Positions 1 through 64,000 of a stretch of DNA of 64,000 bases are shown here, one piece after another. Numbering within the stretch: position 1 is the stretch's first letter; the number at the start of each line of letters is the position of its first letter. Under the pieces are notes generated by a model. That model had not been told where the DNA came from. It ran no database searches and worked only from the letters and a program-made list of their open reading frames with translations. The position numbers were made by a program, and so were the translations under genes. This DNA is from an uncultured Bacillales bacterium (lineage in GTDB: Bacteria; Bacillota_I; Bacilli_A; RF39; UBA660). The DNA is taken from the NCBI GenBank assembly GCA_948433085.1, contig CAOJDP010000003.1:5787-69786 (forward strand), in the 5' to 3' direction.

Positions 1-1
1 A

Positions 2-2143
2 CTTGGAAATTATTATTTAACCATAGAAAAGGCTGCACTTCCAGGGGAAGGAAGAGTATTTAAAAATACCAATGAAGCTTTAATGGCATATGAAAGAAGA
101 GAAGTTACACTTCATACTCGTATTGCTTTACCAATAAAAGGATTTAGACATAAAATATTTCCAGATACCTATGCAGATAAATATTTAGTAACAACACCAG
201 GTAAAATTATTTTCAACGAAATTTTCCCTGATACATTCCAATATATCAATGAAGGAACTGATGAAAATATAGAGGGAATTACACCTAAGAAATACTTGAT
301 TGATCAAGGATTGAATATCCCAGAAGAAATTGCTAAAATGCCACTTGTAAGGCCGTTTAATAAAGGTGTATTTAGTAAATTAATTGCACAAATTTATAAG
401 AGATATCAAACAACTGAAACATCAATTATGTTGGATAAATTAAAAGACTTAGGTTTTAAATATTCTACATTATCTGGAATCTCTATTTCAATCGATGATA
501 TCAAAGAGAGTGAGAAGAAAGATGAAATTGTTGCGAAATGTCAAGCAATGGTAGATCAAGTGAATAAGCAATTCAAGCGTGGATTGATTACAGATGACGA
601 ACGTTATAATAAAGTAATTGAAATTTGGTCAAATGCGAAAACAGAAGTTTCAAAAGACTTAGAAGAATGGGTAAAAAATAATAGAGAGAACTCAGTTTCT
701 ATGATGATTGATTCTAAAGCACGTGGAGATATAGGGTCTTTAACACAATTAGTTGGTATGAGAGGTCTTTTTAGTAAACCAAATGGTAAATCAGAAGAAA
801 TACCAGTATTATCGAACTTTAGTGAAGGGGTAACCATCAGTGAGTTCTTCTTATCAACCCATGGTGCTAGAAAAGGTGCAGTTGATACGGCTTTAAAAAC
901 AGCAGATGCTGGATACTTAACTAGACGTTTGGTAGATGTAGCGCAAGATATTATTGTCAAAGAAAATGATTGTGGTACAGAACAAGGTGTTGTTGTAGAA
1001 GCTTTCTATAATACAGATGGGACTTTAATAGAGTCATTACAAGATCGTATTGTTGGCCGTTATACCAATAAGAAAGTTATTCATCCAGAAACAAAAGAAG
1101 TGATTGCAGAACGTAATACTTATATTACAGAACAATTGGCAGATAAAATTATAAATGCAGGTATTACCAAAGTACCAATTCGTACAGTACTTACCTGTAA
1201 AAATGATCATGGCGTATGTCGTTACTGTTATGGTCGTAATTTAGCAACAGGTCAAATCGTAGAGATTGGTGAAGCAGTAGGAATTATGGCTGCACAATCG
1301 ATTGGAGAGCCTGGTACACAATTAACTATGCGTACATTCAACACAGGTGGAGTTGCTGGTGGAGATGATATTACACAAGGTCTTCCTCGTGTACAAGAAT
1401 TGTTTGAAGCACGTAATCCAAAAGGAAAAGCCACCATTTCTGAAATTAATGGTGTTGTAAAAGAGATTGAAGAAGAAAATGGAAAGTTTGTAATTTCTGT
1501 TCAAAATGATGCAGAGACAAAGAAACATACATCTAATTATGGCTCTAAACTTGCAGTTGAAAAGGGAGAAGAAGTGGTGTCAGGACAACGTTTAACACAT
1601 GGTGCGATTAGTCCAAAAGAATTATTGGTTGTAACAGATCCAATTACAGTACAACAATATATTTTATTAGAAATTCAAAAAGTTTACCGTTCTCAAGGTG
1701 TTGATGTAAGTGATAAACACGTTGAGGTAATGGCAAAACGTATGATTTCTCGTATTAAAATTGTAAATTCTGGTGATTCTTTATTCTTGCCAGGAACTAT
1801 GGTAAATATCAATGAATTTACAGAGGTAAATAAAAACTTAATTCTTGAAGGAAAACGTCCTGCTACTGGTAGACCTGTATTACTAGGAATTACGAAAGCA
1901 TCTTTAGAAACAGATTCCTTCTTATCAGCGGCATCTTTCCAAGAGACAACTCGTATTTTAACAGATGCTGCAATTCATGGTAAAGTTGATCATTTAAATG
2001 GATTAAAGGAAAATGTCATTATCGGTAAATTGATTCCTGCAGGAACAGGTGCAAAAGAATATCGTGATGTAGATTATAAACTAGAAGTACCTTATACAAA
2101 GGATGAACCACTAGAAGCATTAGAGCAAGAATTAATGGATTAG
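2..2143 (+). CDS. rpoC: DNA-directed RNA polymerase beta-prime subunit, 3' portion (5' end lies outside the window)
   Basis: The open frame runs from nt 2 with no stop (LGNYYLTIEKAALPGEGRVF...). The translation carries conserved beta-prime C-terminal regions (NADFDGD-distal trigger loop/bridge helix context, ...GLITDDERYNKVIEIW..., AAQSIGEPGTQLTMRTFNTGGVAG). Confidence 0.95.
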   Translation, partial: LGNYYLTIEKAALPGEGRVFKNTNEALMAYERREVTLHTRIALPIKGFRHKIFPDTYADKYLVTTPGKIIFNEIFPDTFQYINEGTDENIEGITPKKYLIDQGLNIPEEIAKMPLVRPFNKGVFSKLIAQIYKRYQTTETSIMLDKLKDLGFKYSTLSGISISIDDIKESEKKDEIVAKCQAMVDQVNKQFKRGLITDDERYNKVIEIWSNAKTEVSKDLEEWVKNNRENSVSMMIDSKARGDIGSLTQLVGMRGLFSKPNGKSEEIPVLSNFSEGVTISEFFLSTHGARKGAVDTALKTADAGYLTRRLVDVAQDIIVKENDCGTEQGVVVEAFYNTDGTLIESLQDRIVGRYTNKKVIHPETKEVIAERNTYITEQLADKIINAGITKVPIRTVLTCKNDHGVCRYCYGRNLATGQIVEIGEAVGIMAAQSIGEPGTQLTMRTFNTGGVAGGDDITQGLPRVQELFEARNPKGKATISEINGVVKEIEEENGKFVISVQNDAETKKHTSNYGSKLAVEKGEEVVSGQRLTHGAISPKELLVVTDPITVQQYILLEIQKVYRSQGVDVSDKHVEVMAKRMISRIKIVNSGDSLFLPGTMVNINEFTEVNKNLILEGKRPATGRPVLLGITKASLETDSFLSAASFQETTRILTDAAIHGKVDHLNGLKENVIIGKLIPAGTGAKEYRDVDYKLEVPYTKDEPLEALEQELMD

Positions 2144-2166
2144 ACTTAATAAGTCTTTTTCTTTTT
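2142..2166 (+). terminator. Rho-independent terminator immediately after rpoC
   Basis: Stem AGACTT/AAGTCT (2142-2147 / 2151-2156) with loop AAT, followed by TTTTCTTTTT. It overlaps the rpoC stop codon. Confidence 0.6.
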
Positions 2167-2495
2167 GAATTTAAATTCCAATCAAGTGAGAAGAGAGAAA
2201 TGTGGTTTATGAAATGAAAATTTTGGATATAAAATATTTTCTTTTAAGGTTTGATAGCTAGCGTATTTTTTGAAACCTATTCAAAAATAAAATATACCAA
2301 AATGACTTCTTTAAAAAGTTTTCTTTATGCAGTAAGAATGCTATTATACCTCAAAAGAAAATATTTTTTCCTTTCATTTATAGTAGCTATAAAATTTAAT
2401 TTTGCATTTTCTATATAGGAATGTATTAGTTCTTTTTGGTATTTTATATTTTGAATTCTAAGGATATCACTTAGAATTGACAACATTTTTTTACC

Positions 2496-2525
2496 TTGAC
2501 ATAAATGACACATTTAGAATATAAT
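2496..2525 (+). promoter_or_regulatory. Sigma-A-like promoter for the sensor kinase gene
   Basis: TTGACA (2496-2501), an 18 nt spacer, then TATAAT (2520-2525). A second TTGACA lies 19 nt upstream at 2477. Confidence 0.4.
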
Positions 2526-2556
2526 TTATAGTAGAGATAAAAAGGAGAATTAAAAT

Positions 2557-4608
2557 ATGCTACTGAATATAACAATAGGCAGAGAATGGGCGTTTTGGAC
2601 TGCTTTAATTATGACACTTATACTAGTAATTGTACTTTCATTTACAAAAAAAAGTAAAGAAGGAAACCGTGATAAACTTATTCAAACTTTAATTCGAAAT
2701 TCCGATACAATCTATATGATGTGTGAGCATGATCGAAGAAGTTTAATTTATATTACCCAAAATGTATTTGAAGTATTGGGATTAAAGGAAATACAAGGAA
2801 CACGTTCAGAAACAGATATCATTACAGAAATTTTTCAAGTTCCAGTAGTACAAAATGAATTGAGAAGCTGGAATGGAAATTCTGAATACATTACTCAAAT
2901 GTTTTCTTATCACAATCCTTTATATCAACATACAAGATGGCTTAAAATCAAAATTTATCCTTTTTGGGAAAAAGATGTTCAATATGATGTCATTTTAGTC
3001 TCAGACGTTACACAAGAACATGATCGTCAACATTTACTTGTAACACAAACAAAAGATATCAAAGCAAGAGAACAACAACTCAATCAAATTACATCTATTT
3101 CATATGATATGGAAATGAATATTGACTTATTATCAGGTGAAATGGAATATCGTAAGTTAAAAGAGGATGCAATTTATTTGGGAAATCATCAAACGGGAAA
3201 ATTTGAAACAGTATTTCCAGAGATGATTCATCACTATGTAATCGAAGAAGATCGAGAAAAAGTATTAAATATATTTTCATATGAACATTTGAAAGAAATT
3301 ACAGAAGGGGAAGATTTAGAACCTGTATCTGTTCGTTATCGTGTACAAAAAAATGAGGATATGATATGGTTAGAGAGTACAGCTTTCTTTATTGTCAGTC
3401 AGGGAGAAACCAAAGTGACAATTTTAACAAAAAATGTAACAGAAGATGCTGAATATATGCGTAGGCAAAACACAATGTTACAAAATGCGTTAAAGGAAGC
3501 AGAAAAAGCCAATGCTTCTAAATCTGAATTTTTAGCCGTAATGTCTCATGAAATTAGAACACCAATGAATGCAATTATTGGTTTATCAGAATCTGCTTTA
3601 GAAGAAAAACTTTCAACAGTCGTAAGAGAAGACTTAGAAAATATTAATAGTGCAAGTAATAATTTACTTGAAATTATTGACGGTATTTTAGATATATCCA
3701 AAGTGGAAAAAGGTGTTTTAGAATTACAAGAAAAGGAATACAATGTTGCTAAACTCTTAAAAGATGTAATCAATGTAGGAAAAGAAAGAGTTGGTAAGAA
3801 AAAAATTAGAATTGAAACAGAGATAGATGAGAATATTCCTGTGACAGTATTAGGGGATAGTAGTAAATTAAGACAGATATTGAATAACTTAATGGATAAT
3901 GCAGTCAAATTTACTGATCTTGGAACAGTTACTTTAAAAGCAACAGGAGTAAAGAAAAATTCTAATGTAGTTTTGAAAATTTCTATAGAAGATACAGGTA
4001 TGGGAATGTCGGAAGAAAAATTAGATGAAATTATAGCGCAATCAAATACTTCTAATACAGGTTTATCAATTGTAAAAAAATTAATTGAGCTATTGAAAGG
4101 TGAGTTAGAAGTTGAAAGTGTTGAAGAGACTGGAACTACATTTACTGTAACGATTACACAAAAAGTGATTGATGATAGGCCAATTGGTAATTTAGAGATT
4201 CATAAAACAAGAACAAAAAAAGTAAATCCATTTTCTATTCCAAATAAGAAAGTGCTTATTGTAGATGATAATAAGTTAAATTTAAAAGTAGCCTCTCGCC
4301 TATTGGAACCTTATCAAGTTAAAGTGGAAACAGTTATGAGTGGTCAAGCATGTTTAAATTTAATTGAAAAAAATCAGAAATATGATTTAATTCTATTAGA
4401 TCAAATGATGCCTGAGATGGATGGAATTGAAACTTTAAAAAAATTAAAAGAAAATTCAAAATTTAAAACACCTGTAATTGCTTTAACAGCAGATGCGATT
4501 GTTGGAAAAAAAGAAGAATATCTTGCATCAGGATTTAATGATTACTTACCAAAACCAATTGATAGTAATGAATTGCATAGAATTTTAAAAAAGTATTTGC
4601 AAAAGTAA
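2557..4608 (+). CDS. Hybrid sensor histidine kinase (N-terminal membrane anchor, PAS-like region, HisKA, HATPase_c, C-terminal receiver domain)
   Basis: H-box SHEIRTPMNAIIGLSE; N/G boxes (LMDNAVKFT, EDTGMGM, GLSIVKKLIELLKG); the C-terminal VLIVDDNKLNL...LILLDQMMPEMDG is a REC domain. Confidence 0.85.
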   Translation: MLLNITIGREWAFWTALIMTLILVIVLSFTKKSKEGNRDKLIQTLIRNSDTIYMMCEHDRRSLIYITQNVFEVLGLKEIQGTRSETDIITEIFQVPVVQNELRSWNGNSEYITQMFSYHNPLYQHTRWLKIKIYPFWEKDVQYDVILVSDVTQEHDRQHLLVTQTKDIKAREQQLNQITSISYDMEMNIDLLSGEMEYRKLKEDAIYLGNHQTGKFETVFPEMIHHYVIEEDREKVLNIFSYEHLKEITEGEDLEPVSVRYRVQKNEDMIWLESTAFFIVSQGETKVTILTKNVTEDAEYMRRQNTMLQNALKEAEKANASKSEFLAVMSHEIRTPMNAIIGLSESALEEKLSTVVREDLENINSASNNLLEIIDGILDISKVEKGVLELQEKEYNVAKLLKDVINVGKERVGKKKIRIETEIDENIPVTVLGDSSKLRQILNNLMDNAVKFTDLGTVTLKATGVKKNSNVVLKISIEDTGMGMSEEKLDEIIAQSNTSNTGLSIVKKLIELLKGELEVESVEETGTTFTVTITQKVIDDRPIGNLEIHKTRTKKVNPFSIPNKKVLIVDDNKLNLKVASRLLEPYQVKVETVMSGQACLNLIEKNQKYDLILLDQMMPEMDGIETLKKLKENSKFKTPVIALTADAIVGKKEEYLASGFNDYLPKPIDSNELHRILKKYLQK

Positions 4609-4841
4609 AAAGACAATCACAATTGTGGTTGTACTTTTGCTATAGGTTGAATTATAACAGAGTGAATTGGATAATGAAAGATTTGATATAACAACTTTTC
4701 ATAAAAGTGGAAGATTATGGAATAAGTAAATTACAATTATGGTTGTAGGGGGTAATCAAGTTCATTGAAAAGCAGTATAAGTAAGTGAACAAGTTTATAT
4801 TGATAGATTTATATGGAATTAAAAAGAAGGAGAAAAGTAGA

Positions 4842-5201
4842 ATGAAAGATGTAGAATTATTAAAAAAGAATGGGATTGATGTAGCACATGGTTTAGAATT
4901 ACTTGGAGATATGGAAATGTATGAAGAAACGTTGCAAGATTTCTTAACAGAATCTGAGACTAGAATACCTGATATAAAGAAATATAAAGAACTAGGAGAT
5001 ATGGATAATTATGCGATATTAGTGCATGCTATGAAAAGTGATTCAAAATATTTGGGATTTACTAAATTAGCAAATCTTTCATACAATCATGAAATGGAAA
5101 GTAAAGCTTCTAATATTGAATACATAAATGCACATTATGAGGAATTAATGCAAGAGGTTACCCATATTATTGAGATTGTAAAACAATATTTGAATATTTA
5201 A
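4842..5201 (+). CDS. Hpt (histidine phosphotransfer) domain protein
   Basis: HAMKSDSKYLGF fits the Hpt HxxKG signature. RBS AAGAAGGAGAAAAG lies upstream of ATG 4842; the track ORF starts further upstream at 4785 with no RBS. Confidence 0.6.
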   Translation: MKDVELLKKNGIDVAHGLELLGDMEMYEETLQDFLTESETRIPDIKKYKELGDMDNYAILVHAMKSDSKYLGFTKLANLSYNHEMESKASNIEYINAHYEELMQEVTHIIEIVKQYLNI

Positions 5202-5224
5202 AAATTCCCACAAGGGGAATTTTT
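5202..5224. terminator. Bidirectional hairpin terminator between the convergent Hpt gene and the minus-strand gene
   Basis: Stem AAATTCCC (5202-5209) / GGGAATTT (5215-5222) with a 5 nt loop and T-runs on both strands. Confidence 0.55.
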
Positions 5225-5225
5225 G

Positions 5226-5765
5226 TTATTCAGTTAATGTAAGTTGACCATCACCAACTGGTAGATTTGCGTAATTTGCATCTGTTATATTGAAGTTTCT
5301 AGTATCCGCTTCAGGATTTTCAATTTGTACTGTAGCTGTTGGATTATTCATTGTTGTTTGTTGTACACTATCGTCAAAAGTATGAGAACCATCTGACCCT
5401 GTTTGAATAAAATAAATAGTAGGTGGTGTTGTGCCTCCATGTGGTACAAATGGGAATACTGCGTCGCCATCAACATTTGTTTCAATCATTGCTCCATAAC
5501 GATTTCCACTCGCATCACAACGATAGAAAGTCGCACCTTCTATTGGAACACCAATATCTGTTCCATCATCGGTTACATGCAAAGTTAAAGTTCCATTTGC
5601 TGAAATTGTTAAATTATAAGTGTTTGTACCTGTTGTAATATTTAACTGTTTTGGGTTGATAGATGTATTATCATAGCCTTCTACTTCTGCAAGTACATTA
5701 TAAAGTCCATCAACAATTTCTTTACTTCCTTTTCCATTGGTAATTGGAACTATGTGTTGCGCCAT
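5226..5765 (-). CDS. Hypothetical protein, predicted beta-sandwich (carboxypeptidase-regulatory/Cna-B-like), no signal peptide
   Basis: 179 aa ORF. It is Gly/Thr/Asp-rich (GTLTLHVTDDGTDIGVPIEGATFYRCDASG...DGDAVFPFVP). Its local GC is higher than the window average. It overlaps the upstream gene by 16 nt. Confidence 0.5.
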   Translation of the reverse strand: MAQHIVPITNGKGSKEIVDGLYNVLAEVEGYDNTSINPKQLNITTGTNTYNLTISANGTLTLHVTDDGTDIGVPIEGATFYRCDASGNRYGAMIETNVDGDAVFPFVPHGGTTPPTIYFIQTGSDGSHTFDDSVQQTTMNNPTATVQIENPEADTRNFNITDANYANLPVGDGQLTLTE

Positions 5766-6088
5766 AAATCAATCCTCCCTTCTTTGATTGGCATATTTTC
5801 ATAATGACTATCTGTCAAAATGAATGTAACTGGGCGTATTGCATGATTGGTAAATAAAAAGGGAACTGTATTACAAAGGTGTGAATTAACGAGTACAGGC
5901 TTACATATTTTTCCCCATTTAGACGTAACCACTATGTTGTAAATATTCCATGGTAAATTCACAGTTAAAATTCCATTTTTATTTGTTTGATTTTGATAAA
6001 CTAATTTCTTTTTATCATCATAAATAAAGACTGTACCTCTACAGGATTCTAAGCTTCTTTCATTGAAACATTTTATTTGAAATTGCAT
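5750..6088 (-). CDS. Hypothetical protein, Ig-like/transthyretin-like fold suggested
   Basis: 112 aa ORF (GILTVNLPWNIYNIVVTSKWGKI). It is the upstream partner of a two-gene minus-strand unit. Confidence 0.45.
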   Translation of the reverse strand: MQFQIKCFNERSLESCRGTVFIYDDKKKLVYQNQTNKNGILTVNLPWNIYNIVVTSKWGKICKPVLVNSHLCNTVPFLFTNHAIRPVTFILTDSHYENMPIKEGRIDLWRNT

Positions 6089-6330
6089 TTAATCACCTCA
6101 GTCACTTGCTTTATTCTATTTTTAGAACAAGCTAATATAGTGTATGAATAGAAACACTTTATGGAAAGGCTAATACATTGCAAAAAAATATTTTTATATA
6201 ACATTCGATAGGACAAAATAGAAATCTGTATAATTGTTCCAAAAAATAAGTTAAAAAAACATTGAAATAATATAGATATTTTATTTGAAAATTCGGGATT
6301 TAATAAAACTGATTTTTTTAAGCTCCCATC

Positions 6331-6359
6331 TTGAACAAACGTTCGATATATGTTATACT
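6331..6359 (+). promoter_or_regulatory. uvrA promoter overlapped by a Cheo/LexA (DinR) SOS box
   Basis: -35 TTGAAC (6331-6336), 17 nt spacer, -10 TATACT (6354-6359). The Cheo box tGAACaaacGTTCg sits at 6332-6345 and matches GAAC-N4-GTTC. Confidence 0.55.
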
Positions 6360-6428
6360 AGGTATGTCAAAAAAAGGAATAAAATTGAATTCCTATGGTA
6401 TAATAAAAAACAATTGAGGTGAAAATAT

Positions 6429-9248
6429 ATGGATAAAATTATAGTAAAGGGAGCAAGAGAAAATAATTTAAAAAATATTTCCATTGAACTTCCTAAAAAT
6501 AAATTAATCGTTATGACAGGTGTATCAGGAAGCGGTAAAAGTAGTTTAGCATTTGATACTATATATGCAGAAGGGCAGCGAAGATATGTTGAAAGTCTAA
6601 GTGCTTATGCAAGACAATTTTTAGGTGGAAGTGAAAAACCAGATGTAGATAGTATTGAGGGATTATCGCCATCTATCAGTATTGATCAAAAAACGACCAA
6701 TAAAAATCCCCGTAGTACAGTTGGAACAGTAACAGAAATTTATGATTATTTTAGATTGCTATATGCAAGAATAGGAATTCCTTATTGCCCTGTCCATCAT
6801 AGACCAATCACTAGCCAGAGCATTGAAGAAATGGTTAATCAAATTATGAATTTAGAAGTGGGTACTAAAATTAGAGTTTTAAGTCCAATTGTACATGGAG
6901 AAAAAGGAACTCATAAAGATACTTTAGAACGTCTCAAAAAAGACGGTTATGTGCGTATTCGAATTGACAATGAAGAATATGATTTAAATGATGCCATTGA
7001 ACTTGAAAAAAATAAAAAACATAATCTTGCAGTTATTATCGATCGTTTGATTATGAAAGATGAAATCAGGAGTCGTTTATATGAATCAATCGAAATTGCC
7101 TCTAAACTTTCCAAAGGAAAAGTTGTCATTGATGTCATTGGTGGAGAAGAAATTGTTATGAGTGAATCTTACGCCTGCCCAGATTGTGACTTTTCATTAC
7201 CTGAGCTAGAGCCTAGAATGTTTTCATTCAATGCACCTTATGGAGCTTGTTCTGATTGTAAAGGATTAGGAATTAAATATAAGTTAGATGAAGATTTGAT
7301 CATACCAGATAAAAATATAAGTATTCATCAAGGTGCAATTAAAGCAATTAATATTGATGATACTTATAATATTACTTATACAGAATTAAACACTGTTTGT
7401 GATTTTTATCATATTGATATGGATTGTCCCATTAAAGAATTGAAACGAGAAGCATTGGATATTATTTTATATGGTTCTAAAGATATTTTAGAATTTCATT
7501 ACACATCAAAAACAGGAAATACAAGAAAAACAAAAAACTATTATGAAGGGATTATTACGAATTTAGAACGACGCTATATTGAAACAAAAAGTGCATGGAG
7601 TAGAGAATGGATAGAACAATATATGACAGAATCAGTATGTCCAACTTGTAAGGGTGCAAGATTAGATGCTTCTGTATTATCTGTTTTGGTTGGAGGCAAA
7701 AATATTTATGAAATGACACTTATGAGTATTGGCGATTTATATAAGTTTTTTCAAAATTTAAAATTAAGTAAAGAACAAACAGAAATTTCTAATCTAATTG
7801 TGAAAGAAATTAATTCTCGATTACAATTTTTAACTAATGTTGGACTTTCATATTTAACATTAGCGAGAAATGCAGGAACATTATCAGGAGGAGAAGCACA
7901 GCGAATTCGTTTGGCTACACAAATTGGTTCTCGTTTAACAGGTGTATTATATGTTTTAGATGAACCTAGTATTGGTTTACATCAAAGGGATAATCAAAGA
8001 TTGATTCATTCCCTACTCGAAATGAGGGATTTAGGAAATACTTTAATTGTTGTAGAACATGATACCGATACAATGTTAGCATGTGATTATTTAGTAGATA
8101 TTGGCCCTGGAGCAGGTTTGCATGGAGGACAAGTTATGGCAGAAGGTACTCCAGAAGAAGTGATGAAAAATCCAAATAGTTTAACAGGCAAATATTTATC
8201 AGGTAAAGAAGAAATAGAAATTCCTCTCAAGAGAAGAAAAGGCAATAAAAAGTTTTTAGAAGTAAAAGGCGCAACAGAAAATAATTTAAAAAACATTAAT
8301 GTTAAAATTCCATTAGGGACACTTACTTGTGTAACAGGAGTATCTGGAAGTGGGAAATCTACATTAGTGAATGAAATTTTATATAAAGTGGTTTCTAATA
8401 ATTTATATCGTGTGAAAGAAAAACCAGGCGCACATAAAGCAGTAAAAGGATTAGAACATATTGATAAAGTGATTGATATTTCGCAAACTCCAATTGGAAG
8501 AACTCCAAGAAGTAATCCTGCAACTTATACGGGTGTATTTGATGAAATTAGAGATGTATTTACAGAAACCAAAGAAGCCAAATTAAGAGGGTATGACAAG
8601 AGTAGGTTTTCATTTAATGTCAAAGGAGGACGTTGTGAAGCTTGCTGGGGAGATGGCGTAAAAAAAATTGAAATGCACTTTTTACCAGATGTTTATGTTC
8701 CCTGCGAAGTTTGTGGTGGAACAAGATACAATAAGGAAACTTTGGAGATTAAATACAAAGGGAAAAACATTTATGATGTATTAGAAATGCGGGTAGAAGA
8801 AGCACTAGATTTTTTTGAAAATTTTCCTAAAATCAAAAGTAAATTACAAATGCTATCTGATGTAGGTTTGTCTTATATTAAACTCGGCCAAGGGTCTCCA
8901 ACATTGTCAGGAGGAGAAGCAGGTAGAGTAAAGCTTGCCAAAGAGTTGCAGAAAAAGCCAACAGGAAAGAGTTTATTTATTTTAGATGAACCAACAACAG
9001 GGCTCCATAGTGATGATATAAAAAAATTGCTTGTGATTTTAAATCGTATTGTTGATAATGGAGACACAGTACTAGTTATTGAACATAATTTAGATGTTAT
9101 TAAGGTAGCAGATTATATTATTGATTTAGGTCCTGAAGGTGGAGATGGAGGCGGTACTATAATAGCGACTGGAACTCCAGAAGAAGTATCTAATGTAGAG
9201 TCTAGTTATACAGGTCAGTTTTTAAAGCAATTATTGGATAAGAAATAA
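6429..9248 (+). CDS. uvrA: Excinuclease ABC subunit A
   Basis: 939 aa. Two ABC ATPase modules (GVSGSGKSSLAFDT; GVSGSGKSTLVNE), LSGGEAQR/LSGGEAGR signatures, and the zinc-finger cysteines CPDCDF / CSDC and CEAC / CEVC. Confidence 0.97.
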   Translation: MDKIIVKGARENNLKNISIELPKNKLIVMTGVSGSGKSSLAFDTIYAEGQRRYVESLSAYARQFLGGSEKPDVDSIEGLSPSISIDQKTTNKNPRSTVGTVTEIYDYFRLLYARIGIPYCPVHHRPITSQSIEEMVNQIMNLEVGTKIRVLSPIVHGEKGTHKDTLERLKKDGYVRIRIDNEEYDLNDAIELEKNKKHNLAVIIDRLIMKDEIRSRLYESIEIASKLSKGKVVIDVIGGEEIVMSESYACPDCDFSLPELEPRMFSFNAPYGACSDCKGLGIKYKLDEDLIIPDKNISIHQGAIKAINIDDTYNITYTELNTVCDFYHIDMDCPIKELKREALDIILYGSKDILEFHYTSKTGNTRKTKNYYEGIITNLERRYIETKSAWSREWIEQYMTESVCPTCKGARLDASVLSVLVGGKNIYEMTLMSIGDLYKFFQNLKLSKEQTEISNLIVKEINSRLQFLTNVGLSYLTLARNAGTLSGGEAQRIRLATQIGSRLTGVLYVLDEPSIGLHQRDNQRLIHSLLEMRDLGNTLIVVEHDTDTMLACDYLVDIGPGAGLHGGQVMAEGTPEEVMKNPNSLTGKYLSGKEEIEIPLKRRKGNKKFLEVKGATENNLKNINVKIPLGTLTCVTGVSGSGKSTLVNEILYKVVSNNLYRVKEKPGAHKAVKGLEHIDKVIDISQTPIGRTPRSNPATYTGVFDEIRDVFTETKEAKLRGYDKSRFSFNVKGGRCEACWGDGVKKIEMHFLPDVYVPCEVCGGTRYNKETLEIKYKGKNIYDVLEMRVEEALDFFENFPKIKSKLQMLSDVGLSYIKLGQGSPTLSGGEAGRVKLAKELQKKPTGKSLFILDEPTTGLHSDDIKKLLVILNRIVDNGDTVLVIEHNLDVIKVADYIIDLGPEGGDGGGTIIATGTPEEVSNVESSYTGQFLKQLLDKK

Positions 9249-9305
9249 GATGAAAAAAGGAAATCAAGATCTTTTTCACTAAGATGAAGGTGAGGAGGTT
9301 AAGAT

Positions 9306-10154
9306 ATGCCAAAATTTTATAATGGATGTTATGATATCGTTTTTAAGACAGTAATTTGTGATGAAACAAATCCTCATATGTTAATCCAGTTTTTAGAGCC
9401 AATTTTAAAGGAGAAAATAGAAAACATAGAATATCTTCAAAATGAATTAAAAATGAACGATGTAAATGAAAGAAGAAAAATTATTGATTTACTAGTAAAA
9501 ACAGAGAATAAATATATACACGTAGAATTAAATCAAAATTACAAAGATTATTTACATATCAGAAATTTTTGCTTTTTTACGAATATCTATTCTAAGAATA
9601 CAAGGAAAGGAAATGCGTATGACTTGGTAAGTGAATACCTTCATATTGATTTATCTTATGGGGTGCATGATGAACAAGAATATAGGGAATATTGTGTAAT
9701 GGATCAAGGTAACCATTTGTATATAAAAAATTTTAAAATTATAGAATACAATATGGACAGGATAACGCAATTTTGGTATACTGCAAATAAAGAAAAGATT
9801 CAAAAATATAAATATTTAATCATGTTAAAAATAGATAGAGATTCTTTAAATGAACTTTCTAAAGGGGATAAATATATGGAAGAGTATAAGAAAAAAGTAG
9901 AGGAGTTAAATGATTCTAATGCTTTTACGAGTTGGATAACACCAGAAGAGGATGCAGAGATGATATTGAATACAGAAAAACATATTTCTTTTGACCAGGG
10001 AAAAGCTGAAGGAAAGGCTGAAGGAATTGAGATCGGGATAAAACAAACGGAAATAGAAACCGCTAAGAAAATGTTAATGGAAGGATTATCAATTGATTTG
10101 ATTATGCGAGTTACCAATTTGACAGAGAAACAAATAGAACAGATGAAGGCATGA
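9306..10154 (+). CDS. Rpn/YhgA-like PD-(D/E)XK nuclease (putative transposase_31 family recombination-promoting nuclease)
   Basis: N-terminal ...YDIVFKTVI...IDLLVKTENKYIHVELNQ (D...ExK core). The C-terminal region has the characteristic GKAEGKAEGIEIGIKQ...AKKMLMEGLSIDLIMRVTNLTEKQIEQM helical module. RBS GAGGAGG upstream. Confidence 0.75.
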   Translation: MPKFYNGCYDIVFKTVICDETNPHMLIQFLEPILKEKIENIEYLQNELKMNDVNERRKIIDLLVKTENKYIHVELNQNYKDYLHIRNFCFFTNIYSKNTRKGNAYDLVSEYLHIDLSYGVHDEQEYREYCVMDQGNHLYIKNFKIIEYNMDRITQFWYTANKEKIQKYKYLIMLKIDRDSLNELSKGDKYMEEYKKKVEELNDSNAFTSWITPEEDAEMILNTEKHISFDQGKAEGKAEGIEIGIKQTEIETAKKMLMEGLSIDLIMRVTNLTEKQIEQMKA

Positions 10155-10357
10155 AAGTGTCTTTTTTTGCTTAATAAATATATCAGCTATGCAATATAGC
10201 TAAGGAATCACCTCTCCTGCAAACATTATAATAAGGGGTGAGTATGATTATTGAATATGTTTCCTAAAAATGCACTATGAATTTTATCTATATTTGTGTT
10301 TCAAAAATAGTAATAATTAGTAATATGTAAATAGGATGTCGCTTCTCAGAGCTTTCC

Positions 10358-10386
10358 TTGACAAATAATACAATTTATTATACAAT
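10358..10386 (+). promoter_or_regulatory. Sigma-A-like promoter of the glycopolymer locus
   Basis: TTGACA (10358-10363), 17 nt spacer, TACAAT (10381-10386), about 110 nt upstream of the first locus gene. Confidence 0.4.
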
Positions 10387-10497
10387 TTTAGGTAGAAAAG
10401 CCAAGCAAAAAATGGATTTATAAATAGTATATTAATAGAAGAATAAAAAACATTGGTAAATTACCTATTTAATTGTTTCGGTATAAGGAGAATGATT

Positions 10498-11112
10498 ATG
10501 TACAAAATAGTAAAGCGTATTATGGACATCATGGTTGCACTTATTTTTTCAATTATTTTGTTACCTATATTTATTATAATATTTGTTGCAATCAAAATAG
10601 AAGATGGTGGTCCTATTTTTTATCATCAAATTCGTACAGGAAAAAATGGAAAGAATTTTAAACTATATAAATTTCGCTCAATGAATGTGCTCCCATTGGA
10701 ATTAGAAATGACAGTACCACATAATCAAAGAATTACCAAAGTTGGTAAGTTTTTAAGAAAAACTTCAATTGATGAATTACCACAAGTTATTAACATTTTA
10801 AAAGGTGAGATGTCTTTGATTGGACCTAGACCTTGGAAAACAGAATATTATGAATTATTCACAGAGGAACAAAAACAACGCTGTGATGTCTTACCAGGAA
10901 TTACTGGATTAGCACAGTCGAAAGGTCGTAATGGGATATCTATTTTTGATAAAATTAAATATGATATAGAATATGCAAAGAATGTCAGTTTTAAAATGGA
11001 TTTACAAATTATATTGGATTCTATCGTAATTATTTTTAAAAGAGAACATGCTGAAATTATGCAAGAAGATATTAAAACAGAATTAGAACAGTTAAGTAAT
11101 CAAACATGTTAG
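10498..11112 (+). CDS. Initiating phosphoglycosyltransferase (bacterial sugar transferase, WbaP/CpsE C-terminal-domain type)
   Basis: Bac_transf signature: an N-terminal TM helix, FYHQIRTGKNGKNFKLYKFRSM, and DELPQVINILKGEMSLIGPRPW. AAGGAG RBS lies 7 nt before ATG 10498. Confidence 0.9.
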   Translation: MYKIVKRIMDIMVALIFSIILLPIFIIIFVAIKIEDGGPIFYHQIRTGKNGKNFKLYKFRSMNVLPLELEMTVPHNQRITKVGKFLRKTSIDELPQVINILKGEMSLIGPRPWKTEYYELFTEEQKQRCDVLPGITGLAQSKGRNGISIFDKIKYDIEYAKNVSFKMDLQIILDSIVIIFKREHAEIMQEDIKTELEQLSNQTC

Positions 11113-11125
11113 GAGAAATATATAT

Positions 11126-12307
11126 ATGAAACAAAAAGTATTGTTCTTAATTCATACACTAGGAGTAGGTGGAGCAGAGAAGGTGCTTGTTAATTTGGCA
11201 AATCATATGAGTGATACATATGATGTGACTGTAATGACTGTAATTGATACAGGCATTTTTAGAATGGAATTGAATCATCGGGTAACATATAAGACAATGT
11301 TTAAAATTCCTTTTTTAAAGAATCATAAAAAAGAAGAATCGGGAAGTTTGCTTGATAAAACAAGTAGAAAAAAGAAAATACTTGCCAAATGCTACTCTAC
11401 AATTTGGAAATATATGCCTACAAAAATATTATATTGGTTAAAAATTAAAGAAAAATATGATATAGAAGTTGCCTTTTTAGAGGGGATTTGTGCAAAAGTA
11501 ATTGCAGCTTCTAATCAACATTCAAAAAAATTTGCTTGGATGCATGTAGACATTATCAATGAAAATAAATCTGATGCGGTTTTTCGTAACCAAAAGGTTG
11601 CCAAATCTTGTTATGAAAAATTTGATAAAATAGTAGCTGTTTCAGAAGGTGTTCAAAAACAATTTATAAAAAAGTTTAATTACAATCCCAAAAAAGTTGT
11701 CGTAAAACATAATGCAATTAATACATCAGAAATTTTAAAAAAAGCAAATGAAAAACTTTCAATTAAAATTCCAAAAGAATTTAAATTGATAACAATTGGC
11801 AGATTGTCAAAACAAAAAGGATATGATCGTTTACTATCTGTTGTAAAAAAATTAAAAGATGATCATATTTTATTTCATTTATGGATACTTGGCGTAGGTC
11901 CAAAAGAACAAGAATTGAAACAATTTGTTATAGAAAATCAACTTCAGGATTGTGTGGAATTTTTAGGTTTTCAATCAAATCCATTTCCTTATTTGAAAAT
12001 AGCAGACCTATTTGTATGTTCTTCTCGCGCTGAAGGATTTAGTACAGTAGCCTGTGAAGCAACTGTGCTTGGAGTTCCCATTGTAACAACTGATTGTTCA
12101 GGAATGAAAGAATTATTAGGGGATAATGAATATGGATTGATTACAGATAATAATGAAAAGGCATTCTATATTGGATTAAAAGAAATTTTAACAAATTCTA
12201 AAAAATATAATCATTATAAACAAAAAATTCAAGAAATTAAAAATATGTTTGATATTGATGTATCTGTGAAACAAATTGAGGAAATGTTTGGTGATACAAA
12301 TGCATAA
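11126..12307 (+). CDS. GT4-family glycosyltransferase
   Basis: N-terminal GVGGAEKVLVNLAN and C-terminal EGFSTVACEATVLGVPIVTTD (E-X7-E region) are typical of GT-B/GT4 enzymes. Confidence 0.85.
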   Translation: MKQKVLFLIHTLGVGGAEKVLVNLANHMSDTYDVTVMTVIDTGIFRMELNHRVTYKTMFKIPFLKNHKKEESGSLLDKTSRKKKILAKCYSTIWKYMPTKILYWLKIKEKYDIEVAFLEGICAKVIAASNQHSKKFAWMHVDIINENKSDAVFRNQKVAKSCYEKFDKIVAVSEGVQKQFIKKFNYNPKKVVVKHNAINTSEILKKANEKLSIKIPKEFKLITIGRLSKQKGYDRLLSVVKKLKDDHILFHLWILGVGPKEQELKQFVIENQLQDCVEFLGFQSNPFPYLKIADLFVCSSRAEGFSTVACEATVLGVPIVTTDCSGMKELLGDNEYGLITDNNEKAFYIGLKEILTNSKKYNHYKQKIQEIKNMFDIDVSVKQIEEMFGDTNA

Positions 12308-13490
12308 TCTAAGAAAAGTTTTATTTATTGTTTACTTTTATTTATTTTTCTTTGTGATGTTCAATCGTGAATTTACTCCTTTTGGAATGGACTTTAGAAT
12401 AATCGTTGGATTCTTGGGTGTGATTTTACTTTTGCTAGGAATAAAAGATATCATTTTGAGAAAAAAAATACTAAAAGTAAAAACAATTGATTATTGTATT
12501 ATCGTCTTTTTTTGTTTATCTTTTTTAAGTAATATTGTATGGTTGTTTAATGGCCTTGAAATGCAAAAGCATCAATTTACTATTATTTTTATCTCATATG
12601 GTTTTAATTTTTTATCCTATTTAGTCTTCCGATTGTACCAAAAATATATTAGTGTGAGTCACTTAAAATATGCAGTCTTGTTTTCGATATTTGCTTTATT
12701 TTATAGTATACTAATTGCCTATATGGAAATTGATATACAGAAATATATAATGAGTGGCTGTCAGGGTTTTGTGAAAGATTTGTCTCCTAATTTTTTAGGT
12801 GGAATATACCGTTACAGTGGTTATGCGGAAGATCCAAATTATGCAAGTTTATTTTTTGTGTTAGCTTCTGCGACTTATATTTACTGTCAAAAATTGCAAA
12901 ATAAAAAAATAAATTATGCATATCTATTATTGTTTTTCCTTGGTATCTTATTATCTGCCTCTAAAACAATAATGGTTGCAATTATGCCAGCAATATGTTT
13001 TATATTACTTAAGAATTGTAAATTTACAGGTTTTCTTAAAAAAATATGGATTCCAGTAATTATTTTTATTCCCATTTTATTTATTCTAAGTGATTTTAAA
13101 TTATTTCATTCTATGATTACAATGAATCAACGGTTTCATATGTGGGAGTATGCATTGGATTTATTTAAACAAAGTCCAATAATTGGAAATGGGTTTACTG
13201 CTTTTCGTTCCTATGCTGTAACAGTAAATTGGTGGTATGTACAATGTCATAGCACAATTTTCCAAATGTTATCAGAAACAGGTGCGATCTCTTTATTGTT
13301 ATTCGCTATTATTTTAACAAAAAATTTGCTAATCAATAATAAATATTTAACTTTTGTGACTGTTTTATTTTCTATTTATATGATTACTACTGAAACTGCA
13401 TATCATGTATATTTTATTTTTATTTTGGCCATTTTACCAATTGTAGTAAAGGAGTGTGAATTATGGAAAAAGCAATCATCTTCCTCGTAA
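12300..13490 (+). CDS. Wzy-type polysaccharide polymerase / O-antigen-ligase-family membrane protein
   Basis: About 10 predicted TM helices with a large loop. It is embedded among glycosyltransferase genes. The start was chosen at in-frame ATG 12300 (GGTGA RBS) rather than the track start at 12276. Confidence 0.65.
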   Translation: MHNLRKVLFIVYFYLFFFVMFNREFTPFGMDFRIIVGFLGVILLLLGIKDIILRKKILKVKTIDYCIIVFFCLSFLSNIVWLFNGLEMQKHQFTIIFISYGFNFLSYLVFRLYQKYISVSHLKYAVLFSIFALFYSILIAYMEIDIQKYIMSGCQGFVKDLSPNFLGGIYRYSGYAEDPNYASLFFVLASATYIYCQKLQNKKINYAYLLLFFLGILLSASKTIMVAIMPAICFILLKNCKFTGFLKKIWIPVIIFIPILFILSDFKLFHSMITMNQRFHMWEYALDLFKQSPIIGNGFTAFRSYAVTVNWWYVQCHSTIFQMLSETGAISLLLFAIILTKNLLINNKYLTFVTVLFSIYMITTETAYHVYFIFILAILPIVVKECELWKKQSSSS

Positions 13491-14560
13491 ATTCTTTATC
13501 AAATGGTGGTGCAGAACGAGTCGTAAGCAATATGGCAAATGAAATGGCTAAAAACGGCTTAAAAGTTTTTATTTTAACTGTATATAATGATGTAACTTAT
13601 GATTTTCATGATAATATAGAGATTATAAGTTTATCGAAAAGGAAATTAAATAAATATAAGAAAATAGGTTATCTTCCTTTTTTGGTACATCGTTTGAATC
13701 AATATTTAAATCATATTTTTAAAAATTATGAGGTAAAACTTATTACATCCCATTTATTGTATTCTAATTTGTTAAGTCGACTATCGAAATATCGTCAAAA
13801 AACGATTCAAGTCGTACATATTCCATATCAGCCATATGATAAGCATAATCATTGGTTATTTCAAAAAGGAATTCAGTTTTTGTATAATCATACACCCATT
13901 GTGACTGTTTCAAATGGATGTATGCATGAATTATTAGATATTTACCATGTGAAAACTAAAAAAATTACGACGATTTATAATCCAATCAATTTATTTGAAA
14001 TTCAAAAAAAATCACAAGAAAAATTACAAATAAAAAAGCCATATATTTTGTTTGTTGGAAGATTGTCAGAACAAAAAAGACCTGAGCTAATGTTAGATAT
14101 TTTTTATCAGGGAAAGTTTTATGAAAATTATCATTTGTATTATTTAGGCACTGGACCTTTAGAGAAATCTTTACAAGAAAAAGTAAAAAATTTCCATTTA
14201 GAAGAATCTGTTACTTTAAAGGGATGGTGTTCGAATGTATATCCTTATATGAAATCTGCTTCTATATTAGTGAATACCTCATCTTATGAAGCATTTCCTA
14301 TGATTTTAATCGAAGCACTTGCTTGTAATTGTAAGATTGTTAGTTTTGATATTCCATATGGGCCAAATGAGATATTAAAAGATGATTTATCTTGTTATTT
14401 GGCAAGAAATCAAAATATAGAAGATATGATTCAAAAAATAAGGGATGCTTTGGTAGATTATCCCAATGTTTTAGAAAATAGAGTAAGGGATTTAGATGTT
14501 GCTCTTATAAATGAAAAATATATGCAAACTTATTTAGATTGGAATAATAAACATGGATAG
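13463..14560 (+). CDS. GT4-family glycosyltransferase
   Basis: SNGGAERVV N-terminus and a C-terminal EAFPMILIEALACNCKIVSFD motif. RBS AAGGAGTG upstream. Confidence 0.85.
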   Translation: MEKAIIFLVNSLSNGGAERVVSNMANEMAKNGLKVFILTVYNDVTYDFHDNIEIISLSKRKLNKYKKIGYLPFLVHRLNQYLNHIFKNYEVKLITSHLLYSNLLSRLSKYRQKTIQVVHIPYQPYDKHNHWLFQKGIQFLYNHTPIVTVSNGCMHELLDIYHVKTKKITTIYNPINLFEIQKKSQEKLQIKKPYILFVGRLSEQKRPELMLDIFYQGKFYENYHLYYLGTGPLEKSLQEKVKNFHLEESVTLKGWCSNVYPYMKSASILVNTSSYEAFPMILIEALACNCKIVSFDIPYGPNEILKDDLSCYLARNQNIEDMIQKIRDALVDYPNVLENRVRDLDVALINEKYMQTYLDWNNKHG

Positions 14561-15572
14561 AGTTAGTATTATTGTTCCTGTTTATAATAACGAGAATTAT
14601 ATTTTAAAGTGTATGAATAGTTTATTGAATCAAACTTATTCTAATATTGAAATTATTGTAGTAGATGATGGTTCTACTGATTCAACTTATGAAGTATTAA
14701 AGCAATATCAAAATGAGATAATTATTCTTCATCAAGATAATCATGGAGTATCTTATAGTCGAAATCGTGGAATGGAAGTAGCAACAGGTACTTATATTAT
14801 GTTTGTAGATAGTGATGATTGGATTGCACCTGATATGGTAGAAACTTTAATGAAAATGACAGAGAATGGCTCTATCGATATTGTTAGATGTGGTTATATT
14901 CGAGAATATCCTAAACATAAAGATACTTTTCAAATTTGTACAGAAAATTTAAAAATAATAGACAATAAGAATATTATTTATGAAATGTTTATCAAAGACT
15001 ATCGTTTGGCTTCTCCTTGTTGCCAAGTGATACATAAAAAATGTATCGAAACAAAATTTGATGAAACCATTCAAGTAGGAGAGGATTATTTATTTAATTT
15101 AGCACTTTATACACATGCCTCCTCTTTTGTTTTTTTAAAGGATGCCTATTATCATTATTTGTATAATTTTGAAAGTGCAACAACTAGTGTTGGTAGGAAA
15201 AAAATAGAAAAAAGATGTGAAGATGCACTCTTAGTATATTCTAAATTATATGATTATTTAAAAATTTGGAAGATAGAAAATAAGAAGAATATACAGAAGG
15301 TATCTTATCGTATTGTGAAAGAATTAAATATGAAATTACTTGCTTGTTTTCAAAACCATCACATGCCAAAAAAGGAACAAAAAAAATTAATGGATATTTA
15401 TTTTCATCATGTGTTATTAAAAGAAGCAAGAAAAAAATTATCAGTTGCTATGATTTTAAAGTATTTTCATATTTATACCTTATTTCTTCTTTGTTTAAAG
15501 ATGAATTTAAAGAATTTGTATTATATTTTAGGACGAACAATTTATTATACCTTATATTCCATTAAAAAGTAG
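14553..15572 (+). CDS. GT2-family glycosyltransferase
   Basis: SIIVPVYN...VDDGSTDST...FVDSDD (DXD) GT-A signatures. Translationally coupled to the upstream gene. Confidence 0.85.
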   Translation: MDRVSIIVPVYNNENYILKCMNSLLNQTYSNIEIIVVDDGSTDSTYEVLKQYQNEIIILHQDNHGVSYSRNRGMEVATGTYIMFVDSDDWIAPDMVETLMKMTENGSIDIVRCGYIREYPKHKDTFQICTENLKIIDNKNIIYEMFIKDYRLASPCCQVIHKKCIETKFDETIQVGEDYLFNLALYTHASSFVFLKDAYYHYLYNFESATTSVGRKKIEKRCEDALLVYSKLYDYLKIWKIENKKNIQKVSYRIVKELNMKLLACFQNHHMPKKEQKKLMDIYFHHVLLKEARKKLSVAMILKYFHIYTLFLLCLKMNLKNLYYILGRTIYYTLYSIKK

Positions 15573-15579
15573 GTGATTT

Positions 15580-16515
15580 ATGAAGGCATTGGTTTCTGTG
15601 ATTGTTCCTATTTATCGTGTAGAGTTATATATAGAAGAATGCATTGATTCTATATTAAATCAAACTTATTCCAATTTAGAAATTATTTTAGTTGATGATG
15701 GAAGTGATGATCGATGCCCTAGTATATGTGATGCATATCAAAAGAAAGATTCACGTATTCATGTAATTCATAAGGAAAATGGGGGATTATCTGATGCAAG
15801 AAATGTAGGCATTGATGTTGCCAAAGGGGACTATATTTGTTTTATTGATTCTGATGATGCGGTGCATCCTTGTTTTATACAAACTTTGTATGATGATTTA
15901 ATATCTACAAATTCTGATATAGCAATTTGTCATTATGAAAAGGTAGATAGGATTCCTGATATGATAGAATTTCAAGGAAAATTAAATCGAAATGTTTATA
16001 CGCAAACAGAACTTTTAAATTCTTTATATGGACCCGAAACATTATCTATTATTGTGGCTTGGAATAAGTTATATCGTAGACATATTTGGGAGCAATTGCG
16101 TTATCCTGTAGGGAAAGTGCATGAGGATGAATTTGTGATTCACTATATTTTAGATCAGGTAAATCAGGTCGTAATTAATGCAGGAACATACTATTATTAT
16201 CGGCAAAGGGAAGGTAGTATTACGAGTTGTTATAATGAAAAACGGTTACATGCATTAGAAGCATTAGAGAATCGAATTCAATTTTATCAAACTATCGCAA
16301 ACGAAACACTTGTCCATCAAACAATGTATCAATACTTTTTTATGATTATAAGACATATGAAACAAATGCGTAAGCAAAAGCAATTTACGGATTTAAAAAA
16401 GGAGTTACGAAAAAAACTTGGGTATTTATGGAAAAGTTTAATCATTTGTAAAGATATTCCATTTTTGAAAAAGATAAAATTAAGTCTTTATGGAATGAAA
16501 AGTAAAATGCTGTAG
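15580..16515 (+). CDS. GT2-family glycosyltransferase
   Basis: VSVIVPIYR...VDDGSDD...FIDSDD GT-A signatures. AGGTGA RBS. Confidence 0.85.
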   Translation: MKALVSVIVPIYRVELYIEECIDSILNQTYSNLEIILVDDGSDDRCPSICDAYQKKDSRIHVIHKENGGLSDARNVGIDVAKGDYICFIDSDDAVHPCFIQTLYDDLISTNSDIAICHYEKVDRIPDMIEFQGKLNRNVYTQTELLNSLYGPETLSIIVAWNKLYRRHIWEQLRYPVGKVHEDEFVIHYILDQVNQVVINAGTYYYYRQREGSITSCYNEKRLHALEALENRIQFYQTIANETLVHQTMYQYFFMIIRHMKQMRKQKQFTDLKKELRKKLGYLWKSLIICKDIPFLKKIKLSLYGMKSKML

Positions 16516-16526
16516 GAGGAATTTGT

Positions 16527-17552
16527 ATGTTATGTAAAGATTTGTTAAAAAAGTTTCTGTATGTATCTGCTTATAAAAGATATATAAGAACTTGTAAAAA
16601 AAGTGGTCAAAAAAAATATATTTTGTTTGGAACTCCAAAACATGGTAATATTGGAGATCATGCAATTACTTTAGCAGTGTATCAATTTTTTAAAGATATG
16701 GGAAAACAGATATTTGAGGTTTCTAGTTTTGATCGTAAATATATTTTACCTTATATGCAAAAACATATTAATAAAGAGGATATACTTATGATTAATGGTG
16801 GAGGATTTATGGGATCGCTTTGGATAGAGGAAGAAAAGATGATTCGTGATGTATTTTCCCATTTTTTATATCATAAAATCGTTATTTTACCACAAACTAT
16901 ATATTATAAAGAAGATTGTTTAGGGATGAAGGAAATGAATACCTCTTTTAAACTTTATAATGCACATCAAGATTTAGTTGTATGTACTAGAGAAGCTATT
17001 TCTTATCGATTTGCTTGTGAACATTTTAAAATGGCAAAAGTAATTTTTGTTCCTGATATGGTATTATACTACGATAATTTTTGGAGTGATGAAAATAGAA
17101 AGAATGTTCTTTTTTGTCTTAGAAGTGATTCTGAAAAAAGTGTACAAGAGGCAACCATACAAAATATCAAAAAAATTTTTAATCAAATCAATCAACAAAT
17201 TGTGTATACAGATACAGTTATTCATAAGGGAATTTCTAAAAAAGAACGCAATTCTGTTTTTATCAATAAGTTGCTTGAATTTTCAAAATATGAGATAATA
17301 GTAACTGATCGATTGCATGGGATGATTTTTGCAGCGTTAACGGAAACCCCATGTATTGTTTTAAGTAATTATAATTATAAAGTAAAAGGTGTTTATGAAT
17401 GGATTAAGGAGCTAGAATACGTTCGCTTTATAGAAGATGAAAGTCAATTAGAAAAAAATATTTTAGAATTATTATCACAAAAATTCCCACATCAAAAAAG
17501 AGTGTGTGATAAAACAAAGTTTGCAGAATTAATTACTTTATTTGAGGAGTGA
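16527..17552 (+). CDS. Polysaccharide pyruvyl transferase (CsaB/WcaK family)
   Basis: N-terminal GTPKHGNIGDHAITLA and a C-terminal DRLHGMIFAAL...PCIVL motif are typical of PS_pyruv_trans. AGGAGG RBS. Confidence 0.75.
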   Translation: MLCKDLLKKFLYVSAYKRYIRTCKKSGQKKYILFGTPKHGNIGDHAITLAVYQFFKDMGKQIFEVSSFDRKYILPYMQKHINKEDILMINGGGFMGSLWIEEEKMIRDVFSHFLYHKIVILPQTIYYKEDCLGMKEMNTSFKLYNAHQDLVVCTREAISYRFACEHFKMAKVIFVPDMVLYYDNFWSDENRKNVLFCLRSDSEKSVQEATIQNIKKIFNQINQQIVYTDTVIHKGISKKERNSVFINKLLEFSKYEIIVTDRLHGMIFAALTETPCIVLSNYNYKVKGVYEWIKELEYVRFIEDESQLEKNILELLSQKFPHQKRVCDKTKFAELITLFEE

Positions 17553-17556
17553 AAAG

Positions 17557-18645
17557 ATGGATAAAATAAAAAAATATATAGAGTGTTATATTCCAACAGA
17601 AACCTGTAATTTTAGGTGTCATTATTGTTATATTGCACAGCAGGGAAAGTTTAAAAATAAATTAGCAAAATTCATTAAAACACCTCAAGAAATCAGAGCT
17701 GCTTTTACAAAAAAAAGGCTAGGTGGAACTTGCCTCTTTAATTTGTGTGCAGGTGGAGAAACATTATTAGTAAAAGAGATTGTGGAAATTACGCGTCAAT
17801 TATTAGAAGAAGGACATTATGTTATGATTGTAACCAATGGGTCACTTAGTAATCGTTTTAAAGAGTTTGCTCAATTTCCAAAAGCATTATTACATCGCTT
17901 GATTTTTAAATTTTCTTTTCATTATATAGAGCTCAAGAAAATGAAATTGCTTGATCAATATTTTGATAATGTAAATTTAATGAAAAAATCAGAGGCTTCT
18001 ATTGTAGTAGAAATTACCCCAAATGATGAAACAGAAGAATATATTTCTGAAATCAAGGAAATTTGTATGGAAAAGCTAGGTGCTTTGCCACAAGTTACAA
18101 TTGCTAGAAATGATAATGATCGAAGAATTAGTCATTTGTCTAAACATAGTTTTGAAGATTTTGTCAAAATATGGAGTGCGTTCGATTCCCCCATGTTGGA
18201 TTTTAAATCAACAATATTTTATAAAAAAAGAAAAGAGTATTGTTATGCAGGGGATTGGAGTATTTATGTCAATTTAGTAACAGGGGAATATTCTCAGTGC
18301 TATTGTGGAATTCGTCTTGGTAATGTCTATGAAAATATTAATCAGCCACTCAAATTGATAGCAATGGGGAAGAAGTGTTCTTTACCACACTGCTATAATG
18401 GTCATGCTTTTATTACACTTGGAGATATTCCAGAATTAGATGCGATTACATATGCAGAGCTTAGAAATCGTATCAGTGGAGATGGGACTGAATGGTTGAG
18501 TAAAGAAATGAAAGAATTTATTGGTACGAAATTGTCAGAATCGAATTCTAAATATAGTAGTATTCAGAAAATTAGCAATGAAGTAAAAAGGTATGGAACA
18601 GCATTCAATAATCGAATCAAAAAAAGGAAAACAAAAGATAATTGA
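17557..18645 (+). CDS. Radical SAM enzyme with a C-terminal Cys-rich (SPASM/twitch-like) extension
   Basis: CNFRCHYC CxxxCxxC motif, a GGE-like CAGGETLL motif, and C-terminal cysteines (CYAGDW...QCYCG...CSLPHC). RBS GAGGAGTGA precedes ATG 17557. Confidence 0.8.
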   Translation: MDKIKKYIECYIPTETCNFRCHYCYIAQQGKFKNKLAKFIKTPQEIRAAFTKKRLGGTCLFNLCAGGETLLVKEIVEITRQLLEEGHYVMIVTNGSLSNRFKEFAQFPKALLHRLIFKFSFHYIELKKMKLLDQYFDNVNLMKKSEASIVVEITPNDETEEYISEIKEICMEKLGALPQVTIARNDNDRRISHLSKHSFEDFVKIWSAFDSPMLDFKSTIFYKKRKEYCYAGDWSIYVNLVTGEYSQCYCGIRLGNVYENINQPLKLIAMGKKCSLPHCYNGHAFITLGDIPELDAITYAELRNRISGDGTEWLSKEMKEFIGTKLSESNSKYSSIQKISNEVKRYGTAFNNRIKKRKTKDN

Positions 18646-18647
18646 TT

Positions 18648-20186
18648 ATGAAAAAGCAAATTTTAATTAATATTATTGCTAGTATTATTGCATTTCTTGT
18701 TCAAATGGTAATTAGTTTTGGTTTAACCCCAATATTGGTTAATTCATTAGGGGAAGATGCTTATGGATTTATTGGTTTGGCTAATAATTTTGTTACTTAT
18801 GCGACTGTTTTTACAGTAGCAATTAATTCCATTGCTGGTAGATTTATATCTATTGCGTATAATAAGGGAGAAATAGAAAAAGCCAATTCTTATTATTCTT
18901 CCTTATTTTTTGCAAATGCAATATTATCAATTGTCATATTTTTCTTATCTATTTTTATTACAATTGAATTACATAATATTATAAAAATACCATTTTCACT
19001 TAATTATGATGTTAAGATTACTTTTTTGCTTGTATTTATTAATTTTATATTTTCTTTGTTCCATGTTACTTTTCAAGTGGTACCGTTTGTAAAGAATAAA
19101 GTAAGTTTAGTATCTGTTGTAACAGCAGTTTCTAATATTTTAAAAGTTGCGATTATTTTATGTTTATTTTCATTATTTCAACCTAAAATTTATTATATTG
19201 CCATTGCGACTTTAGCTTATAGCACTATTTTATTAGTATTATGTATTTGTATTTCCAAAAAATTATCTTCTGAATTAAAGATTCATGTGCATTCTTTTGA
19301 TTGGAAATCAGTAAAAACTTTATTTGTTTCAGGTATTTGGAATTCTATTAATAATCTAAGTAGAATTATATTAGTTGGTTTTGATTTATTAATTGCAAAT
19401 ATATTTGTAGGATCTTATTCTATGGGAATTTTGTCAATTTCCAAAAATATTCCAAATGCAATTGATACTTTATTATCCACATTAGCAGTTGCATTTGTTC
19501 CTAGTATTACTATTTCGTATGCTAAAAATAGAATTCAAGATGTTATCTCTGAAATAAAATTTTCTATGAAAATGATTGCTTTATTAATGATTGTTCCAGT
19601 TGCAGGGTTTATTATTTTTGGAACAGACTTTTATAGATTGTGGTTACATAAGTCGATAGAAGAAGTAAAATTAATTCAATTGTTATCTGTTTTAACTTTA
19701 ATTCCCTATATGTTTAGTATTTGCAACTTTACATTACCAAATATTGATACGATAACCAATAAATTAAAACGGGCTTCTATTTTCACGTTGGCAATGAGCA
19801 TCGTCACTTTAATTACAGAAATTGTCGTTTTAAAGACGTCTGATTTAGGTGTAATTGCAATTGCAAGTGTTAGTTCCTTTTATTGGGTAATAAAGTTAGC
19901 AATCTTTAATCCGCTCAATGCAGCTAAAAATTTAAATGTAAAATGGTATACATTTTATCCTGATTTTTTAAAATCATTTTTCTGTTTTTGTCTTATTTTG
20001 ATTTTATATCTATTTTTGTATCAATATATGTCTATTACTTCTTGGAAGGATTTAATTCTTTCAGCAATACTTTTTGGTACGATTGGATATGTGATTAGTT
20101 TTCTTTTCATTTTAAATAAAAAAGAAAAAAATTGGGTTTATAACAAAATTTCCAGCCGTTTGCCGTTTGTAAACGGGGGGGGGTAA
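18648..20186 (+). CDS. Wzx-type oligosaccharide flippase (polysaccharide biosynthesis protein, MOP superfamily)
   Basis: About 500 aa with 12-14 TM helices, inside a glycan locus. It ends ...FVNGGG* on a G9 tract. The start was set at ATG 18648; the track begins at TTG 18642. Confidence 0.8.
   Translation: MKKQILINIIASIIAFLVQMVISFGLTPILVNSLGEDAYGFIGLANNFVTYATVFTVAINSIAGRFISIAYNKGEIEKANSYYSSLFFANAILSIVIFFLSIFITIELHNIIKIPFSLNYDVKITFLLVFINFIFSLFHVTFQVVPFVKNKVSLVSVVTAVSNILKVAIILCLFSLFQPKIYYIAIATLAYSTILLVLCICISKKLSSELKIHVHSFDWKSVKTLFVSGIWNSINNLSRIILVGFDLLIANIFVGSYSMGILSISKNIPNAIDTLLSTLAVAFVPSITISYAKNRIQDVISEIKFSMKMIALLMIVPVAGFIIFGTDFYRLWLHKSIEEVKLIQLLSVLTLIPYMFSICNFTLPNIDTITNKLKRASIFTLAMSIVTLITEIVVLKTSDLGVIAIASVSSFYWVIKLAIFNPLNAAKNLNVKWYTFYPDFLKSFFCFCLILILYLFLYQYMSITSWKDLILSAILFGTIGYVISFLFILNKKEKNWVYNKISSRLPFVNGGG
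20175..20183 (+). repeat. G9 homopolymeric tract (candidate slipped-strand phase-variation site or homopolymer error hotspot)
   Basis: GGGGGGGGG sits directly 5' of the Wzx stop TAA (20184-20186). It is unique in this AT-rich window. Confidence 0.9.
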
Positions 20187-20247
20187 AATTTTAATTGTTA
20201 TTGTTATCATTTTTAGTTTTCTATTTTTAATTCAAAGAAAAGAAAAT

Positions 20248-20979
20248 GTGCAATATATTCATTTTTCAGTAGATGACACCATTCTATTGTTTGCTGATTT
20301 AGAGCAAAATAAAGATGTGTATACTAGTATATTTGAGAATGCTACTTTAAAATATTTTCAAAGATTACATAAGCAGTATGGATTAAAAGTTACTTTTTAT
20401 TGTTTCTACGAATTTTCGAATGTTTCTTTAGAAAATATTACCAGTCAGTATCGGAAAGAGTTTGAAGAAAATTCTCATTGGTTACAATTTGGATTTCACG
20501 CTTATGATGCAGGAAGAGAATATGATAAAGATTCTTTCCATTATAGTATTACAAATGATTATCTAACTGTTATTCAGGCATTAGAAAATATTGTTGGAGA
20601 AAAAGCGATTAGCAAGCATTTACGATTAGAGAAATTTTCTTTAAATGAAGGGAATGCAAATTGTTTAAAAGATGTGGGAATTCAAATTCTATTTGGAAGT
20701 GATACTTTAGAAAAAAATAGTTATTATTTAAACAGTGAACAATCTTATCAGTTGTTTACCAAGGGTTATTATTATGATTGGAAAAAACAACTTCAATTTT
20801 ATAAAACGGATATTCGAATAGAGCAATCAAAAGGTGTAGAAGATATGATTCAGGATATAAAAGGAGATTCTTATTTAGTTATTTTTACACATGAATGGTT
20901 ATTGAGTGATTTATTAAAAGAAAAAATGGAATTACTCTTGAAACAATTGCAGAAATATAAATATCAATTTTCTATATAA
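20248..20979 (+). CDS. Hypothetical protein, possibly a divergent NodB/CE4-like deacetylase-type fold (weak)
   Basis: GTG start with a weak RBS. It contains HFSVDD and FHAYDAGREY motifs. The frame is open upstream back to 20173 and there encodes a hydrophobic segment KILIVIVIIFSFLFLI. Confidence 0.45.
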   Translation: MQYIHFSVDDTILLFADLEQNKDVYTSIFENATLKYFQRLHKQYGLKVTFYCFYEFSNVSLENITSQYRKEFEENSHWLQFGFHAYDAGREYDKDSFHYSITNDYLTVIQALENIVGEKAISKHLRLEKFSLNEGNANCLKDVGIQILFGSDTLEKNSYYLNSEQSYQLFTKGYYYDWKKQLQFYKTDIRIEQSKGVEDMIQDIKGDSYLVIFTHEWLLSDLLKEKMELLLKQLQKYKYQFSI

Positions 20980-21002
20980 AGTTGGTAGAAGTGAGGTTAG
21001 TG

Positions 21003-22022
21003 ATGAAGAAAGAAATTAAAGTCAAGTTTGTAGATTTTTACGACTCTTATAATCCAAAAGAACATTTTTTGTATCAAGCGTTGGAAAGAAAATACCATGT
21101 TGTTTTATCTGATAAACCAGATTATTTGTTCTTTTCTGTATTTGGTGATGAACATTTGCATTATGACTGTATTAAAATATTTTATACAGGAGAAAATTTA
21201 TGTCCAGATTTTAATTTATGTGATTATGCAATAGGTTTTGAATATTTAGAGTATCAAGACCGCTATATGCGTTTACCAAATTATTACCATCCAGCATATG
21301 CAAAAGATTTGAATGCTATGTTGAAAAGGACATCATTTACAGAAGAAGATTTAGTGCAAAAGGAAGGATTTTGTAGTTTTGTTTATTCCAATGGAAATGC
21401 AGATCCTATTCGTGAAATATTTTTTGAACAATTATCTCAGTATAAACAAGTTCATTCAGGGGGTAAATTTAAAAATAATATTGGTGGACCCGTAGCAGAT
21501 AAAATTGAATTTCAAAGAAAATATAAATTTTGTTTAGCTTTTGAAAATTCTTCCCATCCTGGATATACTACAGAAAAATTAATTCAAGCTTATGCTTCTA
21601 ATGCAATTCCAATCTATTGGGGAGATCCATTTGTGACGAAAGTGTTTAATGAAAAATCGTTTATCAATGTAGGTGCTTATAATACGATAGAAGATGCGAT
21701 TGCTTTTATTCAAAAAATAGATAGGGATGATTCGCTTTATTTGGAAATGATGCATGAATCGCCATTATGTGTAGAAGAAAATGTGATTGCATATAAAATG
21801 GATGAATTAAGTGCTTTCTTATCCAATATTATGGAGCAACCTTTTGAAAAAGCGAAACGTTATAATCGAGTATGTATTGGAAAAAAATATATTCAAAAAT
21901 TGAAATTATGGAACAAAGCATATGATAAAAAAATAAAAGTGCGAATGAAAAAATTTATATTTAAAATGAAAAAATTTAGGGTAAATGTATTGAAAAAATA
22001 TAGATTATTTGGATATAGATAA
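21003..22022 (+). CDS. GT10-family alpha-1,3-fucosyltransferase-like glycosyltransferase
   Basis: GT10 signature KYKFCLAFENSSHPGYTTEKLIQAY (FxLxFENSxxxxYxTEK) and a C-terminal basic amphipathic repeat region (KKYIQKLKLWNKAYDKKIKVRMKKFIFKMKKF). GTGAGG RBS before ATG 21003. Confidence 0.65.
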   Translation: MKKEIKVKFVDFYDSYNPKEHFLYQALERKYHVVLSDKPDYLFFSVFGDEHLHYDCIKIFYTGENLCPDFNLCDYAIGFEYLEYQDRYMRLPNYYHPAYAKDLNAMLKRTSFTEEDLVQKEGFCSFVYSNGNADPIREIFFEQLSQYKQVHSGGKFKNNIGGPVADKIEFQRKYKFCLAFENSSHPGYTTEKLIQAYASNAIPIYWGDPFVTKVFNEKSFINVGAYNTIEDAIAFIQKIDRDDSLYLEMMHESPLCVEENVIAYKMDELSAFLSNIMEQPFEKAKRYNRVCIGKKYIQKLKLWNKAYDKKIKVRMKKFIFKMKKFRVNVLKKYRLFGYR

Positions 22023-22127
22023 TCTATTTTTTTATAAGAATGAATATAAGATATAATAGGATTTTTTTAAAAAATCTTATTTCTAAAATTCAAGATATTT
22101 GTTTGTCCTTCTTAATACAAAAATTTA

Positions 22128-22158
22128 TTTTCCATTCAAGTAATGGAAAAATTTTTTT
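22128..22158 (+). terminator. Rho-independent terminator ending the glycosyltransferase operon
   Basis: 9 bp stem TTTTCCATT / AATGGAAAA with a 5 nt loop, followed by ATTTTTTTAT. Confidence 0.5.
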
Positions 22159-22310
22159 ATGTAATCTATATTTAGTTGAGTAGCAATTAAACATAAATTT
22201 TCCTTTTACAATTGAGAAATACATATGCGAATAAAAACTTTAAAAAATATTTAATTTTTGAAAACGATATGTTATAATAATCTTGTGAAGCTAGTAGAAA
22301 GAAGTGAATT

Positions 22311-23756
22311 ATGTCAAAGAAAAAAAATAAAAAAAATAGAATAATTGTGCAAAGAATTGGAACAGTATTATCTATTTTATTATTCGCAATTTCATTTGTA
22401 TTTTTTACAATGTTATTTCAGGTAAGTGTATTGCCAATGAAGTATCTTTTAATTGTTTTAGGAATTTATTTACTTGTTGTGTTGGGCTCTGTAGCAATTT
22501 TATTGATTCCAAAGATTAAAATAAAGTTAAAAATAGTAGTAGAGATTTTATCTACAATCATAATTATTTTTGTAAGTTTTATTTCATTTTATTTATATAA
22601 GACAATGGATTTTATGGGGAATATTAAAGCGAAAGATTATCAAATTGAAAATTATTATGTAGTTGTTTTAAAAGATAGTAAATACGAAACATTAGAAGAT
22701 TTGAAAAGTAAAACAATCGGGCTTCATCGGAGTAATTTGGAGAGTCAAAAAGATGCAATCGAAACGTTGAATAAAAAGCTATCTTATACAGATGAAGAAT
22801 ACGAAGATTTTATGAAATTAGGGAAAGATTTATTAGACAAACAAGTAGATGCGATATATATGAATGGTTCATATTTGTCCATTTTACAAGAAGAAAATGA
22901 ATCATTTGAAGAAAAAACAAAATTACTAGCAACAATAGAGTTACAAGTAAAAAATGAAACAGTAAAAAAAGATACAAATGTAACAAAAGAGCCATTTAAT
23001 ATATATATTAGTGGAATTGATACATATGGGGATATTTCTTCTGTATCAAGAAGTGATGTAAATATTATTGCTACGGTAAATCCTGTTACACATAAAGTGT
23101 TGTTAACTTCAATACCAAGAGATTACTATGTAAGACTTCATGGAACTACAGGCTATAGAGATAAGTTAACACATGCTGGAATTTATGGAATTGATATGTC
23201 AATTACAACATTAGAGGATTTACTTGATATTGATATCAACTATTATGTGAGAGTGAATTTTACTACTCTCATAGAACTTGTAGATGCAGTAGGTGGTGTA
23301 ACTGTGAATTCAGATTATAATTTTACTGCTATTTCAGGAGAAAAATTTATAAAGGGTGACAATATCTTAAATGGATCACAAGCACTTGCTTTTTCAAGAG
23401 AACGTCATGCATTTATAGATGGAGATCGTCAACGTGGCAAAAATCAACAAAAAGTAATTACAGCAATTATTAATAAAGCATTAAGCTCTACAACATTAAT
23501 TACAAAATATACGAATATATTAAATTCATTGCAAGATAGTTTTCAAACAAATATGGACAGTAATAAAATATATGATTTAGTGAATATGCAATTAAATAAA
23601 ATGCCATCTTGGCAAATTGAATCCATTAATTTAGATGGAACAGGAAAAAGTGAATTTACTTATTCTTATAGTGGGCAAAAACTATATGTAATGGAACCAG
23701 ATGTTAGTACGGTAAATGCAGCGCAAGCAAAAATAAATGAAGTAATAGGAGGGTAA
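22311..23756 (+). CDS. LytR-CpsA-Psr (LCP) family glycopolymer ligase with N-terminal multi-TM region
   Basis: LCP domain: NIYISGIDTYGD...NIIATVNPVTHKVLLTSIPRDYYV...VRVNFTTLIELVDAVGGVTV...FSRERH. Three to four N-terminal TM helices. Confidence 0.85.
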   Translation: MSKKKNKKNRIIVQRIGTVLSILLFAISFVFFTMLFQVSVLPMKYLLIVLGIYLLVVLGSVAILLIPKIKIKLKIVVEILSTIIIIFVSFISFYLYKTMDFMGNIKAKDYQIENYYVVVLKDSKYETLEDLKSKTIGLHRSNLESQKDAIETLNKKLSYTDEEYEDFMKLGKDLLDKQVDAIYMNGSYLSILQEENESFEEKTKLLATIELQVKNETVKKDTNVTKEPFNIYISGIDTYGDISSVSRSDVNIIATVNPVTHKVLLTSIPRDYYVRLHGTTGYRDKLTHAGIYGIDMSITTLEDLLDIDINYYVRVNFTTLIELVDAVGGVTVNSDYNFTAISGEKFIKGDNILNGSQALAFSRERHAFIDGDRQRGKNQQKVITAIINKALSSTTLITKYTNILNSLQDSFQTNMDSNKIYDLVNMQLNKMPSWQIESINLDGTGKSEFTYSYSGQKLYVMEPDVSTVNAAQAKINEVIGG

Positions 23757-23768
23757 CCTCCTTTTTTG
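23747..23768 (+). terminator. Rho-independent terminator after the LCP gene
   Basis: AGGAGG / CCTCCT stem with loop GTAA (which contains the stop codon), then TTTTTT. Confidence 0.5.
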
Positions 23769-23954
23769 TAGAAAATAAAATATACAAGCGGTGTAAATAG
23801 GTTAAATAGATGCTCTAATGCTTAGATAGAATCTTTATAATTCTCAATAGTCATAGGATAAAACGAGAAGATATATAGAGTAATTTTTACTTCAATTAGT
23901 ACTTTTATTTTGTTGTAAAATTTTGTATAATGGAATGAGAATGGAGATGGAGAT

Positions 23955-25232
23955 ATGGCAGGTATCAAAATAAAATCTCATAAAGAAATGTCGAAAGATA
24001 GTTTTACAATTTATAATAAGCCAAAATACATTTATATTCCATTAATGGGAAGCAATGACCAAGATATTACAGTTTTCGTTAAAAAAGGAGACTATGTATG
24101 TAAAGGAGAAATGGTCGCTAGAAGAAAAGGTGCCTTTTCTATTCCTTTTCATACCAGTGTAAGTGGAACTGTAATTGGTTTTGAAGAAAAACTACATCAT
24201 AGTGGGACCTATGTCAGATGTATTAAAATTGAAAATGATTTGAAAGAGCGAGTAGAAGAATCACTAGAAATAAAAGAAAATTTATCCAAGGAAGAATTTA
24301 TTGAAACAATTAAAAATGCAGGAATTATAGGAATGGGGGGTGCAGGCTTTCCAACCTATATTAAATATCAAACCGATCAAAAAATAAAAACTTTAATTGT
24401 AAATGCAGTAGAATGTGAGCCATATATTACAGCAGATTATACTCTTGGAATTCAAAAAGCAGAAGCAATCTTAGAAACAATTGATCGAATAATGGAAATA
24501 AACGAAATTGAAAAAGCTTTTATTGCAGTTAAAAAAAACAATCAGCAATTCATTCAAGCTTTTCAATTTGTAATAGGTACTTATGTAAATATTGAAATTA
24601 AAATAGTGCCAGATTGCTATCCTATGGGATGGGAAAAAATGTTGGTAAAAACAATAACCAAAAAAACATATCAAAAACTTCCCATTGAAATTGGTGTAGT
24701 TGTAAATAATTTATCTACAATTTATGCAATACATCAAGCTTTAACAGGGATTCCACTCATTGAAAGAATAATTACCATTACAGGGGATTTGGTAAAAAAA
24801 CCACAAAATGTACAAGTAAAAATAGGAACTCCACTTCATGAAGTGATTGAAGCAATCAGTGGAATGAAACGTCATAAAGATGTTATTTGTATCGCAGGTG
24901 GTCCTATGATGGGGAATGCTTTAAAAGAAGATGATGTAATTGTGACAGCTGATTTGAATGGTCTGATTTTGTTAAAAGAAAAAGAGGAATGTAAGGAACA
25001 TACTTGTATGCGTTGTGGAAAATGTATAAATGTTTGTCCAGCAGGTATTGAACCAGTTCTTATCAAAGAATCATATCAAGATAAGGAACAATTAAATCGT
25101 TTGCAAGTTGGAAAATGTATTGAATGTGGTTTATGTTCTTATATTTGTCCAGCAAAAATAAATGTGAGAGAATATGTTAGAAAAGCGAAAAAGACTGTTA
25201 GAAAGGAGACTGCAAATGAAAGAATATCATGA
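23955..25232 (+). CDS. rnfC: Rnf electron transport complex subunit C
   Basis: NADH/FMN-binding GIIGMGGAGFPTYIKY and two 4Fe-4S motifs (CMRCGKCINVCP; CIECGLCSYICP). Confidence 0.85.
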   Translation: MAGIKIKSHKEMSKDSFTIYNKPKYIYIPLMGSNDQDITVFVKKGDYVCKGEMVARRKGAFSIPFHTSVSGTVIGFEEKLHHSGTYVRCIKIENDLKERVEESLEIKENLSKEEFIETIKNAGIIGMGGAGFPTYIKYQTDQKIKTLIVNAVECEPYITADYTLGIQKAEAILETIDRIMEINEIEKAFIAVKKNNQQFIQAFQFVIGTYVNIEIKIVPDCYPMGWEKMLVKTITKKTYQKLPIEIGVVVNNLSTIYAIHQALTGIPLIERIITITGDLVKKPQNVQVKIGTPLHEVIEAISGMKRHKDVICIAGGPMMGNALKEDDVIVTADLNGLILLKEKEECKEHTCMRCGKCINVCPAGIEPVLIKESYQDKEQLNRLQVGKCIECGLCSYICPAKINVREYVRKAKKTVRKETANERIS

Positions 25233-26661
25233 ACAAACAGGTCCTTTTTGTAGGGATCAAGATTCTACAACTAAAATGATGTTTCATTTAGTAATTGCTC
25301 TTTTACCAATTGTATTGTTTAGTTTTTATAAAAATGGGCTTGTTCCTTATCAACATCACAAAGTAGGATTGTATGGACTATTTCATCCACTTTTATTTAT
25401 TCTAATTCCTACAGTTGTTACCTATTTAACAGAGTGGGTAGGAGCACGGTTACTTTTACAAAAAAAGGGCTTAGAATTAAAAGATTATATGCGACATTCT
25501 TATGCATTAATACCAGGTTTGTTTTTAGGTTTGATTTTGCCTTTAAATACACCTATTCCTATTTTATTATTTGGCTCTGTATTAGCAACCTTAATTGGTA
25601 AATTGGTATATGGAGGATTTGGCAATAACATTTTCAATCCTGCACTCATTGGAAGACTCTTTATTATTACAACTTATGCTGGTGTAATTGCAAGTCAAGG
25701 AGGTTATTTCAATGCTTATGAATTAGATACCATTAGTCAAGCAACGCCTTTATCCAATCTTACAACAATAGAAGGGATTGGAAGTTATGAAACATTAGTT
25801 GCTCCTTATGGTACTTTGTGGAATTTTTTTACAGGAATGATTCCAGGTGCAGTCGGGGAAACAAGTGCTCTTTTATGTTTGTTTGCATTTCTTTATCTTG
25901 TATGGAAAAAAGTCATTAAATGGAAAATATCTATTTGTTATATTGGAACTGTTTTTCTTCTAACCGCATTGATTGGATGTTTAAATGGGCTTACTTTATG
26001 GTATCCTATGTTTCAAATATTGAGTGGAGGACTTTTCTTTGGTGCTATTTTTATGGCAACTGATCCAGTTACTTCCCCAGTTACAAAACAGGGACAGATT
26101 TTATATGGAATTTTTTTAGGAATTTTGACTGTAATACTCCGTTATTTTACAAGTTATCCTGAAGGTGTTTTAACGAGTATTTTGACAATGAATTTATTTG
26201 TTTTTATTATTGATAAATTAGGAATTCAAAGTAAAAATAAAGAAAAAAGTTTATTATTATTTGCATCTATTGTAATCATAATGGGAATTTTAGTATATCA
26301 AATAAATACACTGTATTCTTATCATGGTGAAAAAGTAGATCCTAACTTTTCATTGATAGAAGAACATCAAGTAGGAAAAAAAGTTATTTATAAGGTATCT
26401 CAAAAAGGAAATGGTGGACCAATTCTATGTGAAGTGGTTATTCAAAATGGAAAAATTGAAAAACTAGAGGTATTAGAGCACAATGAAACACCAAGTTATT
26501 ATTCAATTATAGAAAAAGAAAATTATTTAAATACTCTTATAAAAGAACAAATGCATTTACCAGAATTGGATACAGTAAGTGGGGCAACAATTTCATCTAA
26601 TGCATTAAAAAAACTAGTATTGAATACATTACAAGAATATGAGGAACATTATGGAAAATAA
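25216..26661 (+). CDS. rnfD-rnfG: Rnf subunit D fused to a C-terminal RnfG-like FMN-binding domain
   Basis: NqrB/RnfD-type polytopic N-terminus of about 330 aa, including GAIFMATDPVTSP. The C-terminal roughly 150 aa carry the FMN_bind signature DTVSGATISSNALKK. GGAGAC RBS precedes ATG 25216. Confidence 0.8.
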   Translation: MKEYHEQTGPFCRDQDSTTKMMFHLVIALLPIVLFSFYKNGLVPYQHHKVGLYGLFHPLLFILIPTVVTYLTEWVGARLLLQKKGLELKDYMRHSYALIPGLFLGLILPLNTPIPILLFGSVLATLIGKLVYGGFGNNIFNPALIGRLFIITTYAGVIASQGGYFNAYELDTISQATPLSNLTTIEGIGSYETLVAPYGTLWNFFTGMIPGAVGETSALLCLFAFLYLVWKKVIKWKISICYIGTVFLLTALIGCLNGLTLWYPMFQILSGGLFFGAIFMATDPVTSPVTKQGQILYGIFLGILTVILRYFTSYPEGVLTSILTMNLFVFIIDKLGIQSKNKEKSLLLFASIVIIMGILVYQINTLYSYHGEKVDPNFSLIEEHQVGKKVIYKVSQKGNGGPILCEVVIQNGKIEKLEVLEHNETPSYYSIIEKENYLNTLIKEQMHLPELDTVSGATISSNALKKLVLNTLQEYEEHYGK

Positions 26662-26751
26662 AAAAATTAAGGGCGTATTCGCGCTAACAATAACAACCTT
26701 TATATGTACATTGCTTCTTTATTTGATTATGAATTTTATTGGGGGTTAACA

Positions 26752-27288
26752 ATGTCTTTAAATTCATTTTATTATAAGTTGTTACACATTGAATCAAAAC
26801 CTTTATCAGAAACTTACATTTTATGGGAAATTGAGGAAACTATAAAGGAAGAAATGGATTCGATTCAAAATTGGTCAAGTAGTATTGAGGGACTTTGTAA
26901 AGTTGCAAGTTACCATATTGGTGAAATGCTAAGACAAAAAGGGATATCTATTGCGTATTTGAATACTAAGAATTTTTCTTGTGCGTTTGAGCATGTTGCA
27001 CTATTAGTTTACTATGAAATAAGCAATGAAATAAAGTATATTTTAATTGATGTAACATATGAACAATTTCTTCCTGTTGCAAATAGAAGACTTAATCCTA
27101 AATTGAAAAGCTGGCCTGGGATATGTTTAATGGAAAATAATTTTAGTTTGTATGAAAACTTATGTACCAAAGGTTATTCTTCCATTACAATCAAGGACTT
27201 AAATGATTATATGAAAAGTTTTGGATATACAAACAATTTAAATAATAATTTATTTGATGTGATTCTACATACACATAAGAAAAAATAA
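26752..27288 (+). CDS. Hypothetical protein inserted between rnfDG and rnfE
   Basis: 178 aa from ATG 26752 (GGGGG RBS). No TM helix and no recognisable Rnf subunit signature. It has a Cys...His...Asp arrangement (SCAFEHVALLVYY...ILIDVTYEQF) faintly reminiscent of transglutaminase-like cores. Confidence 0.4.
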   Translation: MSLNSFYYKLLHIESKPLSETYILWEIEETIKEEMDSIQNWSSSIEGLCKVASYHIGEMLRQKGISIAYLNTKNFSCAFEHVALLVYYEISNEIKYILIDVTYEQFLPVANRRLNPKLKSWPGICLMENNFSLYENLCTKGYSSITIKDLNDYMKSFGYTNNLNNNLFDVILHTHKKK

Positions 27289-27301
27289 AAGGAGATGACT
27301 T

Positions 27302-27928
27302 ATGAAAATTATAAAAAATGGAATTTTTTATGAAAATCCTGTTTTTGTGTTATTGTTAGGCTTATGTTCTACTTTAGCTATTACAACAAAGTTTGAAAAT
27401 GCTTATTTAATGGGCATTTGTGTAACATTTGTTTTAATTGGATCTAATGTTATTATTTCATTGATTCGTAGATGGATTCCAGATAATGTAAAAACACCTG
27501 TTTTCATTTTAATTATCGCAACATTAGTAACAATCATAGAATTAATTGTAAAAAATTACGCAAATGATGTTTATGAGGTATTTGGAATTTATCTTCCACT
27601 TATTGTTGTCAATTGTATTATTTTAGGAAGAGCGATAGTAGTGGCATCTAAACAAAATGTAGGCTACAGTGCTTTAGATGGGTTAGGAATCGGCTTGGGT
27701 TATACATTGGCAATCATGTTAATCGCACTTATTCGAGAGGTATTTGGAAGCAATACGATTACTTTAATGGATTCCATTAGTAGCCTGACAGGATACCGAG
27801 CAATTTATCATGTTTTTCCTGAAAATTTTATTCCAATTTCTTTTCTAGTTTCCCCAGCGGGTGCTTTTCTGACATTGGGTATTTTAATGGGAGTTTTTAA
27901 TTCTATTCGTAAAAGGAGGACAACATGA
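27302..27928 (+). CDS. rnfE: Rnf electron transport complex subunit E
   Basis: NqrD/RnfE signature NPVFVLLLGLCSTLAITT...; six TM helices. Confidence 0.85.
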   Translation: MKIIKNGIFYENPVFVLLLGLCSTLAITTKFENAYLMGICVTFVLIGSNVIISLIRRWIPDNVKTPVFILIIATLVTIIELIVKNYANDVYEVFGIYLPLIVVNCIILGRAIVVASKQNVGYSALDGLGIGLGYTLAIMLIALIREVFGSNTITLMDSISSLTGYRAIYHVFPENFIPISFLVSPAGAFLTLGILMGVFNSIRKRRTT

Positions 27929-28488
27929 ATCTTATTCATTTATTTTTAGTAAGTTTTTTAACAGAGAACATTGTACTTACAAAATTTCTAGGAATTTGTC
28001 CTTTTGTTGGGACTTCTAGTAAAGAAAAAAGTGCAGCAGGAATGGGTGGTGCAGTAACATTTGTAGTCACTATCTCTGGAATATTGACATATCTTTTATA
28101 CCATTATGTATTAGTACCCACAGATACTGTGTATTTAAAAACTTTGCTATTTGTATTGGTTGTTGCTTGTATGGTACAAATAATCGAGATGGTAATCAAA
28201 AAATGGAATCCAAAGTTATATCAAAATTTAGGAATTTATTTACCGCTGATTACCACCAATTGTGCGGTTTTGGGTATTTTATTACTTAATATTACAAATC
28301 AATATTCCTTTTTAGAGATGCTTACTTATTGTATTGGATCTAGTTTAGGTTTTACCGCAGTGATTTATACCTTTGCAACCATACGTGAGCAGTTGGAAAA
28401 AAGAGATGTTCCTGAATATTGGAAAGGATATCCAATTGCGTTCATCACAGTAGCAATCATGTCACTTCTTTTTTCGAGGTATTTATGA
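27925..28488 (+). CDS. rnfA: Rnf electron transport complex subunit A
   Basis: NqrE/RnfA signature LGICPFVGTS...GIYLPLITTNCAVLG. Overlaps rnfE by 4 nt. Confidence 0.85.
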   Translation: MNLIHLFLVSFLTENIVLTKFLGICPFVGTSSKEKSAAGMGGAVTFVVTISGILTYLLYHYVLVPTDTVYLKTLLFVLVVACMVQIIEMVIKKWNPKLYQNLGIYLPLITTNCAVLGILLLNITNQYSFLEMLTYCIGSSLGFTAVIYTFATIREQLEKRDVPEYWKGYPIAFITVAIMSLLFSRYL

Positions 28489-28598
28489 TTGCATATATTA
28501 TTTTAGTTTTATTAACTTTTCTGTATCTATTTTTATCAAAGAAAAATAAATGTCAAAATTGTAGCATGTGTAATCATTGTAAGGGGAGGAAAGAATGA
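28485..28598 (+). CDS. Candidate 37-aa membrane-anchored Cys-rich micro-ORF (TM helix plus CQNCSMCNHC)
   Basis: Its ATG overlaps the rnfA stop (ATGA) and its TGA overlaps the next ATG (ATGA). GAGG RBS 8 nt upstream. It is below the ORF-track length cut-off. Confidence 0.35.
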   Translation: MIAYIILVLLTFLYLFLSKKNKCQNCSMCNHCKGRKE

Positions 28599-28858
28599 TA
28601 GGTATTTTAATTATGACTTTAATTGCTTTTATTTTATCTATTATTTTAGTTATTATTTACGATAAAACAATAGAAAAACCAAATAAGTATTTAAAATATT
28701 TGCCTGGCTATAATTGTGGTGCTTGTGGGTTTGGTAGTTGTAAGGGTATGAGTGAGGCAATGGAGAAAGATATTATGCATTATAAAAAGTGTAGACCTTT
28801 AAAAGGAGAGGCGCTTCAAAAAATGGAAGAGATGGTTTGTCAACAAATAGGAAAGTAG
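28595..28858 (+). CDS. rnfB-like: RnfB N-terminal domain only (TM helix plus CxxCxxxxC...C Fe-S motif); ferredoxin domains absent
   Basis: GYNCGACGFGSCKGMSEAMEKDIMHYKKC matches the RnfB N-domain cysteine pattern. The ORF stops after 87 aa and no CxxCxxCxxxCP ferredoxin repeats follow in any frame. Confidence 0.55.
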   Translation: MIGILIMTLIAFILSIILVIIYDKTIEKPNKYLKYLPGYNCGACGFGSCKGMSEAMEKDIMHYKKCRPLKGEALQKMEEMVCQQIGK

Positions 28859-28928
28859 TGCATGAAAATTTAACGAGAAAATTAGTGAAAAGGCATTTCT
28901 AATTTGAACAATTTTTGATATACTAATT

Positions 28929-29201
28929 ATGAAAGGGCTGATTGTAATGAAAAAATACTTTGTAATTGTAGGCGTTATTGGACTTGTTTTTGCAGTATCA
29001 AAAGTAAGTGCATGGGGATTTGGCCATCCAAAAGATGTTACGTTAGAACCTAGTACGCAAGTTCAAACAAGTATACATCATGGTAACACTTATCATACTT
29101 GTAATGCGTATTGTGAACATGCAAATACAGCTATAGATGCTTATCATTATCCTCATCAATATAATGGTTATCATCAAAAAGGGGGATGTCATCATCGCTA
29201 A
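28929..29201 (+). CDS. Small secreted His/Cys-rich protein
   Basis: Sec-type signal peptide (MKKYFVIVGVIGLVFAVSKVSA). The mature part of about 63 aa has 9 His, 3 Cys and several Tyr (HHGNTYHTCNAYCEHANTAIDAYHYPHQYNGYHQKGGCHHR). The start may be the internal ATG 28947. It has its own extended -10 (TGaTATACT). Confidence 0.5.
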   Translation: MKGLIVMKKYFVIVGVIGLVFAVSKVSAWGFGHPKDVTLEPSTQVQTSIHHGNTYHTCNAYCEHANTAIDAYHYPHQYNGYHQKGGCHHR

Positions 29202-29298
29202 AAATGAAGATGACTACATAAATTGTATTATGTATTTTTAGTCTAGAAAAGGAAGAATTATAAAATAGTTTGTAAATGGATTTCTATTTGCAAACGAG

Positions 29299-29317
29299 AA
29301 GGGTTATCCCTTTTTTT
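29299..29317 (+). terminator. Rho-independent terminator closing the rnf / small-peptide unit
   Basis: AAGGG / CCCTT stem, loop TTAT, then TTTTTTT. Confidence 0.5.
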
Positions 29318-29542
29318 GATGATTACAATGCGTTTGTAAATCATGAAAACGGCATTGTATGTCATAAAAATTCACAAGGAAAGCAGAAAGAATAATATAG
29401 TAAATTTATAAATTATAGAGTATTCATAGGAAAGAATTAACATTTTTGGTATATAGAATTGAAAAAAATGTTGGAAATTTGTAAAAACATGTTATAATAG
29501 AAAACAATTATTTTGAAGGTTTTAAACCATAAGGGGGAAAAT

Positions 29543-31294
29543 ATGACAAAGGTAACTTATTTAGAAGAACAATTGAACAAAAAAATGGAAGAAAATCAGT
29601 CTATTGTAGCTTTAATTGGACTTGGAAAAAATGCGAAACAACTTTATTTAGATTACATAAAAAAACATAATATTGAACTTGTATTGGTTGTAGAGTTAGA
29701 ATCTAAAAAAGAAAATACGAAAACATATTTAGAGGAAAATGGATTTTCTAATACAAAGATATTTTCTATTCCAGATGAATTAAAAAGTAGTGAACATTTG
29801 CCACAAAATATATTTGATAACTTGGTAGCAGTTAGCAATATATTAGAAATTACACATGTTATAATTGATACAGAACCGAAATCCCATTATATGTATTTAG
29901 AATTTGCACTTAAAAACAATATTCATGTACTAACAGATTTGCCTATTACGATTACACAAAATATAGATCATATGAAAAAAATTAAAGCAATTAAAAACCA
30001 ATACTATAATATTTTAGATTTATCCAATTCATCTGAATCCATATGTAAAATTATGTGTCAAAAACAATACCATAGAGGATATGAATATATTCTTCAACAA
30101 ATAGACACGATTGTAAAAAAATATCAAATACCAATTACTTATATCAGTATTGATTACTCAAATGGATTATGGCAAATGCCTCACGATATTCTTTGTAAAG
30201 AAAACTATCCTTATCGCTTTTTATTTGAAGAAGGGTATCATTATATTAATTTTTTAAGTGATTTGTTACAAATGAATAATCAACTGTCAGAATCTAAAAA
30301 AATAGTAGATGGAGAAATTTATACCAATTGTCTTACATTAGAAGATACATTTTCTACTTGTAATCAAGAAGATTATAAGAGATTATTTAAAAATCAAGAT
30401 ATTCCTACTTATTATGATGGTGCGATAGAAATTCCTAAGGGTGGAGAAGGAAATTTCTATAGTTTAATGAAATTTATGAATAAAGAGCAACAAACGATAA
30501 CGAATGTTAACTTAAACTTGTCCCATTATGGATTTTCTCGTCGAGGTCAAATTGAAGAAAATACAGGTGCGGTTAAACATGAATATATGAGTATTCAAAT
30601 TGGAACGTTATTTAAAATACAAGTGCATAGTTATCAATCTAAGGAAGAAAAAGATAGAAAAAAAAGTACAAGTGAAGAAAATGTAGGCGGTTTGGATCAT
30701 TTTGATATTGATATTTATAGAAATGTTGATATTATAGGTGGAAAAGCATTTGAACGAATTAAATTGTCGGAACTCTATAATGAAAAAGAAGCACAAGAAA
30801 CAACTGATTATGATAGTTTAGCAAAAGAAAATTATTTAAAGCAATTTTTAAATAAACAATGTAATCAAGGGGATATGAAACAACAAGCATTGGGTATGGA
30901 ACTTTTATATGGCTGTATTCTAGGTATCCATAATGTTTTTAAAAATAAGAAAGGGCCTGTAAAAATACAGTTAAAAAATAGATATACTCAACCTGTCATC
31001 ATAGAGGATTTAAAGAAATGTTCTACTAAAATTAATTCAAAAGAGAAAAAAGATGCGATTGATTGTTATGAAATTTCAGGAATCCAATATGAATTTGGTG
31101 TAGTTATGAATCAAATTTATAGTAATAATCATTATGAGGTATATCTATATGTTAGCAATCACCGTGATAAAGCAGATTTACTATTTTATAGAGACATTAA
31201 ACATATCTTTATTGCAAAATTATATTTTCAAATCTTAAAAAAGGTTGCTAGAACAGAAAATATGAATCGAATTGCTAAATTGTTAAGAATATAA
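29543..31294 (+). CDS. Hypothetical protein with N-terminal Gfo/Idh/MocA-like NAD(P)-binding region and an unassigned C-terminal extension of about 400 aa
   Basis: IVALIGLGKNAKQ (Rossmann GxGxxA) and ITHVIIDTEPKSHYMYLEFALKNNIHVLTDLP resemble the Gfo/Idh/MocA N-domain. AAGGGGGAAAAT RBS before ATG 29543. Sigma-A promoter TTGGAA-N17-TATAAT upstream. Confidence 0.5.
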   Translation: MTKVTYLEEQLNKKMEENQSIVALIGLGKNAKQLYLDYIKKHNIELVLVVELESKKENTKTYLEENGFSNTKIFSIPDELKSSEHLPQNIFDNLVAVSNILEITHVIIDTEPKSHYMYLEFALKNNIHVLTDLPITITQNIDHMKKIKAIKNQYYNILDLSNSSESICKIMCQKQYHRGYEYILQQIDTIVKKYQIPITYISIDYSNGLWQMPHDILCKENYPYRFLFEEGYHYINFLSDLLQMNNQLSESKKIVDGEIYTNCLTLEDTFSTCNQEDYKRLFKNQDIPTYYDGAIEIPKGGEGNFYSLMKFMNKEQQTITNVNLNLSHYGFSRRGQIEENTGAVKHEYMSIQIGTLFKIQVHSYQSKEEKDRKKSTSEENVGGLDHFDIDIYRNVDIIGGKAFERIKLSELYNEKEAQETTDYDSLAKENYLKQFLNKQCNQGDMKQQALGMELLYGCILGIHNVFKNKKGPVKIQLKNRYTQPVIIEDLKKCSTKINSKEKKDAIDCYEISGIQYEFGVVMNQIYSNNHYEVYLYVSNHRDKADLLFYRDIKHIFIAKLYFQILKKVARTENMNRIAKLLRI

Positions 31295-31342
31295 TTTCAT
31301 ATATAAATAGAAACGTGATATAATGTAATAGAGGTAGATAGT

Positions 31343-32680
31343 ATGTACCAAAATCAAAAAATTCTAATTTTAGGTATGGCCAGAAGTGGTTATGAAGTCG
31401 CAAAACTATTGTCCAAATATCAAAATGAAATTACCATTACAGATGGAGTAAAACAGGATGAATTTCAAGTAGAAGAATTGAAAAAGTTAAATATTCCTGT
31501 TATTATTACACAAAATCAAGCAGAATTATTAGATGAAAGCTTTGATGTAGTTGTAAAAAATCCTGGTATTAAATATACGCATCCATGTGTTCAAAAAGCA
31601 GGTCAACTTAATATTCCAGTTGTAAATGAACTAGAAGTTGCGTATACTTTTTTACCCAAAGATACTAAAATTATTGGAGTTACAGGTTCTAATGGGAAAA
31701 CAACAACGGTTACTTTACTATATGAAATACTCAAACAGAAATTTGAAACGCATTTATGCGGTAATATTGGGTGCCCACTTTCTAGTATAGTTTTGAATGT
31801 TAAAAGTGGTGATTTACTTGTAATAGAGATATCGGATCATCAGTTATGTGATATGTATCAATTTAAAACAGATGTCAGTATACTGACGAATATCAGTGAT
31901 GCGCATACAGATTTTCATGACTCACATGAACGTTATGTTGCAGTTAAAAAACGAATTTTCAACCATCATGATGAACACAATTATGGAATCATCAATTATG
32001 ATAATCAGGAAGCAATGGAAGTAACGAAAGATATCGTTACACATAAGATTTATTTTTCTAGAACAGCGAAACAAGATTGTTATTTAGAGGATGGAAAGAT
32101 TTATTATGCACATCAACCGTTTTTATCTATCGAGGATATTTGTTTAAAAGGAAACCATAATTATGAAAATATAATGGCTACTATATTGGTTGCAAAATTA
32201 TTTAACATAGAAGATTCCATAATCAAAAATATATTGAAAAATTTTAGTGGTGTAGAACATCGAATGGAATATGTTACAACGATTCAAAATCGAGAATTTT
32301 ATAATGATTCTAAATCTACTAATAATGTGGCAACTATAACTGCTTTACAATCTTTTCAAAAACCTGTTCATTTATTATTAGGGGGCTTAGATCGTAACCA
32401 AAATTTTGAAGAGTTGTATCCTTATATGACATTCGTAAAAAGAGTGTATTGTTTTGGAGAAACCAAAGAAAAAATTTTTCAATTTTGTAAAATGAAAGAT
32501 ATTGCGTGTGAATTATTTAATGATTTAAAAGAAGCAACGAAAAAAGCTTATCAAATGTCAAGTGAACAAGAAATTATTTTGCTGTCGCCAGCTTGTGCCT
32601 CATGGGATCAATATACTTGCTTTGAAGATCGTGGAAATTCATTTAAAGAAGTCATTCGTACATTCTATAAAGAACAATAA
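31343..32680 (+). CDS. murD: UDP-N-acetylmuramoyl-L-alanine--D-glutamate ligase
   Basis: ILILGMARSGYEVAKLL Rossmann region and GVTGSNGKTTT Mur-ligase P-loop; 445 aa. Confidence 0.9.
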   Translation: MYQNQKILILGMARSGYEVAKLLSKYQNEITITDGVKQDEFQVEELKKLNIPVIITQNQAELLDESFDVVVKNPGIKYTHPCVQKAGQLNIPVVNELEVAYTFLPKDTKIIGVTGSNGKTTTVTLLYEILKQKFETHLCGNIGCPLSSIVLNVKSGDLLVIEISDHQLCDMYQFKTDVSILTNISDAHTDFHDSHERYVAVKKRIFNHHDEHNYGIINYDNQEAMEVTKDIVTHKIYFSRTAKQDCYLEDGKIYYAHQPFLSIEDICLKGNHNYENIMATILVAKLFNIEDSIIKNILKNFSGVEHRMEYVTTIQNREFYNDSKSTNNVATITALQSFQKPVHLLLGGLDRNQNFEELYPYMTFVKRVYCFGETKEKIFQFCKMKDIACELFNDLKEATKKAYQMSSEQEIILLSPACASWDQYTCFEDRGNSFKEVIRTFYKEQ

Positions 32681-32800
32681 TAAGTTGTTCTTTTCTTTAC
32701 AGAAAATCCTTACAATTTTGTCATAAACAATGCTTCTTTAGTCTTTCAATTGAAAACAAAAATAAAATATGGTATACTTTATAACAATGAAGGTGATCAA

Positions 32801-34828
32801 ATGAAATTAGAAATGGTAGTTGAATCAATTAAAAAAATAGTTGTATTTGTTAAACTCTATTTTAAAACAAATATCTTATTTATGACATTTGTCATCTCAT
32901 CTGTGATAAATGCTAGTATTCTACGTTTTGTAACTGTAAAAAATTATTTTGATATTCGACCTGTAATTGCAGATTTAGCAGTTGTACTCATTATTGGAGC
33001 AATGGGATATTTTATAAAAGCAAAGCACCAATTTCGTTATTATTTTACGTGGTCAATTATTTTTACTTTGTTGTGTTTGATTAATTCTATTTATTATACA
33101 AATTTTTTATCTTATGTATCTGTATCTTTGTTAGAAACATCTTTACAAGTACTTGGAGTTACTGATGCTGTTGTAGAAAATGTAATGGAATTGAAAGATT
33201 TTTGCTATATATGGCAGATTATTGTAATGTTGTTTGTGCATAATAAGCTGAAAAAAAGAGGTTATTATGATTACGTAGCAAAAATAGAAAAGGGAAAAAT
33301 ACGTGCCTTGAATACATTAGTAGTTGGATTAATTTGCATTGGAATGTTTATTTCTACATTAACTTCTACAGATATTAGTAGATTAAACAAACAATGGAAT
33401 CGTGAATACTTAGTGATGCGTTTTGGTGCGTATACCTATCAATTCAATGATTTAGTTGCTACTTTAAGAGCTTCTATCAACCCTTTGTTTGGCTATGATG
33501 AACATGCCAAGGCATTTCGTGAATATTATGAAGCAAAAGATAACCATCAAGTTGAGAATCAATATACAAATACATTAAAAGGTATGAATGTAATTGCAAT
33601 TCATGCAGAGAGTATACAGCAGTTTGTATTGGATACTGAATTCAATGGGGAGCCTGTAGCCCCAAATTTAAAAAGGCTTGCTAGTGAAGGTTTGTATTTT
33701 TCTAATTTTTATGCTCAAGAAAGTGTAGGCACAAGTAGTGATAGTGAATTTACTTATAATACATCTTTGATGCCTGCATCTAGTGGAACTGTATTTGTAA
33801 GTTATTTCGATCGTGAATATGTAACAATTCCTAAACTTTTAAAAGAACAAGGGTATTATACTTTCAGTATGCATGGAAATAATGGATCTTTTTGGAATCG
33901 TTTGAGTGCTCATAAAAGTTTAGGGTATGATAAATTTTATAATTATAGGACTGATTTTGAAATAGATGAAACAATTGGTTTGGGGTTGTCAGATCAATCG
34001 TTCTTTCGACAAGCTGTTCCAAAAATAAAAGAGATTAGTTCTAACTATAATAATTTCTATGGCTTGTTAATTATGTTGACAAATCATACTCCATTTTCTG
34101 ATATAGAAGGGCATACAGATTATGAAGTAAATTATAAATATCAAGTTTTAAATGAGGAAACAGGCGAAATGGAAGAAAGAGTAGCGCCTTATATGGAAGG
34201 AACAAAATTGGGCAACTATTTTAAATCTGTACATTATGCGGATGAAGCTTTAGGTCAGTTATTAGCAGATTTAGACCGTGAAGGGTTATTAGAAAATACT
34301 GCAATTGTAATTTACGGAGACCATGATGCAAAATTAAAAAAATCAGAGTATAGACGTTTTTATAATTATATTCCTGAAACAGATAGTGTACGTGCATCAG
34401 ATGATCCTGCTTACCAAGAGGTGGATTATTATTCTTATGAATTAAATCGTAAAGTACCATTTATTATATGGACAAAAAATAAAAACTTAAAAGGCGAAGT
34501 CACAAAAGTGATGGGAATGTATGATGTATTGCCTACTTTAGGTAATATGATGGGGTTTACAAGTCCCTATGCTTTAGGTCATGATATTTTTAATATCGAT
34601 GAAAATGTAGTTGTTTTTCCTGATGGAAATTGGTTAACAGATAAAATGTATTATAATCGAAGTAATGACTCTGGGAAGCTATTGAATCCTCAAGATACAG
34701 TAAGTGTAGAATATATGGAAAAATATACTGAAATCGCTGATAAAACCATTTCAATTTCGAATTCTATTATTGTGTATGATTTGATTCAAAAAACAAGAGA
34801 AACTCAAAAATTATTAGGACAGGAGTAG
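32801..34828 (+). CDS. ltaS: Lipoteichoic acid synthase (LtaS-family polyglycerol-phosphate transferase)
   Basis: Five N-terminal TM helices plus an extracellular sulfatase-type domain (NFYAQESVGTSSDSEFT...HGNNGSFWNR...YGDHD). AAGGTGA RBS before ATG 32801. Confidence 0.88.
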   Translation: MKLEMVVESIKKIVVFVKLYFKTNILFMTFVISSVINASILRFVTVKNYFDIRPVIADLAVVLIIGAMGYFIKAKHQFRYYFTWSIIFTLLCLINSIYYTNFLSYVSVSLLETSLQVLGVTDAVVENVMELKDFCYIWQIIVMLFVHNKLKKRGYYDYVAKIEKGKIRALNTLVVGLICIGMFISTLTSTDISRLNKQWNREYLVMRFGAYTYQFNDLVATLRASINPLFGYDEHAKAFREYYEAKDNHQVENQYTNTLKGMNVIAIHAESIQQFVLDTEFNGEPVAPNLKRLASEGLYFSNFYAQESVGTSSDSEFTYNTSLMPASSGTVFVSYFDREYVTIPKLLKEQGYYTFSMHGNNGSFWNRLSAHKSLGYDKFYNYRTDFEIDETIGLGLSDQSFFRQAVPKIKEISSNYNNFYGLLIMLTNHTPFSDIEGHTDYEVNYKYQVLNEETGEMEERVAPYMEGTKLGNYFKSVHYADEALGQLLADLDREGLLENTAIVIYGDHDAKLKKSEYRRFYNYIPETDSVRASDDPAYQEVDYYSYELNRKVPFIIWTKNKNLKGEVTKVMGMYDVLPTLGNMMGFTSPYALGHDIFNIDENVVVFPDGNWLTDKMYYNRSNDSGKLLNPQDTVSVEYMEKYTEIADKTISISNSIIVYDLIQKTRETQKLLGQE

Positions 34829-34832
34829 GTAC

Positions 34833-35474
34833 ATGAAAAGCGAAAAAATACGAAAGAGAAGAATAAGAATATGGCCTGTTATTTCGTTTCTTGTTCTTTG
34901 TTGTTTCTTAATTCTAGTATTATGTTTAAAAGATATTTATAAAAGTTTGAAATCTAGTGGAGAAGCTGAAGTTGAAATTTTATCTACAATTGAAACTTAT
35001 GGATATACTTTAAATGAAAATGATTCTCCTTATGTGGAAGAATTGTTTAAAGAATTGAAAAAGGAGTTGGAGAAAGAAAATGTAGAGGAAGAAAAATATG
35101 CTTCTTTGTTAAGTCAAATTTTTGTTGCAGATTTTTATTCATTAAAACATGCAATTAATAAAAATGACATTGGTGGAACGCAATTTGTTTATGAAGCATA
35201 TCAGAATGATTTTGTTGCTTTGGCAAAAAACAGTGTTTATGCTACGATAGAAAATAACATTTATGGAACAAGGAAACAAAGTCTTCCTCTTGTAACTGCA
35301 GTGGAAGTAACGAGTATTGAACAAATGGAATATGAAAGTGATTTGGTAGTTGATGAGGAAGCATATCAAGTGGATCTTTATCTTACATATGAAGAGGATT
35401 TGGAATATCCAAATCATGTTACTTTGATTGTAATTCATAATCATCATAAATTGCAGATTGTCAAAATGAATTAG
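34833..35474 (+). CDS. Hypothetical membrane-anchored acidic protein co-transcribed with ltaS
   Basis: Basic N-terminal tail plus one TM helix (RIRIWPVISFLVLCCFLILVLCL). Starts 4 nt after the ltaS stop. Confidence 0.5.
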   Translation: MKSEKIRKRRIRIWPVISFLVLCCFLILVLCLKDIYKSLKSSGEAEVEILSTIETYGYTLNENDSPYVEELFKELKKELEKENVEEEKYASLLSQIFVADFYSLKHAINKNDIGGTQFVYEAYQNDFVALAKNSVYATIENNIYGTRKQSLPLVTAVEVTSIEQMEYESDLVVDEEAYQVDLYLTYEEDLEYPNHVTLIVIHNHHKLQIVKMN

Positions 35475-35829
35475 GGTAGTAAAAGATTATGGGTTGTTTC
35501 GTAAGGATACAAATTTGTTTTTTATGGCGAAGATTATAATCTTTTAGTTATTGATTTAGGGAATAGCGAATTTCTTGAAAAAGTTGATAACTTGTTGGAT
35601 ATTGATTAGAAAAATATGACTTTAAGGATTTGATTATCATAATCATTATATAATACCAAGGGCAATAGAACATGACTTTTGTGATAAAAATGGAGAGAAA
35701 ATAAGTTTGGTTATTTTTAATCACAATGCTGATGTGTAGGATTATTAAAAAATAATCCAATATTTATAAAAATAGGTTAGAAAATATTATAATTATCTTA
35801 CAGAGCAATTTGCCGAAAGGATGGTATTT

Positions 35830-36498
35830 ATGAAAAAAACGATTTTAACTATTGTACTATGTGGAGTTATGGTTTTGGGAGTTGTTGGTTGTGGAAGTGA
35901 AACAAAAAAAGTAGATCACTTAAGAGAAACTTATAATAAAGTTAATGAATATTTCGGAAATGAAAAAGCAGATCGTAGTAATTTAGGTGATTATTCCCTT
36001 GATGAGGAAAATAATGTTGTAATTGTAATATTAGTAGATAATAGTAAAGAAAAACAAGAAGATTTTATAAAAAAAATTGGAGTCGATTCTCAATATATTC
36101 TATTTGAACAAGGTGGGCCATATACGACTTCAGGAATAGACTTTTATATTACAAAACCAGAAGTATACAATAGTATTAGATTTAATGAGTATTATACATT
36201 TGATAATCGTACAATTTATTTAGCAGGTAATCTCAGAGAATTTTATGTAAAAGAGCAAGACAAAGATATTACGCTAAAAACTTACCTAACAACTGCATTT
36301 CAAACCTTTGATGAAGGTATAAAACATATTACTGCCAAATTAGAGTTAAAAGATATTTTAAAAGATGGTGGAACAAAAATTTACAAATCAAAAGCGAAAG
36401 ATATTGCAATGATAGTATGTAATACCACCAAAAATGATAAAAATATATTTATTGGAGATTACTCTATGGAGTATATAGAGGGAGATTGTATAAATTAG
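35830..36498 (+). CDS. Hypothetical lipoprotein
   Basis: Signal peptide with lipobox LGVVGC. AAAGGA RBS before ATG 35830. Confidence 0.55.
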   Translation: MKKTILTIVLCGVMVLGVVGCGSETKKVDHLRETYNKVNEYFGNEKADRSNLGDYSLDEENNVVIVILVDNSKEKQEDFIKKIGVDSQYILFEQGGPYTTSGIDFYITKPEVYNSIRFNEYYTFDNRTIYLAGNLREFYVKEQDKDITLKTYLTTAFQTFDEGIKHITAKLELKDILKDGGTKIYKSKAKDIAMIVCNTTKNDKNIFIGDYSMEYIEGDCIN

Positions 36499-37066
36499 CA
36501 AATTGTGATTTAATGAGTAGACTGAAAGGTTTGCTTTTTTATTGATTCAATTTAATACATAGGATATTTATTGATAATGAATAAGGGATAAATTTAATAG
36601 AAAAAATAATTTTTATGAATGGTAGTTCTAAAGGTGGAAATGCTTTTAGAATAGGAGAAGAAATTCAAAAGAAGCGAGTCATGAAGTTTTACAAATGTCT
36701 GATTATAGATAAATCAATATGGGTAAGTCTATGAGGACGACCAAATCAACGAGATTTTTCATTATTTAGTGAGTCTTTTTTCCTAACTAAAATACGATAG
36801 AAGAAAATTTTATTGAACTTTCTACAAAAGGATTTTTTATTTATTACTTTCATGTGGTATACATCAAATGTGATTGCTTTTGGTGGAAGGTATTGTATCC
36901 ATAATTGTTTTTTAACTTTGATTTTGTTATATTTTTTGTTAGGAATTTGATGTAAAAGTTATAAAGATGCTCGTTTTAAATATACGATTTACACTATCTG
37001 GAATTAGTATAATTTGACATAATTTGAATAAAGTGATAAAGTATATGACGCAAAAGGGGTGAAAAA

Positions 37067-37792
37067 ATGAAAAACCAAAGTATATTAGAAAAAAAGAGAA
37101 CAGTTTTTGAGTTACTTGCTGAAATTTGTTATAATCCTGAAAATATTTCAAGTGATTCCTTATATCAGGTTGCACTTTATCTTTATCAAAATGCATCGTT
37201 GGGGCCCAAAGGAACGAAAAAAGTATCTGATTATTTAGTGACATTATATGATTTGAAAGATGCAGAGCATACTAATTTATATGCGTTATGTCAACAGGAA
37301 AAAACGAGGTCAATTTTATCAAAAATATATAAAAGCTTTGATCATAAACCAATGAAACAATTTGTAAAAGAGAATGCAATTCAAGTATTACAAAGTGCAT
37401 CAAGGGTAATGACAGAAGGAAAGATAGTTGATAGTTTTTATAAGGATTTGTTTTATCATACTTTTTATGAATTATGTAAAATTTGTAAACAAGATATAGA
37501 AAATGGTAGAATGTATTTACAAGCGAGAAATTTAGTTGAACTTTTAAAGAAAAATCAGCAATGTCAAGAAGAGATTTGTAATCAATTGATGACTGCGAAA
37601 GCAAGACTAGAAGTACTTGTTCATACATCGAAAAATCTTGTTTATTTGAAAAAAATTGCTCATTATATTGTTGCATTAGAACATGCACAAGAGACGCAAA
37701 ATTATACACAAATGCAAGAAGAAACAAGATATGCAAATGCGATATTTTATCAAGCAACAAGAAGTAGTTACTATAAAAAGAGAAACCAATAG
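37067..37792 (+). CDS. Hypothetical all-helical cytoplasmic protein
   Basis: 241 aa ORF with AAGGGGTGA RBS. No recognisable motif. The antisense ORF 37272-37853 is judged spurious. Confidence 0.45.
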   Translation: MKNQSILEKKRTVFELLAEICYNPENISSDSLYQVALYLYQNASLGPKGTKKVSDYLVTLYDLKDAEHTNLYALCQQEKTRSILSKIYKSFDHKPMKQFVKENAIQVLQSASRVMTEGKIVDSFYKDLFYHTFYELCKICKQDIENGRMYLQARNLVELLKKNQQCQEEICNQLMTAKARLEVLVHTSKNLVYLKKIAHYIVALEHAQETQNYTQMQEETRYANAIFYQATRSSYYKKRNQ

Positions 37793-37833
37793 ATAGTTCT
37801 CTTTTTTCTTTTGTTTTCATATACTTCAAATAG

Positions 37834-38082
37834 GTGATGTACATGCAGGTCATAAAGAATATCAGAAGTTATCTATTAGAAGATGAATTTCAAATTCGTA
37901 TTTTGGATGGTAGAGTAAATGTTGTAAATTATGATAGCATAGGTCAAATTGATGATCATAAAGTGGTCTTAAAGCACGAAAGTGAAAGTGTGGTTATTAC
38001 TGGAAATCACCTTGTTGTATCGAGATTAATGATAGATGAAATATTAGTAACTGGAGAAATCAAAAATATAGAACTCAGGTGA
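37834..38082 (+). CDS. yqfC: Sporulation protein YqfC-like
   Basis: 82 aa. The pattern ...ILDGRVNVVNY...VVITGNHLVVSRLMIDEILVTGEIKNIEL resembles YqfC. It is immediately upstream of yqfD. Confidence 0.6.
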   Translation: MMYMQVIKNIRSYLLEDEFQIRILDGRVNVVNYDSIGQIDDHKVVLKHESESVVITGNHLVVSRLMIDEILVTGEIKNIELR

Positions 38083-38086
38083 AACT

Positions 38087-39265
38087 ATGAAAAATGCAAT
38101 TTTTAGTAAATTAACAAGTAAAATACGAATTTGTGTCAAGGGCAAAAATATAGAGCGATTCATAAAAAGACTCGCTAGTAAAAATATAGAATTGTATGAA
38201 ATTGAAAGGATTACTTATAACGAAATAAATCTTGTGATTTTAAAATCCGATTATTCTACTGTGGAAGAGATTAAAACAATTTATGATATTTCTGTGAAAG
38301 AAGTGTATGGATTCGAGAGATTAAAACAGTTGTTAGCAAAAAATAAATATATGATAGTTGCTTTTTGTATTGGTCTTGTCTTTTTATATGTACTTACACA
38401 TACAACATTTGAAATAGAAGTTATTCATAACAAAAAAGAGCTTAGAACACTTTTGCAAGAAGAACTTGCAAAAAATGGAATTTCCAAATGGAAACCAATT
38501 CGTTCTTATGAACAAATTCAAAATATCAAAAAAAATATTTTAGAGAAATATAAAGATAAAATAGAATGGTTAGAAATTGAAACGGTTGGTACAAAGTATA
38601 TCGTGAGGGTGGAAGAGCGTATTTTGAATGAAAATCCGCAAGCCTCATCCATACAAGATATCGTAGCTAAAAAGCCAGCTATTCTTCTTAAAATAGAGGC
38701 AGAAAATGGGGAAATTGTAAAAAATATAAATGATTATGTGAAAACAGGGGATACTGTGATTAGTGGGAATATCAAATTGAATGAGGAAGTGAAACAACAA
38801 ATTCCTGCAATTGGAAAGATCTATGGGGAGGTATGGTATAAAGCAACGGTAGAATATCCTTTTACCTATTATGAAGAAAAAGAGACAGGAAAAAAACATA
38901 CTGTATATACATATCAACTGTTTCATAAACGAATTGAATTATTTAATTTTCATGCATATAAAGATAAAAAGATAGAATCAAAAACGTTATGGAAAAGTAA
39001 TCTGCTTCCATTTTCTCTTGTGAAAGAAAATCAAAAAGAACTTGAAATTATTGATGAACAATATACGCAAGAAGAAGCAATTCAAAAAGCCACAGAACTG
39101 GCTACAAAAAAAATAGAAGCACAATTATCTGAAAAAGAAGAAATAATTCGAGTACAACAATTGAAAGTTAATACAAATGAGCGTACAATAGTAGTAGAAT
39201 TGTTTTTTGCAGTAATGGAAGATATTACAGATACAAAACCAATCGAACCCATTACACAAGAGTAG
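38087..39265 (+). CDS. yqfD: Putative stage IV sporulation protein YqfD-like
   Basis: 392 aa with an N-terminal soluble domain, a central TM segment (YMIVAFCIGLVFLYVLT) and typical YqfD length. Synteny with yqfC. Confidence 0.65.
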   Translation: MKNAIFSKLTSKIRICVKGKNIERFIKRLASKNIELYEIERITYNEINLVILKSDYSTVEEIKTIYDISVKEVYGFERLKQLLAKNKYMIVAFCIGLVFLYVLTHTTFEIEVIHNKKELRTLLQEELAKNGISKWKPIRSYEQIQNIKKNILEKYKDKIEWLEIETVGTKYIVRVEERILNENPQASSIQDIVAKKPAILLKIEAENGEIVKNINDYVKTGDTVISGNIKLNEEVKQQIPAIGKIYGEVWYKATVEYPFTYYEEKETGKKHTVYTYQLFHKRIELFNFHAYKDKKIESKTLWKSNLLPFSLVKENQKELEIIDEQYTQEEAIQKATELATKKIEAQLSEKEEIIRVQQLKVNTNERTIVVELFFAVMEDITDTKPIEPITQE

Positions 39266-39273
39266 GTGAATTT

Positions 39274-39894
39274 ATGTTTGATTTAACAGTATTTAATATT
39301 TTAAAAAATATATGGCCTATGATTCTAATTTTTACAGTAATTTTATCTTCTATTCGTATTGTGTATTTGTTGATGCATGAAGAAAAATTTGTATTTTATA
39401 AAGAATTGATGACTTTGGGATTTGTCATCTATGTAATGTGTTTATTTCATGTGGTTACATTTCAAGATGTTAGTTGGTCCAGTTCTAACTTTATTCCTTT
39501 TCAAGAAATGTTTCGATATCGTATTTTTAGCGAAATGTTTTTTAGAAATGTAGTTGGAAATATGATTATGTTTATGCCTTATGGATTTTTTATTTCTTAT
39601 TTTTTAAAACTTAAGCAAAAAAGTATTATATTGGGACTTAGTTTATTGGTTTCTTGTACTATTGAAAGTACGCAATATTTAATTGGACGAGTATTTGATG
39701 TGGATGATATTCTTTTAAATATATTAGGCGGTTTATTAGGATATGGTGTGTATCGATTGGTAGAGTATATTCAAGCACGTCTACCTTTATTTTTAAAAAA
39801 TCAGTTTTTTTATAATACTATAGCTATTTTTGTAATTGTGTTTATATTAATTTATCTTTATAAAGTATTAGGAGTTGGATTTTATAATGTTTGA
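39274..39894 (+). CDS. VanZ-like family membrane protein
   Basis: PYGFFISYFL...STQYLIGRVFDVDDILLNILGGLLGY is characteristic of VanZ-like proteins. Confidence 0.65.
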   Translation: MFDLTVFNILKNIWPMILIFTVILSSIRIVYLLMHEEKFVFYKELMTLGFVIYVMCLFHVVTFQDVSWSSSNFIPFQEMFRYRIFSEMFFRNVVGNMIMFMPYGFFISYFLKLKQKSIILGLSLLVSCTIESTQYLIGRVFDVDDILLNILGGLLGYGVYRLVEYIQARLPLFLKNQFFYNTIAIFVIVFILIYLYKVLGVGFYNV

Positions 39895-40327
39895 AATTGT
39901 GAATGAAACAAAAGCGTTGATAGAAGAAATAGAAGATATAAGGCATACGTTAGAATGTGCAATTGAACATCAGTGTGCAAAGAATGTAGAATTTAATGTA
40001 ATTATTGTGAATAATTCTTATATTCAATATTTAAATAAAGAATATCGGGGTATTGATAGAGTCACTGATGTGATTAGCTTTGCATTAGAAGATACAAAGG
40101 ATATCGTATATGATAATTATCGTTTACTAGGTGATATTTATATTTCTCTAGATCAAGCAAGGGAACAAGCAAATACTTATCAACACAGTTTAAAACGAGA
40201 ACTTTGTTTTCTTTCTGTGCATGGTTTTTTACATTTACTTGGCTATGACCATATGAAAGAAGACGATGAGAAAGTCATGTTTGCACTGCAGGAGGTTATT
40301 TTAAATGAAGCAAATATTACGCAATAA
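39887..40327 (+). CDS. ybeY: rRNA maturation endoribonuclease YbeY
   Basis: Metal-binding HGFLHLLGYDH motif. GGAGTTGGA RBS before ATG 39887; the track ORF begins at TTG 39875. Confidence 0.9.
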   Translation: MFEIVNETKALIEEIEDIRHTLECAIEHQCAKNVEFNVIIVNNSYIQYLNKEYRGIDRVTDVISFALEDTKDIVYDNYRLLGDIYISLDQAREQANTYQHSLKRELCFLSVHGFLHLLGYDHMKEDDEKVMFALQEVILNEANITQ

Positions 40328-40703
40328 AGATACAGGTAATTTTTTGATAAGGTATTGGAAAAGTTTTCTTCATGCCTTAGATGGGTTAAGGTATGCTTTT
40401 AAATATGAGCATAATATGTATATTATTGCTTTAGCGATATTTGTTGTTGTTTTTTGTGGTTGTTATTTTAAAATTACTTTAATAGAATGGCTATTTTGTG
40501 TGTTTTCAATGGGAATTGTCATGATAGTAGAACTTATTAATTCTGCATTAGAAGCTGTTTGTGATTTGGTTACATTAAAAGAAAATGTTCTTGTCAAAAT
40601 AGCAAAAGATACTGCATCTTCCGCTTCTCTCATTTGTTGTATTACTGCAGCTATCGTTGGTCTTTCTATTTTTGTACCTAAAATTTTTGTTATATTTGAA
40701 TAA
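40305..40703 (+). CDS. dgkA: Diacylglycerol kinase / undecaprenol kinase family membrane protein
   Basis: 132 aa, three TM helices, and the conserved ELINSALEAVCD region of prokaryotic DAGK. Confidence 0.8.
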   Translation: MKQILRNKDTGNFLIRYWKSFLHALDGLRYAFKYEHNMYIIALAIFVVVFCGCYFKITLIEWLFCVFSMGIVMIVELINSALEAVCDLVTLKENVLVKIAKDTASSASLICCITAAIVGLSIFVPKIFVIFE

Positions 40704-40879
40704 TGTTGTAAAATAAATTTAATATATGTTTTTTAAAATATTACTATTGTTTTTTACAGAAAATAAAAATTGATTAAAAATTTTTATTTTTTTTGTATAT
40801 AATTTCTTTCATATTTTGTAAATGTATGATTTGCATGCAAAAGCAAAGAATGATAAACTTCGCATAGAAGGAGGAAGTG

Positions 40880-41788
40880 ATGATAAAAAATATAAGAATG
40901 GATGTACTTCCAAAAGGTAAAATTATTCCACCAATTTATGATTTTATGTTTACTACTATATTTAATAAGGAAGAAAATATTGTAATATTAGAAAATTTTT
41001 TATCCCTTTATTTAAAAATGCCGTTAGAAAGCATGAAAGGAAATGTGAAGATTCGGTCAAGAAATTTAATGCTTGAAAATAAACATGCTGCAAATAAACA
41101 AGTTGATTTACTATTACAGTTAGAGAATGGTAAAATCAATATAGAAGTATCTACTGGAATATCTAGTGGTATTATTAATCGAAATTTGGTATTTATATGT
41201 AATGCACATTCTACTAGTTATCAGTATGGAGATAGTGATTATACTAAATTAGGCTCTACAATTCAGATTAATTTAGTGTATGATAAGCAACATTTCGTAG
41301 GAAAAAAATTTAGAGAAGAATATTATATGCGTGATGAACAAGGAAATATACTGACTAAAAATTTGAGAATTGATTATGTAAATATAGCAAGATTAAAAGA
41401 ATCGTGTTATACTAATAGTATAGACGAGATAGAAAATTTTTGTAGGGCATTAGTTACAACAAATGAAGAGGAATTTAAAAGGTGGATGGGTGGAATGAAT
41501 ATGGAATGGGAAGCAAAGGAAAAAATGGAAGAGGAGGTATTGAAGTACAGTAATGATCAAGAGGTAATTGCAATTTATTCCAAGTATACGAAAAAGGAGT
41601 TAGAAAGAAATACACTGTTACATGATTGGAAAGAAGAAGTGTTCAAAAATGGAATCGAACAGGGCATTGAGTATAATGTACCCTATAATGTACCCATAAG
41701 TATGGACAATTATAGAAGGGAATCAAAAAAGGAATCCAAAAGGGAATGCGTCAAAAAAGTATTGAAATTGCAAAAAAATGTTGCATGA
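40880..41788 (+). CDS. Second Rpn/YhgA-like PD-(D/E)XK nuclease paralog
   Basis: The core DLLLQLENGKINIEVSTG parallels DLLVKTENKYIHVELNQ of the 9306 gene. It has a Lys/Glu-rich C-terminal tail. GAAGGAGGA RBS. It sits between dgkA and cdd. Confidence 0.65.
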   Translation: MIKNIRMDVLPKGKIIPPIYDFMFTTIFNKEENIVILENFLSLYLKMPLESMKGNVKIRSRNLMLENKHAANKQVDLLLQLENGKINIEVSTGISSGIINRNLVFICNAHSTSYQYGDSDYTKLGSTIQINLVYDKQHFVGKKFREEYYMRDEQGNILTKNLRIDYVNIARLKESCYTNSIDEIENFCRALVTTNEEEFKRWMGGMNMEWEAKEKMEEEVLKYSNDQEVIAIYSKYTKKELERNTLLHDWKEEVFKNGIEQGIEYNVPYNVPISMDNYRRESKKESKRECVKKVLKLQKNVA

Positions 41789-41947
41789 ACATATAGAAAT
41801 ATTTATGATTATGAAGATAACAGGGCTATCAAAGCAAGAAATAGTAGAACTAGAATAAAAAAATTTTTATAAAATATGTGATTAGAGTTATATGCTGAAA
41901 AAATATAGAAAGTGTATTTGTGTTTACATTGTGGGCTATAGAAGCGT

Positions 41948-41976
41948 TTGACTTTCATTCTAAAAAAAGGTAAAAT
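41948..41976 (+). promoter_or_regulatory. Sigma-A-like promoter for cdd-era
   Basis: TTGACT (41948-41953), 17 nt spacer, TAAAAT (41971-41976). Confidence 0.45.
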
Positions 41977-41997
41977 GAAATCATATGGAGGGATTCA

Positions 41998-42384
41998 ATG
42001 AAAGAACAATTAGAGCAATTAATTCAAAATGCATCGACACCTTATTATCATTTTCCAGTTGCTTGCATTGTAGAATGTAGGGATGGGAATACATTTCATG
42101 GTGTTAATGTAGAAACTTCGTCTCCAGCATCAGGAAGTTGTGCAGAACGGGTTGCTTTATTTTCAGCTATAGCAGCTGGATATCACAAAGGAGATTTTAA
42201 AACTTTATATATTTATAATACAACAGAAAAATCTGTTTTTCCATGTTTTATTTGTAGACAGACATTAATGGATTATTGTGATTTAGACACAAAAATTATT
42301 TCCTATAATAGCTTAGGAGAAGTAATAGAGGTTACAGTGAAAGATTTATGTCCTTATCCATTTGATCAAGAGGATCTTAAATGA
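41998..42384 (+). CDS. cdd: Cytidine deaminase
   Basis: Zinc ligands in CAERVALFSA and PCFICRQ; 128 aa. Confidence 0.9.
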   Translation: MKEQLEQLIQNASTPYYHFPVACIVECRDGNTFHGVNVETSSPASGSCAERVALFSAIAAGYHKGDFKTLYIYNTTEKSVFPCFICRQTLMDYCDLDTKIISYNSLGEVIEVTVKDLCPYPFDQEDLK

Positions 42385-43265
42385 AAAGTGGTTTTGTTAG
42401 TTTAGTTGGGAGACCTAATGTAGGAAAATCGACGTTACTCAATCAGATTATTGGGAAAAAAGTTGCAATTACATCAAATAAACCGCAAACAACAAGAAAT
42501 ATGATTCAGGGGATTTATAACGAAGAGGGATTCCAAATAGTTTTTGTAGATACACCTGGAATTCATAAACCATCTCATAAACTGGGTAATTATTTAAATC
42601 GACAAGCTTATTATAGTATCAATGATGTTGATATAATTTTGTTTTTGGTGGACGCGAGTGAAACGTTAGGTGGTGGGGATCAGTATATTATCAAAAAATT
42701 AAAGGAAATAGAAAAACCAGTTATCTTAGTAATGAATAAGATTGATAAATTTTCAAAAGAAGCTTTATTAGAAAAAATGAATAAATATAAAGATTTGTAT
42801 CCTTTTCATGAGATTGTCCCAGTATCTGCTCTGAAAAATGATAATGTCAAAACTTTAATATCCGTAATTAAAAATTATCTTCCAGATAGTATTGCATATT
42901 ATGATTCTAATCAAATTACGAATAAACCTTATGAATTTACCATCGCAGAAATTGTAAGGGAAAAAGTGTTTGAATTAACAGAACAGGAAGTACCACATTC
43001 ACTGACTTGTGTGGTGGAATCTATAGAACAAAGAAAAGAAAGTTATCACATCCATGTTGCAATTATAGTAGATAGGGAGTCGTTAAAAAAAATTATAATT
43101 GGTTCTCGTGGCAATAAGATTAAAGAAATTGGAATACGTGCACGAAAAGAGCTGGAAACTTTGTTAAATAAAAAAGTTTATTTAGAGACTTTTGTAAAAA
43201 CAATTCCAAAGTGGAGAGATAAGGAAAAGTATCTAATGGAATTTGGGTTTCGGGATTTTGAATAA
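42381..43265 (+). CDS. era: GTPase Era
   Basis: G1 GRPNVGKSTLLN, G3 DTPG, G4 NKID, and a C-terminal KH domain. Overlaps cdd by 4 nt. Confidence 0.95.
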   Translation: MKSGFVSLVGRPNVGKSTLLNQIIGKKVAITSNKPQTTRNMIQGIYNEEGFQIVFVDTPGIHKPSHKLGNYLNRQAYYSINDVDIILFLVDASETLGGGDQYIIKKLKEIEKPVILVMNKIDKFSKEALLEKMNKYKDLYPFHEIVPVSALKNDNVKTLISVIKNYLPDSIAYYDSNQITNKPYEFTIAEIVREKVFELTEQEVPHSLTCVVESIEQRKESYHIHVAIIVDRESLKKIIIGSRGNKIKEIGIRARKELETLLNKKVYLETFVKTIPKWRDKEKYLMEFGFRDFE

Positions 43266-43463
43266 TAACTGTGGTTACAATTTATGATGAAATATGTATT
43301 ATGAGATGACTAGCAAAGTTATAAATTTCTTATCAATTGGGATGTGAAGTTTTACTTGATGGTTAAAAGAACAGATATTACATTGAAGTGTGCAGATTTT
43401 GTAGAACTATTTTTTGTATAAAAAAGAAAGAAACTTCTTATGATAAAATAGGAAGGTGAATTT

Positions 43464-43559
43464 ATGAATAAACAATTATTATGGGATTTATTTGAAAATA
43501 CAGGAAAAATTGAATATTATATGAAATATAAAGAAGTAGAAAAACAAGAGAAAAAATAA
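43464..43559 (+). CDS. yqzL: YqzL-family small protein
   Basis: 31 aa (MNKQLLWDLFENTGKIEYYMKYKEVEKQEKK). It has the conserved era-yqzL-recO position and the W..F..TG.I..Y..YKE pattern. GGAAGGTGA RBS. Confidence 0.5.
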   Translation: MNKQLLWDLFENTGKIEYYMKYKEVEKQEKK

Positions 43560-43570
43560 AGGATTACATT

Positions 43571-44311
43571 ATGATAGAGGAAATAGAAGGAATTATAATT
43601 AGTGAAAGAGCTTATAGCGAGACTAGTAAAATTATTTCCATACTTACAAAGAAATATGGAATTGTAAGTTGTCTCGCAAAAGGCGCTAGAACTTTAAAAA
43701 ATGAACTTAGAAATGTAACAACTAAAATGACCTATGGTCTTTTTCATATGCATTATAAGGAAGGAAAATTATCCACTTTAGTGAGTGTTGATATTATAGA
43801 ATCGTTTCGTAATATAAAAAAAGATATTGTTAAAATTAGTTATGCAAGTTTTCTTTTAGAACTTGCGGAGCAAGTGATGAAACAAAATCAAAATGAAGAA
43901 ATTTATGTATTGTTAATTTCTAGTTTGAAAAAAATAGAAATTGGATTTGATCCTTTTGTTATTACTAATATATTAGAATTAAAGTATTTAGAGTATTTGG
44001 GAGTTATGCCAATTATAAATGCATGTAGTATTTGTGGTAAAAAATACTCAATCGCAACACTTTCCGCAGATAAAGGTGGTTATGTATGTAACCATTGTTT
44101 AACAAATGAAAAAATAGTAAGTAATAAAACTATTAAATTGGTTCGTATATTTTATCATGTTAATATTGATAAAATTACCAATTTAGATATTAAAGAGGAT
44201 ATCAAAAAAGAGGTAAATCAATTTTTAGAAAGTTATTATGATAACTATACAGGTTTATATTTAAAAAGCACAACTTTTTTAAAGAATTTAAATAAAACAG
44301 AATTGAAATAG
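43571..44311 (+). CDS. recO: DNA repair protein RecO
   Basis: N-terminal OB-fold region and a C-terminal zinc finger CSICGKK...CNHC. Synteny after era. Confidence 0.85.
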   Translation: MIEEIEGIIISERAYSETSKIISILTKKYGIVSCLAKGARTLKNELRNVTTKMTYGLFHMHYKEGKLSTLVSVDIIESFRNIKKDIVKISYASFLLELAEQVMKQNQNEEIYVLLISSLKKIEIGFDPFVITNILELKYLEYLGVMPIINACSICGKKYSIATLSADKGGYVCNHCLTNEKIVSNKTIKLVRIFYHVNIDKITNLDIKEDIKKEVNQFLESYYDNYTGLYLKSTTFLKNLNKTELK

Positions 44312-44319
44312 GAGGGAAT

Positions 44320-44763
44320 ATGAACACTTATATTTATTTAGTTTGTCCATTTACAACATTAGTAATTTGTCAAATTATAAAATTTATAATAGAAGCCATT
44401 CAAACAAAAAAGTGCAACTGGTCAAGATTATTTAATGGAAGTGGAGGAATGCCAAGTAGTCATGCAACCTTTTCGTCTTCCATTACAATGTTGATTGGCT
44501 ATCAACTAGGCTTTGATAATCCATTGTTTGCTGTTTCATTAGTTTTTATGTTAATTGTTGCTTATGATTCTATGGGATTAAGACTTGAAAGTGAAAAGCA
44601 AGCACAAGCAATTAATATAATGTTTGAGAAATTTGAAAGAGGTAGATGGAAAAAAGGATATCACAAGCTAAAAGAAGAATTAGGGCATCAACCCCTTGAA
44701 GTTTTGATAGGGTTGTTGTTGGGAACAATATCTGCTTTTTTATTTTCAAATTTTATAGGGTAA
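44320..44763 (+). CDS. Divergent PAP2 (YuiD/DUF212) family membrane protein
   Basis: The GSGGMPSSHATFSSS motif is typical of the acid-phosphatase/vanadium-haloperoxidase-related DUF212 family. Confidence 0.7.
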   Translation: MNTYIYLVCPFTTLVICQIIKFIIEAIQTKKCNWSRLFNGSGGMPSSHATFSSSITMLIGYQLGFDNPLFAVSLVFMLIVAYDSMGLRLESEKQAQAINIMFEKFERGRWKKGYHKLKEELGHQPLEVLIGLLLGTISAFLFSNFIG

Positions 44764-45044
44764 ATTGATAGAATGAAATTAAAAAATTTTTAGATGAAAT
44801 TCATGCGCAATAATAGAATTTTAAAATTAAAAAATTATATATAAGGATTTTATAAAATTCAAAATTTATGGAAAAAACTTTTAAAATAGCTTGTCAAAAT
44901 TTGTATTCTATGATACGATTATAACGGTGGAGGAAACTTCACCTATATATGAGTTTTCATATATAATGCAACGTGTAATTTTTTGTTTAATAACTTTAAA
45001 AGCATATGCATGAAACGTTAACGAATGTTTTTGTAAGTTATTGA

Positions 45045-45068
45045 AAAAACCCTTTATGGGTTTTTTCG
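45045..45068. terminator. Rho-independent (bidirectional) terminator in an otherwise gene-free interval
   Basis: AAAAACCC / GGGTTTTT stem with loop TTTAT, flanked by A-run and T-run. Confidence 0.55.
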
Positions 45069-45353
45069 TTTTTAGAAATGTTAATTGAAAATGAAAGTAA
45101 TTGTTCAATTAACTTATTTTTTTGAACAAATTAATGGTTTACTTTAGTGATAAGTGATTGGCTACTTTATTTAGAAGATTTGATAGATTATCTGAATTAT
45201 CAACTAAAAATAGATATTTCATTCAATATGACTTTTATTGATATTGATTGCTTAGATTCATTTTATCAAAAATTGCCGAAATCAAAAATTTAGTATAATT
45301 GACAAATTGTGTATGAAATACTATAATGTAATAGAATAAAGGAAGTGTTGTAT

Positions 45354-46019
45354 ATGACAATAGATAAAAGGTATATTAATCAAATTGAAGTAATGATTAA
45401 TCTATTTACGATTACAAATGGGAAATTAAAAGTTTTACTCTTTAGAAGAGAGGAAGAACCTTTTAAAGGCTATTGGATGTTACCTAGTAATTTACTTATG
45501 GTAAATGAAACTTTAGAGGAGTGTGCAGAAGCAACAATTGATGAATTTACAGGATTAAATGAAATATATTTAGAGCAATGTCATTTATTTAGTAAAGTGG
45601 ATCGATTACCAAATGATCGTATTTTAGCAAGTTCATTTATTGCCTTAGTAGATAGTAAAACACTTGAGTTGAAACAAAAGAAAAGGGCTTTTCATAGCGA
45701 ATGGTTTCCAGTAGATGCTATTCCAAAAACTGTTTATGATTATGCTTCTATTATTGAGAATGCAACACAGTATTTGAGAAATCAGATGTTAAATACTTAT
45801 ACTTTGAAACGTTTATATCCAAGTGATTTTACGTTACCAGAATTGCAAATCCTATGTGAGCAAATTTTAGGAACTGAATTGGACCGAAGAAATTTTAGAA
45901 AAAAACTTTTAAATTTAGATATATTAGAAGATACGAGGGATAAAACCAGTGGGGGGAATGGACGACCAGCTAAGCTTTATCGTTTTAAAGAGAACATTGG
46001 GAATAAATTCTTATTTTAG
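45354..46019 (+). CDS. NrtR-like regulator (degenerate Nudix domain plus C-terminal winged-helix DNA-binding domain)
   Basis: A degenerate Nudix box (LMVNETLEECAEATIDEFTGL lacks the RE..EE core). The C-terminal FTLPELQILCEQILGTELDRRNFRKKLLNLDILEDT...GRPAKLYRF matches the NrtR wHTH. AAGGAAGTG RBS. Confidence 0.45.
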   Translation: MTIDKRYINQIEVMINLFTITNGKLKVLLFRREEEPFKGYWMLPSNLLMVNETLEECAEATIDEFTGLNEIYLEQCHLFSKVDRLPNDRILASSFIALVDSKTLELKQKKRAFHSEWFPVDAIPKTVYDYASIIENATQYLRNQMLNTYTLKRLYPSDFTLPELQILCEQILGTELDRRNFRKKLLNLDILEDTRDKTSGGNGRPAKLYRFKENIGNKFLF

Positions 46020-46028
46020 GGGGAATAT

Positions 46029-46481
46029 ATGAATCATTTTGGTTTTGGGGTTATAGGCTTTTTATTTGTATTATGTTTTTTAGGGATATGCATATACATA
46101 TCTGTATTTCATTTTCAAAAATTGACAGTATCAAATTCCTATTCTAAAAATTCTTATACAGTGTCTAGTGGTGGAATTGGGAAAATGGGCAATGATTATA
46201 GTTATATCGTGCATGATTCAATCCATGAATATCGAGATTTAGAATTTAAATTAGAACAATATGCAAAAGAATATGTAAGTCAAAATTCTATTATAAGTGA
46301 AAATAAAATTATAATTACATTGCAAACAATGCAAGAAAAGAAGATCGTAGGCACTATACGTGATTCTAAACAATCTATATGCAAAGGATATGTAATTTAT
46401 AATTCTGAAAGAAAAACATATATGCCATATTTAAAATGTGGTAGTTATCATAGTATTGATTATCTTGATTATCTGGAATAG
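46029..46481 (+). CDS. Hypothetical membrane-anchored protein
   Basis: One N-terminal TM helix and no recognisable motif. Follows the regulator gene by 9 nt. Confidence 0.4.
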   Translation: MNHFGFGVIGFLFVLCFLGICIYISVFHFQKLTVSNSYSKNSYTVSSGGIGKMGNDYSYIVHDSIHEYRDLEFKLEQYAKEYVSQNSIISENKIIITLQTMQEKKIVGTIRDSKQSICKGYVIYNSERKTYMPYLKCGSYHSIDYLDYLE

Positions 46482-46733
46482 ATAATCTTTTTACTTTTTG
46501 AAAAGCATAGAGCGTTTAAAAAAAGTATAGTATATTTTAAGTAGTTTTTAATCAGTTCTTAAATGTCGTTATAACCTTTATTTATAAGTACTTATGGCAC
46601 CTTTGTTTTTGGAGGGTATTCTTATAAATTGTTATAATTTCTTATAATTTCACTTTCAAAAGTAGTAGTAAAATTTGATTAAATTTTTATAAGTTTGTTG
46701 CAAATAAAGCGCTTTATAATAAAAATTAAACTT

Positions 46734-47087
46734 TTATTGATAAAAGTTAACAATGTTTTCTTTCAATATAAATAAAAGTAAGAGAGAAAATATGAGTATC
46801 ATAAAAGACTCTGGACTGTAATTATCTTCATGTGATTTTCCCTTGAGTATGATAAATCCTATTTCATCTAAAAATATACCCATACTTATCGATAGTAAAT
46901 ATATGTTTGTATAATAGTTTGATATACAAAAAAGCAGAATTGTAGACATTAGTCCAAACATCCAATGATGGGTCCTAAAATTTTTTATAGTTGGACTAGG
47001 TTTATTATATACATATACTAGTACTCGTGTAATTATAACTGTTATCATAGTAAATAAAAAATATTGATCATATATAGTCATATTCAA
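46734..47087 (-). CDS. Hypothetical small polytopic membrane protein
   Basis: 117 aa with four hydrophobic segments. AGGTGA RBS on the minus strand. Confidence 0.4.
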   Translation of the reverse strand: MNMTIYDQYFLFTMITVIITRVLVYVYNKPSPTIKNFRTHHWMFGLMSTILLFCISNYYTNIYLLSISMGIFLDEIGFIILKGKSHEDNYSPESFMILIFSLLLLFILKENIVNFYQ

Positions 47088-47110
47088 TCACCTATCTTTA
47101 AGGAATATAA

Positions 47111-47139
47111 AAATCCTTGTAAATTTTTTCCAAGGATTT
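47111..47139 (-). terminator. Hairpin terminator downstream of tRNA-Ser
   Basis: AAATCCTTG / CAAGGATTT 9 bp stem with an 11 nt loop, followed by a T-rich stretch on the minus strand. Confidence 0.4.
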
Positions 47140-47153
47140 TAAATAATCATAAA

Positions 47154-47244
47154 TGGCGGAGTAGAGAGGATTTGAACCTCCGCGCCAGTTGCCCGACCTA
47201 CACCCTTAGCAGGGGCGCCTCTTCAGCCTCTTGAGTACTACTCC
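47154..47244 (-). tRNA. tRNA-Ser (anticodon GCU), class II with long variable arm
   Basis: The reverse complement folds as a cloverleaf: acceptor GGAGTAG / CTACTCC, discriminator G plus encoded CCA, anticodon loop CUGCUAA (GCU), long variable arm, and T-arm GAGG-TTCAAAT-CCTC. Confidence 0.85.
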
Positions 47245-47256
47245 AAGACAACTATA

Positions 47257-47285
47257 ATTTTACAAGATAATGTTTTATCTGTCAA
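47257..47285 (-). promoter_or_regulatory. Consensus sigma-A promoter for tRNA-Ser
   Basis: On the minus strand: TTGACA, 17 nt spacer, TAAAAT. The -35 lies within a perfect palindrome TGTCAAG-TCG-CTTGACA. Confidence 0.55.
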
Positions 47286-47365
47286 GTCGCTTGACAAAAT
47301 AATCTAAAAAATTTTTGGAATTTGAAAATGCCATGGTATACTAAAATCATAGATAGGAGAGAGTT

Positions 47366-48301
47366 ATGAAGAATTTTTTAATTATCATCTTAATGATTGG
47401 CATTATATTAGGTACAGGCTATGGTGTTTACTATGAAATTGAGATGAAAAAGGAAGAGTGGGGACAGAGAGAAGAAACCAATACTTCGACTGTTCAAACG
47501 AAGGAATTAGCAATCAATGATGAGTTAGTCACATCTTTAATGGAAGTAGTACACTACTTAAATGATGGGCTACTTTGGGATTATCAAACAAAAGGCAAAC
47601 CATATTTTGGATATTGGTACCAGAAAGATATTACTTCTCAAAATGAAATATCCAACCAAATAAAATTATATCTTGCCTTACGTTCTTTATATAAAGACGA
47701 CGATTGGCATAAGAATGATATTGTTCAAGTCCCTAAAACAGACGTGGAATACGCATTAGAAAAACTATTTGGTGACAAAAATATAGTACACGAAAGCTTA
47801 AATGGAACAGGGTGCAATTATACGAATTTTATGTATGACGAACAAACGGGAATTTACCAACAAGAATCCCTATTTTGTGGGGCAATCTTACCACCTCATT
47901 ATATTGCACAAATAGAAAAGGCTACAAAATATGATGACCGAATTGAAATTATAGAACATGTTGCTTATATTGATTTTTCTGAAAGTGAGAATGGTGAAAA
48001 TATAAATGTATATAAAACAAACCAAGAAAAAATAGCTTCTTTAGAATATACAGACAATGAAAAAGAACTTTTAAAACAATATGCAAGCGGGTTAGATACC
48101 TATCAGTATACTTTCCAACTGAAAAATGGCAACTATTATTTAAGTGCAATTGAAAAAAGAACTAATGATAAAGTTCTTTTTTTAGTTCTTCAATGTTTTC
48201 ATTATATAAACTTAGAAAATCTTCTTTTTCAGAATTTTCTTGTTCTGATAAATTTGATAATGAATGGAGCTCAATTATATTCAAATGATTATTTTGAATA
48301 A
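47366..48301 (+). CDS. Hypothetical secreted / membrane-anchored protein
   Basis: N-terminal signal anchor (FLIIILMIGIILGTGYG). Its own promoter is TTGGAA-N16-TGgTATACT. The last about 46 codons overlap the convergent minus-strand gene and look low-complexity. Confidence 0.5.
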   Translation: MKNFLIIILMIGIILGTGYGVYYEIEMKKEEWGQREETNTSTVQTKELAINDELVTSLMEVVHYLNDGLLWDYQTKGKPYFGYWYQKDITSQNEISNQIKLYLALRSLYKDDDWHKNDIVQVPKTDVEYALEKLFGDKNIVHESLNGTGCNYTNFMYDEQTGIYQQESLFCGAILPPHYIAQIEKATKYDDRIEIIEHVAYIDFSESENGENINVYKTNQEKIASLEYTDNEKELLKQYASGLDTYQYTFQLKNGNYYLSAIEKRTNDKVLFLVLQCFHYINLENLLFQNFLVLINLIMNGAQLYSNDYFE

Positions 48302-49019
48302 GAGAAGCTACTGTTTCATTTAAAGTTCCTTGATGAAATGTGTAGAAATATTGGATGATTCCATTACGCGCTAAAGTTTCTACATCACTGATTACTTTTT
48401 GTGTAATGTTATTTTCATCTAAAATAATTACTTGGAAACCATTTTTTTCTAAAAATTGTAAAGCTCTGTTATCTGTTACTATCGTTTTATTTGTAGCATT
48501 TTCACCCAATAATTTTAATTTTGCATCTATATTAGAGATTTCAATTTTTAAATTTTCATAATTTTTATCAATTTCTTCTTTCAAATAATGATTACTAATA
48601 TATTCAGATAAGCCATTTTTAATATTTAAACTAAGCATCAAGAAATTGGAAGGATCTAACCATAATTCTTCAGGCCGATTATTTTGTTCCATACTTAATG
48701 TTGTATCAATAATCATTAAATTTTTATTGTGTTTAAACATTTGTTTTACATAATCTTTTTCGTTGCTAAGACCATTGAAAATATACATATTTCCTTTACT
48801 GTAATCTTTAATTTGTTTATCCGTTAATGTATAAGTAGTAGGATTTACACCACTTGGATAAATACTATAGATTGTACTATGTTCCCCATATAGTCTTTTT
48901 GTAATATATTCAATTGGGTAAATAGAGGTATAAATTGTAATATCCTCTAAACTATCCCTTTTAAGACAACCTGTTCCAAGTAATAAAATTGATAATAAAA
49001 TAATACTTAACTTTTTCAT
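48162..49019 (-). CDS. ZnuA/TroA-like (cluster A-I) solute-binding lipoprotein, orphan
   Basis: Lipobox LLGTGC. The fold signature TIYTSIYPIEYITKRLYGE...YIFNGLSNE...WLDP is present, but the usual metal-ligand His residues are not obvious. No ABC permease or ATPase genes are adjacent. Confidence 0.6.
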   Translation of the reverse strand: MKKLSIILLSILLLGTGCLKRDSLEDITIYTSIYPIEYITKRLYGEHSTIYSIYPSGVNPTTYTLTDKQIKDYSKGNMYIFNGLSNEKDYVKQMFKHNKNLMIIDTTLSMEQNNRPEELWLDPSNFLMLSLNIKNGLSEYISNHYLKEEIDKNYENLKIEISNIDAKLKLLGENATNKTIVTDNRALQFLEKNGFQVIILDENNITQKVISDVETLARNGIIQYFYTFHQGTLNETVASLIQNNHLNIIELHSLSNLSEQENSEKEDFLSLYNENIEELKKELYH

Positions 49020-49237
49020 TTTTTCTTCCTTTCTGGAACAGGATCATATCCAAATGTTCCCCATGGTGTACACCTTAAAATTCTTTTAATTGTATAGTAT
49101 GTTCCTTTTATACTGCCATATATTGTAATTGCTGTAATACCATATTCTGAGCAGGTAGGAATATGTCTACAATTTTGATGAAATTTACCTGGCATTTTTT
49201 GATAAATACGTATAAGTTTAATTAAAATATATTTCAT
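49016..49237 (-). CDS. yidD: Membrane protein insertion efficiency factor YidD
   Basis: 73 aa with the conserved CRHIPTCSEYG...RCTPWGTFGYDPVP motif. Overlaps the downstream lipoprotein gene by 4 nt. Confidence 0.8.
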   Translation of the reverse strand: MKYILIKLIRIYQKMPGKFHQNCRHIPTCSEYGITAITIYGSIKGTYYTIKRILRCTPWGTFGYDPVPERKKK

Positions 49238-49689
49238 ATTTACACCATATTCATTATACTAAATTCTTATTTATTTGTAAATATACTTATAAATAAGGTA
49301 TTTTTCTATATAAAATATAAAGAAGAAAATTTCTACTAAGTTTAACTTTATGCGTATAAATTTAAGTAACAATAATTAGCTCAAAAAATAATAATTTCTA
49401 ATTATGGCTATAATTTTGTAGATAAAATTGCATTTAATTTTATTTTTAACATAAAAGAAGTAATATAATGGTTATTTTCTTAATGGTATTTGTATAGATG
49501 ATAATCTAGAATGAATGAAAAAAGGATATTAAAAAGTAACAAAAGATAATTGCGAAAGTATTTATGTCTTGTAAAAAGAAATGATTCTTAATGAATCAAA
49601 AGGTAATGTGAGCTATCTTTTTTTACTAGAAATCATAAATTTGTTTTCAAATGTAATAAATTTTGCTATAATAGGTAAAAGGTGACAGT

Positions 49690-50712
49690 ATGAAAAATAT
49701 ATACGGAATGACACTGGAACAATTAGAAGATTATTTTTTAGCACACAATGAAAAAAAATTCAAAGCAACACAAGTTTATGAATGGCTATATAAAAAAAGA
49801 GTAACTTCTTTTTCCGAAATGACAAATATAAAAAAAGAAACCTTAGCATATATGAAACAAGATTTCAGTATGCAATCAATACAAATTCTAACCCAAAAAG
49901 AGGGAATAGATGTCATTAAATTTTTGTTTGTATTAGAAGACCATAACAAAGTAGAAGCAGTACTTATGAAACATGATTATGGAAACAGTTTATGTGTGTC
50001 TACAGAAGTTGGATGTAATATGGGATGCTCATTTTGTGAAAGTGGAAGACTCAAAAAAGTGAGACATTTAGAAACATACGAGATGGTTTTACAAATACTA
50101 GAAATTGAAAAACAATTCCATATTCGAATTTCGCATGTTGTATTGATGGGAATTGGAGAGCCTTTTGATAATTATGAAAATGTAATTCAGTTTATATCTA
50201 TTATCAATAATGGAAAAGGGATTGATATTGGTGCAAGACATATCACAGTATCTACTTGTGGCATTATTCCTAAAATAGAAGCATTCATAGAAGATGGGAA
50301 ACAAGTCAATCTTGCTATTAGTTTGCATGCTCCAAACAATATGCTTAGAAGTCAACTCATGCCAATTAATAAGATTTATCCAATTGATAAATTAATTCCT
50401 ATTTTAAAAAAATATATTCAAAGGACAAATCGTAGAGTAACTTTTGAATATATATTATTAGAGCATGTGAATGATACAGAAGCATGTGCTTTAGAATTGG
50501 CAGAACTTTTAAAAGGAATGAATTGCTATGTCAATTTAATTCCTTATAATGAGACTAGCCATGTAGAATTTAAAAAAAGCTCCAAGGAAACCATTATGCG
50601 ATTTTTAGATATTTTAAAAAAGAATAAAATCAATGTAACAATTCGTAAAGAATTTGGTGGTAATGTGGATGCAGCATGTGGACAATTACGTTCAAATTAT
50701 GAGGAGGCATAA
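49690..50712 (+). CDS. rlmN: 23S rRNA/tRNA m2A methyltransferase RlmN (radical SAM)
   Basis: CNMGCSFCESG radical-SAM motif and typical RlmN length and context. Confidence 0.92.
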   Translation: MKNIYGMTLEQLEDYFLAHNEKKFKATQVYEWLYKKRVTSFSEMTNIKKETLAYMKQDFSMQSIQILTQKEGIDVIKFLFVLEDHNKVEAVLMKHDYGNSLCVSTEVGCNMGCSFCESGRLKKVRHLETYEMVLQILEIEKQFHIRISHVVLMGIGEPFDNYENVIQFISIINNGKGIDIGARHITVSTCGIIPKIEAFIEDGKQVNLAISLHAPNNMLRSQLMPINKIYPIDKLIPILKKYIQRTNRRVTFEYILLEHVNDTEACALELAELLKGMNCYVNLIPYNETSHVEFKKSSKETIMRFLDILKKNKINVTIRKEFGGNVDAACGQLRSNYEEA

Positions 50713-50713
50713 T

Positions 50714-51454
50714 ATGGAATATTCCTATATGACGGATCCTGGAAAAGTAAGGGATCATAACGAAGATAGTGTAATAATAATTGAAAATAGAAATAAAGAA
50801 ATATTACTTGCAGTTGCAGATGGAATGGGGGGACATCATGCAGGAGAAGTCGCATCTAGTATTGCAATTTCTCATATTGGAAAACGCTTTAAAGAACTGA
50901 GCTCTGTTGGAAACAAAGAAGATGCAATTCATTGGTTACAAGAGACTGTAAGTGAAGTCAATGTTTTAATTTATAAACATACCATTGAACACCCTGAAAG
51001 TAAAGGAATGGGAACTACGTTAGTTACTTGTATTCTTACACCAGACTTTCTATTGTTTGGAAACATTGGAGATTCTTCAGGTTTTGCGATGCGAAAAGGA
51101 AAAATTCATAAAATTACAACAGATCATACTTTAGTCAATTTACTTGTAAAATCAGGAGAATTAACTGAAGAAGAAGCTAAAGAACATCCAAGAAAAAATG
51201 TATTGATGAAGGCATTGGGGGCAACTACCACAGTAGATATGGACATCTTTGATGTTGAACCAGATGTAGATGCTGTTATGCTATGTAGTGATGGTGTAAC
51301 GAATATGTTAGATTTTGAACAAATTGAAAAAGTGTTAAATGAGGATTTAACAACAGAACAAAAAGTTTCAAAAATGATACAGAAATGTAATAATCGTGGT
51401 GGAAATGATAATATCTCTGTTGCGTATTTGAGTAAAGGTGGTAGTGCAAAATGA
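50714..51454 (+). CDS. stp: PP2C-family Ser/Thr protein phosphatase (Stp/PrpC)
   Basis: DPGKVRDHNEDS, AVADGMGGH and DGV motifs. GAGGAGG RBS. Lies immediately upstream of the PASTA kinase. Confidence 0.9.
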   Translation: MEYSYMTDPGKVRDHNEDSVIIIENRNKEILLAVADGMGGHHAGEVASSIAISHIGKRFKELSSVGNKEDAIHWLQETVSEVNVLIYKHTIEHPESKGMGTTLVTCILTPDFLLFGNIGDSSGFAMRKGKIHKITTDHTLVNLLVKSGELTEEEAKEHPRKNVLMKALGATTTVDMDIFDVEPDVDAVMLCSDGVTNMLDFEQIEKVLNEDLTTEQKVSKMIQKCNNRGGNDNISVAYLSKGGSAK

Positions 51455-53232
51455 TTACAAGAGGACAAAAAATAAATGATCGTTATCAAATTATTCGAAC
51501 AATTGGAGAAGGTGGAATGGCCAATGTATATTTGGCACATGACTTAATTTTAGACCGTGATGTTGCTGTAAAAATACTAAGAGGAGATTTAGCCAATGAT
51601 GAGAAATTTGTCAGAAGATTCCAAAGAGAAGCAATATCTGCTAGTAGTTTAACACATCCAAATATTGTAGGAATGTATGATGTAGGAGAAGATGATGGAA
51701 AATATTTTATTGTGATGGAGTATATTGAGGGAAAAACTTTAAAGAATTTAATTAAAAAAAGAGGACTCTTAACATTATCAGAAGTTATTGATATCATGTT
51801 ACAATTGACAAGTGGAATTGCATGTGCTCATGATAGTTATATTATTCATAGGGATATCAAACCACAAAATGTGCTAATCTTAGATGATGGAACTGTCAAA
51901 ATTACAGATTTTGGAATCGCTATGGCACTGAATAGTAATGAATTAACACAAACGAATTCTGTTATGGGGTCTGTTCATTATTTACCACCTGAACAAGCCA
52001 ATGGGACAGGCGCAAGTATTAAAAGTGACATTTACTCCTTAGGTATTTTAATGTACGAATTGTTAACAGGAAAGCTTCCATTCAAGGGAGAAAATGCAGT
52101 AGAAATAGCCATTAAACAAATGAAAAATCCAATCCCAAGTATTTGCGATGACTTTCCAGATATTCCACAAAGTATAGAAAATATAATTTTAAAAGCGTGT
52201 GCTAAAAATCCTAAAAATCGTTATGAAAATGTAATGGAGATGCATAATGATCTTGAAACAGCTTTAAGTAAAGAACGCGCTGATGAAAAAAAATGGATAT
52301 ATCGATATCCTGAGCAAGATGGAGAAGAAAAAGTAAATATCAGTAGGTTTAAAAAGAACGAAGAAAAAAGAACAGATGAGAAAGAAAACAAAAAAGAGAA
52401 AAAGGCAAATAAGGTTTTGTGGATTACAGGAATTTTGTGTGTGCTGGCTGTTGTGATTGGCGTTACAATCATGCTCTTTGTTCCTAAAATGACAACAGTA
52501 CCTGATGTGGAAGTACCAGATGTTGCGAAAATGAGTGTAGTCAATGCAGAAGCAACCCTCAAAAAAGAAGGATTTGAAGTCGCAACAGATGTTGAAGAGG
52601 AATATGATGCCGAAATTGAAGCAGGTTTTGTAATTGGGACCAATCCAAGCGTTGGAAGAAGTGTTAAGAAAGGAACGAAAATTACTTTAGTGGTTTCTAA
52701 AGGCTTTGAGGGGATTGTGGTAGAAAATTATGTGGGGGAGAATATCAAATCTATTCAAGCAGCTTTGGAAGAACAAGGTATCGTTGTTTTAATAGAACAA
52801 AAAGAATTTAAAACTACTGATGATCAAAAAGAGGATATTATTTTAGAACAGGACATTAAAGAAGGAGAAAAATTGAAAAAAGGTGGTACAATCGTATTTC
52901 AAGTATCCACATTAGTTACTGTATATCCAGATTTTGTGAAAGAAGATTGGACATATGAAGGTATTGAAGAGTTTTGTGCAGAACATGGTATTTCATTGTC
53001 TAAAACCGAAAAAGAAAATGATTCTGTTCCTGAGGGTACTATTTTAGAACAAAGTAGGGAAGCAGGTAGTAAAGTTATGAGTGGGGTATCATTACGCATT
53101 ACTGTATCCAAAAAGAAACCAGTAGTTGAAAAACCAAAGGATGATCCAAAAGAAGATAACAAAGATGGTGAATCTACAGATCCGTCTACAAATAAAGAAA
53201 ATGACGATGAAGATAGTAAAAAAGGTGTTTAA
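51451..53232 (+). CDS. prkC: Ser/Thr protein kinase with C-terminal PASTA repeats (PrkC/StkP type)
   Basis: Hanks kinase motifs (VAVK, HRDIKPQN, DFG, a PPE-like region), a TM helix, then three PASTA-like repeats and a basic/acidic tail. Confidence 0.92.
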   Translation: MITRGQKINDRYQIIRTIGEGGMANVYLAHDLILDRDVAVKILRGDLANDEKFVRRFQREAISASSLTHPNIVGMYDVGEDDGKYFIVMEYIEGKTLKNLIKKRGLLTLSEVIDIMLQLTSGIACAHDSYIIHRDIKPQNVLILDDGTVKITDFGIAMALNSNELTQTNSVMGSVHYLPPEQANGTGASIKSDIYSLGILMYELLTGKLPFKGENAVEIAIKQMKNPIPSICDDFPDIPQSIENIILKACAKNPKNRYENVMEMHNDLETALSKERADEKKWIYRYPEQDGEEKVNISRFKKNEEKRTDEKENKKEKKANKVLWITGILCVLAVVIGVTIMLFVPKMTTVPDVEVPDVAKMSVVNAEATLKKEGFEVATDVEEEYDAEIEAGFVIGTNPSVGRSVKKGTKITLVVSKGFEGIVVENYVGENIKSIQAALEEQGIVVLIEQKEFKTTDDQKEDIILEQDIKEGEKLKKGGTIVFQVSTLVTVYPDFVKEDWTYEGIEEFCAEHGISLSKTEKENDSVPEGTILEQSREAGSKVMSGVSLRITVSKKKPVVEKPKDDPKEDNKDGESTDPSTNKENDDEDSKKGV

Positions 53233-54074
53233 TGCGAGGTAGAATTGTCAAAAATATTAGTAATGATTATACAGTAGAGTCTGAAAATAATATTTATATT
53301 TGTAAAAGTAGGGGAAAATTTCGGAATCTGCACATTACACCATTAGTAGGGGATTATGTAACATTTGATGAGAATAATTGTTATATTTTGGAAATAGAGA
53401 AAAGGAAGAATGAACTTGTTCGTCCACCTATTTCTAATATTGATCAGGCTTATTTAATTACAAGTGTGAAAAATCCTGATTTTTCTAGTAATTTGTTAGA
53501 CAAATTATTAGTGATTGTTGAGTTTCATAATATTAAACCAATTCTTTGCTTTACTAAAATAGATTTATTGAATGCAACGGAAAAAAAAGAGATGGATTTG
53601 ATTATCGACTACTATAAAAAAATTGGTTATACAGTTTACTATAATACAGAGTTAGAAAAAATTAAGACTTCGTTTCAAAATAAAACTAGTGTTTTTACGG
53701 GTCAAAGTGGAGCTGGGAAATCCACTTTATTAAATAAAATTGATGCATCTTTGAATCTTAAAACAGATGAAATTTCTTTTGCATTAGGAAGAGGAAAACA
53801 TACAACAAGACATGTAGAATTGATCCCTTTATGTAGTGGTTATGTCGCAGATACACCTGGATTTTCAGCTATTCAATTTTCCGAAATGGCTCTATCTGAT
53901 ATCAAGGATCAATTTGTAGAGTTTAATCTGTATCGTCATTTATGTGAATATAGTGATTGTATGCATTTATCGGAACAAAATTGTGAAATTAAAAAGAAAG
54001 TAGAAGAGAATATAATTTTAAAAAGTCGTTACGAAAATTATGTAAATTTTATAACAAAGAAAGAGAGAAAATAA
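53232..54074 (+). CDS. rsgA: Ribosome small-subunit-dependent GTPase A
   Basis: GQSGAGKSTLLN P-loop, OB-fold N-terminus and a C-terminal zinc finger (CEYSDCMH...C). Confidence 0.9.
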   Translation: MRGRIVKNISNDYTVESENNIYICKSRGKFRNLHITPLVGDYVTFDENNCYILEIEKRKNELVRPPISNIDQAYLITSVKNPDFSSNLLDKLLVIVEFHNIKPILCFTKIDLLNATEKKEMDLIIDYYKKIGYTVYYNTELEKIKTSFQNKTSVFTGQSGAGKSTLLNKIDASLNLKTDEISFALGRGKHTTRHVELIPLCSGYVADTPGFSAIQFSEMALSDIKDQFVEFNLYRHLCEYSDCMHLSEQNCEIKKKVEENIILKSRYENYVNFITKKERK

Positions 54075-54076
54075 AT

Positions 54077-54727
54077 ATGCAAGTAAGTGGCTCTATTTTA
54101 GGAATTTTGGAAAAAAATGAAAATAAAAAAGAAAAAATTGAACAATTGAGTCAAACAACATGTGACTATCTTCATTTAGATATTATTGATGGAATATTTG
54201 TAGAAGGAAAAATTACTGCAACAGAAGAGTTGCTTGCGTTGTTACAAGATATTAAAAAACCATTTGATGTTCATTTGATGGTAACAGATATTGGTACTTA
54301 TATCGATATATGGAAAGAAAAGCAACCTGCTTATATTACTTTTCATATTGAAGCAACGGAAAATCCAAGTTACTGGATTCAAAGCATAAAACATTTAGGA
54401 ATAAAAGTAGGTATTGCCATTTCTCCAACTACATCCATATCTGCTTTAAACCCTTATTTAGACCAGATTGATTTAGTTTTAGTTATGAGTATAGTACCTG
54501 GAAAAAGTGGCCAATCTTTTATTGAAAATTCAGTAGATAGAATTGAATATTTACAGCATTTACGTGAAGAGAATGGTTATTCCTATCAAATTGAAGTAGA
54601 TGGTGGTATAAATGCTGATACGCTTTCAAAAGTAAAATCAGCAGACATTATTGTGTCAGCTAGCTTTATTACCAATGCAGAAGACTATCAAGTACAAATC
54701 AATCAATTGAAAAACAAAGAATTTTAA
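54077..54727 (+). CDS. rpe: Ribulose-phosphate 3-epimerase
   Basis: TIM-barrel motifs HLDIIDG, HLMV and MSIVPGKSGQSF; 216 aa. Confidence 0.92.
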   Translation: MQVSGSILGILEKNENKKEKIEQLSQTTCDYLHLDIIDGIFVEGKITATEELLALLQDIKKPFDVHLMVTDIGTYIDIWKEKQPAYITFHIEATENPSYWIQSIKHLGIKVGIAISPTTSISALNPYLDQIDLVLVMSIVPGKSGQSFIENSVDRIEYLQHLREENGYSYQIEVDGGINADTLSKVKSADIIVSASFITNAEDYQVQINQLKNKEF

Positions 54728-54801
54728 AAAAGTTCTTTTTTTTTGTAAATTGAAAGGAAATAAAAAACTTTCATTGTATGTTAAAAATGAAGGAGGAGAA
54801 C

Positions 54802-57519
54802 ATGAAAACAAAAAAATTTCTCTGTTTGTTATTGCTGATTGGAATATGTGTTGTGTTTCAAATGGAAACAATTTCTGCAGAAGTAGCAAATGATCGTTTT
54901 TACGAGGGAGAATACATTTATGGAACTTACTATAAAAAAGTAAAGAATGGAGTTGGAAGATATGAAACTGCCCGTTTTTTAAACCGATCGGATGGCGAGT
55001 TTGTCTATTGTCTACAGCCATTTATAGAATTTGTAAATGGGGAATTACAAACGGCATATGATGAGGATTATGCGCTAGTAACAGGACTTACAGAAGAACA
55101 GTGGAGTCGGATAGCATTACTCGCTTATTATGGCTACCAGTATCGCCACCATACAGATTCTAAATGGTATGCGATTACGCAATTATTAATTTGGAAAACA
55201 GTAGATCCCAATAGTGATATTTATTTTACGGATACATTAGATGGAAATCAGTTGTCTCTTTATGCATCAGAAATTAAGGAATTAGAACAATTGATTTTTA
55301 ATCATGAATTATATCCTGATTTTGGCAATCAAAAAATGATATTGTCACCAGAACAAACAATAGTACTTACAGATAATCATCATGTTTTAAATCAGTTTTC
55401 TGTCAATCATGATACTGATATTTTCGCGCAGATTAGTGGAAATCAACTTATAATTACAGCAAAGTATTATGGGAATTATCAAATCAATTTGGTAAAAAAA
55501 GATTCTCTTTATGCAATACCGCCAATAGTATATGTGGCAGAAGAAGGGCAGGATGTATTCACAGTAGGGTCATACCCACCTTTACAAAAACAGATTACAA
55601 TTGAAGTGGCAGGTGGGAGAATTCGTTTAAAAAAAGTAGATCGTGAAACGACGATTGCGCAAGGTGATGCGTCTTTAATGGGAGCTATTTATGAAGTATA
55701 TGATCAGAATCAAAATTTAATTTCCACATTATACATTGATGAAAATCAAACAGCAGAAACAGATTTATTATCTTATGGATTATATACCATTAAAGAAGTC
55801 AAAAGCAGTACAGGATATCATTTAAATCCAAAAATTTATGAAGTGGAATTGGCTTCTGATTATGCAAATATTGTAGTGGAAGAAGATGTGATAAAAGGAA
55901 ATATTCAAATTACAAAGCTAGATTCCAAAACAGGAATTTGTAAACCACAAGGAGAAGCTTCTTTAGCAGGTGCAGTTTATGGAATTTATAATTCGTCTAA
56001 TGTATTGGTAGATCAAGTAACAATTGGAACTGATTGTATTGGTTTTTCTAAAAAATTACCATATGGTATTTATGATATAAGAGAGTTAACTAGTAGTAAA
56101 GGCTATTATGTAAGTGGAGAATTACATAGTGTATATATACAAGAAGAAAAAACTTATTCGGTCATTTCAAAGGAGCCCATTATTGAAAATGAATTTGAAA
56201 TATATAAATTTTATGGAATAGTAGGTACAGAGAAGATTCGCGTAGAACCAAATGCAATTTTTGAATTAATAGATTATAACAATCAAGTGGTAACTACAAT
56301 TACAACGAATGAAAATGGATATGCTAAAATAAAATTGCCATATGGTAATTATAGATTACATCAAGTTTCTGGTGTAAAAGGGTATGAATTACTTGATAAT
56401 TTTTTATTTCAAGTTAATGAGACTTCACGAAATTTACAAATCTATTATTTTCATAATGGGATTTCAGCTGCTAAGTTAAAAGTAATTAAGATAGATAGTA
56501 ATACCAAAAAAACTTTATCCAAAGCAAAATTTAAAATTAAAAATTTGGATACTAACACTTATATATGTCAAACAATAGATGAGACGATTTGTGAATTTGA
56601 AACCAATGAGGAAGGGTTTATGATTACTCCTTTTCCATTAGAAATTGGAAATTATCTTTTGGAAGAAATAGAAGCGCCTAATGGATATCTGTTATCAAAA
56701 CCTGTTCATTTTTCTATTCGAAAAAACGATGCTTCTTTTATTGAAGATGATTTCTATGGACCACTTTTTCAAATTGTATATGAAAATACACCAATAGTTG
56801 GACAAATAGAAATTTCCAAATTGGGGGAGAAGATTATAATAAACGAAGATACATTCATCTATAGCTCAATTCCATTAGATAAGGTTCAATATGGTATATA
56901 TAATCAAGAGGGAATTTTAGTTGAAATATTGATAACCAATACAGAAGGTTATGCGAAAAGTAATTTTCTGCCATTAGGTATTTATTATTTAAAGGAAATT
57001 AAAACTTCAAATCAACATGTATTAGATGAAACCGAATATTTAGTAGAGTTATCTTCTGTGGATCCAAATACACCAATCATTTTTTCAAAAGTTTCATTTC
57101 AAAATCGTTTAGCAAAAGGAAATCTTTGGATTCAAAAGGTAGATACTGAAACAAAGTTGGGAATTGCAAATACGAAAATTGCAATTTATACAGAAGAGGG
57201 AATATGTATTCATCAGGGGGTAACAGATGCGGATGGTAAACTTTTTCTTTCCAACTTATGGATGGGTAAATTTTATATAGAGGAAGTAGAAAGTGCTGAG
57301 GGGTATCAATTGCGCAAAGAAAAAATTTATTTTACAATTGAAGAAAATGATGAAACAGTAGAAATAATGATGGAGAATGAAAAAATTGGAGAAGTATTAG
57401 GTGTTCATAAAGAAATAGAAGTACCAGATACTTTATTAGTACAACATAATTATTTGGATATTTTTTCTATCTTTTACTTTGCTGGTAGTATTTTTATTTT
57501 GATATATGGGAAGAATTAG
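54802..57519 (+). CDS. Cell-surface adhesin with N-terminal thioester domain (TED) and multiple SpaA/Cna-B-type repeat domains; C-terminal sortase-type anchor
   Basis: Signal peptide. TED motifs YCLQP (Cys, nt about 55009) and AITQLLIWK (TQxxΦW, nt about 55180). At least six repeats of the form G(D/E)ASLxGAxYxxY...GxYxIKExxxxxGY. The C-terminus has a VPDTL motif, a hydrophobic segment and a short basic tail. GGAGGAGA RBS. Confidence 0.7.
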   Translation: MKTKKFLCLLLLIGICVVFQMETISAEVANDRFYEGEYIYGTYYKKVKNGVGRYETARFLNRSDGEFVYCLQPFIEFVNGELQTAYDEDYALVTGLTEEQWSRIALLAYYGYQYRHHTDSKWYAITQLLIWKTVDPNSDIYFTDTLDGNQLSLYASEIKELEQLIFNHELYPDFGNQKMILSPEQTIVLTDNHHVLNQFSVNHDTDIFAQISGNQLIITAKYYGNYQINLVKKDSLYAIPPIVYVAEEGQDVFTVGSYPPLQKQITIEVAGGRIRLKKVDRETTIAQGDASLMGAIYEVYDQNQNLISTLYIDENQTAETDLLSYGLYTIKEVKSSTGYHLNPKIYEVELASDYANIVVEEDVIKGNIQITKLDSKTGICKPQGEASLAGAVYGIYNSSNVLVDQVTIGTDCIGFSKKLPYGIYDIRELTSSKGYYVSGELHSVYIQEEKTYSVISKEPIIENEFEIYKFYGIVGTEKIRVEPNAIFELIDYNNQVVTTITTNENGYAKIKLPYGNYRLHQVSGVKGYELLDNFLFQVNETSRNLQIYYFHNGISAAKLKVIKIDSNTKKTLSKAKFKIKNLDTNTYICQTIDETICEFETNEEGFMITPFPLEIGNYLLEEIEAPNGYLLSKPVHFSIRKNDASFIEDDFYGPLFQIVYENTPIVGQIEISKLGEKIIINEDTFIYSSIPLDKVQYGIYNQEGILVEILITNTEGYAKSNFLPLGIYYLKEIKTSNQHVLDETEYLVELSSVDPNTPIIFSKVSFQNRLAKGNLWIQKVDTETKLGIANTKIAIYTEEGICIHQGVTDADGKLFLSNLWMGKFYIEEVESAEGYQLRKEKIYFTIEENDETVEIMMENEKIGEVLGVHKEIEVPDTLLVQHNYLDIFSIFYFAGSIFILIYGKN

Positions 57520-58078
57520 CATAAAAGTATGTTGGATTTTGCTTGGAATCTTTTTACTTAGTTGGAAAAGGTCAAATACAATTGTTTCTTCCAATTTAGT
57601 AAAGGAAGAAAAAAAGATCGAAACTTTTATGATGCAGGAAGAAATAGGAGAAATTCGATTAGATTCGAGCGAAATGGATTCTTATATTGCAGTGATTGAA
57701 ATTCCTAAAATAGGTTTGAAAAAGGGTTTGTATGCAAAGAATAGCCCATATAATCAAGTGGATCAAAATATTCAAATTCTAGAATCTGATTCTCCTGATG
57801 TTTTGTATGGTAATTTCATTCTAGCAGGACATTCTGGCTGGGGAGAAATGGCTTATTTTAATTATCTTCATCAATTAGAATATCAGGACATCGTACTTAT
57901 TTATTACGAAGGGATTTGTTACCAATATCAAGTTGTAGATATTTATGAAATTGAAAAAACGGGAACTGCTAAAATTAAAAGAAATCCGAATCAAACCGTA
58001 TTGACTTTAATTACATGTAAAGAAAATAATAAACAACTTGTTATTATATGTGAATGTATATATCGAGAACTTTATTGA
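57506..58078 (+). CDS. Sortase (class B-like)
   Basis: N-terminal membrane anchor, catalytic His in ILAGHSG, the active-site TLITC motif and a downstream Arg. Overlaps the adhesin 3' end by 14 nt. Confidence 0.8.
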   Translation: MGRISIKVCWILLGIFLLSWKRSNTIVSSNLVKEEKKIETFMMQEEIGEIRLDSSEMDSYIAVIEIPKIGLKKGLYAKNSPYNQVDQNIQILESDSPDVLYGNFILAGHSGWGEMAYFNYLHQLEYQDIVLIYYEGICYQYQVVDIYEIEKTGTAKIKRNPNQTVLTLITCKENNKQLVIICECIYRELY

Positions 58079-58165
58079 AAAATAATGTTTATGTAACATT
58101 CGTATTTTTATTCAAAATTATTTATTTTTATTACAATAAATTATGTTGTACAATAGATAACTTTC

Positions 58166-58192
58166 AAAGAGGCCAATGCCTCTATTTTTTTG
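58166..58192 (+). terminator. Rho-independent terminator after the adhesin-sortase unit
   Basis: AGAGGC / GCCTCT stem with loop CAAT, followed by ATTTTTTTG. Confidence 0.5.
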
Positions 58193-58211
58193 TGTAAATA
58201 TGTAAAAATCC

Positions 58212-58240
58212 TTTACAAATTATCTTAAAAATAGTAAAAT
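58212..58240 (+). promoter_or_regulatory. mraZ (dcw cluster) promoter
   Basis: TTTACA, 17 nt spacer, TAAAAT. Confidence 0.45.
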
Positions 58241-58249
58241 GATGGTAGT

Positions 58250-58275
58250 AAGTGGTTTAAAGTGGCAAAAAGTGG
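58250..58275 (+). promoter_or_regulatory. MraZ operator: three AAGTGG direct repeats with 10 bp periodicity
   Basis: AAGTGG at 58250, 58260 and 58270, between the -10 element and the mraZ start. This matches the known MraZ-box architecture. Confidence 0.5.
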
Positions 58276-58284
58276 GTGATTCTT

Positions 58285-58716
58285 GTGTTCATGGGAGAAT
58301 ATCATCATACAATAGATGACAAGGGAAGATTGACACTTCCATCAAAAATACGTGAACAACTGGGGGATGAATTTGTTGTTACAAGAGGTTTAGATAATTG
58401 TTTATTTGTATATCCGAAAGAAGAATGGAATCAAGTAATTACAAAATATAAGGAATTACCAAATACCAAAGATGCAAGAAACTTTATGCGCTTTTTGTTG
58501 TCAGGGGCAACCATTACATTGTTTGATAAACAGGGTAGAATCAATATACCAATACCACTTAGTAAATATGCTTCTTTAGAAAAAGAATGTGTAATTATTG
58601 GTGTAAACGACCATTTAGAAATATGGAGTCTAGACGCTTGGAATCAATTTATTGATACCAATGAGGAAAACTTTTCTGATATAGCTGACAAACTATTTGC
58701 AATAGAACTTGGGTGA
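58285..58716 (+). CDS. mraZ: Transcriptional regulator MraZ
   Basis: (V)FMGEYHHTIDDKGRL...VTRGLDNCLF... matches the MraZ double SpoVT/AbrB-like pattern. A GTG 58285 start gives MFMGEY as in B. subtilis; GGGTGA RBS. Confidence 0.9.
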   Translation: MFMGEYHHTIDDKGRLTLPSKIREQLGDEFVVTRGLDNCLFVYPKEEWNQVITKYKELPNTKDARNFMRFLLSGATITLFDKQGRINIPIPLSKYASLEKECVIIGVNDHLEIWSLDAWNQFIDTNEENFSDIADKLFAIELG

Positions 58717-58720
58717 AATT

Positions 58721-59638
58721 ATGCATAAAAGTGTCTTATTAGAAGAATGTTTGTATTACTTAAACTTAAAAGGAGATAGTATAATTGTTGATTGTACTTT
58801 AGGTTATGGAGGGCATAGTAGCGAAATTTTAAAAAGAATACCACAAGGGTTTTTATACGCATTTGATCAAGATCAAGAAGCAATTACATATAGTCAAAAA
58901 CGTTTACAATCCATTTCATCTAATTATGAAATTATTAAAAGTAACTTTGTGTATTTGCAAGAAGAATTGCAAAAAAGAGATATACAAGAAGTAGATGGTA
59001 TTTTATTTGATTTAGGTGTTTCTAGTCCACAATTAGATGAAGATTATAGGGGCTTTAGTTTTCACAAGGATGCGAAATTAGATATGCGTATGGATTTAGA
59101 AAATCCAATTTCTGCATATGAAGTCGTCAATCAATATACATTAGAAGATTTGATTCGTATTTTCAAAGAATATGGAGAAGAAACCTATGCATTTAGTATT
59201 GCATCTAGTATTGTGAAAAAAAGAAAAGAAAAGTCAATAGAAACTACGCTAGAATTAGTGGAGATTATTAAGGCGAGTGTTCCTGAAAAATACAAAAGGG
59301 AAAAACATCCAGCACGTAAAGTGTTTCAAGCAATTCGTATTGAAGTCAATCATGAATTAGAAGTGTTTGAGAATGCATTAGAACAAGCTTTGTCAAAAAT
59401 CAAAATTGGTGGAAGAATTTGTGTGATTACGTTCCATTCCTTAGAAGATCGAATTTGTAAAAACAAATTTAAAGAAGTTAGTCAAGTCGATGTAAGTTTA
59501 AGCAAATTACCAGTTATTCCAGAAGCATACTTACCTAACTTTAAATGTATCAAAACACTAGAAACAAAAATACAAGAACGAAAAGAAAATAATCGTGCGA
59601 GAAGTGCGAAATTACGTGTGATTGAGAGAATAAAATAG
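58721..59638 (+). CDS. rsmH: 16S rRNA (cytosine1402-N4)-methyltransferase RsmH
   Basis: SAM-binding DCTLGYGGHS and FDLGVSSPQLD motifs. GGGTGA RBS before ATG 58721. Confidence 0.92.
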   Translation: MHKSVLLEECLYYLNLKGDSIIVDCTLGYGGHSSEILKRIPQGFLYAFDQDQEAITYSQKRLQSISSNYEIIKSNFVYLQEELQKRDIQEVDGILFDLGVSSPQLDEDYRGFSFHKDAKLDMRMDLENPISAYEVVNQYTLEDLIRIFKEYGEETYAFSIASSIVKKRKEKSIETTLELVEIIKASVPEKYKREKHPARKVFQAIRIEVNHELEVFENALEQALSKIKIGGRICVITFHSLEDRICKNKFKEVSQVDVSLSKLPVIPEAYLPNFKCIKTLETKIQERKENNRARSAKLRVIERIK

Positions 59639-59649
59639 GAGGAGAAAAT

Positions 59650-59946
59650 ATGGCAAAAAAACAAGTAAGAAAAGTACGTATTACAAAAGGTGAAAGATTA
59701 TTATACATAACAGCTGTTCTATGTTTTTCTTTGACCATATTATTAAAAATATTTTGTGGAGCAGGTACCCAACATTTAAGCATGAGTGTTGAAAAAGTAC
59801 GTTATGAAATCAATGATCAAGAAAAACGAAATGAAAGTTTAACAATGCAAGTGAATGAATTAACTGCTTTTGATAAAATTAAAGATGTTGTCAAAGATAT
59901 GGGATTAGCGTATAATAATGATAATATCATAGTCATTGATGATTGA
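59650..59946 (+). CDS. ftsL: Cell division protein FtsL-like (small bitopic membrane protein)
   Basis: 98 aa with a basic N-terminus, one TM helix and a coiled-coil C-terminus. Conserved position between rsmH and pbp. Confidence 0.6.
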   Translation: MAKKQVRKVRITKGERLLYITAVLCFSLTILLKIFCGAGTQHLSMSVEKVRYEINDQEKRNESLTMQVNELTAFDKIKDVVKDMGLAYNNDNIIVIDD

Positions 59947-59954
59947 GGTGTAAA

Positions 59955-62150
59955 ATGGAAAAGAAAAAGAATCACAAAACATGGAAAGTACCAAAATATA
60001 TGTTTTATTTCTTTTTCTTTTGTCTTTTTTTATTGTACATTCAGTTTGCCTATTTATCATTAGCTAAAACTGTATATGGCAAAGATATGGATGTTTTTGC
60101 AGAAACAAGAAATACAGTACATAAAACAATCAAAGCAACCCGTGGACGTATTTATGATATTAATCAAAATATACTTGCACTCAATGTTAGTTCTTATACA
60201 ATCATTGCTCATTTAGAAAAAAGTAAAGTTTATATGGGAGAAAATTATATCAAAAATAATGAAACAGATATCGTTGCAGAACAATTAGCTACAGTATTAG
60301 AAGTAGAAGCAGATTTATTAAAGGGTTATTTCAATCGTGGAAAAGAAAAAGATGTTTATCAAATTGAACTAGGAAGTGCAGGTAAAGGAATCACTGAATT
60401 AAAAAAGGAAGAAATAGAAGCTCTGGGGATAAAAGGAATTGATTTTACAGAAAGTCAAAAGCGTTATTATCCAAATGGTGATTTTGCTTCTTATGTAATT
60501 GGATACGCAAAAGATAACGAAGTTGTAGAAACAGATGAAAATGGAAATGTAGCTAAAATTATAGAAATTGTCGGGGAATTAGGGATTGAATCTAAATACA
60601 ATGATTTGTTAAAAGGAACAGATGGTTTTTTAGAATATGAAAGAGATCGTTATGGATATAAAATTGCAGGAACGAAGGAAACATCAGTAGCAAGTAAAGA
60701 TGGATATGATGTTTATCTTACAATTGATTCTAATATCCAAAGATTTATTGAAACAGCTATCAAAGATACTCAGAATATATATCATCCTGAATGGCTTATG
60801 ATTACTGCTATGGATGCAAAAACAGGTGATATTTTAGGGACAAGTGCGACACCGTCTTTTAATCCAAATTTAAGGGATTTAGTCAACTATGAAAATCCAT
60901 TGATTTCACAACCATTTGAACCAGGATCTACAATGAAAACTTATACTTATATGTGCGCTATGGAAAATGGAAAATATGATGGAAACGAATCATTTTTATC
61001 AGGTCAATATCAAATTGGAGAAGATACTGTAAATGATTGGAATAGTGGTGTTGGATTTGGAGTCATTACATTAGATAAAGGTTTTGAATATTCAAGTAAT
61101 GTTGGAATTGCAAATCTAATAGAAAAACATCTTTCAAGAAATGAACTTCAAGATTGTTTTCAAAAGTATGGTTTTGGTAAAAAAACAGAAATTGAATTGG
61201 CAAGAGAACAAGCTGGAAATATTAAGTTTACTTATCCAATTGAAATTGTAACTGCAGGATTTGGACAAGGAATTACGACAACAGCAATTCAGCAATTACA
61301 GGCACTTACTTTAATTGCAAACGGTGGCAAAATGCTAACCCCACATATTGTCAGTAAAATTATAAATCCTAATACAGGAGAACTTTATTATGAAAGAAAA
61401 ATAGAAGAAAGTGAACAATTAATCAAAACATCTACAGTCACTAAAATAAAGGAATTAATGTACAATACAATTCATGGAAGAGATGCAGGCTCAACAGGTT
61501 ATCCTTATGATATTGAAGGATATGAAATTATTGGAAAAACAGGGACTTCCCAAATTTTTGACAATGCATCTGGAACTTATATGGTAGGAAGTAATGCTTA
61601 TATTTTCTCTTTTGCGGGCATGTATCCAAATGATGATCCTGAAATTATTATTTATGCAGCTATGAAATTGCCTACACATGGTGCAAGTATAGGGCTATCT
61701 ACCGCAACCAAATCTGTAATGGAAAGTATTGCAAAATATAGAAATATGTTTACAACAAATGATAGTGTAGTAGAACAAAAAACATATGAACTGACTTCAT
61801 TTTATAACAAACCAGTAGAGGAGGTTGTTTCGAAGTTGCATCAGAATGGAATTACGCCTGTGGTTATTGGAAATGGGAATCGTGTTATCACACAATCTAT
61901 ACCAGAAGGAACGAGATTAGTAGAGGGAGATACTTTAATTTTATTGACGAATGGAACAGAATATACAATGCCTAATTTATATGGTTGGAGTCGTAAAGAT
62001 GCAGTTTCATTATTTGAACTTTTACAAATACCATATCAAATCGATGGTTATGGTTTTGTTACCAATCAGAGTATCCCTGAAGGAAGCTTAATTACGAAGG
62101 AAATGACCATTTCTTTAATACTAGAATCAAAAATGAATGCAACAACATAG
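59955..62150 (+). CDS. pbpB: Class B penicillin-binding protein (FtsI/PBP2B/SpoVD type) with two C-terminal PASTA domains
   Basis: TM anchor, dimerisation domain and transpeptidase motifs STMK (SxxK), SSN and KTGT, followed by two PASTA repeats. Confidence 0.9.
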   Translation: MEKKKNHKTWKVPKYMFYFFFFCLFLLYIQFAYLSLAKTVYGKDMDVFAETRNTVHKTIKATRGRIYDINQNILALNVSSYTIIAHLEKSKVYMGENYIKNNETDIVAEQLATVLEVEADLLKGYFNRGKEKDVYQIELGSAGKGITELKKEEIEALGIKGIDFTESQKRYYPNGDFASYVIGYAKDNEVVETDENGNVAKIIEIVGELGIESKYNDLLKGTDGFLEYERDRYGYKIAGTKETSVASKDGYDVYLTIDSNIQRFIETAIKDTQNIYHPEWLMITAMDAKTGDILGTSATPSFNPNLRDLVNYENPLISQPFEPGSTMKTYTYMCAMENGKYDGNESFLSGQYQIGEDTVNDWNSGVGFGVITLDKGFEYSSNVGIANLIEKHLSRNELQDCFQKYGFGKKTEIELAREQAGNIKFTYPIEIVTAGFGQGITTTAIQQLQALTLIANGGKMLTPHIVSKIINPNTGELYYERKIEESEQLIKTSTVTKIKELMYNTIHGRDAGSTGYPYDIEGYEIIGKTGTSQIFDNASGTYMVGSNAYIFSFAGMYPNDDPEIIIYAAMKLPTHGASIGLSTATKSVMESIAKYRNMFTTNDSVVEQKTYELTSFYNKPVEEVVSKLHQNGITPVVIGNGNRVITQSIPEGTRLVEGDTLILLTNGTEYTMPNLYGWSRKDAVSLFELLQIPYQIDGYGFVTNQSIPEGSLITKEMTISLILESKMNATT

Positions 62151-62197
62151 TTTACCATTTTAGCAGATTATGATAAAATAAATATAAGGTGATGAGA

Positions 62198-63370
62198 ATG
62201 AAAAAAGGTTTTACACTAATTGAATTATTAGCAATCATTGCACTCATTGGTATTGTTGCTTTGGTTGTATTTCCTGTTGTGTTAAAGAGCATACAAAATT
62301 CCAAACAAAATTTGTACGATATTCAAGTACGCGAAATCGAACAAGCAGGGGAAAAATGGGCAACAGAACATATTCAATATATGGATCGTACGCATTTAAA
62401 TTCGACAGGCGTTTCTTTATATAGTTTGATTTCTGCTGGGTATCTGCAAAGAAGTAAAGTGATGGATCCTAGACATCAAACAGAAATGAATGGTTGTATT
62501 CTAATTTCATATGATTCAAAAATCAATCAATATCAATATCATTATACAGAAGAGGTTTGTAGTCAAGCGATTACAAATGGTTATGTATATGAATTACAAG
62601 GCGACGGATGGAAACAACTTGAGGTGAATCCAATTGCTTCCGCAGCGGATGCCATAATTGATTATTATGCTAGTAATAATTTAATTAAAGCAGAAGGTCA
62701 AATGACAGCTGGTTTTTATGATGAAGGAGAACGTTATGTATTTCGCGGTGGAACAGTGAATAATTATGTAAAATTAAATGGTGGAACAGAAATTTACCGT
62801 ATTCTAAGCATTGATAAATCAACAGGCTCTATACGTTTAATGGGAACAACTGCAATCCCAAATTCATGGGATAGCGAAGGGGGACTTGTATTTGAAAATG
62901 CAAGCATAGTTACTGTACAATTGGATAATTATTATAATAATAGTTCGAATGGAATTCTTTTGCATGCGTCTAAAGTGGAAACAAACGTTAAATGGAATGT
63001 AGGTGCAATTACTGGTGATGCTTCTTACGATGTATTAAAATCATTAGAAAATGACCGTATTGCTTATACAAAAATTGGACTTCCATCTATTAGTGATTAT
63101 GTAGGAGCCTCTCCTGATTTATCTTGTCATTCTTCTATTATATCCGATGCATGTAAACAAGAAAATTATCTATATGAATTATGGAAAGATAAAAATACTT
63201 GGACAATTAATACAGACAATACGCAAGTGTGGTATGTGAATGAAAATGGAATATTGAATCATGCAGATCCGAGTACAATTTATTATATATATCCAGTGAT
63301 TGCACTTAAAAATAATGTTTATATTGAAACTGGTGATGGAAAACCTACAAGTCCTTATATATTTCAATAA
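62198..63370 (+). CDS. Large prepilin-type N-terminal cleavage/methylation domain protein (type IV pilin / pseudopilin-like)
   Basis: Class III signal MKKGFTLIELLAIIALIGIVALVV (the G|FTLIELL prepilin peptidase site) followed by about 360 aa of globular domain. AAGGTGA RBS. Confidence 0.6.
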   Translation: MKKGFTLIELLAIIALIGIVALVVFPVVLKSIQNSKQNLYDIQVREIEQAGEKWATEHIQYMDRTHLNSTGVSLYSLISAGYLQRSKVMDPRHQTEMNGCILISYDSKINQYQYHYTEEVCSQAITNGYVYELQGDGWKQLEVNPIASAADAIIDYYASNNLIKAEGQMTAGFYDEGERYVFRGGTVNNYVKLNGGTEIYRILSIDKSTGSIRLMGTTAIPNSWDSEGGLVFENASIVTVQLDNYYNNSSNGILLHASKVETNVKWNVGAITGDASYDVLKSLENDRIAYTKIGLPSISDYVGASPDLSCHSSIISDACKQENYLYELWKDKNTWTINTDNTQVWYVNENGILNHADPSTIYYIYPVIALKNNVYIETGDGKPTSPYIFQ

Positions 63371-63479
63371 AAATTATTGAAATTTTTTTGTAAATTTTAT
63401 TTAAAAAAGAAAAGAAAGGACTAGAAAAAAATGTTGAATTATGGTATTCTAATATATGGAGTAGAAACTAGGTGTATAG

Positions 63480-63998
63480 ATGGATTTAAGAAGTATAAAA
63501 GAGTTTATAAAAGATACAATTAAATATATTGTGATAGCAGTCCTTGTATTATTATTAATTATTTATGTGGTATCTTTGCAACAAGTAGTAGGACCATCTA
63601 TGAGTCCTAATTATCAAGATGGTGACATTCTTATTTTGAATAAATTGCAATATAGGCTCACAAAACCAACTCGTTTTGATGTAGTTGCTGTCAAATATAA
63701 AGATACCAAATATTTTATTAAGCGGGTGATTGGATTACCAGGAGAAACGATTGCTTATCAAAATGGTATTTTATATGTCAATGGAAAAAAAGTAGAAGAA
63801 AAATTTAAAACAACAGAAACAAAAGATTTTACTTTAAAAGATATAGGATATGAGAAAATACCAGAAGGCTTTTATTTAGTCGTTGGAGATAATCGGGCAA
63901 ATTCATTGGATGGCCGTTCTAAAGAAGTAGGTCTAATCTCAGAAGAAGATTTTATTGGTAAAGTTTTTCTTCGAATATGGCCTTTTAGAAGAAAGTAG
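63480..63998 (+). CDS. lepB: Signal peptidase I
   Basis: Catalytic Ser in GPSMSP, Lys in KRVIGLPGE, and the GDNR box. Confidence 0.85.
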   Translation: MDLRSIKEFIKDTIKYIVIAVLVLLLIIYVVSLQQVVGPSMSPNYQDGDILILNKLQYRLTKPTRFDVVAVKYKDTKYFIKRVIGLPGETIAYQNGILYVNGKKVEEKFKTTETKDFTLKDIGYEKIPEGFYLVVGDNRANSLDGRSKEVGLISEEDFIGKVFLRIWPFRRK

Positions 63999-64000
63999 GA

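Follow-up and report, generated by a model that had tools for sequence, protein, structure and literature searches.

The question raised by this locus is how a protein that is maintained by purifying selection is made from a gene with no canonical start codon in front of its membrane anchor. The gene, here called X, lies in a 64,000-nt stretch of DNA from an uncultured Bacillales bacterium (the window; 28.7% GC), and every feature discussed below is on the plus (+) strand. X sits between a Wzx-type oligosaccharide flippase (18648..20186) and, directly downstream in the same capsule/EPS operon, a GT10 fucosyltransferase (21003..22022; PF18025 and PF00852 matches). The flippase matches PF01943 (E 3e-11) with 43.7 bits against a curated cut-off of 28.2, which places it in the Wzx / MOP family. 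Read from ATG 18648 it has 512 aa, the length also given by gene callers in five other assemblies; an in-frame TTG lies upstream at 18642. A crude hydropathy scan gives 13 hydrophobic segments, as befits a polytopic membrane protein, and the last loop (residues 489-509) has 5 K/R and a net charge of +4, which implies that the C-terminus is cytoplasmic.

The joint between the two genes is compact. The Wzx ORF ends GGG GGG GGG TAA, so that its last three Gly codons are a slippage-prone G9 homopolymer, GGGGGGGGG (20175..20183), directly 5′ of the TAA stop (20184..20186), which in turn overlaps the X-frame codons GGT AAA. The initial annotation had singled out this tract as the sole long G run and was right to do so: it is the only G or C run longer than six in the window, the next being three G6 runs, with C runs of at most 5. 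By chance a G9 is expected 0.02 times, and one was present in 2 of 100 dinucleotide-preserving shuffles of the window. Paired with the anti-Shine-Dalgarno (SD) sequence at the 3′ end of 16S rRNA, the G run yields a duplex of -14.6 kcal/mol. The starts of 54 ORFs in the window, surveyed in the same way, have a median of -10, and just one of them is stronger, at -17.1. With GGTGGAGGC in place of GGGGGGGGG, the Gly codons would be kept, the slipperiness would be gone and the SD would be weaker. Just 5′ of the run, the Wzx tail carries a 7-nt tandem duplication, CCGTTTG x2 (20156..20169), read directly from the DNA; with a single copy, Wzx would end at the TAA at 20170-72, which is in the frame of X. 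We also considered a hairpin in this tail (CCGTTTGTAAACGG) but dropped it because it is not conserved in L006, the diverged ortholog used throughout for comparison. At the nucleotide level, 25 nt (GGGGGGTAAAATTTTAATTGTTATT) are identical in the window and L006 between poorly conserved flanks, but this is the fourth-longest exact run in their 6.5-kb alignment (76% identity), and we do not claim exceptional conservation for the junction; it is only moderate.

In the G9 state, the frame of the ORF called from GTG 20248 is open back to TAA 20170-72, reading TGGGKILIVIVIIFSFLFLIQRKENVQY, and between that TAA and GTG 20248 it contains no ATG, GTG or TTG. In silico, a tract of G8, as was originally pointed out, or equally of G11 carries the Wzx frame on into X, giving one ORF across flippase, extra transmembrane (TM) segment and X, whereas in the window itself a stop codon and a +1 offset separate the parts. 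With G9 or G10, X is left without a canonical start. The effect of G10 on Wzx is merely to add VKF, and the upstream frame then reads *QNFQPFAVCKRGGGKILIV, again with no canonical start codon. The signal anchor that had been proposed for G10, starting at a TTG at 20132 ('MGLNKIFQPFAVCKRGGG...'), does not exist: that TTG is followed by GGT TTA TAA, with the stop at 20141-43.

X itself (20188..20979) is predicted to be a membrane-anchored protein with a CE4/NodB-like deacetylase fold, belonging to an unnamed family. Its AlphaFold (AF2) model has a mean pLDDT of 95, with residues 2-18 forming a helix, and the top 17 Foldseek matches of the model are all CE4 deacetylases or ArnD, at probability 1.0, which places it in the NodB-homology fold. 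By sequence, X has no match in Pfam (PF01522 included), NCBIfam or PDB; D-D, R and H residues are conserved in the family. A scan of JGI metagenomes with X peptides gave no match, and a scan of genome_contigs did not contain this species' allele, the best match there being 47% identical. Between the window and L006, X aligns over 264 codons with no gap and with every invariant residue retained, and the dN/dS of 0.15-0.18 at dS ~2 indicates purifying selection; that ratio at that depth, along with the lack of gaps or stops, rules out a pseudogene. The hydrophobic core ILIVIVIIFSFLFLI (20188..20232), a helix in the AlphaFold model, aligns with TM or signal segments of P0003, P0004, P0007, P0009, P0016 and P0050 and with the linker TM of relatives in which flippase and enzyme are naturally fused. 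More broadly, in many homologs its counterpart in the alignment is an N-terminal anchor, a signal peptide or a lipoprotein signal directly ahead of a conserved (I)HFS(V/I)DD motif; the segment is open and of equal length in the window and L006, and its spacing from the motif equals that of the anchors in the closest homologs. The initial annotation had noted that KILIVIVIIFSFLFLI is in frame with the downstream ORF, and these alignments indicate that it is indeed part of that protein, a true anchor homologous to those of the relatives. Since X is under purifying selection and has no canonical start codon, it must be translated by some unusual route.

The history of the joint can be read from its relatives. 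In L006 the tract is GAGGGGGG (G6, interrupted), with the same +1 offset; relative to L006, the window has 8 additional bases at the CCGTTTG duplication and 1 in the G run. In the nearest relatives with split genes, L103 and L098, X starts within the Wzx tail, at an ATG in the +1 frame. In the alignment this ATG falls on the G run of L006 and of the window, and the Wzx stop codons coincide too. The alignments indicate that the +1 overlap of Wzx and X is ancestral. We had entertained descent from a fused gene, on the ground that a G8 product would be collinear with natural fusions, and have withdrawn it, the nearest relatives being overlapping split genes in the same +1 register. Natural single-ORF Wzx-TM-X fusions do occur, in at least 10 relatives. 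X is often deleted in close relatives, and in the relatives in which X has been deleted or has decayed (L087, L089, L090 and L088, the last an X pseudogene with GAGGGG at the tract) the G run is missing or eroded. Other simple repeats also touch the reading frame in this group: the anchor region contains (TA)9 in L103, where it is intact, and (TA)8 in L098, where it is broken, and in L007 an A8 run would need one more base to join its ATG. Comparison with orthologs, a check suggested at the outset, thus yields the TM-anchored homologs that had been envisaged, but the long tract is not retained in L006. The lone match to the DNA pattern of the junction, L099, is an unrelated chance hit in a higher-GC HlyD-type locus.

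The G9 tract is real. It is found in the window and in four further assemblies (L001, L003, L004 and L005) from several projects, all 100% identical elsewhere. These five independent assemblies are of one clone; public runs with this clone are SRR36538100, SRR30951150 and SRR30951148 and those behind ERZ14864679, ERZ14863994 and ERZ14864639. G10 occurs only in L002 (4.8x coverage), where tract length is the sole difference from the window over 8.2 kb, and in L102 (2.6x coverage). The latter contig encodes P0182, a 273-aa 'MAVCTRGGGKILIV' variant that would seem to supply a canonical start in the G10 state. However, apart from the extra G, a 27-nt deletion and a cluster of five substitutions in the 42 nt that precede the tract, L102 is identical to the window; P0182 was rejected as evidence because this pattern is typical of homopolymer-associated read errors. 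Neither homology search nor exact look-up, in assemblies and in ~15 billion public proteins, returned a G8 or G11 allele.

The reading we favor, at a probability of roughly 40%, is that X is made from the AUU at 20188, driven by the G run acting as its Shine-Dalgarno sequence; both roles are inferred. The G9 would then mark where a flippase gene meets a tailoring-enzyme gene that no longer has its ATG, the ancestral position of that codon having been replaced by the G run in the lineage of the window and L006. As a very strong SD element, the run would allow ribosomes, probably including those just terminating Wzx at the adjacent TAA, to start X at a weak near-cognate codon 4 nt past the G run, to give a low level of product beginning M-LIVIVIIFSFLFLIQRKEN. 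Changes in tract length would be mostly tolerated, with G10 extending Wzx slightly and G8 or G11 producing a fusion as in the relatives. The candidate start (ATT, 20188..20190) is in frame, lies 5-8 nt from an internal GGGGG register, and is preceded and followed by no canonical start between 20173 and 20247; GGGGG-N5-6-ATG is the RBS layout of three other genes in the window. Both the ATT and its SD are conserved in L006 (GGGGGGTAAAATT identical), the single functional ortholog compared, and the L088 pseudogene has ATC. This geometry is weak evidence, since 2 of 14 other intragenic G5+ runs are also followed at suitable spacing by ATT, ATC or ATA in frame, such codons not being rare in an AT-rich, Ile-rich, TM-coding stretch; and any G run resembles an SD, so the SD likeness of the G9 is not independent evidence. 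Conserved AUU/AUA starts are known from S. aureus cvfC1, ccpN and infC, all with extended SDs and with ~10% of the output of AUG (PMC13009471).

Several observations weigh against an AUU start. A single T-to-G change would give ATG, yet it is absent in both lineages. An SD needs fewer than nine Gs, and a pure G9 in a 29% GC genome resembles a contingency locus. In sister lineages the reading frame is interrupted within this anchor region at other simple repeats, and the existence of natural fusions means that X can be viable in fused form.

If X were made as annotated, from the GTG (20248..20250) picked by ORF and gene callers, the product (P0001) would be a soluble cytoplasmic enzyme of 243 aa and the hydrophobic stretch an untranslated T-rich spacer. 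Many family members do begin MIHFSVDD without an anchor, a second frame of the same T-rich DNA is likewise hydrophobic, and the dN/dS of the 21-codon TM segment alone, 0.78, is uninformative. But in L006 a start codon is lacking both at the equivalent site and close to it, no ATG, GTG or TTG precedes HFSIDD, and the first canonical start, TTG 6001, deletes that conserved motif; the anchor segment is open, constant in length and homolog-like in its distance from the motif; and the SD duplex upstream of GTG 20248, at -3.7 kcal/mol against the median of -10, is near the weak end of the 54 ORFs of the window, in keeping with the poor ribosome-binding site noted earlier. GTG 20248 is probably not the true start, and the spacer account is very improbable. 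The suspicion that a sequencing or assembly error hides a true G8, and with it a genomic fusion, has in its favor that homopolymers are error-prone and that low-coverage contigs disagree with each other (G9 versus G10). It is contradicted by the G9 shared by five assemblies, by the same +1 offset across the G6 of L006 and at the normal ATG overlap of L103 and L098, and by public data without a fusion allele, and we give it almost no credence. More serious is the idea, also raised at the start, of a slipped-strand phase or topology switch, in which tract length changes at replication, G8 or G11 gives the Wzx-TM-X fusion (ON, with X anchored through Wzx), G9 or G10 leaves X untranslated and Wzx intact (OFF), and the sequenced populations are predominantly OFF. 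Even at G9, X could still be expressed by AUU initiation or by frameshifting. G tracts become hypermutable at about eight or more Gs, and the pure, uninterrupted G9, unique in the window and far above chance expectation, qualifies. Within a capsule/EPS locus, the tract sits at the 5′ joint of a gene for glycan tailoring, a G8 product would be collinear with the natural fusions, L002 departs from the window in this tract alone, sister lineages have simple repeats in both frame states (L103, L098, L007), and frequent deletion of X suits an accessory, variable trait. Against this stand the failure to find G8 or G11 in any assembly or protein, the low coverage of both G10 calls, one of them error-like, and a +1 offset that is inherited from an overlapping-gene ancestor and not the result of a recent slip out of a fusion. 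Moreover, the orthologs do not keep a hypermutable tract (L006 and L088), and L006, interrupted and in the same +1 state, nevertheless has X intact and constrained. With G9 and G10 the only lengths seen, a switch is possible, but we consider it unlikely.

A further alternative would dispense with both start codon and slippage at replication. In a programmed ribosomal frameshift at GGG_UAA_A, some of the ribosomes completing Wzx would pause with GGG in the P site and UAA in the A site, move +1 (GGG to GGU) or -2 along the G run and continue K-I-L-I-V..., so that a conserved recoding site would provide, from one mRNA, a fixed low ratio of Wzx-TM-X fusion plus free Wzx. The ingredients are all present: an SD-like run and, in L006 as in the window, a P-site GGG that could re-pair in the +1 frame, with an immediate 0-frame stop. 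The register of GGG_TAA_A is even kept in L006 despite an 8-nt indel in the Wzx tail, compensated by 1 nt in the tract; but Wzx ends within 3 codons of the tract in two of the three frames, and a shared register is therefore weak evidence. The natural fusions show that the trans-frame architecture is viable, and the Wzx tail would give a positive cytoplasmic loop before the TM segment. The spacing is less favorable. In prfB the SD lies 3 nt upstream of the shift codon, whereas here the SD-like sequence abuts the P-site codon, and in the window a 3-nt spacer would leave just GGG to serve as SD. There is no evident stimulatory RNA structure, the ancestral state was two overlapping genes and not a fusion, and the prior for such recoding outside prfB and mobile elements is very low. 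Ribosomes are documented to shift frame on G runs and at stop codons, as on the G7 run of HSV thymidine kinase and in prfB (PMC5009743; Weiss et al. 1987 as cited there). All told, we regard frameshifting here as quite unlikely.

Whichever route is used, the N-termini given to X by gene callers appear to be wrong: 243 aa and soluble in the window, 210 aa with loss of the catalytic motif in L006. By extension, membrane-anchored tailoring enzymes of this unnamed family may be systematically mis-annotated. The relatives also present one flippase/deacetylase pair in several evolutionary states, namely ATG-overlapping genes, a fused ORF, a start-less G-run joint and deletion remnants, and this variety points to a functional partnership of Wzx with a CE4-like enzyme whose substrate would be the flipped repeat unit; we found no description of such a partnership in the literature searched. 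The joint is, moreover, a compact test case, because one set of 20 nucleotides would yield a different product under each of three mechanisms, AUU initiation, frameshifting and slipped-strand switching. Should frameshifting prove true, it would be a prfB-like recoding event that physically couples a glycan-tailoring enzyme to its flippase.

How does the locus compare with systems already known? The predicted fold of X matches CE4/NodB deacetylases (Bc1960, SpPgdA, PdaC) and ArnD, with Foldseek E of 6e-6 to 1e-4 and TM-scores of 0.48-0.59, and the Asp-Asp motif and the conserved Arg and His come in a comparable motif order; unlike these enzymes, X has no sequence-level match to PF01522, an NCBIfam model or a PDB chain, and an H-x-x-x-H metal motif is not evident. 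The natural fusions (L012, 811 aa; L021, 809 aa; P0069-P0076, 793-826 aa) have the domain order of the window, with a positive linker of similar length after the last Wzx helix, one extra TM, ~8-40 residues and then the IHFSVDD domain, and in L012 the neighboring radical-SAM gene is also as in the window. In contrast to them, the parts in the window are in different frames with a stop between, and identity is just 39-47%. With the +1 frameshift of prfB (RF2) the joint shares an SD-like G-rich element, a slippery P-site codon, an A-site stop and a +1 downstream frame, but the slippery codon is GGG and not CUU, the SD abuts the shift codon, and in place of autoregulatory logic the predicted product is a two-domain membrane protein.

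Poly-G/C contingency loci, such as the capsule and LOS genes of Campylobacter and rmpA of K. pneumoniae with its poly-G tract (bioRxiv 10.1101/2025.09.12.675794), likewise have a long G tract at the 5′ end of a glycan-modifying gene, and the setting is alike as well: an AT-rich genome, a polysaccharide locus and a frame set by tract length. Here, however, X could be ON only by being fused to the upstream flippase, with no restoration of the gene's own frame, neither an ON allele nor reliable length heterogeneity was observed among the assemblies (G9, with G10 in the two low-coverage contigs only), and the L006 tract is short and interrupted. The AUU/AUA starts of S. aureus cvfC1, ccpN and infC and of E. 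coli infC and pcnB likewise put a weak near-cognate codon behind an unusually strong SD, and are likewise conserved between species with no canonical start available (PMC13009471). Initiation at 20188 would differ from those cases in that its SD, a pure G9, doubles as coding sequence for the C-terminus of Wzx, and in that the Wzx stop codon intervenes between SD and start.

We put at about 0.9 the probability that the G run at the end of the window's Wzx flippase gene is real, that it marks a joint between Wzx and a downstream CE4-like protein (here X), that the hydrophobic segment beyond it is the anchor of X, that the annotated GTG start is wrong, and that the layout is conserved and selected. 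The run itself, GGGGGGGGG (20175-20183; G9), is followed directly by the Wzx TAA (20184-86) and, as the initial annotation held, is the sole long one in a window of 28.7% GC: a scan found no G or C run above 6 elsewhere, and dinucleotide-preserving shuffles predict 0.02 G9 runs per window. Wzx (PF01943) extends from ATG 18648, with an in-frame TTG at 18642, to 20186 and ends ...FVNGGG-stop; polysaccharide pyruvyl transferase and radical-SAM genes lie directly 5′ (16527-18645), a synteny kept in every related locus examined, fusion loci included. X was called from GTG 20248 as a 243-aa protein (P0001) in the +1 frame relative to Wzx. This frame is open upstream as far as TAA 20170-72, reads TGGGKILIVIVIIFSFLFLIQRKENVQYIHFSVDD, and offers no ATG, GTG, or TTG between that TAA and 20248. 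The predicted read-through from Wzx into X at G8 was confirmed in silico, and G11 equally makes one ORF of the two. The ORF proposed for G10 from TTG 20132 is stopped, its next codons being GGT TTA TAA, and the G10 upstream frame (stop-QNFQPFAVCKRGGGK...) was rejected as a signal-anchor ORF for want of a start codon. The Wzx tail also holds a 7-nt tandem duplication (CCGTTTG twice, 20156-20169); with one copy removed, Wzx stops at TAA 20170-72, in the X frame, and the G run lies between stop and start.

By sequence, X has no match in Pfam, NCBIfam, or the PDB; membership in PF01522 was accordingly rejected, and none of its 61 homologs is named. Its AlphaFold model (57 sequences, mean pLDDT 95) has an N-terminal helix at residues 2-18 and then an alpha/beta barrel, and the top 17 Foldseek matches in the PDB are CE4/NodB deacetylases and ArnD (Bc1960, SpPgdA, PdaC, and chitin deacetylases; E 6e-6 to ~4e-4, probability at least 0.99, TM-score up to 0.59). 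The invariant residues (S28, D30, D31, W99, G103, F104, H105, R147, Y180, R211, F234, and H236) include an Asp-Asp pair, one Arg, and two His, ordered as the CE4 motifs are; an H-x-x-x-H metal motif is not evident in the family alignment. Judged from the model, X has a CE4-like fold and probably acts on the capsule repeat unit as a de-N/O-acylase. The segment KILIVIVIIFSFLFLI aligns with N-terminal TM, signal-peptide, or lipoprotein-signal segments of homologs (P0003, P0004, P0007, P0009, P0016/18, P0048/50) and stands at the same short spacing from the (I)HFS(V/I)DD motif as in the anchored ones; other family members begin MIHFSVDD and have no anchor. The proposal that the hydrophobic stretch belongs to the downstream frame was thus borne out, the suggested comparison did yield anchored homologs, and by these alignments KILIVIVIIFSFLFLI is the true anchor of X.

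The same Wzx and X parts occur naturally as single-ORF Wzx-linker-TM-X fusions: L012 (811 aa, with the radical-SAM gene upstream as in the window), L021 (809 aa, with a different MOP flippase part), and eight protein clusters, P0069-P0076 (793-826 aa). The P0074 junction reads ...SKKEKKKIITIVLKKINIKKLRR-ISVCFLFFIISIGFFITT-NRNKIHKY-IHISVDD, collinear with that of the fusion made in silico from the window, ...NKKEKNWVYNKISSRLPFVNGGG-KILIVIVIIFSFLFLI-QRKENVQY-IHFSVDD. Among split relatives, L103 gives X its own +1-frame ATG within the tail of Wzx, reading MKVKKLMLLTLCILIILYIYIYIG..., and L101 and L007 have the gene order reversed. The diverged ortholog L006 is of the window type (Wzx 81% and X 60% identical): its Wzx ends CGA GGG GGG TAA, and the +1 frame continues GGT AAA ATT TTA ATT GTT ATT..., translating as KILIVICLLLSIFAIFYRQEQSKFIHFSIDD. 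In the alignment with L006, the window has 8 extra bases at the CCGTTTG duplication and 1 extra G in the tract, 9 in all, so Wzx ends at the same TAA in both.

Several relatives carry frame breaks near the start of X. In the sister lineage (Wzx 69% identical), a (TA)n repeat coding YIYIYI lies in the X anchor (L098 3222-3300; L103 364-450); L103 has X intact at 275 aa, and in L098 anchor and catalytic domain stand in different frames; the public call there, P0010 (199 aa), is truncated. In L007 (3843-3884), an ATG that overlaps the stop codon of the radical-SAM gene would provide X with an ordinary signal anchor (MNVKKNTLTK...) but is one base out of the X frame at an A8 run (3851-3858), which A9 would repair; the radical-SAM gene of the same MAG is split in two ORFs (2754-2939 and 2932-3846). 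The X homolog directly 3′ of Wzx in L100 (2445-2560) has an ATG and MKSLIKVKNIFIFVCVCIIICIYLF out of frame with ...YVDKHNKKIIHFSIDD, and its public call, P0005, begins at an internal ATG. Closer to the window, L088 (4040-4200) still has the anchor but has lost an internal part of X and carries DA in place of DD, its anchor and an N-terminal piece of X being joined to ...VVIFTHE-stop; L090-L097 (~4100-4260) retain no more of X than a C-terminal remnant, these and the L088 remnant lying between Wzx and an LCP gene; and L087 and L089 have neither X nor G run. Such deletion remnants in close relatives show that the X gene has been lost recently and more than once. Nor do the orthologs keep a long pure G tract: that of L006 is interrupted and that of L088 has eroded to GAGGGG.

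When the junctions of L103, L098, L006, L088, and the window are aligned, the Wzx stop codons coincide, as do the X-frame codons (GTT AAA in L103 versus GGT AAA in L006 and the window), and the X ATG of L103 and L098 falls on GAG/GGG in the 5′ part of the G run. Most likely, therefore, Wzx and X overlapped in the clade ancestor, X being in the +1 frame, and the stretch around the ATG turned into the G run in the lineage of L006 and the window. The offset is therefore inherited, neither an error nor a recent slip. Fusion by a one-base deletion is trivial for any +1 overlap, so collinearity with natural fusions is by itself no evidence for frameshifting.

A homopolymer sequencing error, the other reading initially offered for the tract, is accordingly the least credible explanation. 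The 243-aa protein is present on seven public contigs, and among the five retrieved, L001, L003, L004, and L005 repeat G9 at 100% identity to the window across 1.7-12.7 kb; L002 (coverage 4.8x) differs in 8.2 kb solely by a tenth G. L102 (2.6x; equivalent to 19118-21285) also has G10, with five substitutions, ~7-11 nt apart, all within 42 nt 5′ of the tract, a cluster suggestive of reads deteriorating past a homopolymer, and a 27-nt in-frame deletion in Wzx (19413-19439); deletion and substitutions are probably read or assembly artefacts. These oddities gave a separate database protein, P0182 (MAVCTRGGGKILIV...), and, given this pattern, we place little weight on it or on either G10 call. The 12.7 kb of capsule locus at 14248-26979 recurs with zero substitutions in metagenome assemblies of at least three projects, which indicates a widely distributed clone (~29% GC, with LCP and Rnf genes; nearest MAG relatives labelled gut Clostridia or Bacilli).

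Between the window and L006, 264 X codons align with zero gaps, and dN/dS is 0.18 overall and 0.15 in the catalytic part at a dS of ~1.8-2.0, near saturation (Wzx: dN/dS 0.11, dS 1.0). These values rule out a pseudogene: an untranslated AT-rich ORF of this length would not remain open and constrained, and on this comparison X is still translated. The ATG is absent from both, so its loss is older than their split. L006 has no canonical start of any kind 5′ of the catalytic motif; its first, TTG 6001, lies 3′ of it, which makes the database call P0002 a truncation. That X is instead a soluble protein from GTG 20248 is thus very improbable, given also the aligned homolog anchors. To judge from the codons, ribosomes must enter the X frame by a non-standard route at or before AAA 20185 or ATT 20188.

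The main candidate routes are AUU initiation, a slipped-strand switch, and frameshifting. The leading candidate, held tentatively, is that X is started at AUU with the G run as SD. Nearly all window genes start at ATG with a strong SD upstream (median duplex -10 kcal/mol), and in three the layout is GGGGG-N5-6-ATG; the G run would pair with the anti-SD at -14.6 kcal/mol, a value exceeded at one site only (-17.1) in the survey. ATT 20188 is 4 nt 3′ of the run and 5-8 nt from internal GGGGG registers, and the intervening Wzx TAA would be ideally placed for coupling to terminating ribosomes. The 25-nt GGGGGGTAAAATTTTAATTGTTATT is unchanged in L006; only three longer exact runs occur in 6.5 kb at 76% identity. 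The SD of L098 and L103, GAGG 10 nt 5′ of ATG, is lost in L006, which has a new GAGG-GGGG 8 nt 5′ of ATT, as if the whole RBS had shifted ~13 nt downstream. Conserved AUU/AUA starts in S. aureus have extended SDs throughout and give ~10% of AUG output (PMC13009471). Still, DNA that encodes an Ile-rich TM often contains an in-frame ATT, any G run resembles an SD, and the ATT has never changed to ATG.

A slipped-strand switch between split (G9/G10) and fused (G8/G11) states, the mechanism originally suggested, we consider unlikely, though likelier than the other alternatives. The tract is pure, long, and in a capsule locus, and in sister lineages other simple repeats break the frame within the same anchor region: (TA)9 of L103 is in frame versus (TA)8 of L098 out, the A8 run of L007 lacks the one base that would bring ATG 3843 into the X frame, and L100 breaks in an ATTT-rich stretch. 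But the ON allele, G8 or G11, was found neither by exact look-up among ~15 billion sequences nor among 5.8 billion cluster representatives searched by homology, a search in which it would have been the top hit; the sole length variants (G10) are unreliable; and X of L006 is constrained despite an interrupted tract. Ribosomal frameshifting, +1 or -2, at GGG_UAA_A is more doubtful still. The site unites a run resembling an SD with a slippery codon and a "shifty stop", in keeping with known frameshift principles (PMC5009743), and the product would be the architecture hard-wired in the fused relatives; against this, the SD spacing differs from canonical, and the register shared with L006 is weak evidence because two of three frames end Wzx within three codons. 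A small remainder falls to other explanations.

With regard to membrane orientation, residues 489-509, which form the loop beyond the final helix of Wzx, include 5 K/R and carry a net +4 charge, and both termini of P. aeruginosa Wzx are cytoplasmic (PMC2932511). One more TM after Wzx would place X outside the membrane, in agreement with homologs bearing cleavable or lipoprotein signals. AUU-started X would have an uncharged N-terminus, as in the L098 anchor MAFITLCILVG..., and a C-flank net negative over ~15 residues, compatible with an N-in/C-out orientation.

Our literature search found no description of a flippase/tailoring-enzyme G-run combination with natural fusions. The separate components are all of known kinds; what appears to be new is an anchored tailoring enzyme that has no start codon of its own and is joined by a G run to its flippase, with relatives in which the two are naturally fused.

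Follow-up and report, generated by a model that had tools for sequence, protein, structure and literature searches.

Rnf is central to energy conversion in anaerobes, and no part of its solved structures is less well resolved than the electron-input side. In the 64,000-nucleotide stretch of DNA analysed here (the window), the rnf operon ends in two very short ORFs of 37 and 87 codons, each encoding a hydrophobic helix followed by a cluster of cysteines. This raises the question of whether the pair are the remains of a split rnfB or two separate genes and, if they are genes, what the smaller one does. An earlier note, made from the sequence of this DNA, had left both possibilities standing.

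Layout of the rnf operon and its small genes

The features of the operon, in positions of the window, are as follows (X denotes the 37-aa product or its gene, and RnfB' the 87-aa protein):

23955..25232, + strand: rnfC, first gene of the operon, 425 aa (TIGR01945, 378 bits; Pfam RnfC_N, Complex1_51K, SLBB and Fer4)
25174..26661, + strand: rnfD fused with a C-terminal FMN-binding (RnfG-type) domain, 495 aa (PF03116 at residues 21-351, PF04205 at residues 412-487)
26639..26749, + strand: probable micro-RnfG gene encoding a 36-aa single-helix microprotein, kept at the same position in most relatives
26704..27288, + strand: ORF without a family match in Pfam or NCBIfam, 194 aa as listed, between the micro-RnfG gene and rnfE
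27302..27928, + strand: rnfE, 208 aa (PF02508, 199.6 bits; NF009070, 224.5 bits)
27925..28488, + strand: rnfA, 187 aa (TIGR01943, 229.2 bits)
28476..28480, + strand: Shine-Dalgarno-like GAGGT of X, within the C-terminal codons of rnfA
28485..28598, + strand: X, 37-aa microprotein with a predicted membrane helix (residues 1-17), an SKKNK segment and a predicted cytoplasmic CxxCxxCxxC tail
28585..28589, + strand: Shine-Dalgarno GGAGG of the short rnfB, within the Lys-Gly-Arg codons of X
28595..28858, + strand: rnfB', last gene of the operon, 87 aa (membrane helix plus one PF04060 [4Fe-4S] domain)

The sole terminator-like site in the region 23600-29400 lies at 23747-23762, just 5' of rnfC. A promoter scan gave matches no commoner than in shuffled sequence, and an Rfam search of 28300-29000 returned no RNA families. 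The fusion of rnfD with the FMN-binding domain is common to all relatives. The 36-aa microprotein encoded behind it matched canonical RnfG N-termini by hhalign (probability 95.9%, E 5e-9), has the same predicted N-in/C-out topology as RnfG, and is probably a free-standing RnfG membrane anchor. The earlier note had overlooked both this second microprotein of the operon (26639-26749) and the short RnfB as a conserved family. The neighbouring 194-aa ORF is a lineage-specific insertion whose true start is probably Met 26752; its homologues were confined to the nearest relatives (L007, L008 and L087), and in another locus (L102) a radical-SAM/SPASM gene occupies its site. Both membrane Cys motifs are kept in RnfE (LGLCSTLA and VVNCIILG) as well as in RnfA (LGICPFVG and TTNCAVLG).

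Re-examination of the 3' end confirmed the coordinates and translations that the earlier note had given for the two small ORFs, together with the overlaps that it had described. The ATG of X (28485-28487) shares an ATGA with the rnfA stop codon TGA (28486-28488), and the TGA of X (28596-28598) shares a second ATGA with the start codon of the 87-aa ORF (28595-28597). X translates as MIAYIILVLLTFLYLFLSKKNKCQNCSMCNHCKGRKE, with its cysteines arranged as C23xxC26xxC29xxC32. The claim that each product carries one helix and then a Cys cluster also held: the hydrophobic 17-mers have Kyte-Doolittle means of 2.74 (N-terminus of X) and 3.29 (residues 5-21 of RnfB', within an AlphaFold2 helix at residues 2-25), both are followed by Lys/Arg residues, and the Cys motifs are as claimed. 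From the Lys-rich segment behind its helix, the tail of X is predicted to be cytoplasmic, like the RnfB' domain, and the predicted N-out/C-in topology is conserved. Ribosome-binding signals recur as well, with AGGT or GAGGT 5' of the X start codon in most of 23 loci and AAGGGG, AAGGAG or GGAGG at the equivalent site of rnfB' in most loci; part of what is conserved at the 3' end of X, the Cys-Lys-Gly codons (TGTAAGGGG), also serves as ribosome-binding site of rnfB'.

That so small an ORF would be missed by annotation was likewise borne out. No gene in the assembly collection encodes exactly the 37 aa of X by exact product look-up, and the ~107-nt stretch that holds it contains no called gene in most related contigs. 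Neither X nor the 36-aa microprotein matched a Pfam or NCBIfam model at threshold. The chance of 37 stop-free codons in DNA of 28.7% G+C is ~0.03-0.23; given that the position and architecture of X repeat in 23 distinct loci, we concluded that it is more than a chance ORF. Recoding of TGA was considered and rejected, as translation table 11 leaves the long ORFs intact and X would gain a single codon before a TAG.

Conservation of the short RnfB and of the gene in front of it

The 87-aa ORF had at first been labelled an RnfB N-domain, and the label agrees with its PF04060 match (35.9 bits against a cut-off of 23). RnfB' has the same N-terminal helix and four-Cys PF04060 domain as RnfB/RsxB (TIGR01944; 7ZC6, 8AHX, 9ERI), but lacks all of the two to seven additional [4Fe-4S] clusters with which RnfB/RsxB accepts ferredoxin electrons (PMC12174285). 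The C-terminal ferredoxin domain is absent: there is no Fer4 match, the protein ends at residue 87, and its TIGR01944 score of 31 bits (cut-off 68.7) covers model positions 8-88 of 190 only. What remains aligns with long and solved RnfB over about residues 1-90, and with the solved chains 7zc6_B, 8ahx_B and 9eri_B over their N-terminal ~75 residues; the alignment with RnfB begins at residue 1 and the MIGILI start is conserved. The four cysteines (C41xxC44xxxxC49...C66) are invariant in 34 sequences. The AlphaFold2 model (pLDDT 85.9) gave Foldseek matches with weak E-values (0.14 or worse), to the 4Fe-4S domain of a corrinoid Fe-S protein and to RnfB 9eri_B, which are consistent with RnfB identity but not decisive. 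Short RnfB homologues form at least 185 sequence clusters, measuring 73-95 aa among the 120 matches listed, and rnfC, D, G, E and A are present in the window and in the relatives. In sequence terms, the truncation is a property conserved throughout a family, and the short RnfB is neither a fragment nor the product of damage. A literature search for Rnf-associated small ORFs or a short RnfB found nothing.

X was present in all 23 distinct related loci having sequence 5' of the short rnfB (a genome-collection scan supplied at least 9 close loci), with RnfB' identity among the carriers as low as 46%. The carriers of X and short RnfB are a group of uncultured gut Bacilli. X lies directly 3' of rnfA in 23/23 loci and is followed by the short rnfB in 22; one locus (L104) keeps X with rnfB' missing downstream, and one of Acholeplasmataceae (L033) has a short RnfB without X, its rnfA abutting the short rnfB directly. 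Scanning the interval between rnfA and rnfB in 71 other rnf loci, 53 of which encode a complete long RnfB of 259-333 aa, yielded no ORF with a membrane helix and a Cys-rich tail. The overlap of rnfA with X measures 4 nt in 17 of the 23 loci and 1 nt in five, and that of X with rnfB' 4 nt in 16/22. Since the latter varies in length (-4, -7, -8, -13, +7) and rnfB' owns a ribosome-binding site, a programmed frameshift joining X to RnfB' is unlikely.

Pairwise dN/dS of X is 0.15-0.5. Across 50 cluster representatives C26, C29 and C32 never vary, L10, L17 and N21 show at least 90% conservation, and an LYKKN motif is conserved. The tail holds at least four cysteines in 16 of 22 loci and three cysteines plus a histidine in five. 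An exhaustive profile search with X returned 49 clusters, every one of 34-44 aa and none a fusion, and an indexed profile search with a 43-aa relative as its first row returned 10 clusters. Together, as judged from sequence conservation, the data show that X is a real, selected gene that is coupled to its neighbours and linked to the short RnfB.

The slot between rnfA and a short rnfB is occupied in other genomes, those of Erysipelotrichaceae (genus Anaerorhabdus) and other MAGs, by a family of hypothetical membrane proteins of 54-72 aa, here X', which form an independent parallel to the pairing of X with short RnfB. Like X, these proteins consist of a helix and then a Cys-rich part, but they are longer; they share a KTPVPxGCE motif and four invariant cysteines spaced Cx6-9CxxCx4C. 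AlphaFold2 modelled the helix with confidence and left the Cys tail without structure (pLDDT 54-65). Pfam gave no relevant match for X', and NCBIfam none for X or X'. Because the hhalign alignment of X with X' (72%) covers the helix alone, we do not claim homology between them.

Candidate roles of the microprotein

The earlier note had further suggested that the 37-aa product could be a genuine Fe-S- or metal-binding micro-subunit. Its being a genuine gene stood, as shown by its selection and its linkage to the short RnfB; cofactor binding and membership of the complex we infer. At a probability of roughly 45%, we propose that X acts as partner of the minimal RnfB in a stripped-down Rnf, as a micro-subunit that binds a metal or an Fe-S cluster, with a putative redox or docking role. 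In RnfB, the C-terminal domain accepts electrons from ferredoxin, and the small N-terminal one passes them on to RnfA/E (PMC12174285). The 3' end of the operon would encode two co-translated single-pass membrane proteins whose Cys clusters face the cytoplasm. RnfB' retains the membrane anchor together with the small mobile [4Fe-4S] domain, which in known Rnf complexes gives electrons to the RnfA/RnfE [2Fe-2S] centre, and has lost the C-terminal poly-ferredoxin input domain. Through the start/stop overlaps X would be made in step with RnfA and RnfB', would insert N-out/C-in beside them and, with a metal or small Fe-S cluster bound by its CxxCxxC(+Cys/His) tail, could act as an accessory subunit on the electron-input side, replacing or supporting the lost RnfB domain.

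Microprotein subunits of respiratory enzymes, such as CydX and CcoQ, are established (PMC12648545). CydX (37 aa), CcoQ (58 aa) and the assembly factor CcoS (52 aa) are, like X, single-helix proteins encoded in or beside membrane redox operons; they are unrelated to it in sequence, and a CxxCxxC cluster is not reported for them in the same review, which does not mention Rnf (PMC12648545). Against a subunit role stands the finding that only three cysteines are invariant, in a tail that varies and spans just 10-20 residues. Tuned redox clusters usually sit in more conserved settings. Further points against it are that AlphaFold2 gave the Cys-rich tail of X' no confident fold, that part of the 3' conservation of X coincides with the rnfB' ribosome-binding site, that L033 has a short RnfB but no X, and that L104 has X but lacks rnfB' behind it. 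The bolder version, in which X is stoichiometric and carries on its ~15-residue tail an Fe-S cluster of its own, serving as electron entry or relay in place of the RnfB ferredoxin domain, we consider unlikely. A cluster shared by X and RnfB' was rejected because the X variants with three cysteines are not matched by a compensating fifth cysteine in RnfB'.

The main rival to the subunit reading makes X an assembly factor, similar to NqrM of Na+-NQR or CcoS of cbb3 oxidase, whose membrane-anchored Cys-rich tail would deliver iron or a cluster to the intramembrane RnfA-RnfE [2Fe-2S] centre or to RnfB' before X leaves; this we hold to be rather unlikely, if the best placed of the alternatives. NqrM (DUF539, PF04400), the maturation factor of Na+-NQR, is about twice the size of X. 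It is a single-pass protein with cytoplasmic cysteines whose gene accompanies those of the sister enzyme, and X resembles it in architecture only. It is described as a small membrane-bound protein without which the intramembrane [2Fe-2S] is not inserted into NQR (PMC12174285; PMC6209661), a centre that Rnf shares with Na+-NQR (PMC12174285). CcoS is an assembly factor with the N-out/C-in topology predicted for X (PMC12648545). X lies immediately 3' of rnfA, all four membrane cysteines are retained in RnfA and RnfE, and a variable tail with few invariant residues would suit a simple metal-handling peptide. Sequence similarity to NqrM was not detected, however: PF04400 was unmatched at E <= 1 for X of the window and at E <= 0.1 for 10 family members. 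Furthermore, nqrM is placed behind apbE and the structural genes, while X is flanked by two structural genes and overlaps both, which suggests stoichiometric synthesis. Servicing RnfA/E also gives no obvious reason why X, among the loci scanned, should occur only beside a truncated RnfB and in 0/71 other loci.

A second alternative, which we regard as quite improbable, is that X is a PF12669-type (FeoB-associated) peptide that moved into the rnf operon and serves iron sensing or handling rather than electron transfer. PF12669 peptides and X share a helix, a basic stretch and a Cys-rich tail, and this is the sole Pfam family matched repeatedly (27 of 50 X members at E <= 0.01, best 8.1e-6). One member (L011) ends in CQDCPMNRRCH, like the CxxCPMxxxCH end of true members, and three loci of Oscillospirales or Clostridia have feoA-feoA-feoB-PF12669 immediately 3' of rnfB. 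Yet X of the window scored 19.9 bits (E 8.7e-4), below the Pfam cut-off of 27, where a true member used as positive control reached 43.2, and hhalign against three true members gave 66.7% over 13 columns only. The spacing CxxCxxC differs from the Cx3-5Cx2-3Cx6-8C of the family, which itself has no tested function (PMC8749426). X is also shorter, the exhaustive search having given proteins of 34-44 aa only, and the 10 clusters of the indexed search carry no precomputed Pfam domain. Finally, feoB adjoins X in 0/23 loci, whereas the true members (in L037, L052 and L075) follow feoB.

It is very improbable that the peptide is inert and the ORF kept only for translational coupling of rnfA to rnfB' or as a regulatory upstream ORF. 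The conserved overlaps at both ends of X and the rnfB' ribosome-binding site inside its last codons would fit such a function, but coupling needs no specific peptide, and the helix, LYKKN and three cysteines are conserved across 50 clusters with dN/dS < 1; moreover, X persists in L104 with no rnfB' after it, and rnfA of L033 abuts the short rnfB without X.

The split-rnfB idea, that X and the 87-aa ORF are out-of-frame pieces of one decayed gene, is contradicted by the data and deserves next to no credence. It is true that both ORFs are short and carry Cys motifs, and that TIGR01944 has a ferredoxin domain missing from the second, but the 87-aa protein corresponds to RnfB residues ~1-90 from the true N-terminus and belongs to a family of at least 185 clusters with four invariant cysteines, the two ORFs are conserved as separate, coupled genes in 22 loci, and X cannot be a broken-off C-terminal piece because it lies upstream, not downstream, of a complete RnfB N-terminus.

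Origin of the microprotein and implications for Rnf

X may have originated as a duplicated and shortened RnfB N-terminus. Comparison of the X family with the short RnfB family by hhalign gave 91% probability (E 1e-6, 36 columns), a kind of helix-plus-CxxC match that is prone to composition effects; in controls with the helix columns kept and the remainder shuffled, 0/150 reached the score of X with short RnfB. Against the long RnfB profile X reached a probability of 28.8% only, and no significant match was seen with the Fer4 part of long RnfB (probability <=7.5%), a further point against the split-rnfB idea. For X' the match with short RnfB was 24.5%, which weakens the paralogy idea for that family; its match with 53 long RnfB was 83.5% over 54 columns.

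For annotation, the finding means that a well-known operon contains two conserved genes, 36-37 codons long, that most of the assemblies examined leave uncalled. If X proves to be a maturation factor, it would fill a gap in Rnf, for which our literature search found no factor of the NqrM type. Should the bolder version hold, with X a stoichiometric subunit carrying a cluster of its own, X would be among Fe-S proteins a natural one of very small size, and the operon would define a stripped-down Rnf consisting of RnfC, the fusion of RnfD with an FMN domain, a free RnfG helix, RnfE, RnfA, X and the 87-aa RnfB. The small mobile [4Fe-4S] domain, all that this lineage keeps of RnfB and always paired with a Cys-rich microprotein, would be a natural minimal input module, one that lets us ask what the passage of electrons from ferredoxin to the membrane [2Fe-2S] centre needs.

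Layout of the rnf operon and its junctions

The window carries an rnf operon on the plus strand in which a 37-codon ORF, here termed X, lies between rnfA and an 87-codon ORF, termed RnfB' or short RnfB. The genes are listed in order, with the evidence for each in brackets.

Genes of the rnf operon
first gene of the operon, plus strand: rnfC (family searches)
25174-26661, plus strand: rnfD fused to an FMN-binding domain, second gene (family searches)
26639-26749, plus strand: 36-aa single-helix ORF, third in order
26704-27288, plus strand: 194-aa ORF without a family match, between the 36-aa ORF and rnfE
between the 194-aa ORF and rnfA, plus strand: rnfE (family searches)
27925-28488, plus strand: rnfA, ending TTA TGA (family searches)
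28485-28598, plus strand: X, 37 codons, from ATG at 28485 to GAA TGA at 28598 (sequence)
28595-28858, plus strand: RnfB', 87 codons, ATG at 28595 (sequence)

Reading of the window sequence bore out the earlier note's description of the two junctions, rnfA/X and X/87-aa ORF, as ATGA overlaps, and ribosome-binding sites precede X (GAGGT, 28476-28480) and the 87-aa ORF (GGAGG, 28585-28589). The translations carry the cysteine motifs described there, CxxCxxCxxC in X and CxxCxxxxC...C in the 87-aa ORF. Each also has the claimed single membrane helix, seen as a single, strongly hydrophobic stretch at the N-terminus with Lys/Arg after it, which by the positive-inside rule places both clusters in the cytoplasm. 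X had indeed been missed by annotation, as gene callers placed nothing in this stretch in same-species contigs and in most relatives, and an exact look-up of the 37-aa product in the assembly collection returned no gene on record. The sole terminator-like hairpin within 23600-29400 lies directly upstream of rnfC, and an Rfam search of 28300-29000 found no RNA family. The four membrane cysteines by which Rnf and NQR bind the intramembrane [2Fe-2S] centre (PMC12174285) are all present in RnfA and RnfE of the window.

Several further features were observed; L numbers denote rnf loci collected for comparison. The rnfD-FMN fusion, joined via an extra membrane helix, is common to the whole clade and Anaerorhabdus (L107); as listed it shares 59 nt with rnfC, so a Met further in may be the real start. 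The 194-aa ORF probably starts at Met 26752, just past the 36-aa ORF, and has homologues in L007, L008 and L087 only; given that L102 carries a radical-SAM/SPASM gene at the same site, the site resembles an insertion hot-spot inside the operon. Just 3' of rnfB' lies a 90-aa ORF (28929-29201, plus strand) whose N-terminus resembles a signal peptide and whose tail is rich in His, Cys and Tyr (…HHGNTYHTCNAYCEH…GGCHHR); it had no family match, and tblastn against nine more distant relatives (L007-L015) was empty. The sole Rfam match in the 64-kb window is a minus-strand tRNA (47157-47244) amid long ORFs almost all on the plus strand.

The 87-aa protein as a minimal RnfB

RnfB has three parts: a membrane helix, a small flexible [4Fe-4S] domain reaching RnfA/E and a C-terminal domain whose two to seven clusters accept electrons from ferredoxin (PMC12174285). 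The 87-aa protein passes PF04060 (35.9 bits, cut-off 23) and matches only the first ~88 positions of RnfB models, well under their full-length cut-offs. A search of 5.8 billion proteins yielded 185 relatives, measuring 73-95 aa among the 120 listed, and across 34 aligned members the N-terminal MIGILI and all four cluster cysteines are invariant or nearly so. The short RnfB profile aligned to residues ~6-74 of the RnfB chains in the solved Rnf complexes 7ZC6, 8AHX and 9ERI and, against 53 aligned long RnfB, to columns 7-91 (probability 99.4%). AlphaFold2 models the protein (pLDDT 85.9) as a membrane helix with a small helical domain; the closest solved folds, at weak E-values, are those of the corrinoid iron-sulfur protein (its 4Fe-4S domain) and of RnfB from A. 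woodii. The suggestion that the pair is a split rnfB remnant is contradicted by this conserved family aligned to the RnfB N-terminus: the 87-aa protein is a minimal RnfB and no fragment, its lineage having retained the membrane helix and the small [4Fe-4S] domain and lost the C-terminal ferredoxin-accepting domain.

In L015 (5992-6666) the short-RnfB frame continues into type-IV-pilin-like sequence (GFTLVEVLAIIIILG…), forming a 224-aa ORF, and in L097 (5412-6797) and L106 (5466-6026) an N_methyl (pilin-like) gene directly follows rnfB'; these may reflect fusion, sequencing error or plain adjacency.

X as a gene and its link to short RnfB

Exploring loci from a genome scan, a metagenome scan and exact look-ups of short RnfB relatives, we found an ORF of 33-43 codons after rnfA in all 23 distinct loci with sequence upstream of short rnfB, across which RnfB' identity falls as low as 46%. 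The rnfA stop and the start of this ORF overlap by 4 nt (17 loci) or 1 nt (5 loci), and a 4-nt overlap also joins its stop to the rnfB' start in 16 of 22. Its start codon is fixed in several loci by an in-frame stop lying three to five codons before the ATG. Given that the chance of ~37 open codons in DNA of 28.7% G+C is 0.03-0.23 per lineage, chance cannot explain the ORF across this many lineages. Pairwise dN/dS among four close relatives was 0.15-0.5. An exhaustive HMM search of 1.84 billion representatives gave 49 clusters at E <= 0.001, all of 34-44 aa, with X in none of them part of a larger protein. In 50 representatives the helix is retained (L10 and L17 at least 90% conserved), as is a juxtamembrane LYKKN-like motif (N21 at least 90%), and C26, C29 and C32 are invariant, mostly spaced CxxCxxC. 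The candidate fourth ligand varies in position, with at least four Cys in 16 of 22 loci, three Cys plus His in 5 and three Cys alone in 1. The Cys-Lys-Gly codons near the 3' end (TGTAAGGGG) are also the rnfB' ribosome-binding site, so that part of the conservation is shared with a nucleotide-level signal. At the level of sequence, the data show X to be a conserved, selected and translationally coupled gene, its product predicted to lie N-out/C-in with a putative cytoplasmic Cys3-4 site.

The other 71 rnf loci scanned, of which 53 have a complete long RnfB (259-333 aa), showed no ORF for a membrane helix and Cys-rich tail in the rnfA-rnfB interval, a distribution that by comparison of loci ties X to the minimal RnfB. 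In other short-RnfB lineages the same slot is taken by another small protein, X', of 54-72 aa, which separates rnfA from an RnfB of 88-105 aa in L021, L077, L107 (Anaerorhabdus sp., Erysipelotrichaceae) and L108. X' combines a helix with a KTPVPxGCE motif and four invariant cysteines (spacing Cx6-9CxxCx4C), matches nothing in Pfam or NCBIfam, and is named only 'hypothetical protein' in Erysipelotrichaceae and other MAGs. RnfB truncation also occurs without X, given that in an Acholeplasmataceae MAG (L033, 5771-6061) a 96-aa short RnfB directly follows rnfA with no small Cys-rich ORF. Conversely, L104 (GCA_001513565.1, LFRM01187553.1) has the order rnfC-DG-E-A-X followed by a convergent gene, X (5001-5123, 40 aa, five Cys) ending the operon and short rnfB not being detectable within the 7.7-kb locus; either rnfB lies elsewhere in the genome or X can stand without RnfB'.

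Resemblances and possible role of X

X aligned to the short RnfB profile (hhalign, 91%, E 1e-6, 36 columns) with helix on helix and CxxC..C on C41xxC44xxxxC49, scoring 32.6, whereas none of 150 shuffled controls with helix columns kept reached this score (mean 21.0, sd 1.5, maximum 28.0). X' aligned to the long RnfB N-terminus (83.5%, 54 columns), its CxxCxxxxC on that of PF04060. Signals of X with long RnfB (28.8%) and of X' with short RnfB (24.5%) were weak, and between X and X' the helix alone aligns. These RnfB-like signals, weak as they are, are mutually consistent, and X may plausibly have arisen by duplication and miniaturisation of the RnfB anchor.

The only Pfam family repeatedly matched by X was PF12669, the FeoB-associated Cys-rich peptides (27 of 50 members at E <= 0.01, best 8e-6). 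X of the window scored 19.9 bits against a cut-off of 27, compared with 43.2 for a true member from L037, and aligned to three true members over 13 columns only (hhalign, 67%). PF12669 members are spaced Cx3-5Cx2-3Cx6-8C, their translation and function being untested (PMC8749426). True members lie a few kb downstream of rnfB in L037, L052 and L075 (Oscillospirales or Clostridia), in L037 (7162-10313) after a pair of small ORFs and one of 810 aa, whose sizes and order suggest feoA-feoA-feoB. Given these scores, the different spacing and this context, X was not filed under PF12669.

Ferredoxins classically space three cysteines as CxxCxxC, and such motifs in short synthetic peptides can carry [4Fe-4S] clusters; on these grounds the X tail would bind metal or a small Fe-S cluster, and X may take its place next to RnfB' on RnfA/E, within the electron-input side. 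Of the micro-subunit put forward in the earlier note, a conserved, selected, separate gene tied to short RnfB stands, while metal or Fe-S binding and membership of the complex are what we infer for it. On the main rival reading, X could instead be an assembly factor of the NqrM or CcoS type (PMC12174285; PMC12648545). NqrM, a small membrane-bound factor required for [2Fe-2S] insertion into NQR (PMC12174285; PMC6209661), is alike in architecture, and the short, variable tail of X fits a simple metal-handling peptide; no NqrM-X sequence similarity was detectable (window X at E <= 1; 10 members at E <= 0.1), and X being strictly tied to truncated RnfB and flanked by structural genes favours a subunit.

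The subunit reading gains plausibility from the 36-aa ORF (MRNIMENKKIKGVFALTITTFICTLLLYLIMNFIGG), which most relatives conserve downstream of the rnfD-FMN fusion and which gene callers sometimes call (29-36 aa). In hhalign its profile matched canonical RnfG at the N-terminal membrane helix (95.9%, E 5e-9), its predicted orientation is N-in as in RnfG, and Anaerorhabdus (L107) still has a separate full RnfG beside the RnfD-FMN fusion. From this, RnfG appears to have been reduced to its anchor in the window's lineage, which makes X more plausible as another retained, functional single-helix piece of the complex.

None of the papers searched describes the minimal RnfB, the free RnfG helix or either of the X and X' families, and Rnf is absent from a 2025 review on small membrane proteins of bacteria (PMC12648545). 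The rnf operon is a known machine in a new form, with at least one protein family outside current Pfam and NCBIfam models.

Follow-up and report, generated by a model that had tools for sequence, protein, structure and literature searches.

Introduction

Histidine imidazoles and cysteine thiolates are the main ligands of zinc, nickel and copper. Among the exported peptides with which the locus described here can be compared, SmbP is an all-helical repeat protein of the Gram-negative periplasm that contains no cysteine, and histatins are short secreted peptides of eukaryotes with clustered His and Tyr residues, which bind metals and whose charge is switched on at acidic pH. Sec-dependent class II bacteriocins, such as enterocin P and lactococcin 972, combine a Sec signal with a mature peptide of 40–70 aa; they are often strain-specific, are cationic or hydrophobic, and their gene lies next to an immunity gene. 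Two metal binders of this general type are SmbP, a small (about 10 kDa), unusually His-rich protein that is exported by means of a signal peptide and binds several divalent metals (PMC8929023), and the polyhistidine-triad (Pht) proteins, His-rich surface or extracellular proteins of streptococci that bind zinc and hand it to an uptake system (PMC3842936).

Here, we analyzed a small open reading frame (ORF) from an uncultured gut bacterium of the Bacilli, located in a stretch of DNA of 64,000 nucleotides (hereafter, the window) with a G+C content of 28.7%. We refer to the ORF, its gene and its product as the mini-ORF, mini-gene and mini-protein. Like SmbP, the mini-protein is small, starts with a predicted signal peptide and is unusually rich in His, and it is a putative binder of divalent metals; however, it shares no sequence similarity with SmbP, has three Cys and six Tyr residues, shows no predicted helical repeat and belongs to a Gram-positive-type cell. 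With the Pht proteins it shares an origin in Firmicutes, a (predicted) extracellular location and the abundance of His, but Pht proteins differ in being large, in their repeated HxxHxH triads and in the location of their genes beside adcAII, whereas the mini-protein has no HxxHxH motif, no adjacent transporter gene and no homology to them. By analogy, the mini-protein would work like SmbP or Pht while being unrelated to both. Indeed, no sequence or profile match was found to the known metal-binding families that we compared it with (SmbP, Pht, ZinT, CopZ/HMA, Hpn and others).

Results and discussion

The mini-ORF has the statistics of a gene

The ORF proposed in the initial annotation (28929–29201, forward strand) is present, and gene annotation places it directly after the rnf genes, as had been described (Table 1). 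It is the sole ORF within a gap of 654 bp. There are two in-frame ATG codons, at 28929 and 28947, and both of the resulting products (90 and 84 aa) have been reported by gene callers in public assemblies; in total, the mini-gene was called by independent pipelines on 5 contigs. The likely start is the ATG at 28947, because it is preceded by a Shine-Dalgarno sequence at a distance of 10 nt, whereas the ATG at 28929 has none and lies at or before the expected transcription start.

Table 1. Features of the rnf–murD region around the mini-gene, in positions of the window.
Feature	Position	Strand	Comment
rnfC	23955–25232		
Fused rnfD-rnfG	25174–26661	+	495 aa
194-aa gene	26704–27288	+	No family match; between rnfDG and rnfE
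rnfE	27302–27928		
rnfA	27925–28488		
37-aa Cys-rich membrane ORF	28486–28599	+	MIAYIILVLLTFLYLFLSKKNKCQNCSMCNHCKGRKE; between rnfA and short rnfB
rnfB (short)	28595–28858	+	87 aa; transmembrane helix and PF04060 Fe-S domain only
Lineage-specific cargo	28859–31342	+	Mini-gene and 583-aa gene; from short rnfB to murD
Extended −10 promoter element	28916–28924	+	TGATATACT; read from sequence, aligned with relatives
Shine-Dalgarno sequence	28931–28936	+	GAAAGG; 10 nt before ATG 28947, no match for ATG 28929
Mini-gene, coding sequence	28947–29201	+	84-aa pre-protein; coding score and Shine-Dalgarno; upstream start 28929 gives 90 aa
Predicted Sec (type I) signal peptide	28947–29012	+	MKKYFVIVGVIGLVFAVSKVSA; rule-based n/h/c-region test; predicted cleavage between VSA and WG
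Predicted mature peptide	29013–29198	+	62 aa, 7.1 kDa, pI 6.85; 10 His, 3 Cys, 6 Tyr
Likely intrinsic terminator	29268–29317	+	Double hairpin and U-tract; dG −21.8 kcal/mol, z −6.5
583-aa gene	29543–31294	+	Weak N-terminal GFO/IDH/MocA Rossmann domain; own promoter
murD	31343–32680		
LtaS-like sulfatase-domain protein			Downstream

The length of the mini-ORF by itself is weak evidence for a gene, since an ORF of at least 84 codons was found in 4.7% of the dinucleotide shuffles of the 654-bp spacer. The same holds for its richness in His: spurious His-rich ORFs do turn up in the AT-rich DNA of the window, and one shadow ORF inside another gene (5423–5638) encodes 13 His residues. For a frame-specific measure, we used a 3-periodic Markov model trained on 48 long genes of the window, with leave-one-out fragments as the reference. 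In its own frame, the mini-ORF scored 0.20 nat/codon, compared to 0.21 ± 0.08 for fragments of real genes, which places it at the median of the real genes of the window; its other five frames all had negative scores. It also scored above every shadow ORF, as all 56 of these fell below −0.02. The G+C content at codon positions 1, 2 and 3 (0.54/0.38/0.13, compared to 0.41/0.29/0.18 for real genes of the window) follows the GC1>GC2>GC3 periodicity that is typical for genes. Coding score, codon periodicity and the signal peptide described below are three independent properties that set the mini-ORF apart from spurious ORFs, and we consider it quite probable that it is a translated gene.

The product has a signal peptide-like N-terminus and a His/Cys/Tyr-rich mature part

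The 84-aa pre-protein consists of MKKYFVIVGVIGLVFAVSKVSA followed by WGFGHPKDVTLEPSTQVQTSIHHGNTYHTCNAYCEHANTAIDAYHYPHQYNGYHQKGGCHHR. Its N-terminus divides into a charged n-region (MKK), a hydrophobic core (YFVIVGVIGLVFAV) and a c-region (SKVSA, followed by WG), so that the boundary with the mature peptide falls between MKKYFVIVGVIGLVFAVSKVSA and WGF. We evaluated this N-terminus with a rule that combines a charged n-region, a 12-residue hydrophobic core, small residues at positions −3 and −1, and a hydrophilic continuation. Only 6 of the 135 ORFs of at least 50 aa passed this rule; apart from the mini-ORF, these were long, evidently real envelope proteins, and no spurious ORF was among them. 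By this rule-based sequence test, the mini-protein has the features of a substrate for Sec export and type I signal peptidase; signal peptides of this class have a positive n-region and an unbroken hydrophobic stretch of 10–15 residues. It has no L-x-x-C lipobox and no Cys within precursor residues 1–50, and thus does not resemble a bacterial lipoprotein. As its sequence contains neither an LPXTG sortase motif nor a second hydrophobic segment either, release as a hydrophilic peptide of 7.1 kDa would be expected.

For the mature peptide, the initial annotation had counted 9 His, 3 Cys and 6 Tyr; our recount over 62 aa agrees for Cys and Tyr and corrects His to 10. The usual His content of proteins in the window is 2%, and segments taken from real proteins never exceeded 7 His. 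The residues of interest are concentrated in the last 43 positions, of which 18 (42%) are His, Cys or Tyr: nine of the ten His, together with every Cys and Tyr of the peptide. Within this part, two related units can be recognized (HHGNTYH-T-C and HQYNGYH-QKG-GC), which correspond to an internal DNA repeat (29076–29096 and 29154–29174, 71% identical), and the peptide ends in C-H-H-R. It is strongly hydrophilic (GRAVY −1.1) and contains neither an amphipathic nor a hydrophobic stretch. An AlphaFold model made without an alignment had a pLDDT of 59.5 and no defined site, and was unusable.

The mini-gene is a strict orphan

The initial annotation had made its case depend on conservation in related genomes, and in this respect the outcome was negative: no homologue was found anywhere. 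A word-indexed search of 5.8e9 protein clusters returned only the mini-protein's own cluster, with two members (the 84-aa and 90-aa forms) on five contigs. An exhaustive HMMER scan of 1.84e9 representatives returned the mini-protein itself and two repeat proteins, both of which we rejected, as their significance is the sum of weak matches that recur along the protein: one (P0002) is a translated tandem repeat, and the other (P0003), a PVL_ORF50/HNH-associated repeat protein of phage origin, owes its E-value to three repeats of a match with 10 of 24 residues identical. A weak match to phrog_6246 (E 0.0018) was rejected as well, given that P0003 lacks it and the two hints thus do not converge. 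Pfam and NCBIfam gave no match, and the PDB none beyond the N-terminus of an unrelated serine protease (E = 0.13), which we took as chance. At the DNA level, pattern scans of metagenome and viral contigs retrieved only the same strain, and no relative of the mini-gene was found with tblastn on plasmids, with blastn on phages, or in about 0.5 Mb of related loci searched with tblastn, tblastx and blastn. Analogous small ORFs that encode a signal peptide and are rich in His or Cys were also searched for in all fetched loci, where only the Rnf-linked Cys-rich peptide discussed below appeared.

Judged by these searches, the mini-gene is a strict orphan, present in one uncultured gut bacterium only. 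Its sequence is the same in three samples. One further locus (L035) is 100% identical to the window and another (L001) differs by a single base, in the stop codon of rnfB, so that the mini-gene itself shows no polymorphism among them. The lack of any homologue weakens the claim of a conserved function, and means that there is no evidence of purifying selection, but it does not weaken the claim that the mini-ORF is a gene. As a singleton without conservation, it therefore allows no generalisation at present and has no bearing on Rnf biology. While the mini-protein is, as far as these searches reach, unique as a sequence, it would belong to a kind that is already known, the small Sec-exported peptide rich in His and Cys.

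Orphan status of this type is also what a non-functional or very young ORF would show, if it had arisen in a recently acquired or rearranged spacer, owed its hydrophobic N-terminus to chance, and were little expressed or without a selected function. Such an origin would fit a strict singleton at a junction that is rearranged in every lineage (see below), the presence of ORFs of sufficient length in about 5% of shuffled spacers, the His-rich shadow ORFs of the same window and the low AlphaFold confidence. It does not account for a frame-specific coding score equal to that of real genes, which none of the 56 spurious ORFs came near, nor for the fact that promoter, Shine-Dalgarno sequence, signal peptide and terminator occur in the right order and spacing, nor for the failure of all spurious ORFs to pass the signal-peptide rule. 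We consider this explanation unlikely, though well short of negligible.

A possible exported metal-binding peptide

The reading that we prefer, with a probability of roughly 40%, is that the mini-gene is a genuine, lineage-restricted orphan gene for an exported metal-binding peptide. It would probably be transcribed from the extended −10 element that follows the rnf operon, with a probable contribution of read-through from rnf, and its translation would start at the ATG at 28947. Export of the product by the Sec pathway and cleavage after VSA, as predicted from the signal peptide, would free a peptide whose likeliest activity, to go by its composition, is to bind divalent transition metals (Zn, Ni, Cu or Co) on the outer side of the membrane. 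The putative ligands are the two His-x2-Asn-x-Tyr-His-x(1-4)-Cys units and the C-terminal Cys-His-His. In this role, the peptide may buffer, scavenge or detoxify metals in the cell envelope of its host, an anaerobic gut bacterium of the Bacilli, and its gene would be cargo in the variable slot between rnfB and murD. Since the number of Cys residues is odd and the envelope is that of an anaerobe, the simplest reading is that imidazoles and thiolates coordinate Zn, Ni, Cu or Co.

We infer export, cleavage and metal binding only from the sequence, and any metal-related, redox or antimicrobial activity is only a guess from composition. In other words, the picture of a secreted mini-protein with flanking signals, as first proposed, stands insofar as the protein is plausibly real, Sec-exported by sequence, extreme in His, Cys and Tyr, and flanked by promoter-like and terminator-like elements, while the role assigned to it derives from composition. 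Within about 10 kb of the mini-gene, we found no metal transporter, metalloregulator or metal riboswitch; the genes located there include polysaccharide-synthesis, LCP, YqfD, VanZ and YbeY genes. Should the mini-protein be made and bind metal, it would be a taxonomically restricted small secreted protein that serves one gut strain in its own handling of Zn, Ni or Cu, or in attacking its neighbours, and it could provide a compact natural metal-binding tag.

The absence of adjacent modifying enzymes had been pointed out before, and we confirmed it: the direct neighbours are rnfB and the 583-aa GFO/IDH/MocA-like gene, and the closest radical SAM gene, part of a polysaccharide cluster, lies at a distance of 10 kb. 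RiPP precursors are accompanied by a maturation enzyme (radical SAM, YcaO, LanM/LanB or a cyclase) and by an exporter or protease of their own, and their leader is not a Sec signal. With no maturation enzyme next to it and with a Sec signal of its own, the mini-protein does not resemble a RiPP precursor. It does not resemble a pro-peptide of the RNPP type (Phr, PapR, NprX) either, as rnfB and the Rossmann-fold neighbour carry no TPR or HTH receptor domain. The 583-aa gene was considered as a modifying enzyme and rejected. Its family is large (more than 340 proteins at 45–54% identity) and uncharacterised, and in the five other contexts that we inspected, its homologues have LysR-NUDIX upstream and proteins of about 170 aa downstream, and the small ORFs present are unrelated to the mini-protein. 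Since no mini-protein-like partner accompanies the homologues in these five contexts, the 583-aa gene is not a dedicated partner or modifying enzyme. Apart from its N-terminal domain, about 430 residues of the 583-aa protein match no family; the homologues flanked by LysR and NUDIX come from other gut bacteria, and their neighbours of about 170 aa have no assigned role.

The same composition could instead suit a Sec-dependent, pH-switched antimicrobial peptide of the histatin or His-rich defensin type, nearly neutral at pH 7, strongly cationic under acidic conditions, possibly potentiated by metal, and directed against competitors in the gut. The calculated charge of the mature peptide is indeed −0.4 at pH 7, +3.9 at pH 6 and +8.7 at pH 5, and like many bacteriocins, the peptide is small, predicted to be Sec-exported and the product of a gene that stands alone in variable DNA specific to the strain. 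Eukaryotes are known to make His-rich peptides with antimicrobial and metal-binding properties (PMC7557933). The mini-protein resembles histatins and His-rich defensins in its shortness, its predicted secretion, its clustered His and Tyr, its putative metal binding and its calculated acid-dependent charge; however, these peptides are eukaryotic and unrelated in sequence, and defensins have a conserved 8-Cys fold, compared to only 3 Cys here. The likeness to class II bacteriocins lies in the Sec signal peptide, the 62-aa mature peptide and the restriction to one strain. Unlike these bacteriocins, the mini-protein has a pI of 6.85, is very hydrophilic and has no amphipathic or hydrophobic segment, and Pfam and NCBIfam assign it to no bacteriocin family. 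A candidate for an immunity gene is missing too: no immunity, ABC transporter or membrane-protein gene adjoins the mini-gene, and the sole small ORF nearby (29276–29395) encodes a hydrophilic product and overlaps the terminator. An antimicrobial function therefore strikes us as rather improbable.

A bolder proposal would be an exported metallopeptide of recent origin that is specific to this species and lacks any relative among approximately 15 billion known proteins. It would act either as a "zincophore" or scavenger of nickel or, activated by pH and metal, as an antimicrobial of the histatin type, and its 3' codons would perhaps couple translation to read-through by pairing with the terminator. 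In this combined form we regard it as a long shot.

Flanking signals and RNA structure

The initial annotation had given the mini-gene a promoter of its own. The presumed −35/−10 is better read as an extended −10 promoter, from which transcription is expected to start at about 28931, whereas the −35 (TTTCTA, 28896–28901) is weak. Because this −35 matches fewer than four of the six consensus positions, our consensus promoter scan listed no promoter ahead of the mini-gene. The extended −10 is conserved in position, at the left edge of the junction, in the related loci that we inspected (L002–L005 and L042), reading TGTTATACT in L002 and L003, TGTTATAAT in L004, TGATATAAT in L005 and TGATATACT in L042. 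It sits after the short rnfB and, judging from this alignment, drives whichever gene comes next in these relatives. No terminator was found between rnfB and the mini-ORF, and read-through from rnf is therefore also likely. The claim of a promoter of its own is thus partly borne out, by the conserved position of the extended −10, and qualified by the poor −35, the silence of the scan and the lack of a terminator after rnfB.

A terminator had been proposed at about 29299, and although a simple terminator scan missed it, it is well supported as a structure: a 12-bp hairpin (29268–29295) is followed by a second hairpin, GAGAAGGG-UUAU-CCCUUUUU (29296–29315), and then by a U-tract, and none of 200 shuffles folded as well. 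A repeated GTTTGTAAAT motif near the terminator showed no enrichment in the window. No Rfam riboswitch or other RNA family was detected in the region 28800–29560, even at E ≤ 1.

The last codons of the mini-ORF (29164–29187) are 83% complementary to the 3' arm and U-tract of the terminator (29306–29329), the two segments making up a 24-nt inverted repeat, and in the minimum-energy fold of 29140–29335 (dG −52 kcal/mol, z −5.2) the resulting long stem abolishes the terminator hairpin. Alternative structures of this kind raise the idea of a translated leader, in which the position of the ribosome on an ORF rich in His and Tyr codons decides between terminator and antiterminator, and hence read-through into the 583-aa gene. 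Leader peptides of the His-operon type are encoded by 14–30 codons, among which the regulatory ones are consecutive; they lack a signal peptide and lie ahead of biosynthetic genes. In attenuators of this kind, the terminator and antiterminator helices exclude each other, and the regulated gene has no promoter of its own. The mini-ORF shares with them the abundance of His codons and the subsequent alternative RNA structures that include a terminator, but no known leader peptide has a signal peptide or a length of 84 codons as it does, its His codons are scattered, and it does not precede a biosynthetic gene. In addition, the inverted repeat is marginal, as about 5% of shuffles reach its score, the 583-aa gene has a good TG-extended promoter of its own (29471–29498, from the consensus scan), and its homologues elsewhere do without such a leader. 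We consider an attenuating leader very improbable.

The rnfB–murD junction carries different cargo in different lineages

To place the mini-gene in its context, we searched a genome collection with RnfA and obtained 33 loci, all from metagenome-assembled genomes of uncultured gut Bacilli or "Bacillales", at 43–80% identity. A gene resembling that of the mini-protein was absent from all 33, and likewise from the position after rnfB in a total of 39 related rnf loci (these 33 and 6 further contigs), including those with RnfA 79–80% identical. It is thus missing from relatives in which RnfA is 66–80% and the short RnfB 71–79% identical, and it does not co-occur with rnfCDGEAB across genomes, as would be expected of an Rnf subunit or accessory protein. 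What follows the short rnfB differs instead by lineage: about 80 bp and then murD in two loci with RnfA at 79% (L002 and L003), two pilin-like ALK_LTK_GRD/N_methyl genes in L004, an unrelated 295-aa gene in three loci with rnfB at 77% (L042–L044), and murL in L045 and L046. As the genes after the short rnfB differ in each lineage, the mini-gene is to be seen as cargo of a variable junction and not as a companion of rnf. Judged from this comparison, its adjacency to rnf is accidental and without a functional tie to Rnf, in line with the earlier suspicion that the neighbourhood might be coincidental.

An accessory or assembly factor for Rnf, such as a donor of metal or Fe-S clusters on the outer face of the membrane, would fit the position immediately 3' of rnfB with no terminator between them and hence possible co-transcription, but this reading comes close to being refuted by the absence of the mini-gene in all 39 related loci and by the unrelated genes that occupy the junction in different lineages.

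In one of these lineages, the junction also holds a further element: right after rnfB in L004 (6930–7110), about 70 nt lie between the conserved promoter and a strong G10/C-rich hairpin with a T-run, making up a short, apparently non-coding transcription unit.

Observations on the rnf cluster and its surroundings

Of more use than the mini-gene itself may be two by-products of this analysis, namely the description of a cargo slot at the rnfB–murD junction, and a conserved 37-aa Cys-rich membrane peptide encoded within the rnf cluster. The latter (MIAYIILVLLTFLYLFLSKKNKCQNCSMCNHCKGRKE) consists of one transmembrane helix and a CxxCxxCxxC tail, and its position and pattern were kept in all ten related rnf clusters that were inspected. 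It has weak matches, below the gathering score, to PF12669 (FeoB-associated Cys-rich membrane protein), and may be an unrecognised small Rnf-linked subunit.

The RnfB of this cluster lacks the usual 4Fe-4S ferredoxin domains. All relatives have the same short form, of 83–93 aa, and more than 170 database proteins share it, which raises the question by which route electrons pass from ferredoxin into this Rnf. The 194-aa gene is kept in 9 of the 11 related loci tabulated, at 27–47% identity; L005, L012 and L013 lack it, and it was not called in L042, L045 or L047.

Approximately 5–11 kb upstream of the mini-gene lies a cell-envelope polysaccharide cluster (17542–23756, forward strand), whose members include a radical SAM protein, a Polysacc_synt flippase, a GT10 alpha-1,3-fucosyltransferase-like protein and an LCP (CpsA-like) transferase. 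For a gut bacterium of the Bacilli, a fucosyltransferase of the GT10 type is unusual.

Follow-up and report, generated by a model that had tools for sequence, protein, structure and literature searches.

A predicted thioester adhesin and a sortase with an invariant glutamine aligned to the catalytic arginine form a conserved two-gene cassette

Organization of the locus

The cassette occupies positions 54802-58078 of a 64 kb window, by which we mean the whole stretch of DNA that was analysed, and all of its features lie on the forward (+) strand. The first gene (54802..57519) encodes a surface protein of 905 residues plus stop codon, assigned to the class II thioester domain (TED) or TIE type. 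Its open reading frame ends at 57519 and has possible starts at 54778 and 54802, of which the latter is favoured because a Shine-Dalgarno sequence, AGGAGG, is read directly at 54791..54796, 5 nt before the ATG at 54802. The length of 906 residues given in an earlier sequence-only reading of this DNA is thereby corrected to 905. The second gene (57506..58078) encodes a sortase of 190 residues, and its reading frame shares its first 14 nt with the end of the adhesin frame. The cassette is flanked by rpe, which ends at 54727, and mraZ, which starts at 58276. Both the overlapping small sortase with its TLITC sequence and the position between rpe and the dcw cluster had been described in the sequence-only reading, and its observation on this interval is confirmed.

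The same reading had also given the unit its own terminator at 58166. By consensus scan and reading of the sequence, a terminator-like hairpin, AGAGGC-CAAT-GCCTCT, is indeed present; its stem-loop spans 58168-58183, 90 nt past the sortase stop codon, and is followed by the T-run ATTTTTTTGT (whole feature 58168..58192). It is the one terminator-like site between 54500 and 58400, but shuffled sequence also yields about one, and we therefore regard the hairpin only as a consensus match.

The two genes recur together. In 76 of 80 independent genome loci obtained by a search with the sortase profile, the adhesin gene lies immediately upstream of the sortase gene; the upstream frame is large, typically 800-1300 aa (complete where the contig allows), has the signal, and either stops where the sortase gene begins or runs into it. 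Adhesin followed by sortase was also the order in each of the seven neighbourhoods that were read. The pairing in 76/80 loci indicates that the two genes form a conserved cassette, and the dedicated substrate-sortase pair that had been postulated from a single locus thus holds across the family; in this genome, further substrates or sortases may lie beyond the 64 kb analysed. Also in favour of the pairing, one database protein is an in-frame fusion of adhesin and sortase.

The adhesin

The precursor starts with a signal peptide (residues 1-26, 54802..54879) consisting of MKTKK, a hydrophobic core with hydropathy above 2 for residues 3-17, and the sequence ISA-EV; from the A-x-A-like ISA we infer cleavage between Ala and Glu. 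A homologue search returned 2904 relatives of the adhesin. The class II TED (residues 27-271, 54880..55614) was assigned from Pfam (PF08341, 30.9 bits, cut-off 22), from invariant residues and from an AF2 model (pLDDT 89.9) compared by Foldseek. Sequence matches of the adhesin in the PDB are 6fwv (BaTIE) and 6fx6 (SaTIE-TED), the window TED being only about 20% identical to the latter. At E<1e-3 the model matches only 6fx6 (TM 0.67/0.73), 6fwv and 6fwy, all three of which are class II TEDs, and model and matches together point to the class II fold, a TED head with an inserted β-sandwich.

Cys70 (55009-55011), Gln127 (55180-55182) and Gln250 (55549-55551) are invariant in 99 of 99 homologues. 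The roles of [YFL]CΦζ and of the other class II TED motifs have been defined previously (PMC6194298). Residues Y69-C70-L-Q of the YCLQP sequence fit the motif of the bond-forming cysteine and align with FCIEP of SaTIE-TED and YCL of BaTIE, while Gln250 in EEGQDVF fits the motif of the bond-forming glutamine, ΦQζΦΦ (GQDVF), and aligns with a Gln of SaTIE-TED (naQkvgv). The two are 180 residues apart, within the roughly 180-195 expected for class II; in BaTIE the pair is Cys71-Gln266 (PMC6194298). Gln127 belongs to the auxiliary TQxxΦW motif, T126-Q127-L-L-I130-W131, which aligns with ATQMLIWE of SaTIE-TED and in which Gln and Trp are conserved in 99/99 and Thr and Ile in 97/99 homologues. In class II TEDs the glutamine of this motif is not the bond-forming one (PMC6194298). 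The sequence-only reading had taken YCLQP and AITQLLIWK as the two halves of the thioester signature; both are present, but the Gln of AITQLLIWK is that of TQxxΦW, and Cys70-Gln250 is the predicted pair. The broader identification as a thioester adhesin is backed by the sequence, the invariant residues and the predicted fold.

The TED is followed by six SpaA/CnaB-type stalk domains (55615..57387), seen as six stretches matching Pfam PF17802 (237 bits, cut-off 23) and as homology to the CnaB domains of BaTIE, in line with the six or more SpaA/Cna-B repeats noted earlier. Their boundaries were placed by eye via K-x-D and Y-x-x-x-E motifs and are approximate: residues 272-365 (D1), 366-463 (D2), 464-555 (D3), 556-666 (D4), 667-770 (D5) and 771-862 (D6). 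The triads K563/E622/N662 in D4 and K779/E828/N859 in D6 are conserved in 32-37 of 37 homologues. In the same 37 aligned full-length sequences K278/E332 and K673/E732 are conserved as Lys/Glu pairs, and domain 3 has no conserved Glu. The invariant Lys and Glu residues, and the Asn present in D4 and in D6, are compatible with isopeptide bonds.

By sequence, then, the adhesin is a further member of the known TIE kind. It resembles BaTIE (6fwv), SaTIE (6fx6) and EfmTIE86 (6fwy) (Miller et al. 2018, PMC6194298) in its signal peptide, class II TED, [YFL]CΦζ cysteine, TQxxΦW motif and distal Gln, here the predicted bond former, and likewise in having a stalk of CnaB domains, with isopeptide bonds predicted in the window protein, and a sortase signal at the C-terminus. 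These three proteins carry a canonical LPxTG (LPATG in BaTIE), whereas the window adhesin has EVPDT-L and an overlapping private sortase gene. BaTIE is anchored by a housekeeping sortase A.

The sorting signal

The C-terminus of the adhesin shows by inspection the three-part layout of a sorting signal. The motif E-V-P-D-T-L (residues 873-878, 57418..57435), located by column conservation, has its predicted cleavage site after Thr877 and is followed by a hydropathy-defined membrane segment, IFSIFYFAGSIFILIY (residues 887-902), and a minimal basic tail, GKN (segment and tail, 57460..57516). The closest relatives likewise end in YGK(x). Because the basic tail amounts to a single Lys, retention and sorting may be inefficient. 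Neither TIGR01167 nor PF00746 matches this C-terminus even at E<=10.

The lack of LPXTG, the EVPDTL sequence, the hydrophobic segment and the GKN tail had all been pointed out before; the alignment adds that EVPDT is conserved in the family and is not a chance occurrence. In an alignment of 37 full-length homologues, the Pro and the Thr occur in 37/37 and Val in 34/37, the Glu column holds Glu in 30/37 and Asp in four more, and the position between Pro and Thr is Asn, Asp or Ser in 37/37. A [VILM]PxT sequence stands at the sorting position in 118 of the best 120 homologues, and E[VI]P[NDS]T was also found in 76 genome loci. The residue after Thr (P1′) varies across homologues (L, E, G, N, A, S, D, F, Y).

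The C-terminus of a relative from a conjugative element (VPNTG, a membrane segment and KKKRK) scores 17.8 with TIGR01167 at a cut-off of 15.9, and since the C-termini of such relatives pass this cut-off the signal is of the LPXTG type. On this sequence evidence E-[VI]-P-[NDS]-T is a genuine LPXTG-like sorting signal lacking a fixed Gly, derived from the pilin-type VPxTG signal and not unrelated to LPXTG. The pilin signals VPDTG of RrgC, IPQTG of RrgB and IPNTG of GBS share with it Val or Ile in place of Leu at P4 (PMC11231552), and VPDTG of RrgC is identical to the window motif at five of six positions. As the signals of these cassettes escape standard LPXTG annotation, sortase-substrate counts in such genomes are underestimated.

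The sortase

The product of the second gene has an N-terminal membrane helix and a catalytic domain at about residues 60-190. A sortase β-barrel fold is supported by Pfam (PF04203, 57.7 bits, cut-off 26.6), by TIGR01076 (42.9, cut-off 39.35), by the AF2 model (pLDDT 77.5; β7 at 165-172 and β8 at 176-189) and by Foldseek, which matched the model to many sortases at probability 1.0 with TM up to 0.73. None of the NCBIfam sortase class models reaches its cut-off. The nearest solved relatives of the family profile are two class D sortases, C. perfringens SrtD (4d70, E 8e-17) and B. anthracis SrtC (2kw8, E 2e-11), and like these the family members are small, have one N-terminal membrane helix and no lid, and carry the motifs TLxTC and AGH. 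The sorting signal of C. perfringens SrtD is LPQTGS. That of B. anthracis SrtC is LPNTA (PMC11231552). Assignment to class D by class model was rejected, the scores being below the cut-offs (NF033746, 27.9 vs 165; NF058671, 34.6 vs 140) and the substrate being EVPDT-L, even though class D members remain the closest of known structure.

The best class score was to class C (NF033745, 60.6 bits), which raises the question whether the enzyme is a pilus-type polymerase that links adhesin molecules head to tail, or attaches them to a backbone pilin that was not seen, and does not anchor single molecules to the wall. The likeness of the sorting motif to VPDTG of RrgC and IPQTG of RrgB (PMC11231552) would fit this, as would a match of adhesin residues 557-643 to a major-pilin domain model. 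The class C score is nevertheless far under its cut-off of 160, and the sequence contains no DP[FWY] lid motif; the region that separates the membrane helix from the catalytic domain, ahead of β1, is predicted to be helical and then disordered. On these grounds class C was rejected. Furthermore, inspection of the adhesin showed no pilin motif of the YPKN type, there was no second pilin gene in the neighbourhoods read, and the nearest solved relatives are anchoring enzymes. Pilin signals keep Gly at P1′ and serve polymerisation by lid-bearing class C sortases with the Arg; here P1′ is free and there is neither lid nor Arg. We consider pilus polymerisation very unlikely, and favour wall anchoring.

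Sortases have been described with a ubiquitous Cys-His-Arg triad, in which the role of Arg, oxyanion stabilisation or substrate positioning, is debated (PMC9520033). In 154 sortase representatives, clustered at 50% identity, the residues equivalent to His109 (LAGHSG, 57830-57832), Cys171 (TLITC; Thr170-Cys171, 58013-58018) and Gln177 (58034-58036) are 100% conserved and are the only invariant ones among charged and catalytic-type residues; Thr170 is conserved in about 96%. No Arg is invariant in this alignment, the best Arg column reaching 65%, and positions 172-179 never hold a conserved one. In the family profile alignment the catalytic Arg of 4d70 (kdRyiv) and 2kw8 (skRyvv) falls on Gln177, which is present in 154/154 and lies where predicted β8 begins. 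The proposed placement of Gln177 relative to Cys171 and His109 derives from this alignment to two class D sortases and from predicted secondary structure.

Could an enzyme of this composition be a transpeptidase? The sortases studied lose activity when the Arg is changed to Ala; R216A of S. pyogenes SrtA is inactive, and the catalytic Arg was required in all sortases tested (PMC9520033), so that a Gln enzyme might be slow or catalyse something other than transpeptidation. It could be an inactive, degenerate partner, or a protease releasing an adhesin that until then is held only by its C-terminal membrane segment; the lack of a P1′ Gly, the minimal basic tail and the invisibility of the window signal to anchor profiles would suit such a role. 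Against this, 154 divergent representatives conserve His, Cys, the Thr before it and Gln, the substrate motif is conserved as well, 76/80 loci keep synteny, and the pattern is unlike that of a decaying gene. The clade comprises 515 representative clusters at E<=1e-30, and conservation of His, Cys and Gln over such divergent clusters argues for an active enzyme. A release protease would need the same motif, so it differs from a transpeptidase only in the fate of the acyl-enzyme intermediate. We judge loss of transpeptidation to be unlikely, if somewhat less so than pilus polymerisation, and retain a transpeptidase as the preferred reading.

The sortase and its signal are a new variant of known systems, and we found no description in the literature of a sortase clade with Gln for Arg. 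Whether these enzymes amount to an unrecognised natural class, with a Cys-His-Gln site lacking Arg, the signal E-[VI]-P-[NDS]-T, a largely free P1′ and hundreds of clusters dispersed chiefly through the conjugative elements of gut Firmicutes, is a proposal that we put forward tentatively, at slightly under even chances. An evolved S. aureus SrtA with Arg replaced by Ser and specificity for LMVGG also works without the triad Arg, with altered specificity, and stays efficient (PMC9520033). That variant is engineered and heavily mutated, whereas the present replacement is natural, always Gln, and fixed over hundreds of clusters.

Proposed mechanism

We think it probable that the locus is a surface-display cassette of two genes, a thioester adhesin and a dedicated Cys-His-Gln sortase. 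This explanation starts from the observed gene content, domain homology, invariant residues and conserved pairing and signal, and from these we infer the bonds and the site of cleavage, as well as the acceptor in the wall and the biological target. The precursor of 905 residues would be exported by Sec, and the Cys70-Gln250 thioester would form by itself in the class II TED and could then attach the adhesin covalently by reacting with an amine present on the surface of a target. The six CnaB/SpaA domains, most of which probably carry Lys-Asn isopeptide bonds, would space the TED away from the cell. Retained at the membrane by the C-terminal segment and the single-Lys tail, the precursor would be bound at E-V-P-D-T by the membrane-anchored sortase, Cys171 of which would cut after Thr877 to give a thioacyl intermediate and pass the adhesin to an amine of a peptidoglycan precursor.

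In S. pyogenes SrtA, the Thr preceding Cys forms the oxyanion hole, and the Arg hydrogen-bonds to the P4 and P3 carbonyls with no contact to the P1 carbonyl (PMC9520033). By the same scheme Thr170 beside the Cys may give the oxyanion contacts and Gln177 may make the substrate-positioning hydrogen bonds that normally come from Arg; the Gln177 site would accompany the shifted signal, which has Val or Ile at P4 and Glu at P5 and leaves P1′ little constrained. A candidate substrate peptide for the sortase (about residues 55-190) would be KEIEVPDTLLVQ. If the enzymes are active transpeptidases, the triad Arg would be dispensable for sortase chemistry and would serve substrate positioning and specificity instead. 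In a clade with fixed Gln, a private substrate and a shifted motif, a single enzyme and its peptide would suffice to address this question, and, if the reading is true, protein engineers would gain a ligase that recognises an orthogonal motif and leaves P1′ free or permissive.

Genomic context

The usual home of the cassette is a conjugative element, with ParB upstream and type IV secretion (T4SS) genes downstream: ParB_N precedes it in 51/80 loci, T4SS genes follow it in at least 15 of 80, and conjugative or plasmid-like gene sets surround it in two loci (L003 and L061). A family resident there has a counterpart in TIEpLS20 (p34) of the B. subtilis conjugative plasmid pLS20, an adhesin with a class II TED and Cna-type domains on which conjugation in liquid medium depends (Gago-Córdoba et al. 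2021, PMC8092201). TIEpLS20 lacks a sorting signal, pLS20 encodes no sortase and those of the host are not required (PMC8092201), whereas the present family is always accompanied by its own sortase and the window copy is chromosomal. The normal role of the family is probably cell-cell attachment for conjugative elements, and predicted covalent "harpoon" adhesins that bring along an anchoring enzyme are common cargo of such elements in uncultured Bacilli and Clostridia.

The window cassette might accordingly be a conjugative-element leftover that still attaches bacterium to bacterium, in mating pairs or aggregates, rather than to surfaces provided by host or diet. ParB and T4SS genes flank most members of the family, TIEpLS20 is needed when pLS20 conjugates in liquid medium (PMC8092201), and some MAG contigs hold two copies of the cassette. 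Its surroundings speak otherwise: a tblastn search of the full 64 kb window returned neither ParB nor T4SS homologues, no relaxase gene lies near the cassette, and its flanks, with rpe and mraZ, are core operons. We regard continued bacterium-to-bacterium attachment as rather improbable, though the likeliest of the alternatives considered; it bears on the target rather than on how the cassette works, and does not conflict with the display cassette proposed above.

We propose from these sequence comparisons that the window cassette is a chromosomal derivative, now a resident adhesin of a lineage of gut Bacilli, which would mean that harpoon adhesin cassettes can settle in the chromosome. In the window and in three related assemblies (L002, L084, L085) the cassette follows rlmN-PP2C-pknB-rsgA-rpe, and in a fourth (L086) it lies beside the cell-division genes PBP/MraY/FtsW, which points to vertical inheritance. 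The GC content and skew of the cassette do not differ from those of its flanks.

Cassette layout and boundaries

The gap between rpe (end 54727) and mraZ (start 58276) is filled by two overlapping genes read as ORFs on the + strand of the window. The adhesin gene runs from an ATG at 54802 to 57519, with AGGAGG 5 nt before the ATG, and encodes 905 aa rather than the 906 aa counted in the sequence-only reading. The sortase gene (57506-58078, 190 aa) starts 14 nt inside it; both the overlap with the adhesin 3′ end and the position of the unit between rpe and the dcw cluster are as that reading had them. The terminator it placed at 58166 corresponds to a hairpin and T-run at 58168-58192 (+), a candidate that is a consensus match only. 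Horizontal insertion of the window cassette was considered and rejected, as the GC content and skew of 54.8-58.1 kb are the same as those of the flanks and the cassette has no mobile-element gene next to it in the window. The observation of a thioester adhesin paired with a sortase is confirmed, and its interpretation is supported with the corrections described below; the thioester bond, the cleavage and the wall linkage are predictions.

A class II thioester adhesin

In the adhesin, Pfam recognizes a PF08341 thioester domain, which at 30.9 bits exceeds the cut-off of 22, and six stretches of the SpaA/CnaB type (PF17802, 237 bits), in keeping with the “six or more” repeats described earlier. 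The adhesin matched BaTIE (PDB-code: 6fwv) and SaTIE-TED (PDB-code: 6fx6) in a PDB sequence search. When residues 27-285 were modeled with AlphaFold using 15 homologues (pLDDT 89.9), the only Foldseek matches below E 1e-3 were the three solved class II thioester domains, namely 6fx6 (TM 0.67/0.73), 6fwv and EfmTIE86 (6fwy).

The residues C70, Q127 and Q250 are invariant among 99 distinct adhesin homologues. Both halves of the Cys-Gln signature had been placed in YCLQP...AITQLLIWK; the cysteine of this assignment (C70) stands, while the glutamine does not. In class II thioester domains the bond-forming glutamine lies far downstream of the cysteine (Cys71-Gln266 in BaTIE), and a TQxxΦW motif only flanks the thioester bond and is non-essential for its formation (Miller et al. 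2018, PMC6194298). We therefore regard AITQLLIWK as this flanking motif and predict that the bond joins C70 and Q250 (EEGQDVF), the latter aligning with a glutamine of SaTIE-TED.

In 37 aligned relatives, the CnaB lysine and glutamate are invariant in domains 1, 4, 5 and 6, and domain 3 is without the glutamate. The isopeptide-type asparagine is present in 35/37 sequences in domain 4, and in domain 6 the position holds 32 Asn and 4 Asp of 37. Isopeptide bonds in the stalk are plausible. Class II thioester adhesins are already known, and the window adhesin is an additional one.

A sortase clade with glutamine in place of the catalytic arginine

The sortase fold is recognized by Pfam and by an AF2 model (pLDDT 77.5) that Foldseek matches to many sortases with a probability of 1.0. 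The protein scores below every NCBIfam class cut-off (class C 60.6 vs. 160, class D 27.9 vs. 165), and the closest relatives with a solved structure are the class D enzymes Clostridium perfringens SrtD (4d70) and Bacillus anthracis SrtC (2kw8). Profile alignments to both place Gln177 opposite their catalytic arginine (kdRyiv and skRyvv), and no arginine comes into register at this site when the alignment is moved by one residue or two. In the secondary structure predicted from the model, Cys171 ends β7 and Gln177 lies at the start of β8. An hhalign comparison of the family profile with S. aureus SrtA ended before the arginine, owing to the longer β7/β8 loop of SrtA, and was of no help in placing Gln177.

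The family comprises 515 representative clusters at E<=1e-30. The glutamine is kept in 121/121 close homologues, in all 77 genome-locus sortases read, in the chromosomal relatives, and in 154/154 usable representatives of 50%-identity clusters. Across these 154 representatives, no charged or catalytic-type residue of the domain is fully conserved other than His109, Cys171 and Gln177; Lys151 is 99% conserved among the clade representatives and Thr170, which precedes the cysteine, about 96%.

Could another basic residue substitute for the arginine? The best arginine column anywhere in the domain, position 159 in the β6/β7 region, reaches only 65% R and is not conserved across the clade. K176 (62% K) and R114 (26% R) are not conserved either, and position 172, directly after the cysteine, is a mixture of K, R, T and S. 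Lys151 (57956-57958), in a conserved E-K-T-G turn before β7, or Arg159 (57980-57982), conserved only in the conjugative-element subgroup, might contact the conserved P5 glutamate of the sorting signal.

In structures of S. pyogenes SrtA the arginine hydrogen-bonds the P4 and P3 carbonyls, not the scissile carbonyl, and the oxyanion hole is formed by the threonine preceding the cysteine (PMC9520033). The R216A mutant of this enzyme is dead, and an evolved SrtA in which the arginine is changed to serine is still efficient, with a new specificity (PMC9520033). The arginine contacts, the threonine oxyanion hole and the Arg-to-Ser variant support the glutamine enzyme as a putative working sortase, whereas the loss of activity in R216A calls for caution. 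That the protein is instead an inactive partner, or a protease releasing the adhesin, is unlikely, since enzyme residues, substrate motif and synteny are conserved jointly. Bentley et al., in J Biol Chem (2008), reportedly found that S. aureus SrtA with citrulline at Arg197 keeps much of its activity, and for this reason a neutral hydrogen-bond donor at the arginine site would be favoured.

Sortases linked to a substrate are known, and so are non-Leu sorting motifs. As far as we can tell, a natural sortase clade in which glutamine is fixed for the triad arginine, paired with one substrate family bearing a P1′-free E[VI]PxT signal, is new; a limited literature search gave no description of a glutamine-type or arginine-less clade, and an earlier one may exist. 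The search likewise gave no relevant paper on pCW3 srtD/cnaC or on citrulline at Arg197.

The sorting signal

The window adhesin ends in ...KEIEVPDT-L-LVQHNYLD-IFSIFYFAGSIFILIY-GKN, which agrees with the earlier description of a C-terminus without LPXTG, in which EVPDTL precedes a hydrophobic segment and a GKN tail. This C-terminus gave no match at all to LPXTG-anchor profiles, including TIGR01167. A [VILM]PxT motif lies about 30 residues from the C-terminal end in 118 of the best 120 homologues. In the 37 aligned full-length relatives, proline and threonine are present in 37/37, valine in 34/37 and glutamate in 30/37 with a further 4 Asp; P2 is N, D or S, and the residue after the threonine varies (L, E, G, F, N, A, S, D, Y). 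Relatives on conjugative elements mostly carry VPNTG or VPSTG together with a KKKRK tail, and the C-terminus of one of them reaches the TIGR01167 cut-off. The window signal is therefore a true signal of the LPXTG type, close to the VPxTG signals of pilins and comparable with the VPDTG of the pilin RrgC; in the window's branch its glycine and most of its basic tail have been lost. The proposed substrate peptide is KEIEVPDTLLVQ, with cleavage expected after the threonine.

The most likely sequence of events is that the adhesin would be secreted via Sec, that the thioester and isopeptide bonds would then form spontaneously, and that the C-terminal segment would keep the protein at the membrane until Cys171 cleaves after Thr877 and transfers it to a wall precursor; the steps following secretion are inferred.

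A probable dedicated substrate-enzyme pair

When all window ORFs of at least 100 aa were scanned for xPx[TAS]x ahead of a hydrophobic tail, the adhesin was the only credible sortase substrate. A scan with the sortase profile, using one genome per species, yielded 196 loci; 80 were retained, the window's own genome not being among them. In 76/80 loci a large adhesin gene bearing this signal ends at or overlaps the start of the sortase gene, and its product is typically 800-1300 aa long where the gene lies entirely on the contig; the adhesin precedes the sortase in every neighbourhood read. In the database protein P0057 (1229 aa), adhesin, signal and sortase are fused in frame, and the fusion could be real or the product of an indel in the A-rich overlap. 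The order is adhesin, IPKT-L signal, membrane segment, KKKQNKK tail, membrane helix of the sortase and a catalytic domain that retains the glutamine; in the A-rich overlap, the lysine tail of the adhesin and the lysine-rich N-terminus of the sortase are encoded by shared DNA.

The recurrent pairing, the constant gene order and the fusion are strong evidence that the cassette is a dedicated substrate-enzyme pair, as the sequence-only reading had proposed; the view covers 64 kb of the source genome, and further substrates may be encoded elsewhere in it. A role as pilus polymerase is highly improbable, given that the sortase has no lid, the adhesin has no pilin motif and the neighbourhoods read contain no second pilin gene.

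Genomic home and hosts

Nearly all hosts of the 80 loci are MAGs of uncultured Bacilli, Clostridia or “Tenericutes” from gut or rumen. The cassette has ParB_N homologues upstream of it in 51/80 loci, and VirB4-like, T4SS-pilin and DUF8208 genes downstream in at least 15 of 80; one locus (L003) combines ParB, adhesin, sortase, SSB, T4SS pilin and VirB4. Two MAG contigs carry two cassettes each, all with ParB upstream (L004 and L008 on JAGBEP010000002.1, L054 and L068 on CAJTYF010000001.1), which suggests that one genome can hold several related mobile elements. A tblastn search of PLSDB plasmids with the sortase at 1e-8 gave no match. The sole cultured organism is Anaerofustis butyriciformans HA2171 (L061, NZ_JAYFFH010000001.1 552422-568811), a possible experimental system, in which ParA, ParB, a 197-aa ORF, a 925-aa adhesin (VPNTG), a Gln-type sortase, a 113-aa ORF and an SNF2-related protein of at least 1863 aa follow one another.

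Class II thioester adhesins have been linked to conjugation through TIEpLS20 of the Bacillus subtilis plasmid pLS20 (PMC8092201), which shares this tie with the genomic home of most relatives; unlike the window family, TIEpLS20 has neither sorting signal nor sortase. That the window copy retains a conjugation-type cell-cell role is conceivable although rather doubtful, and would be compatible with the same mechanism. The window has no ParB or T4SS neighbours, and its cassette follows rlmN-PP2C-pknB-rsgA-rpe, as it does in L002, L084 and L085; in L086 its neighbours are PBP/MraY/FtsW genes. It looks like a vertically inherited chromosomal derivative.

Within 49690-62150 only the cassette separates the rlmN-PP2C-pknB-rsgA-rpe block from the mraZ-rsmH-ftsL-pbp2B cluster, whereas in L002, L084 and L085 it is followed by HGD-D/BcrAD-type activase genes and topA. 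Because the genes beside the cassette differ between the window, these three loci and L086, the junction has undergone rearrangement in this lineage.

Further genes were noticed in the window and its relatives. Immediately downstream of pbp2B and ahead of a gene for signal peptidase I (63480-63998), the window encodes a protein of 392 aa whose N-terminus carries a prepilin-type methylation motif (62192-63370, +; PF07963, 26.7 bits), and in L084 a 757-aa N_methyl and fn3 protein (4659-6932) lies between rpe and the adhesin gene. PD-(D/E)XK transposase-like genes occur in the window at 9306-10154 (+) and 40880-41788 (+) (PF12784, 53 and 56 bits), and in L002 such a gene (PDDEXK_2, 5040-5882) is inserted between rpe and the adhesin gene.
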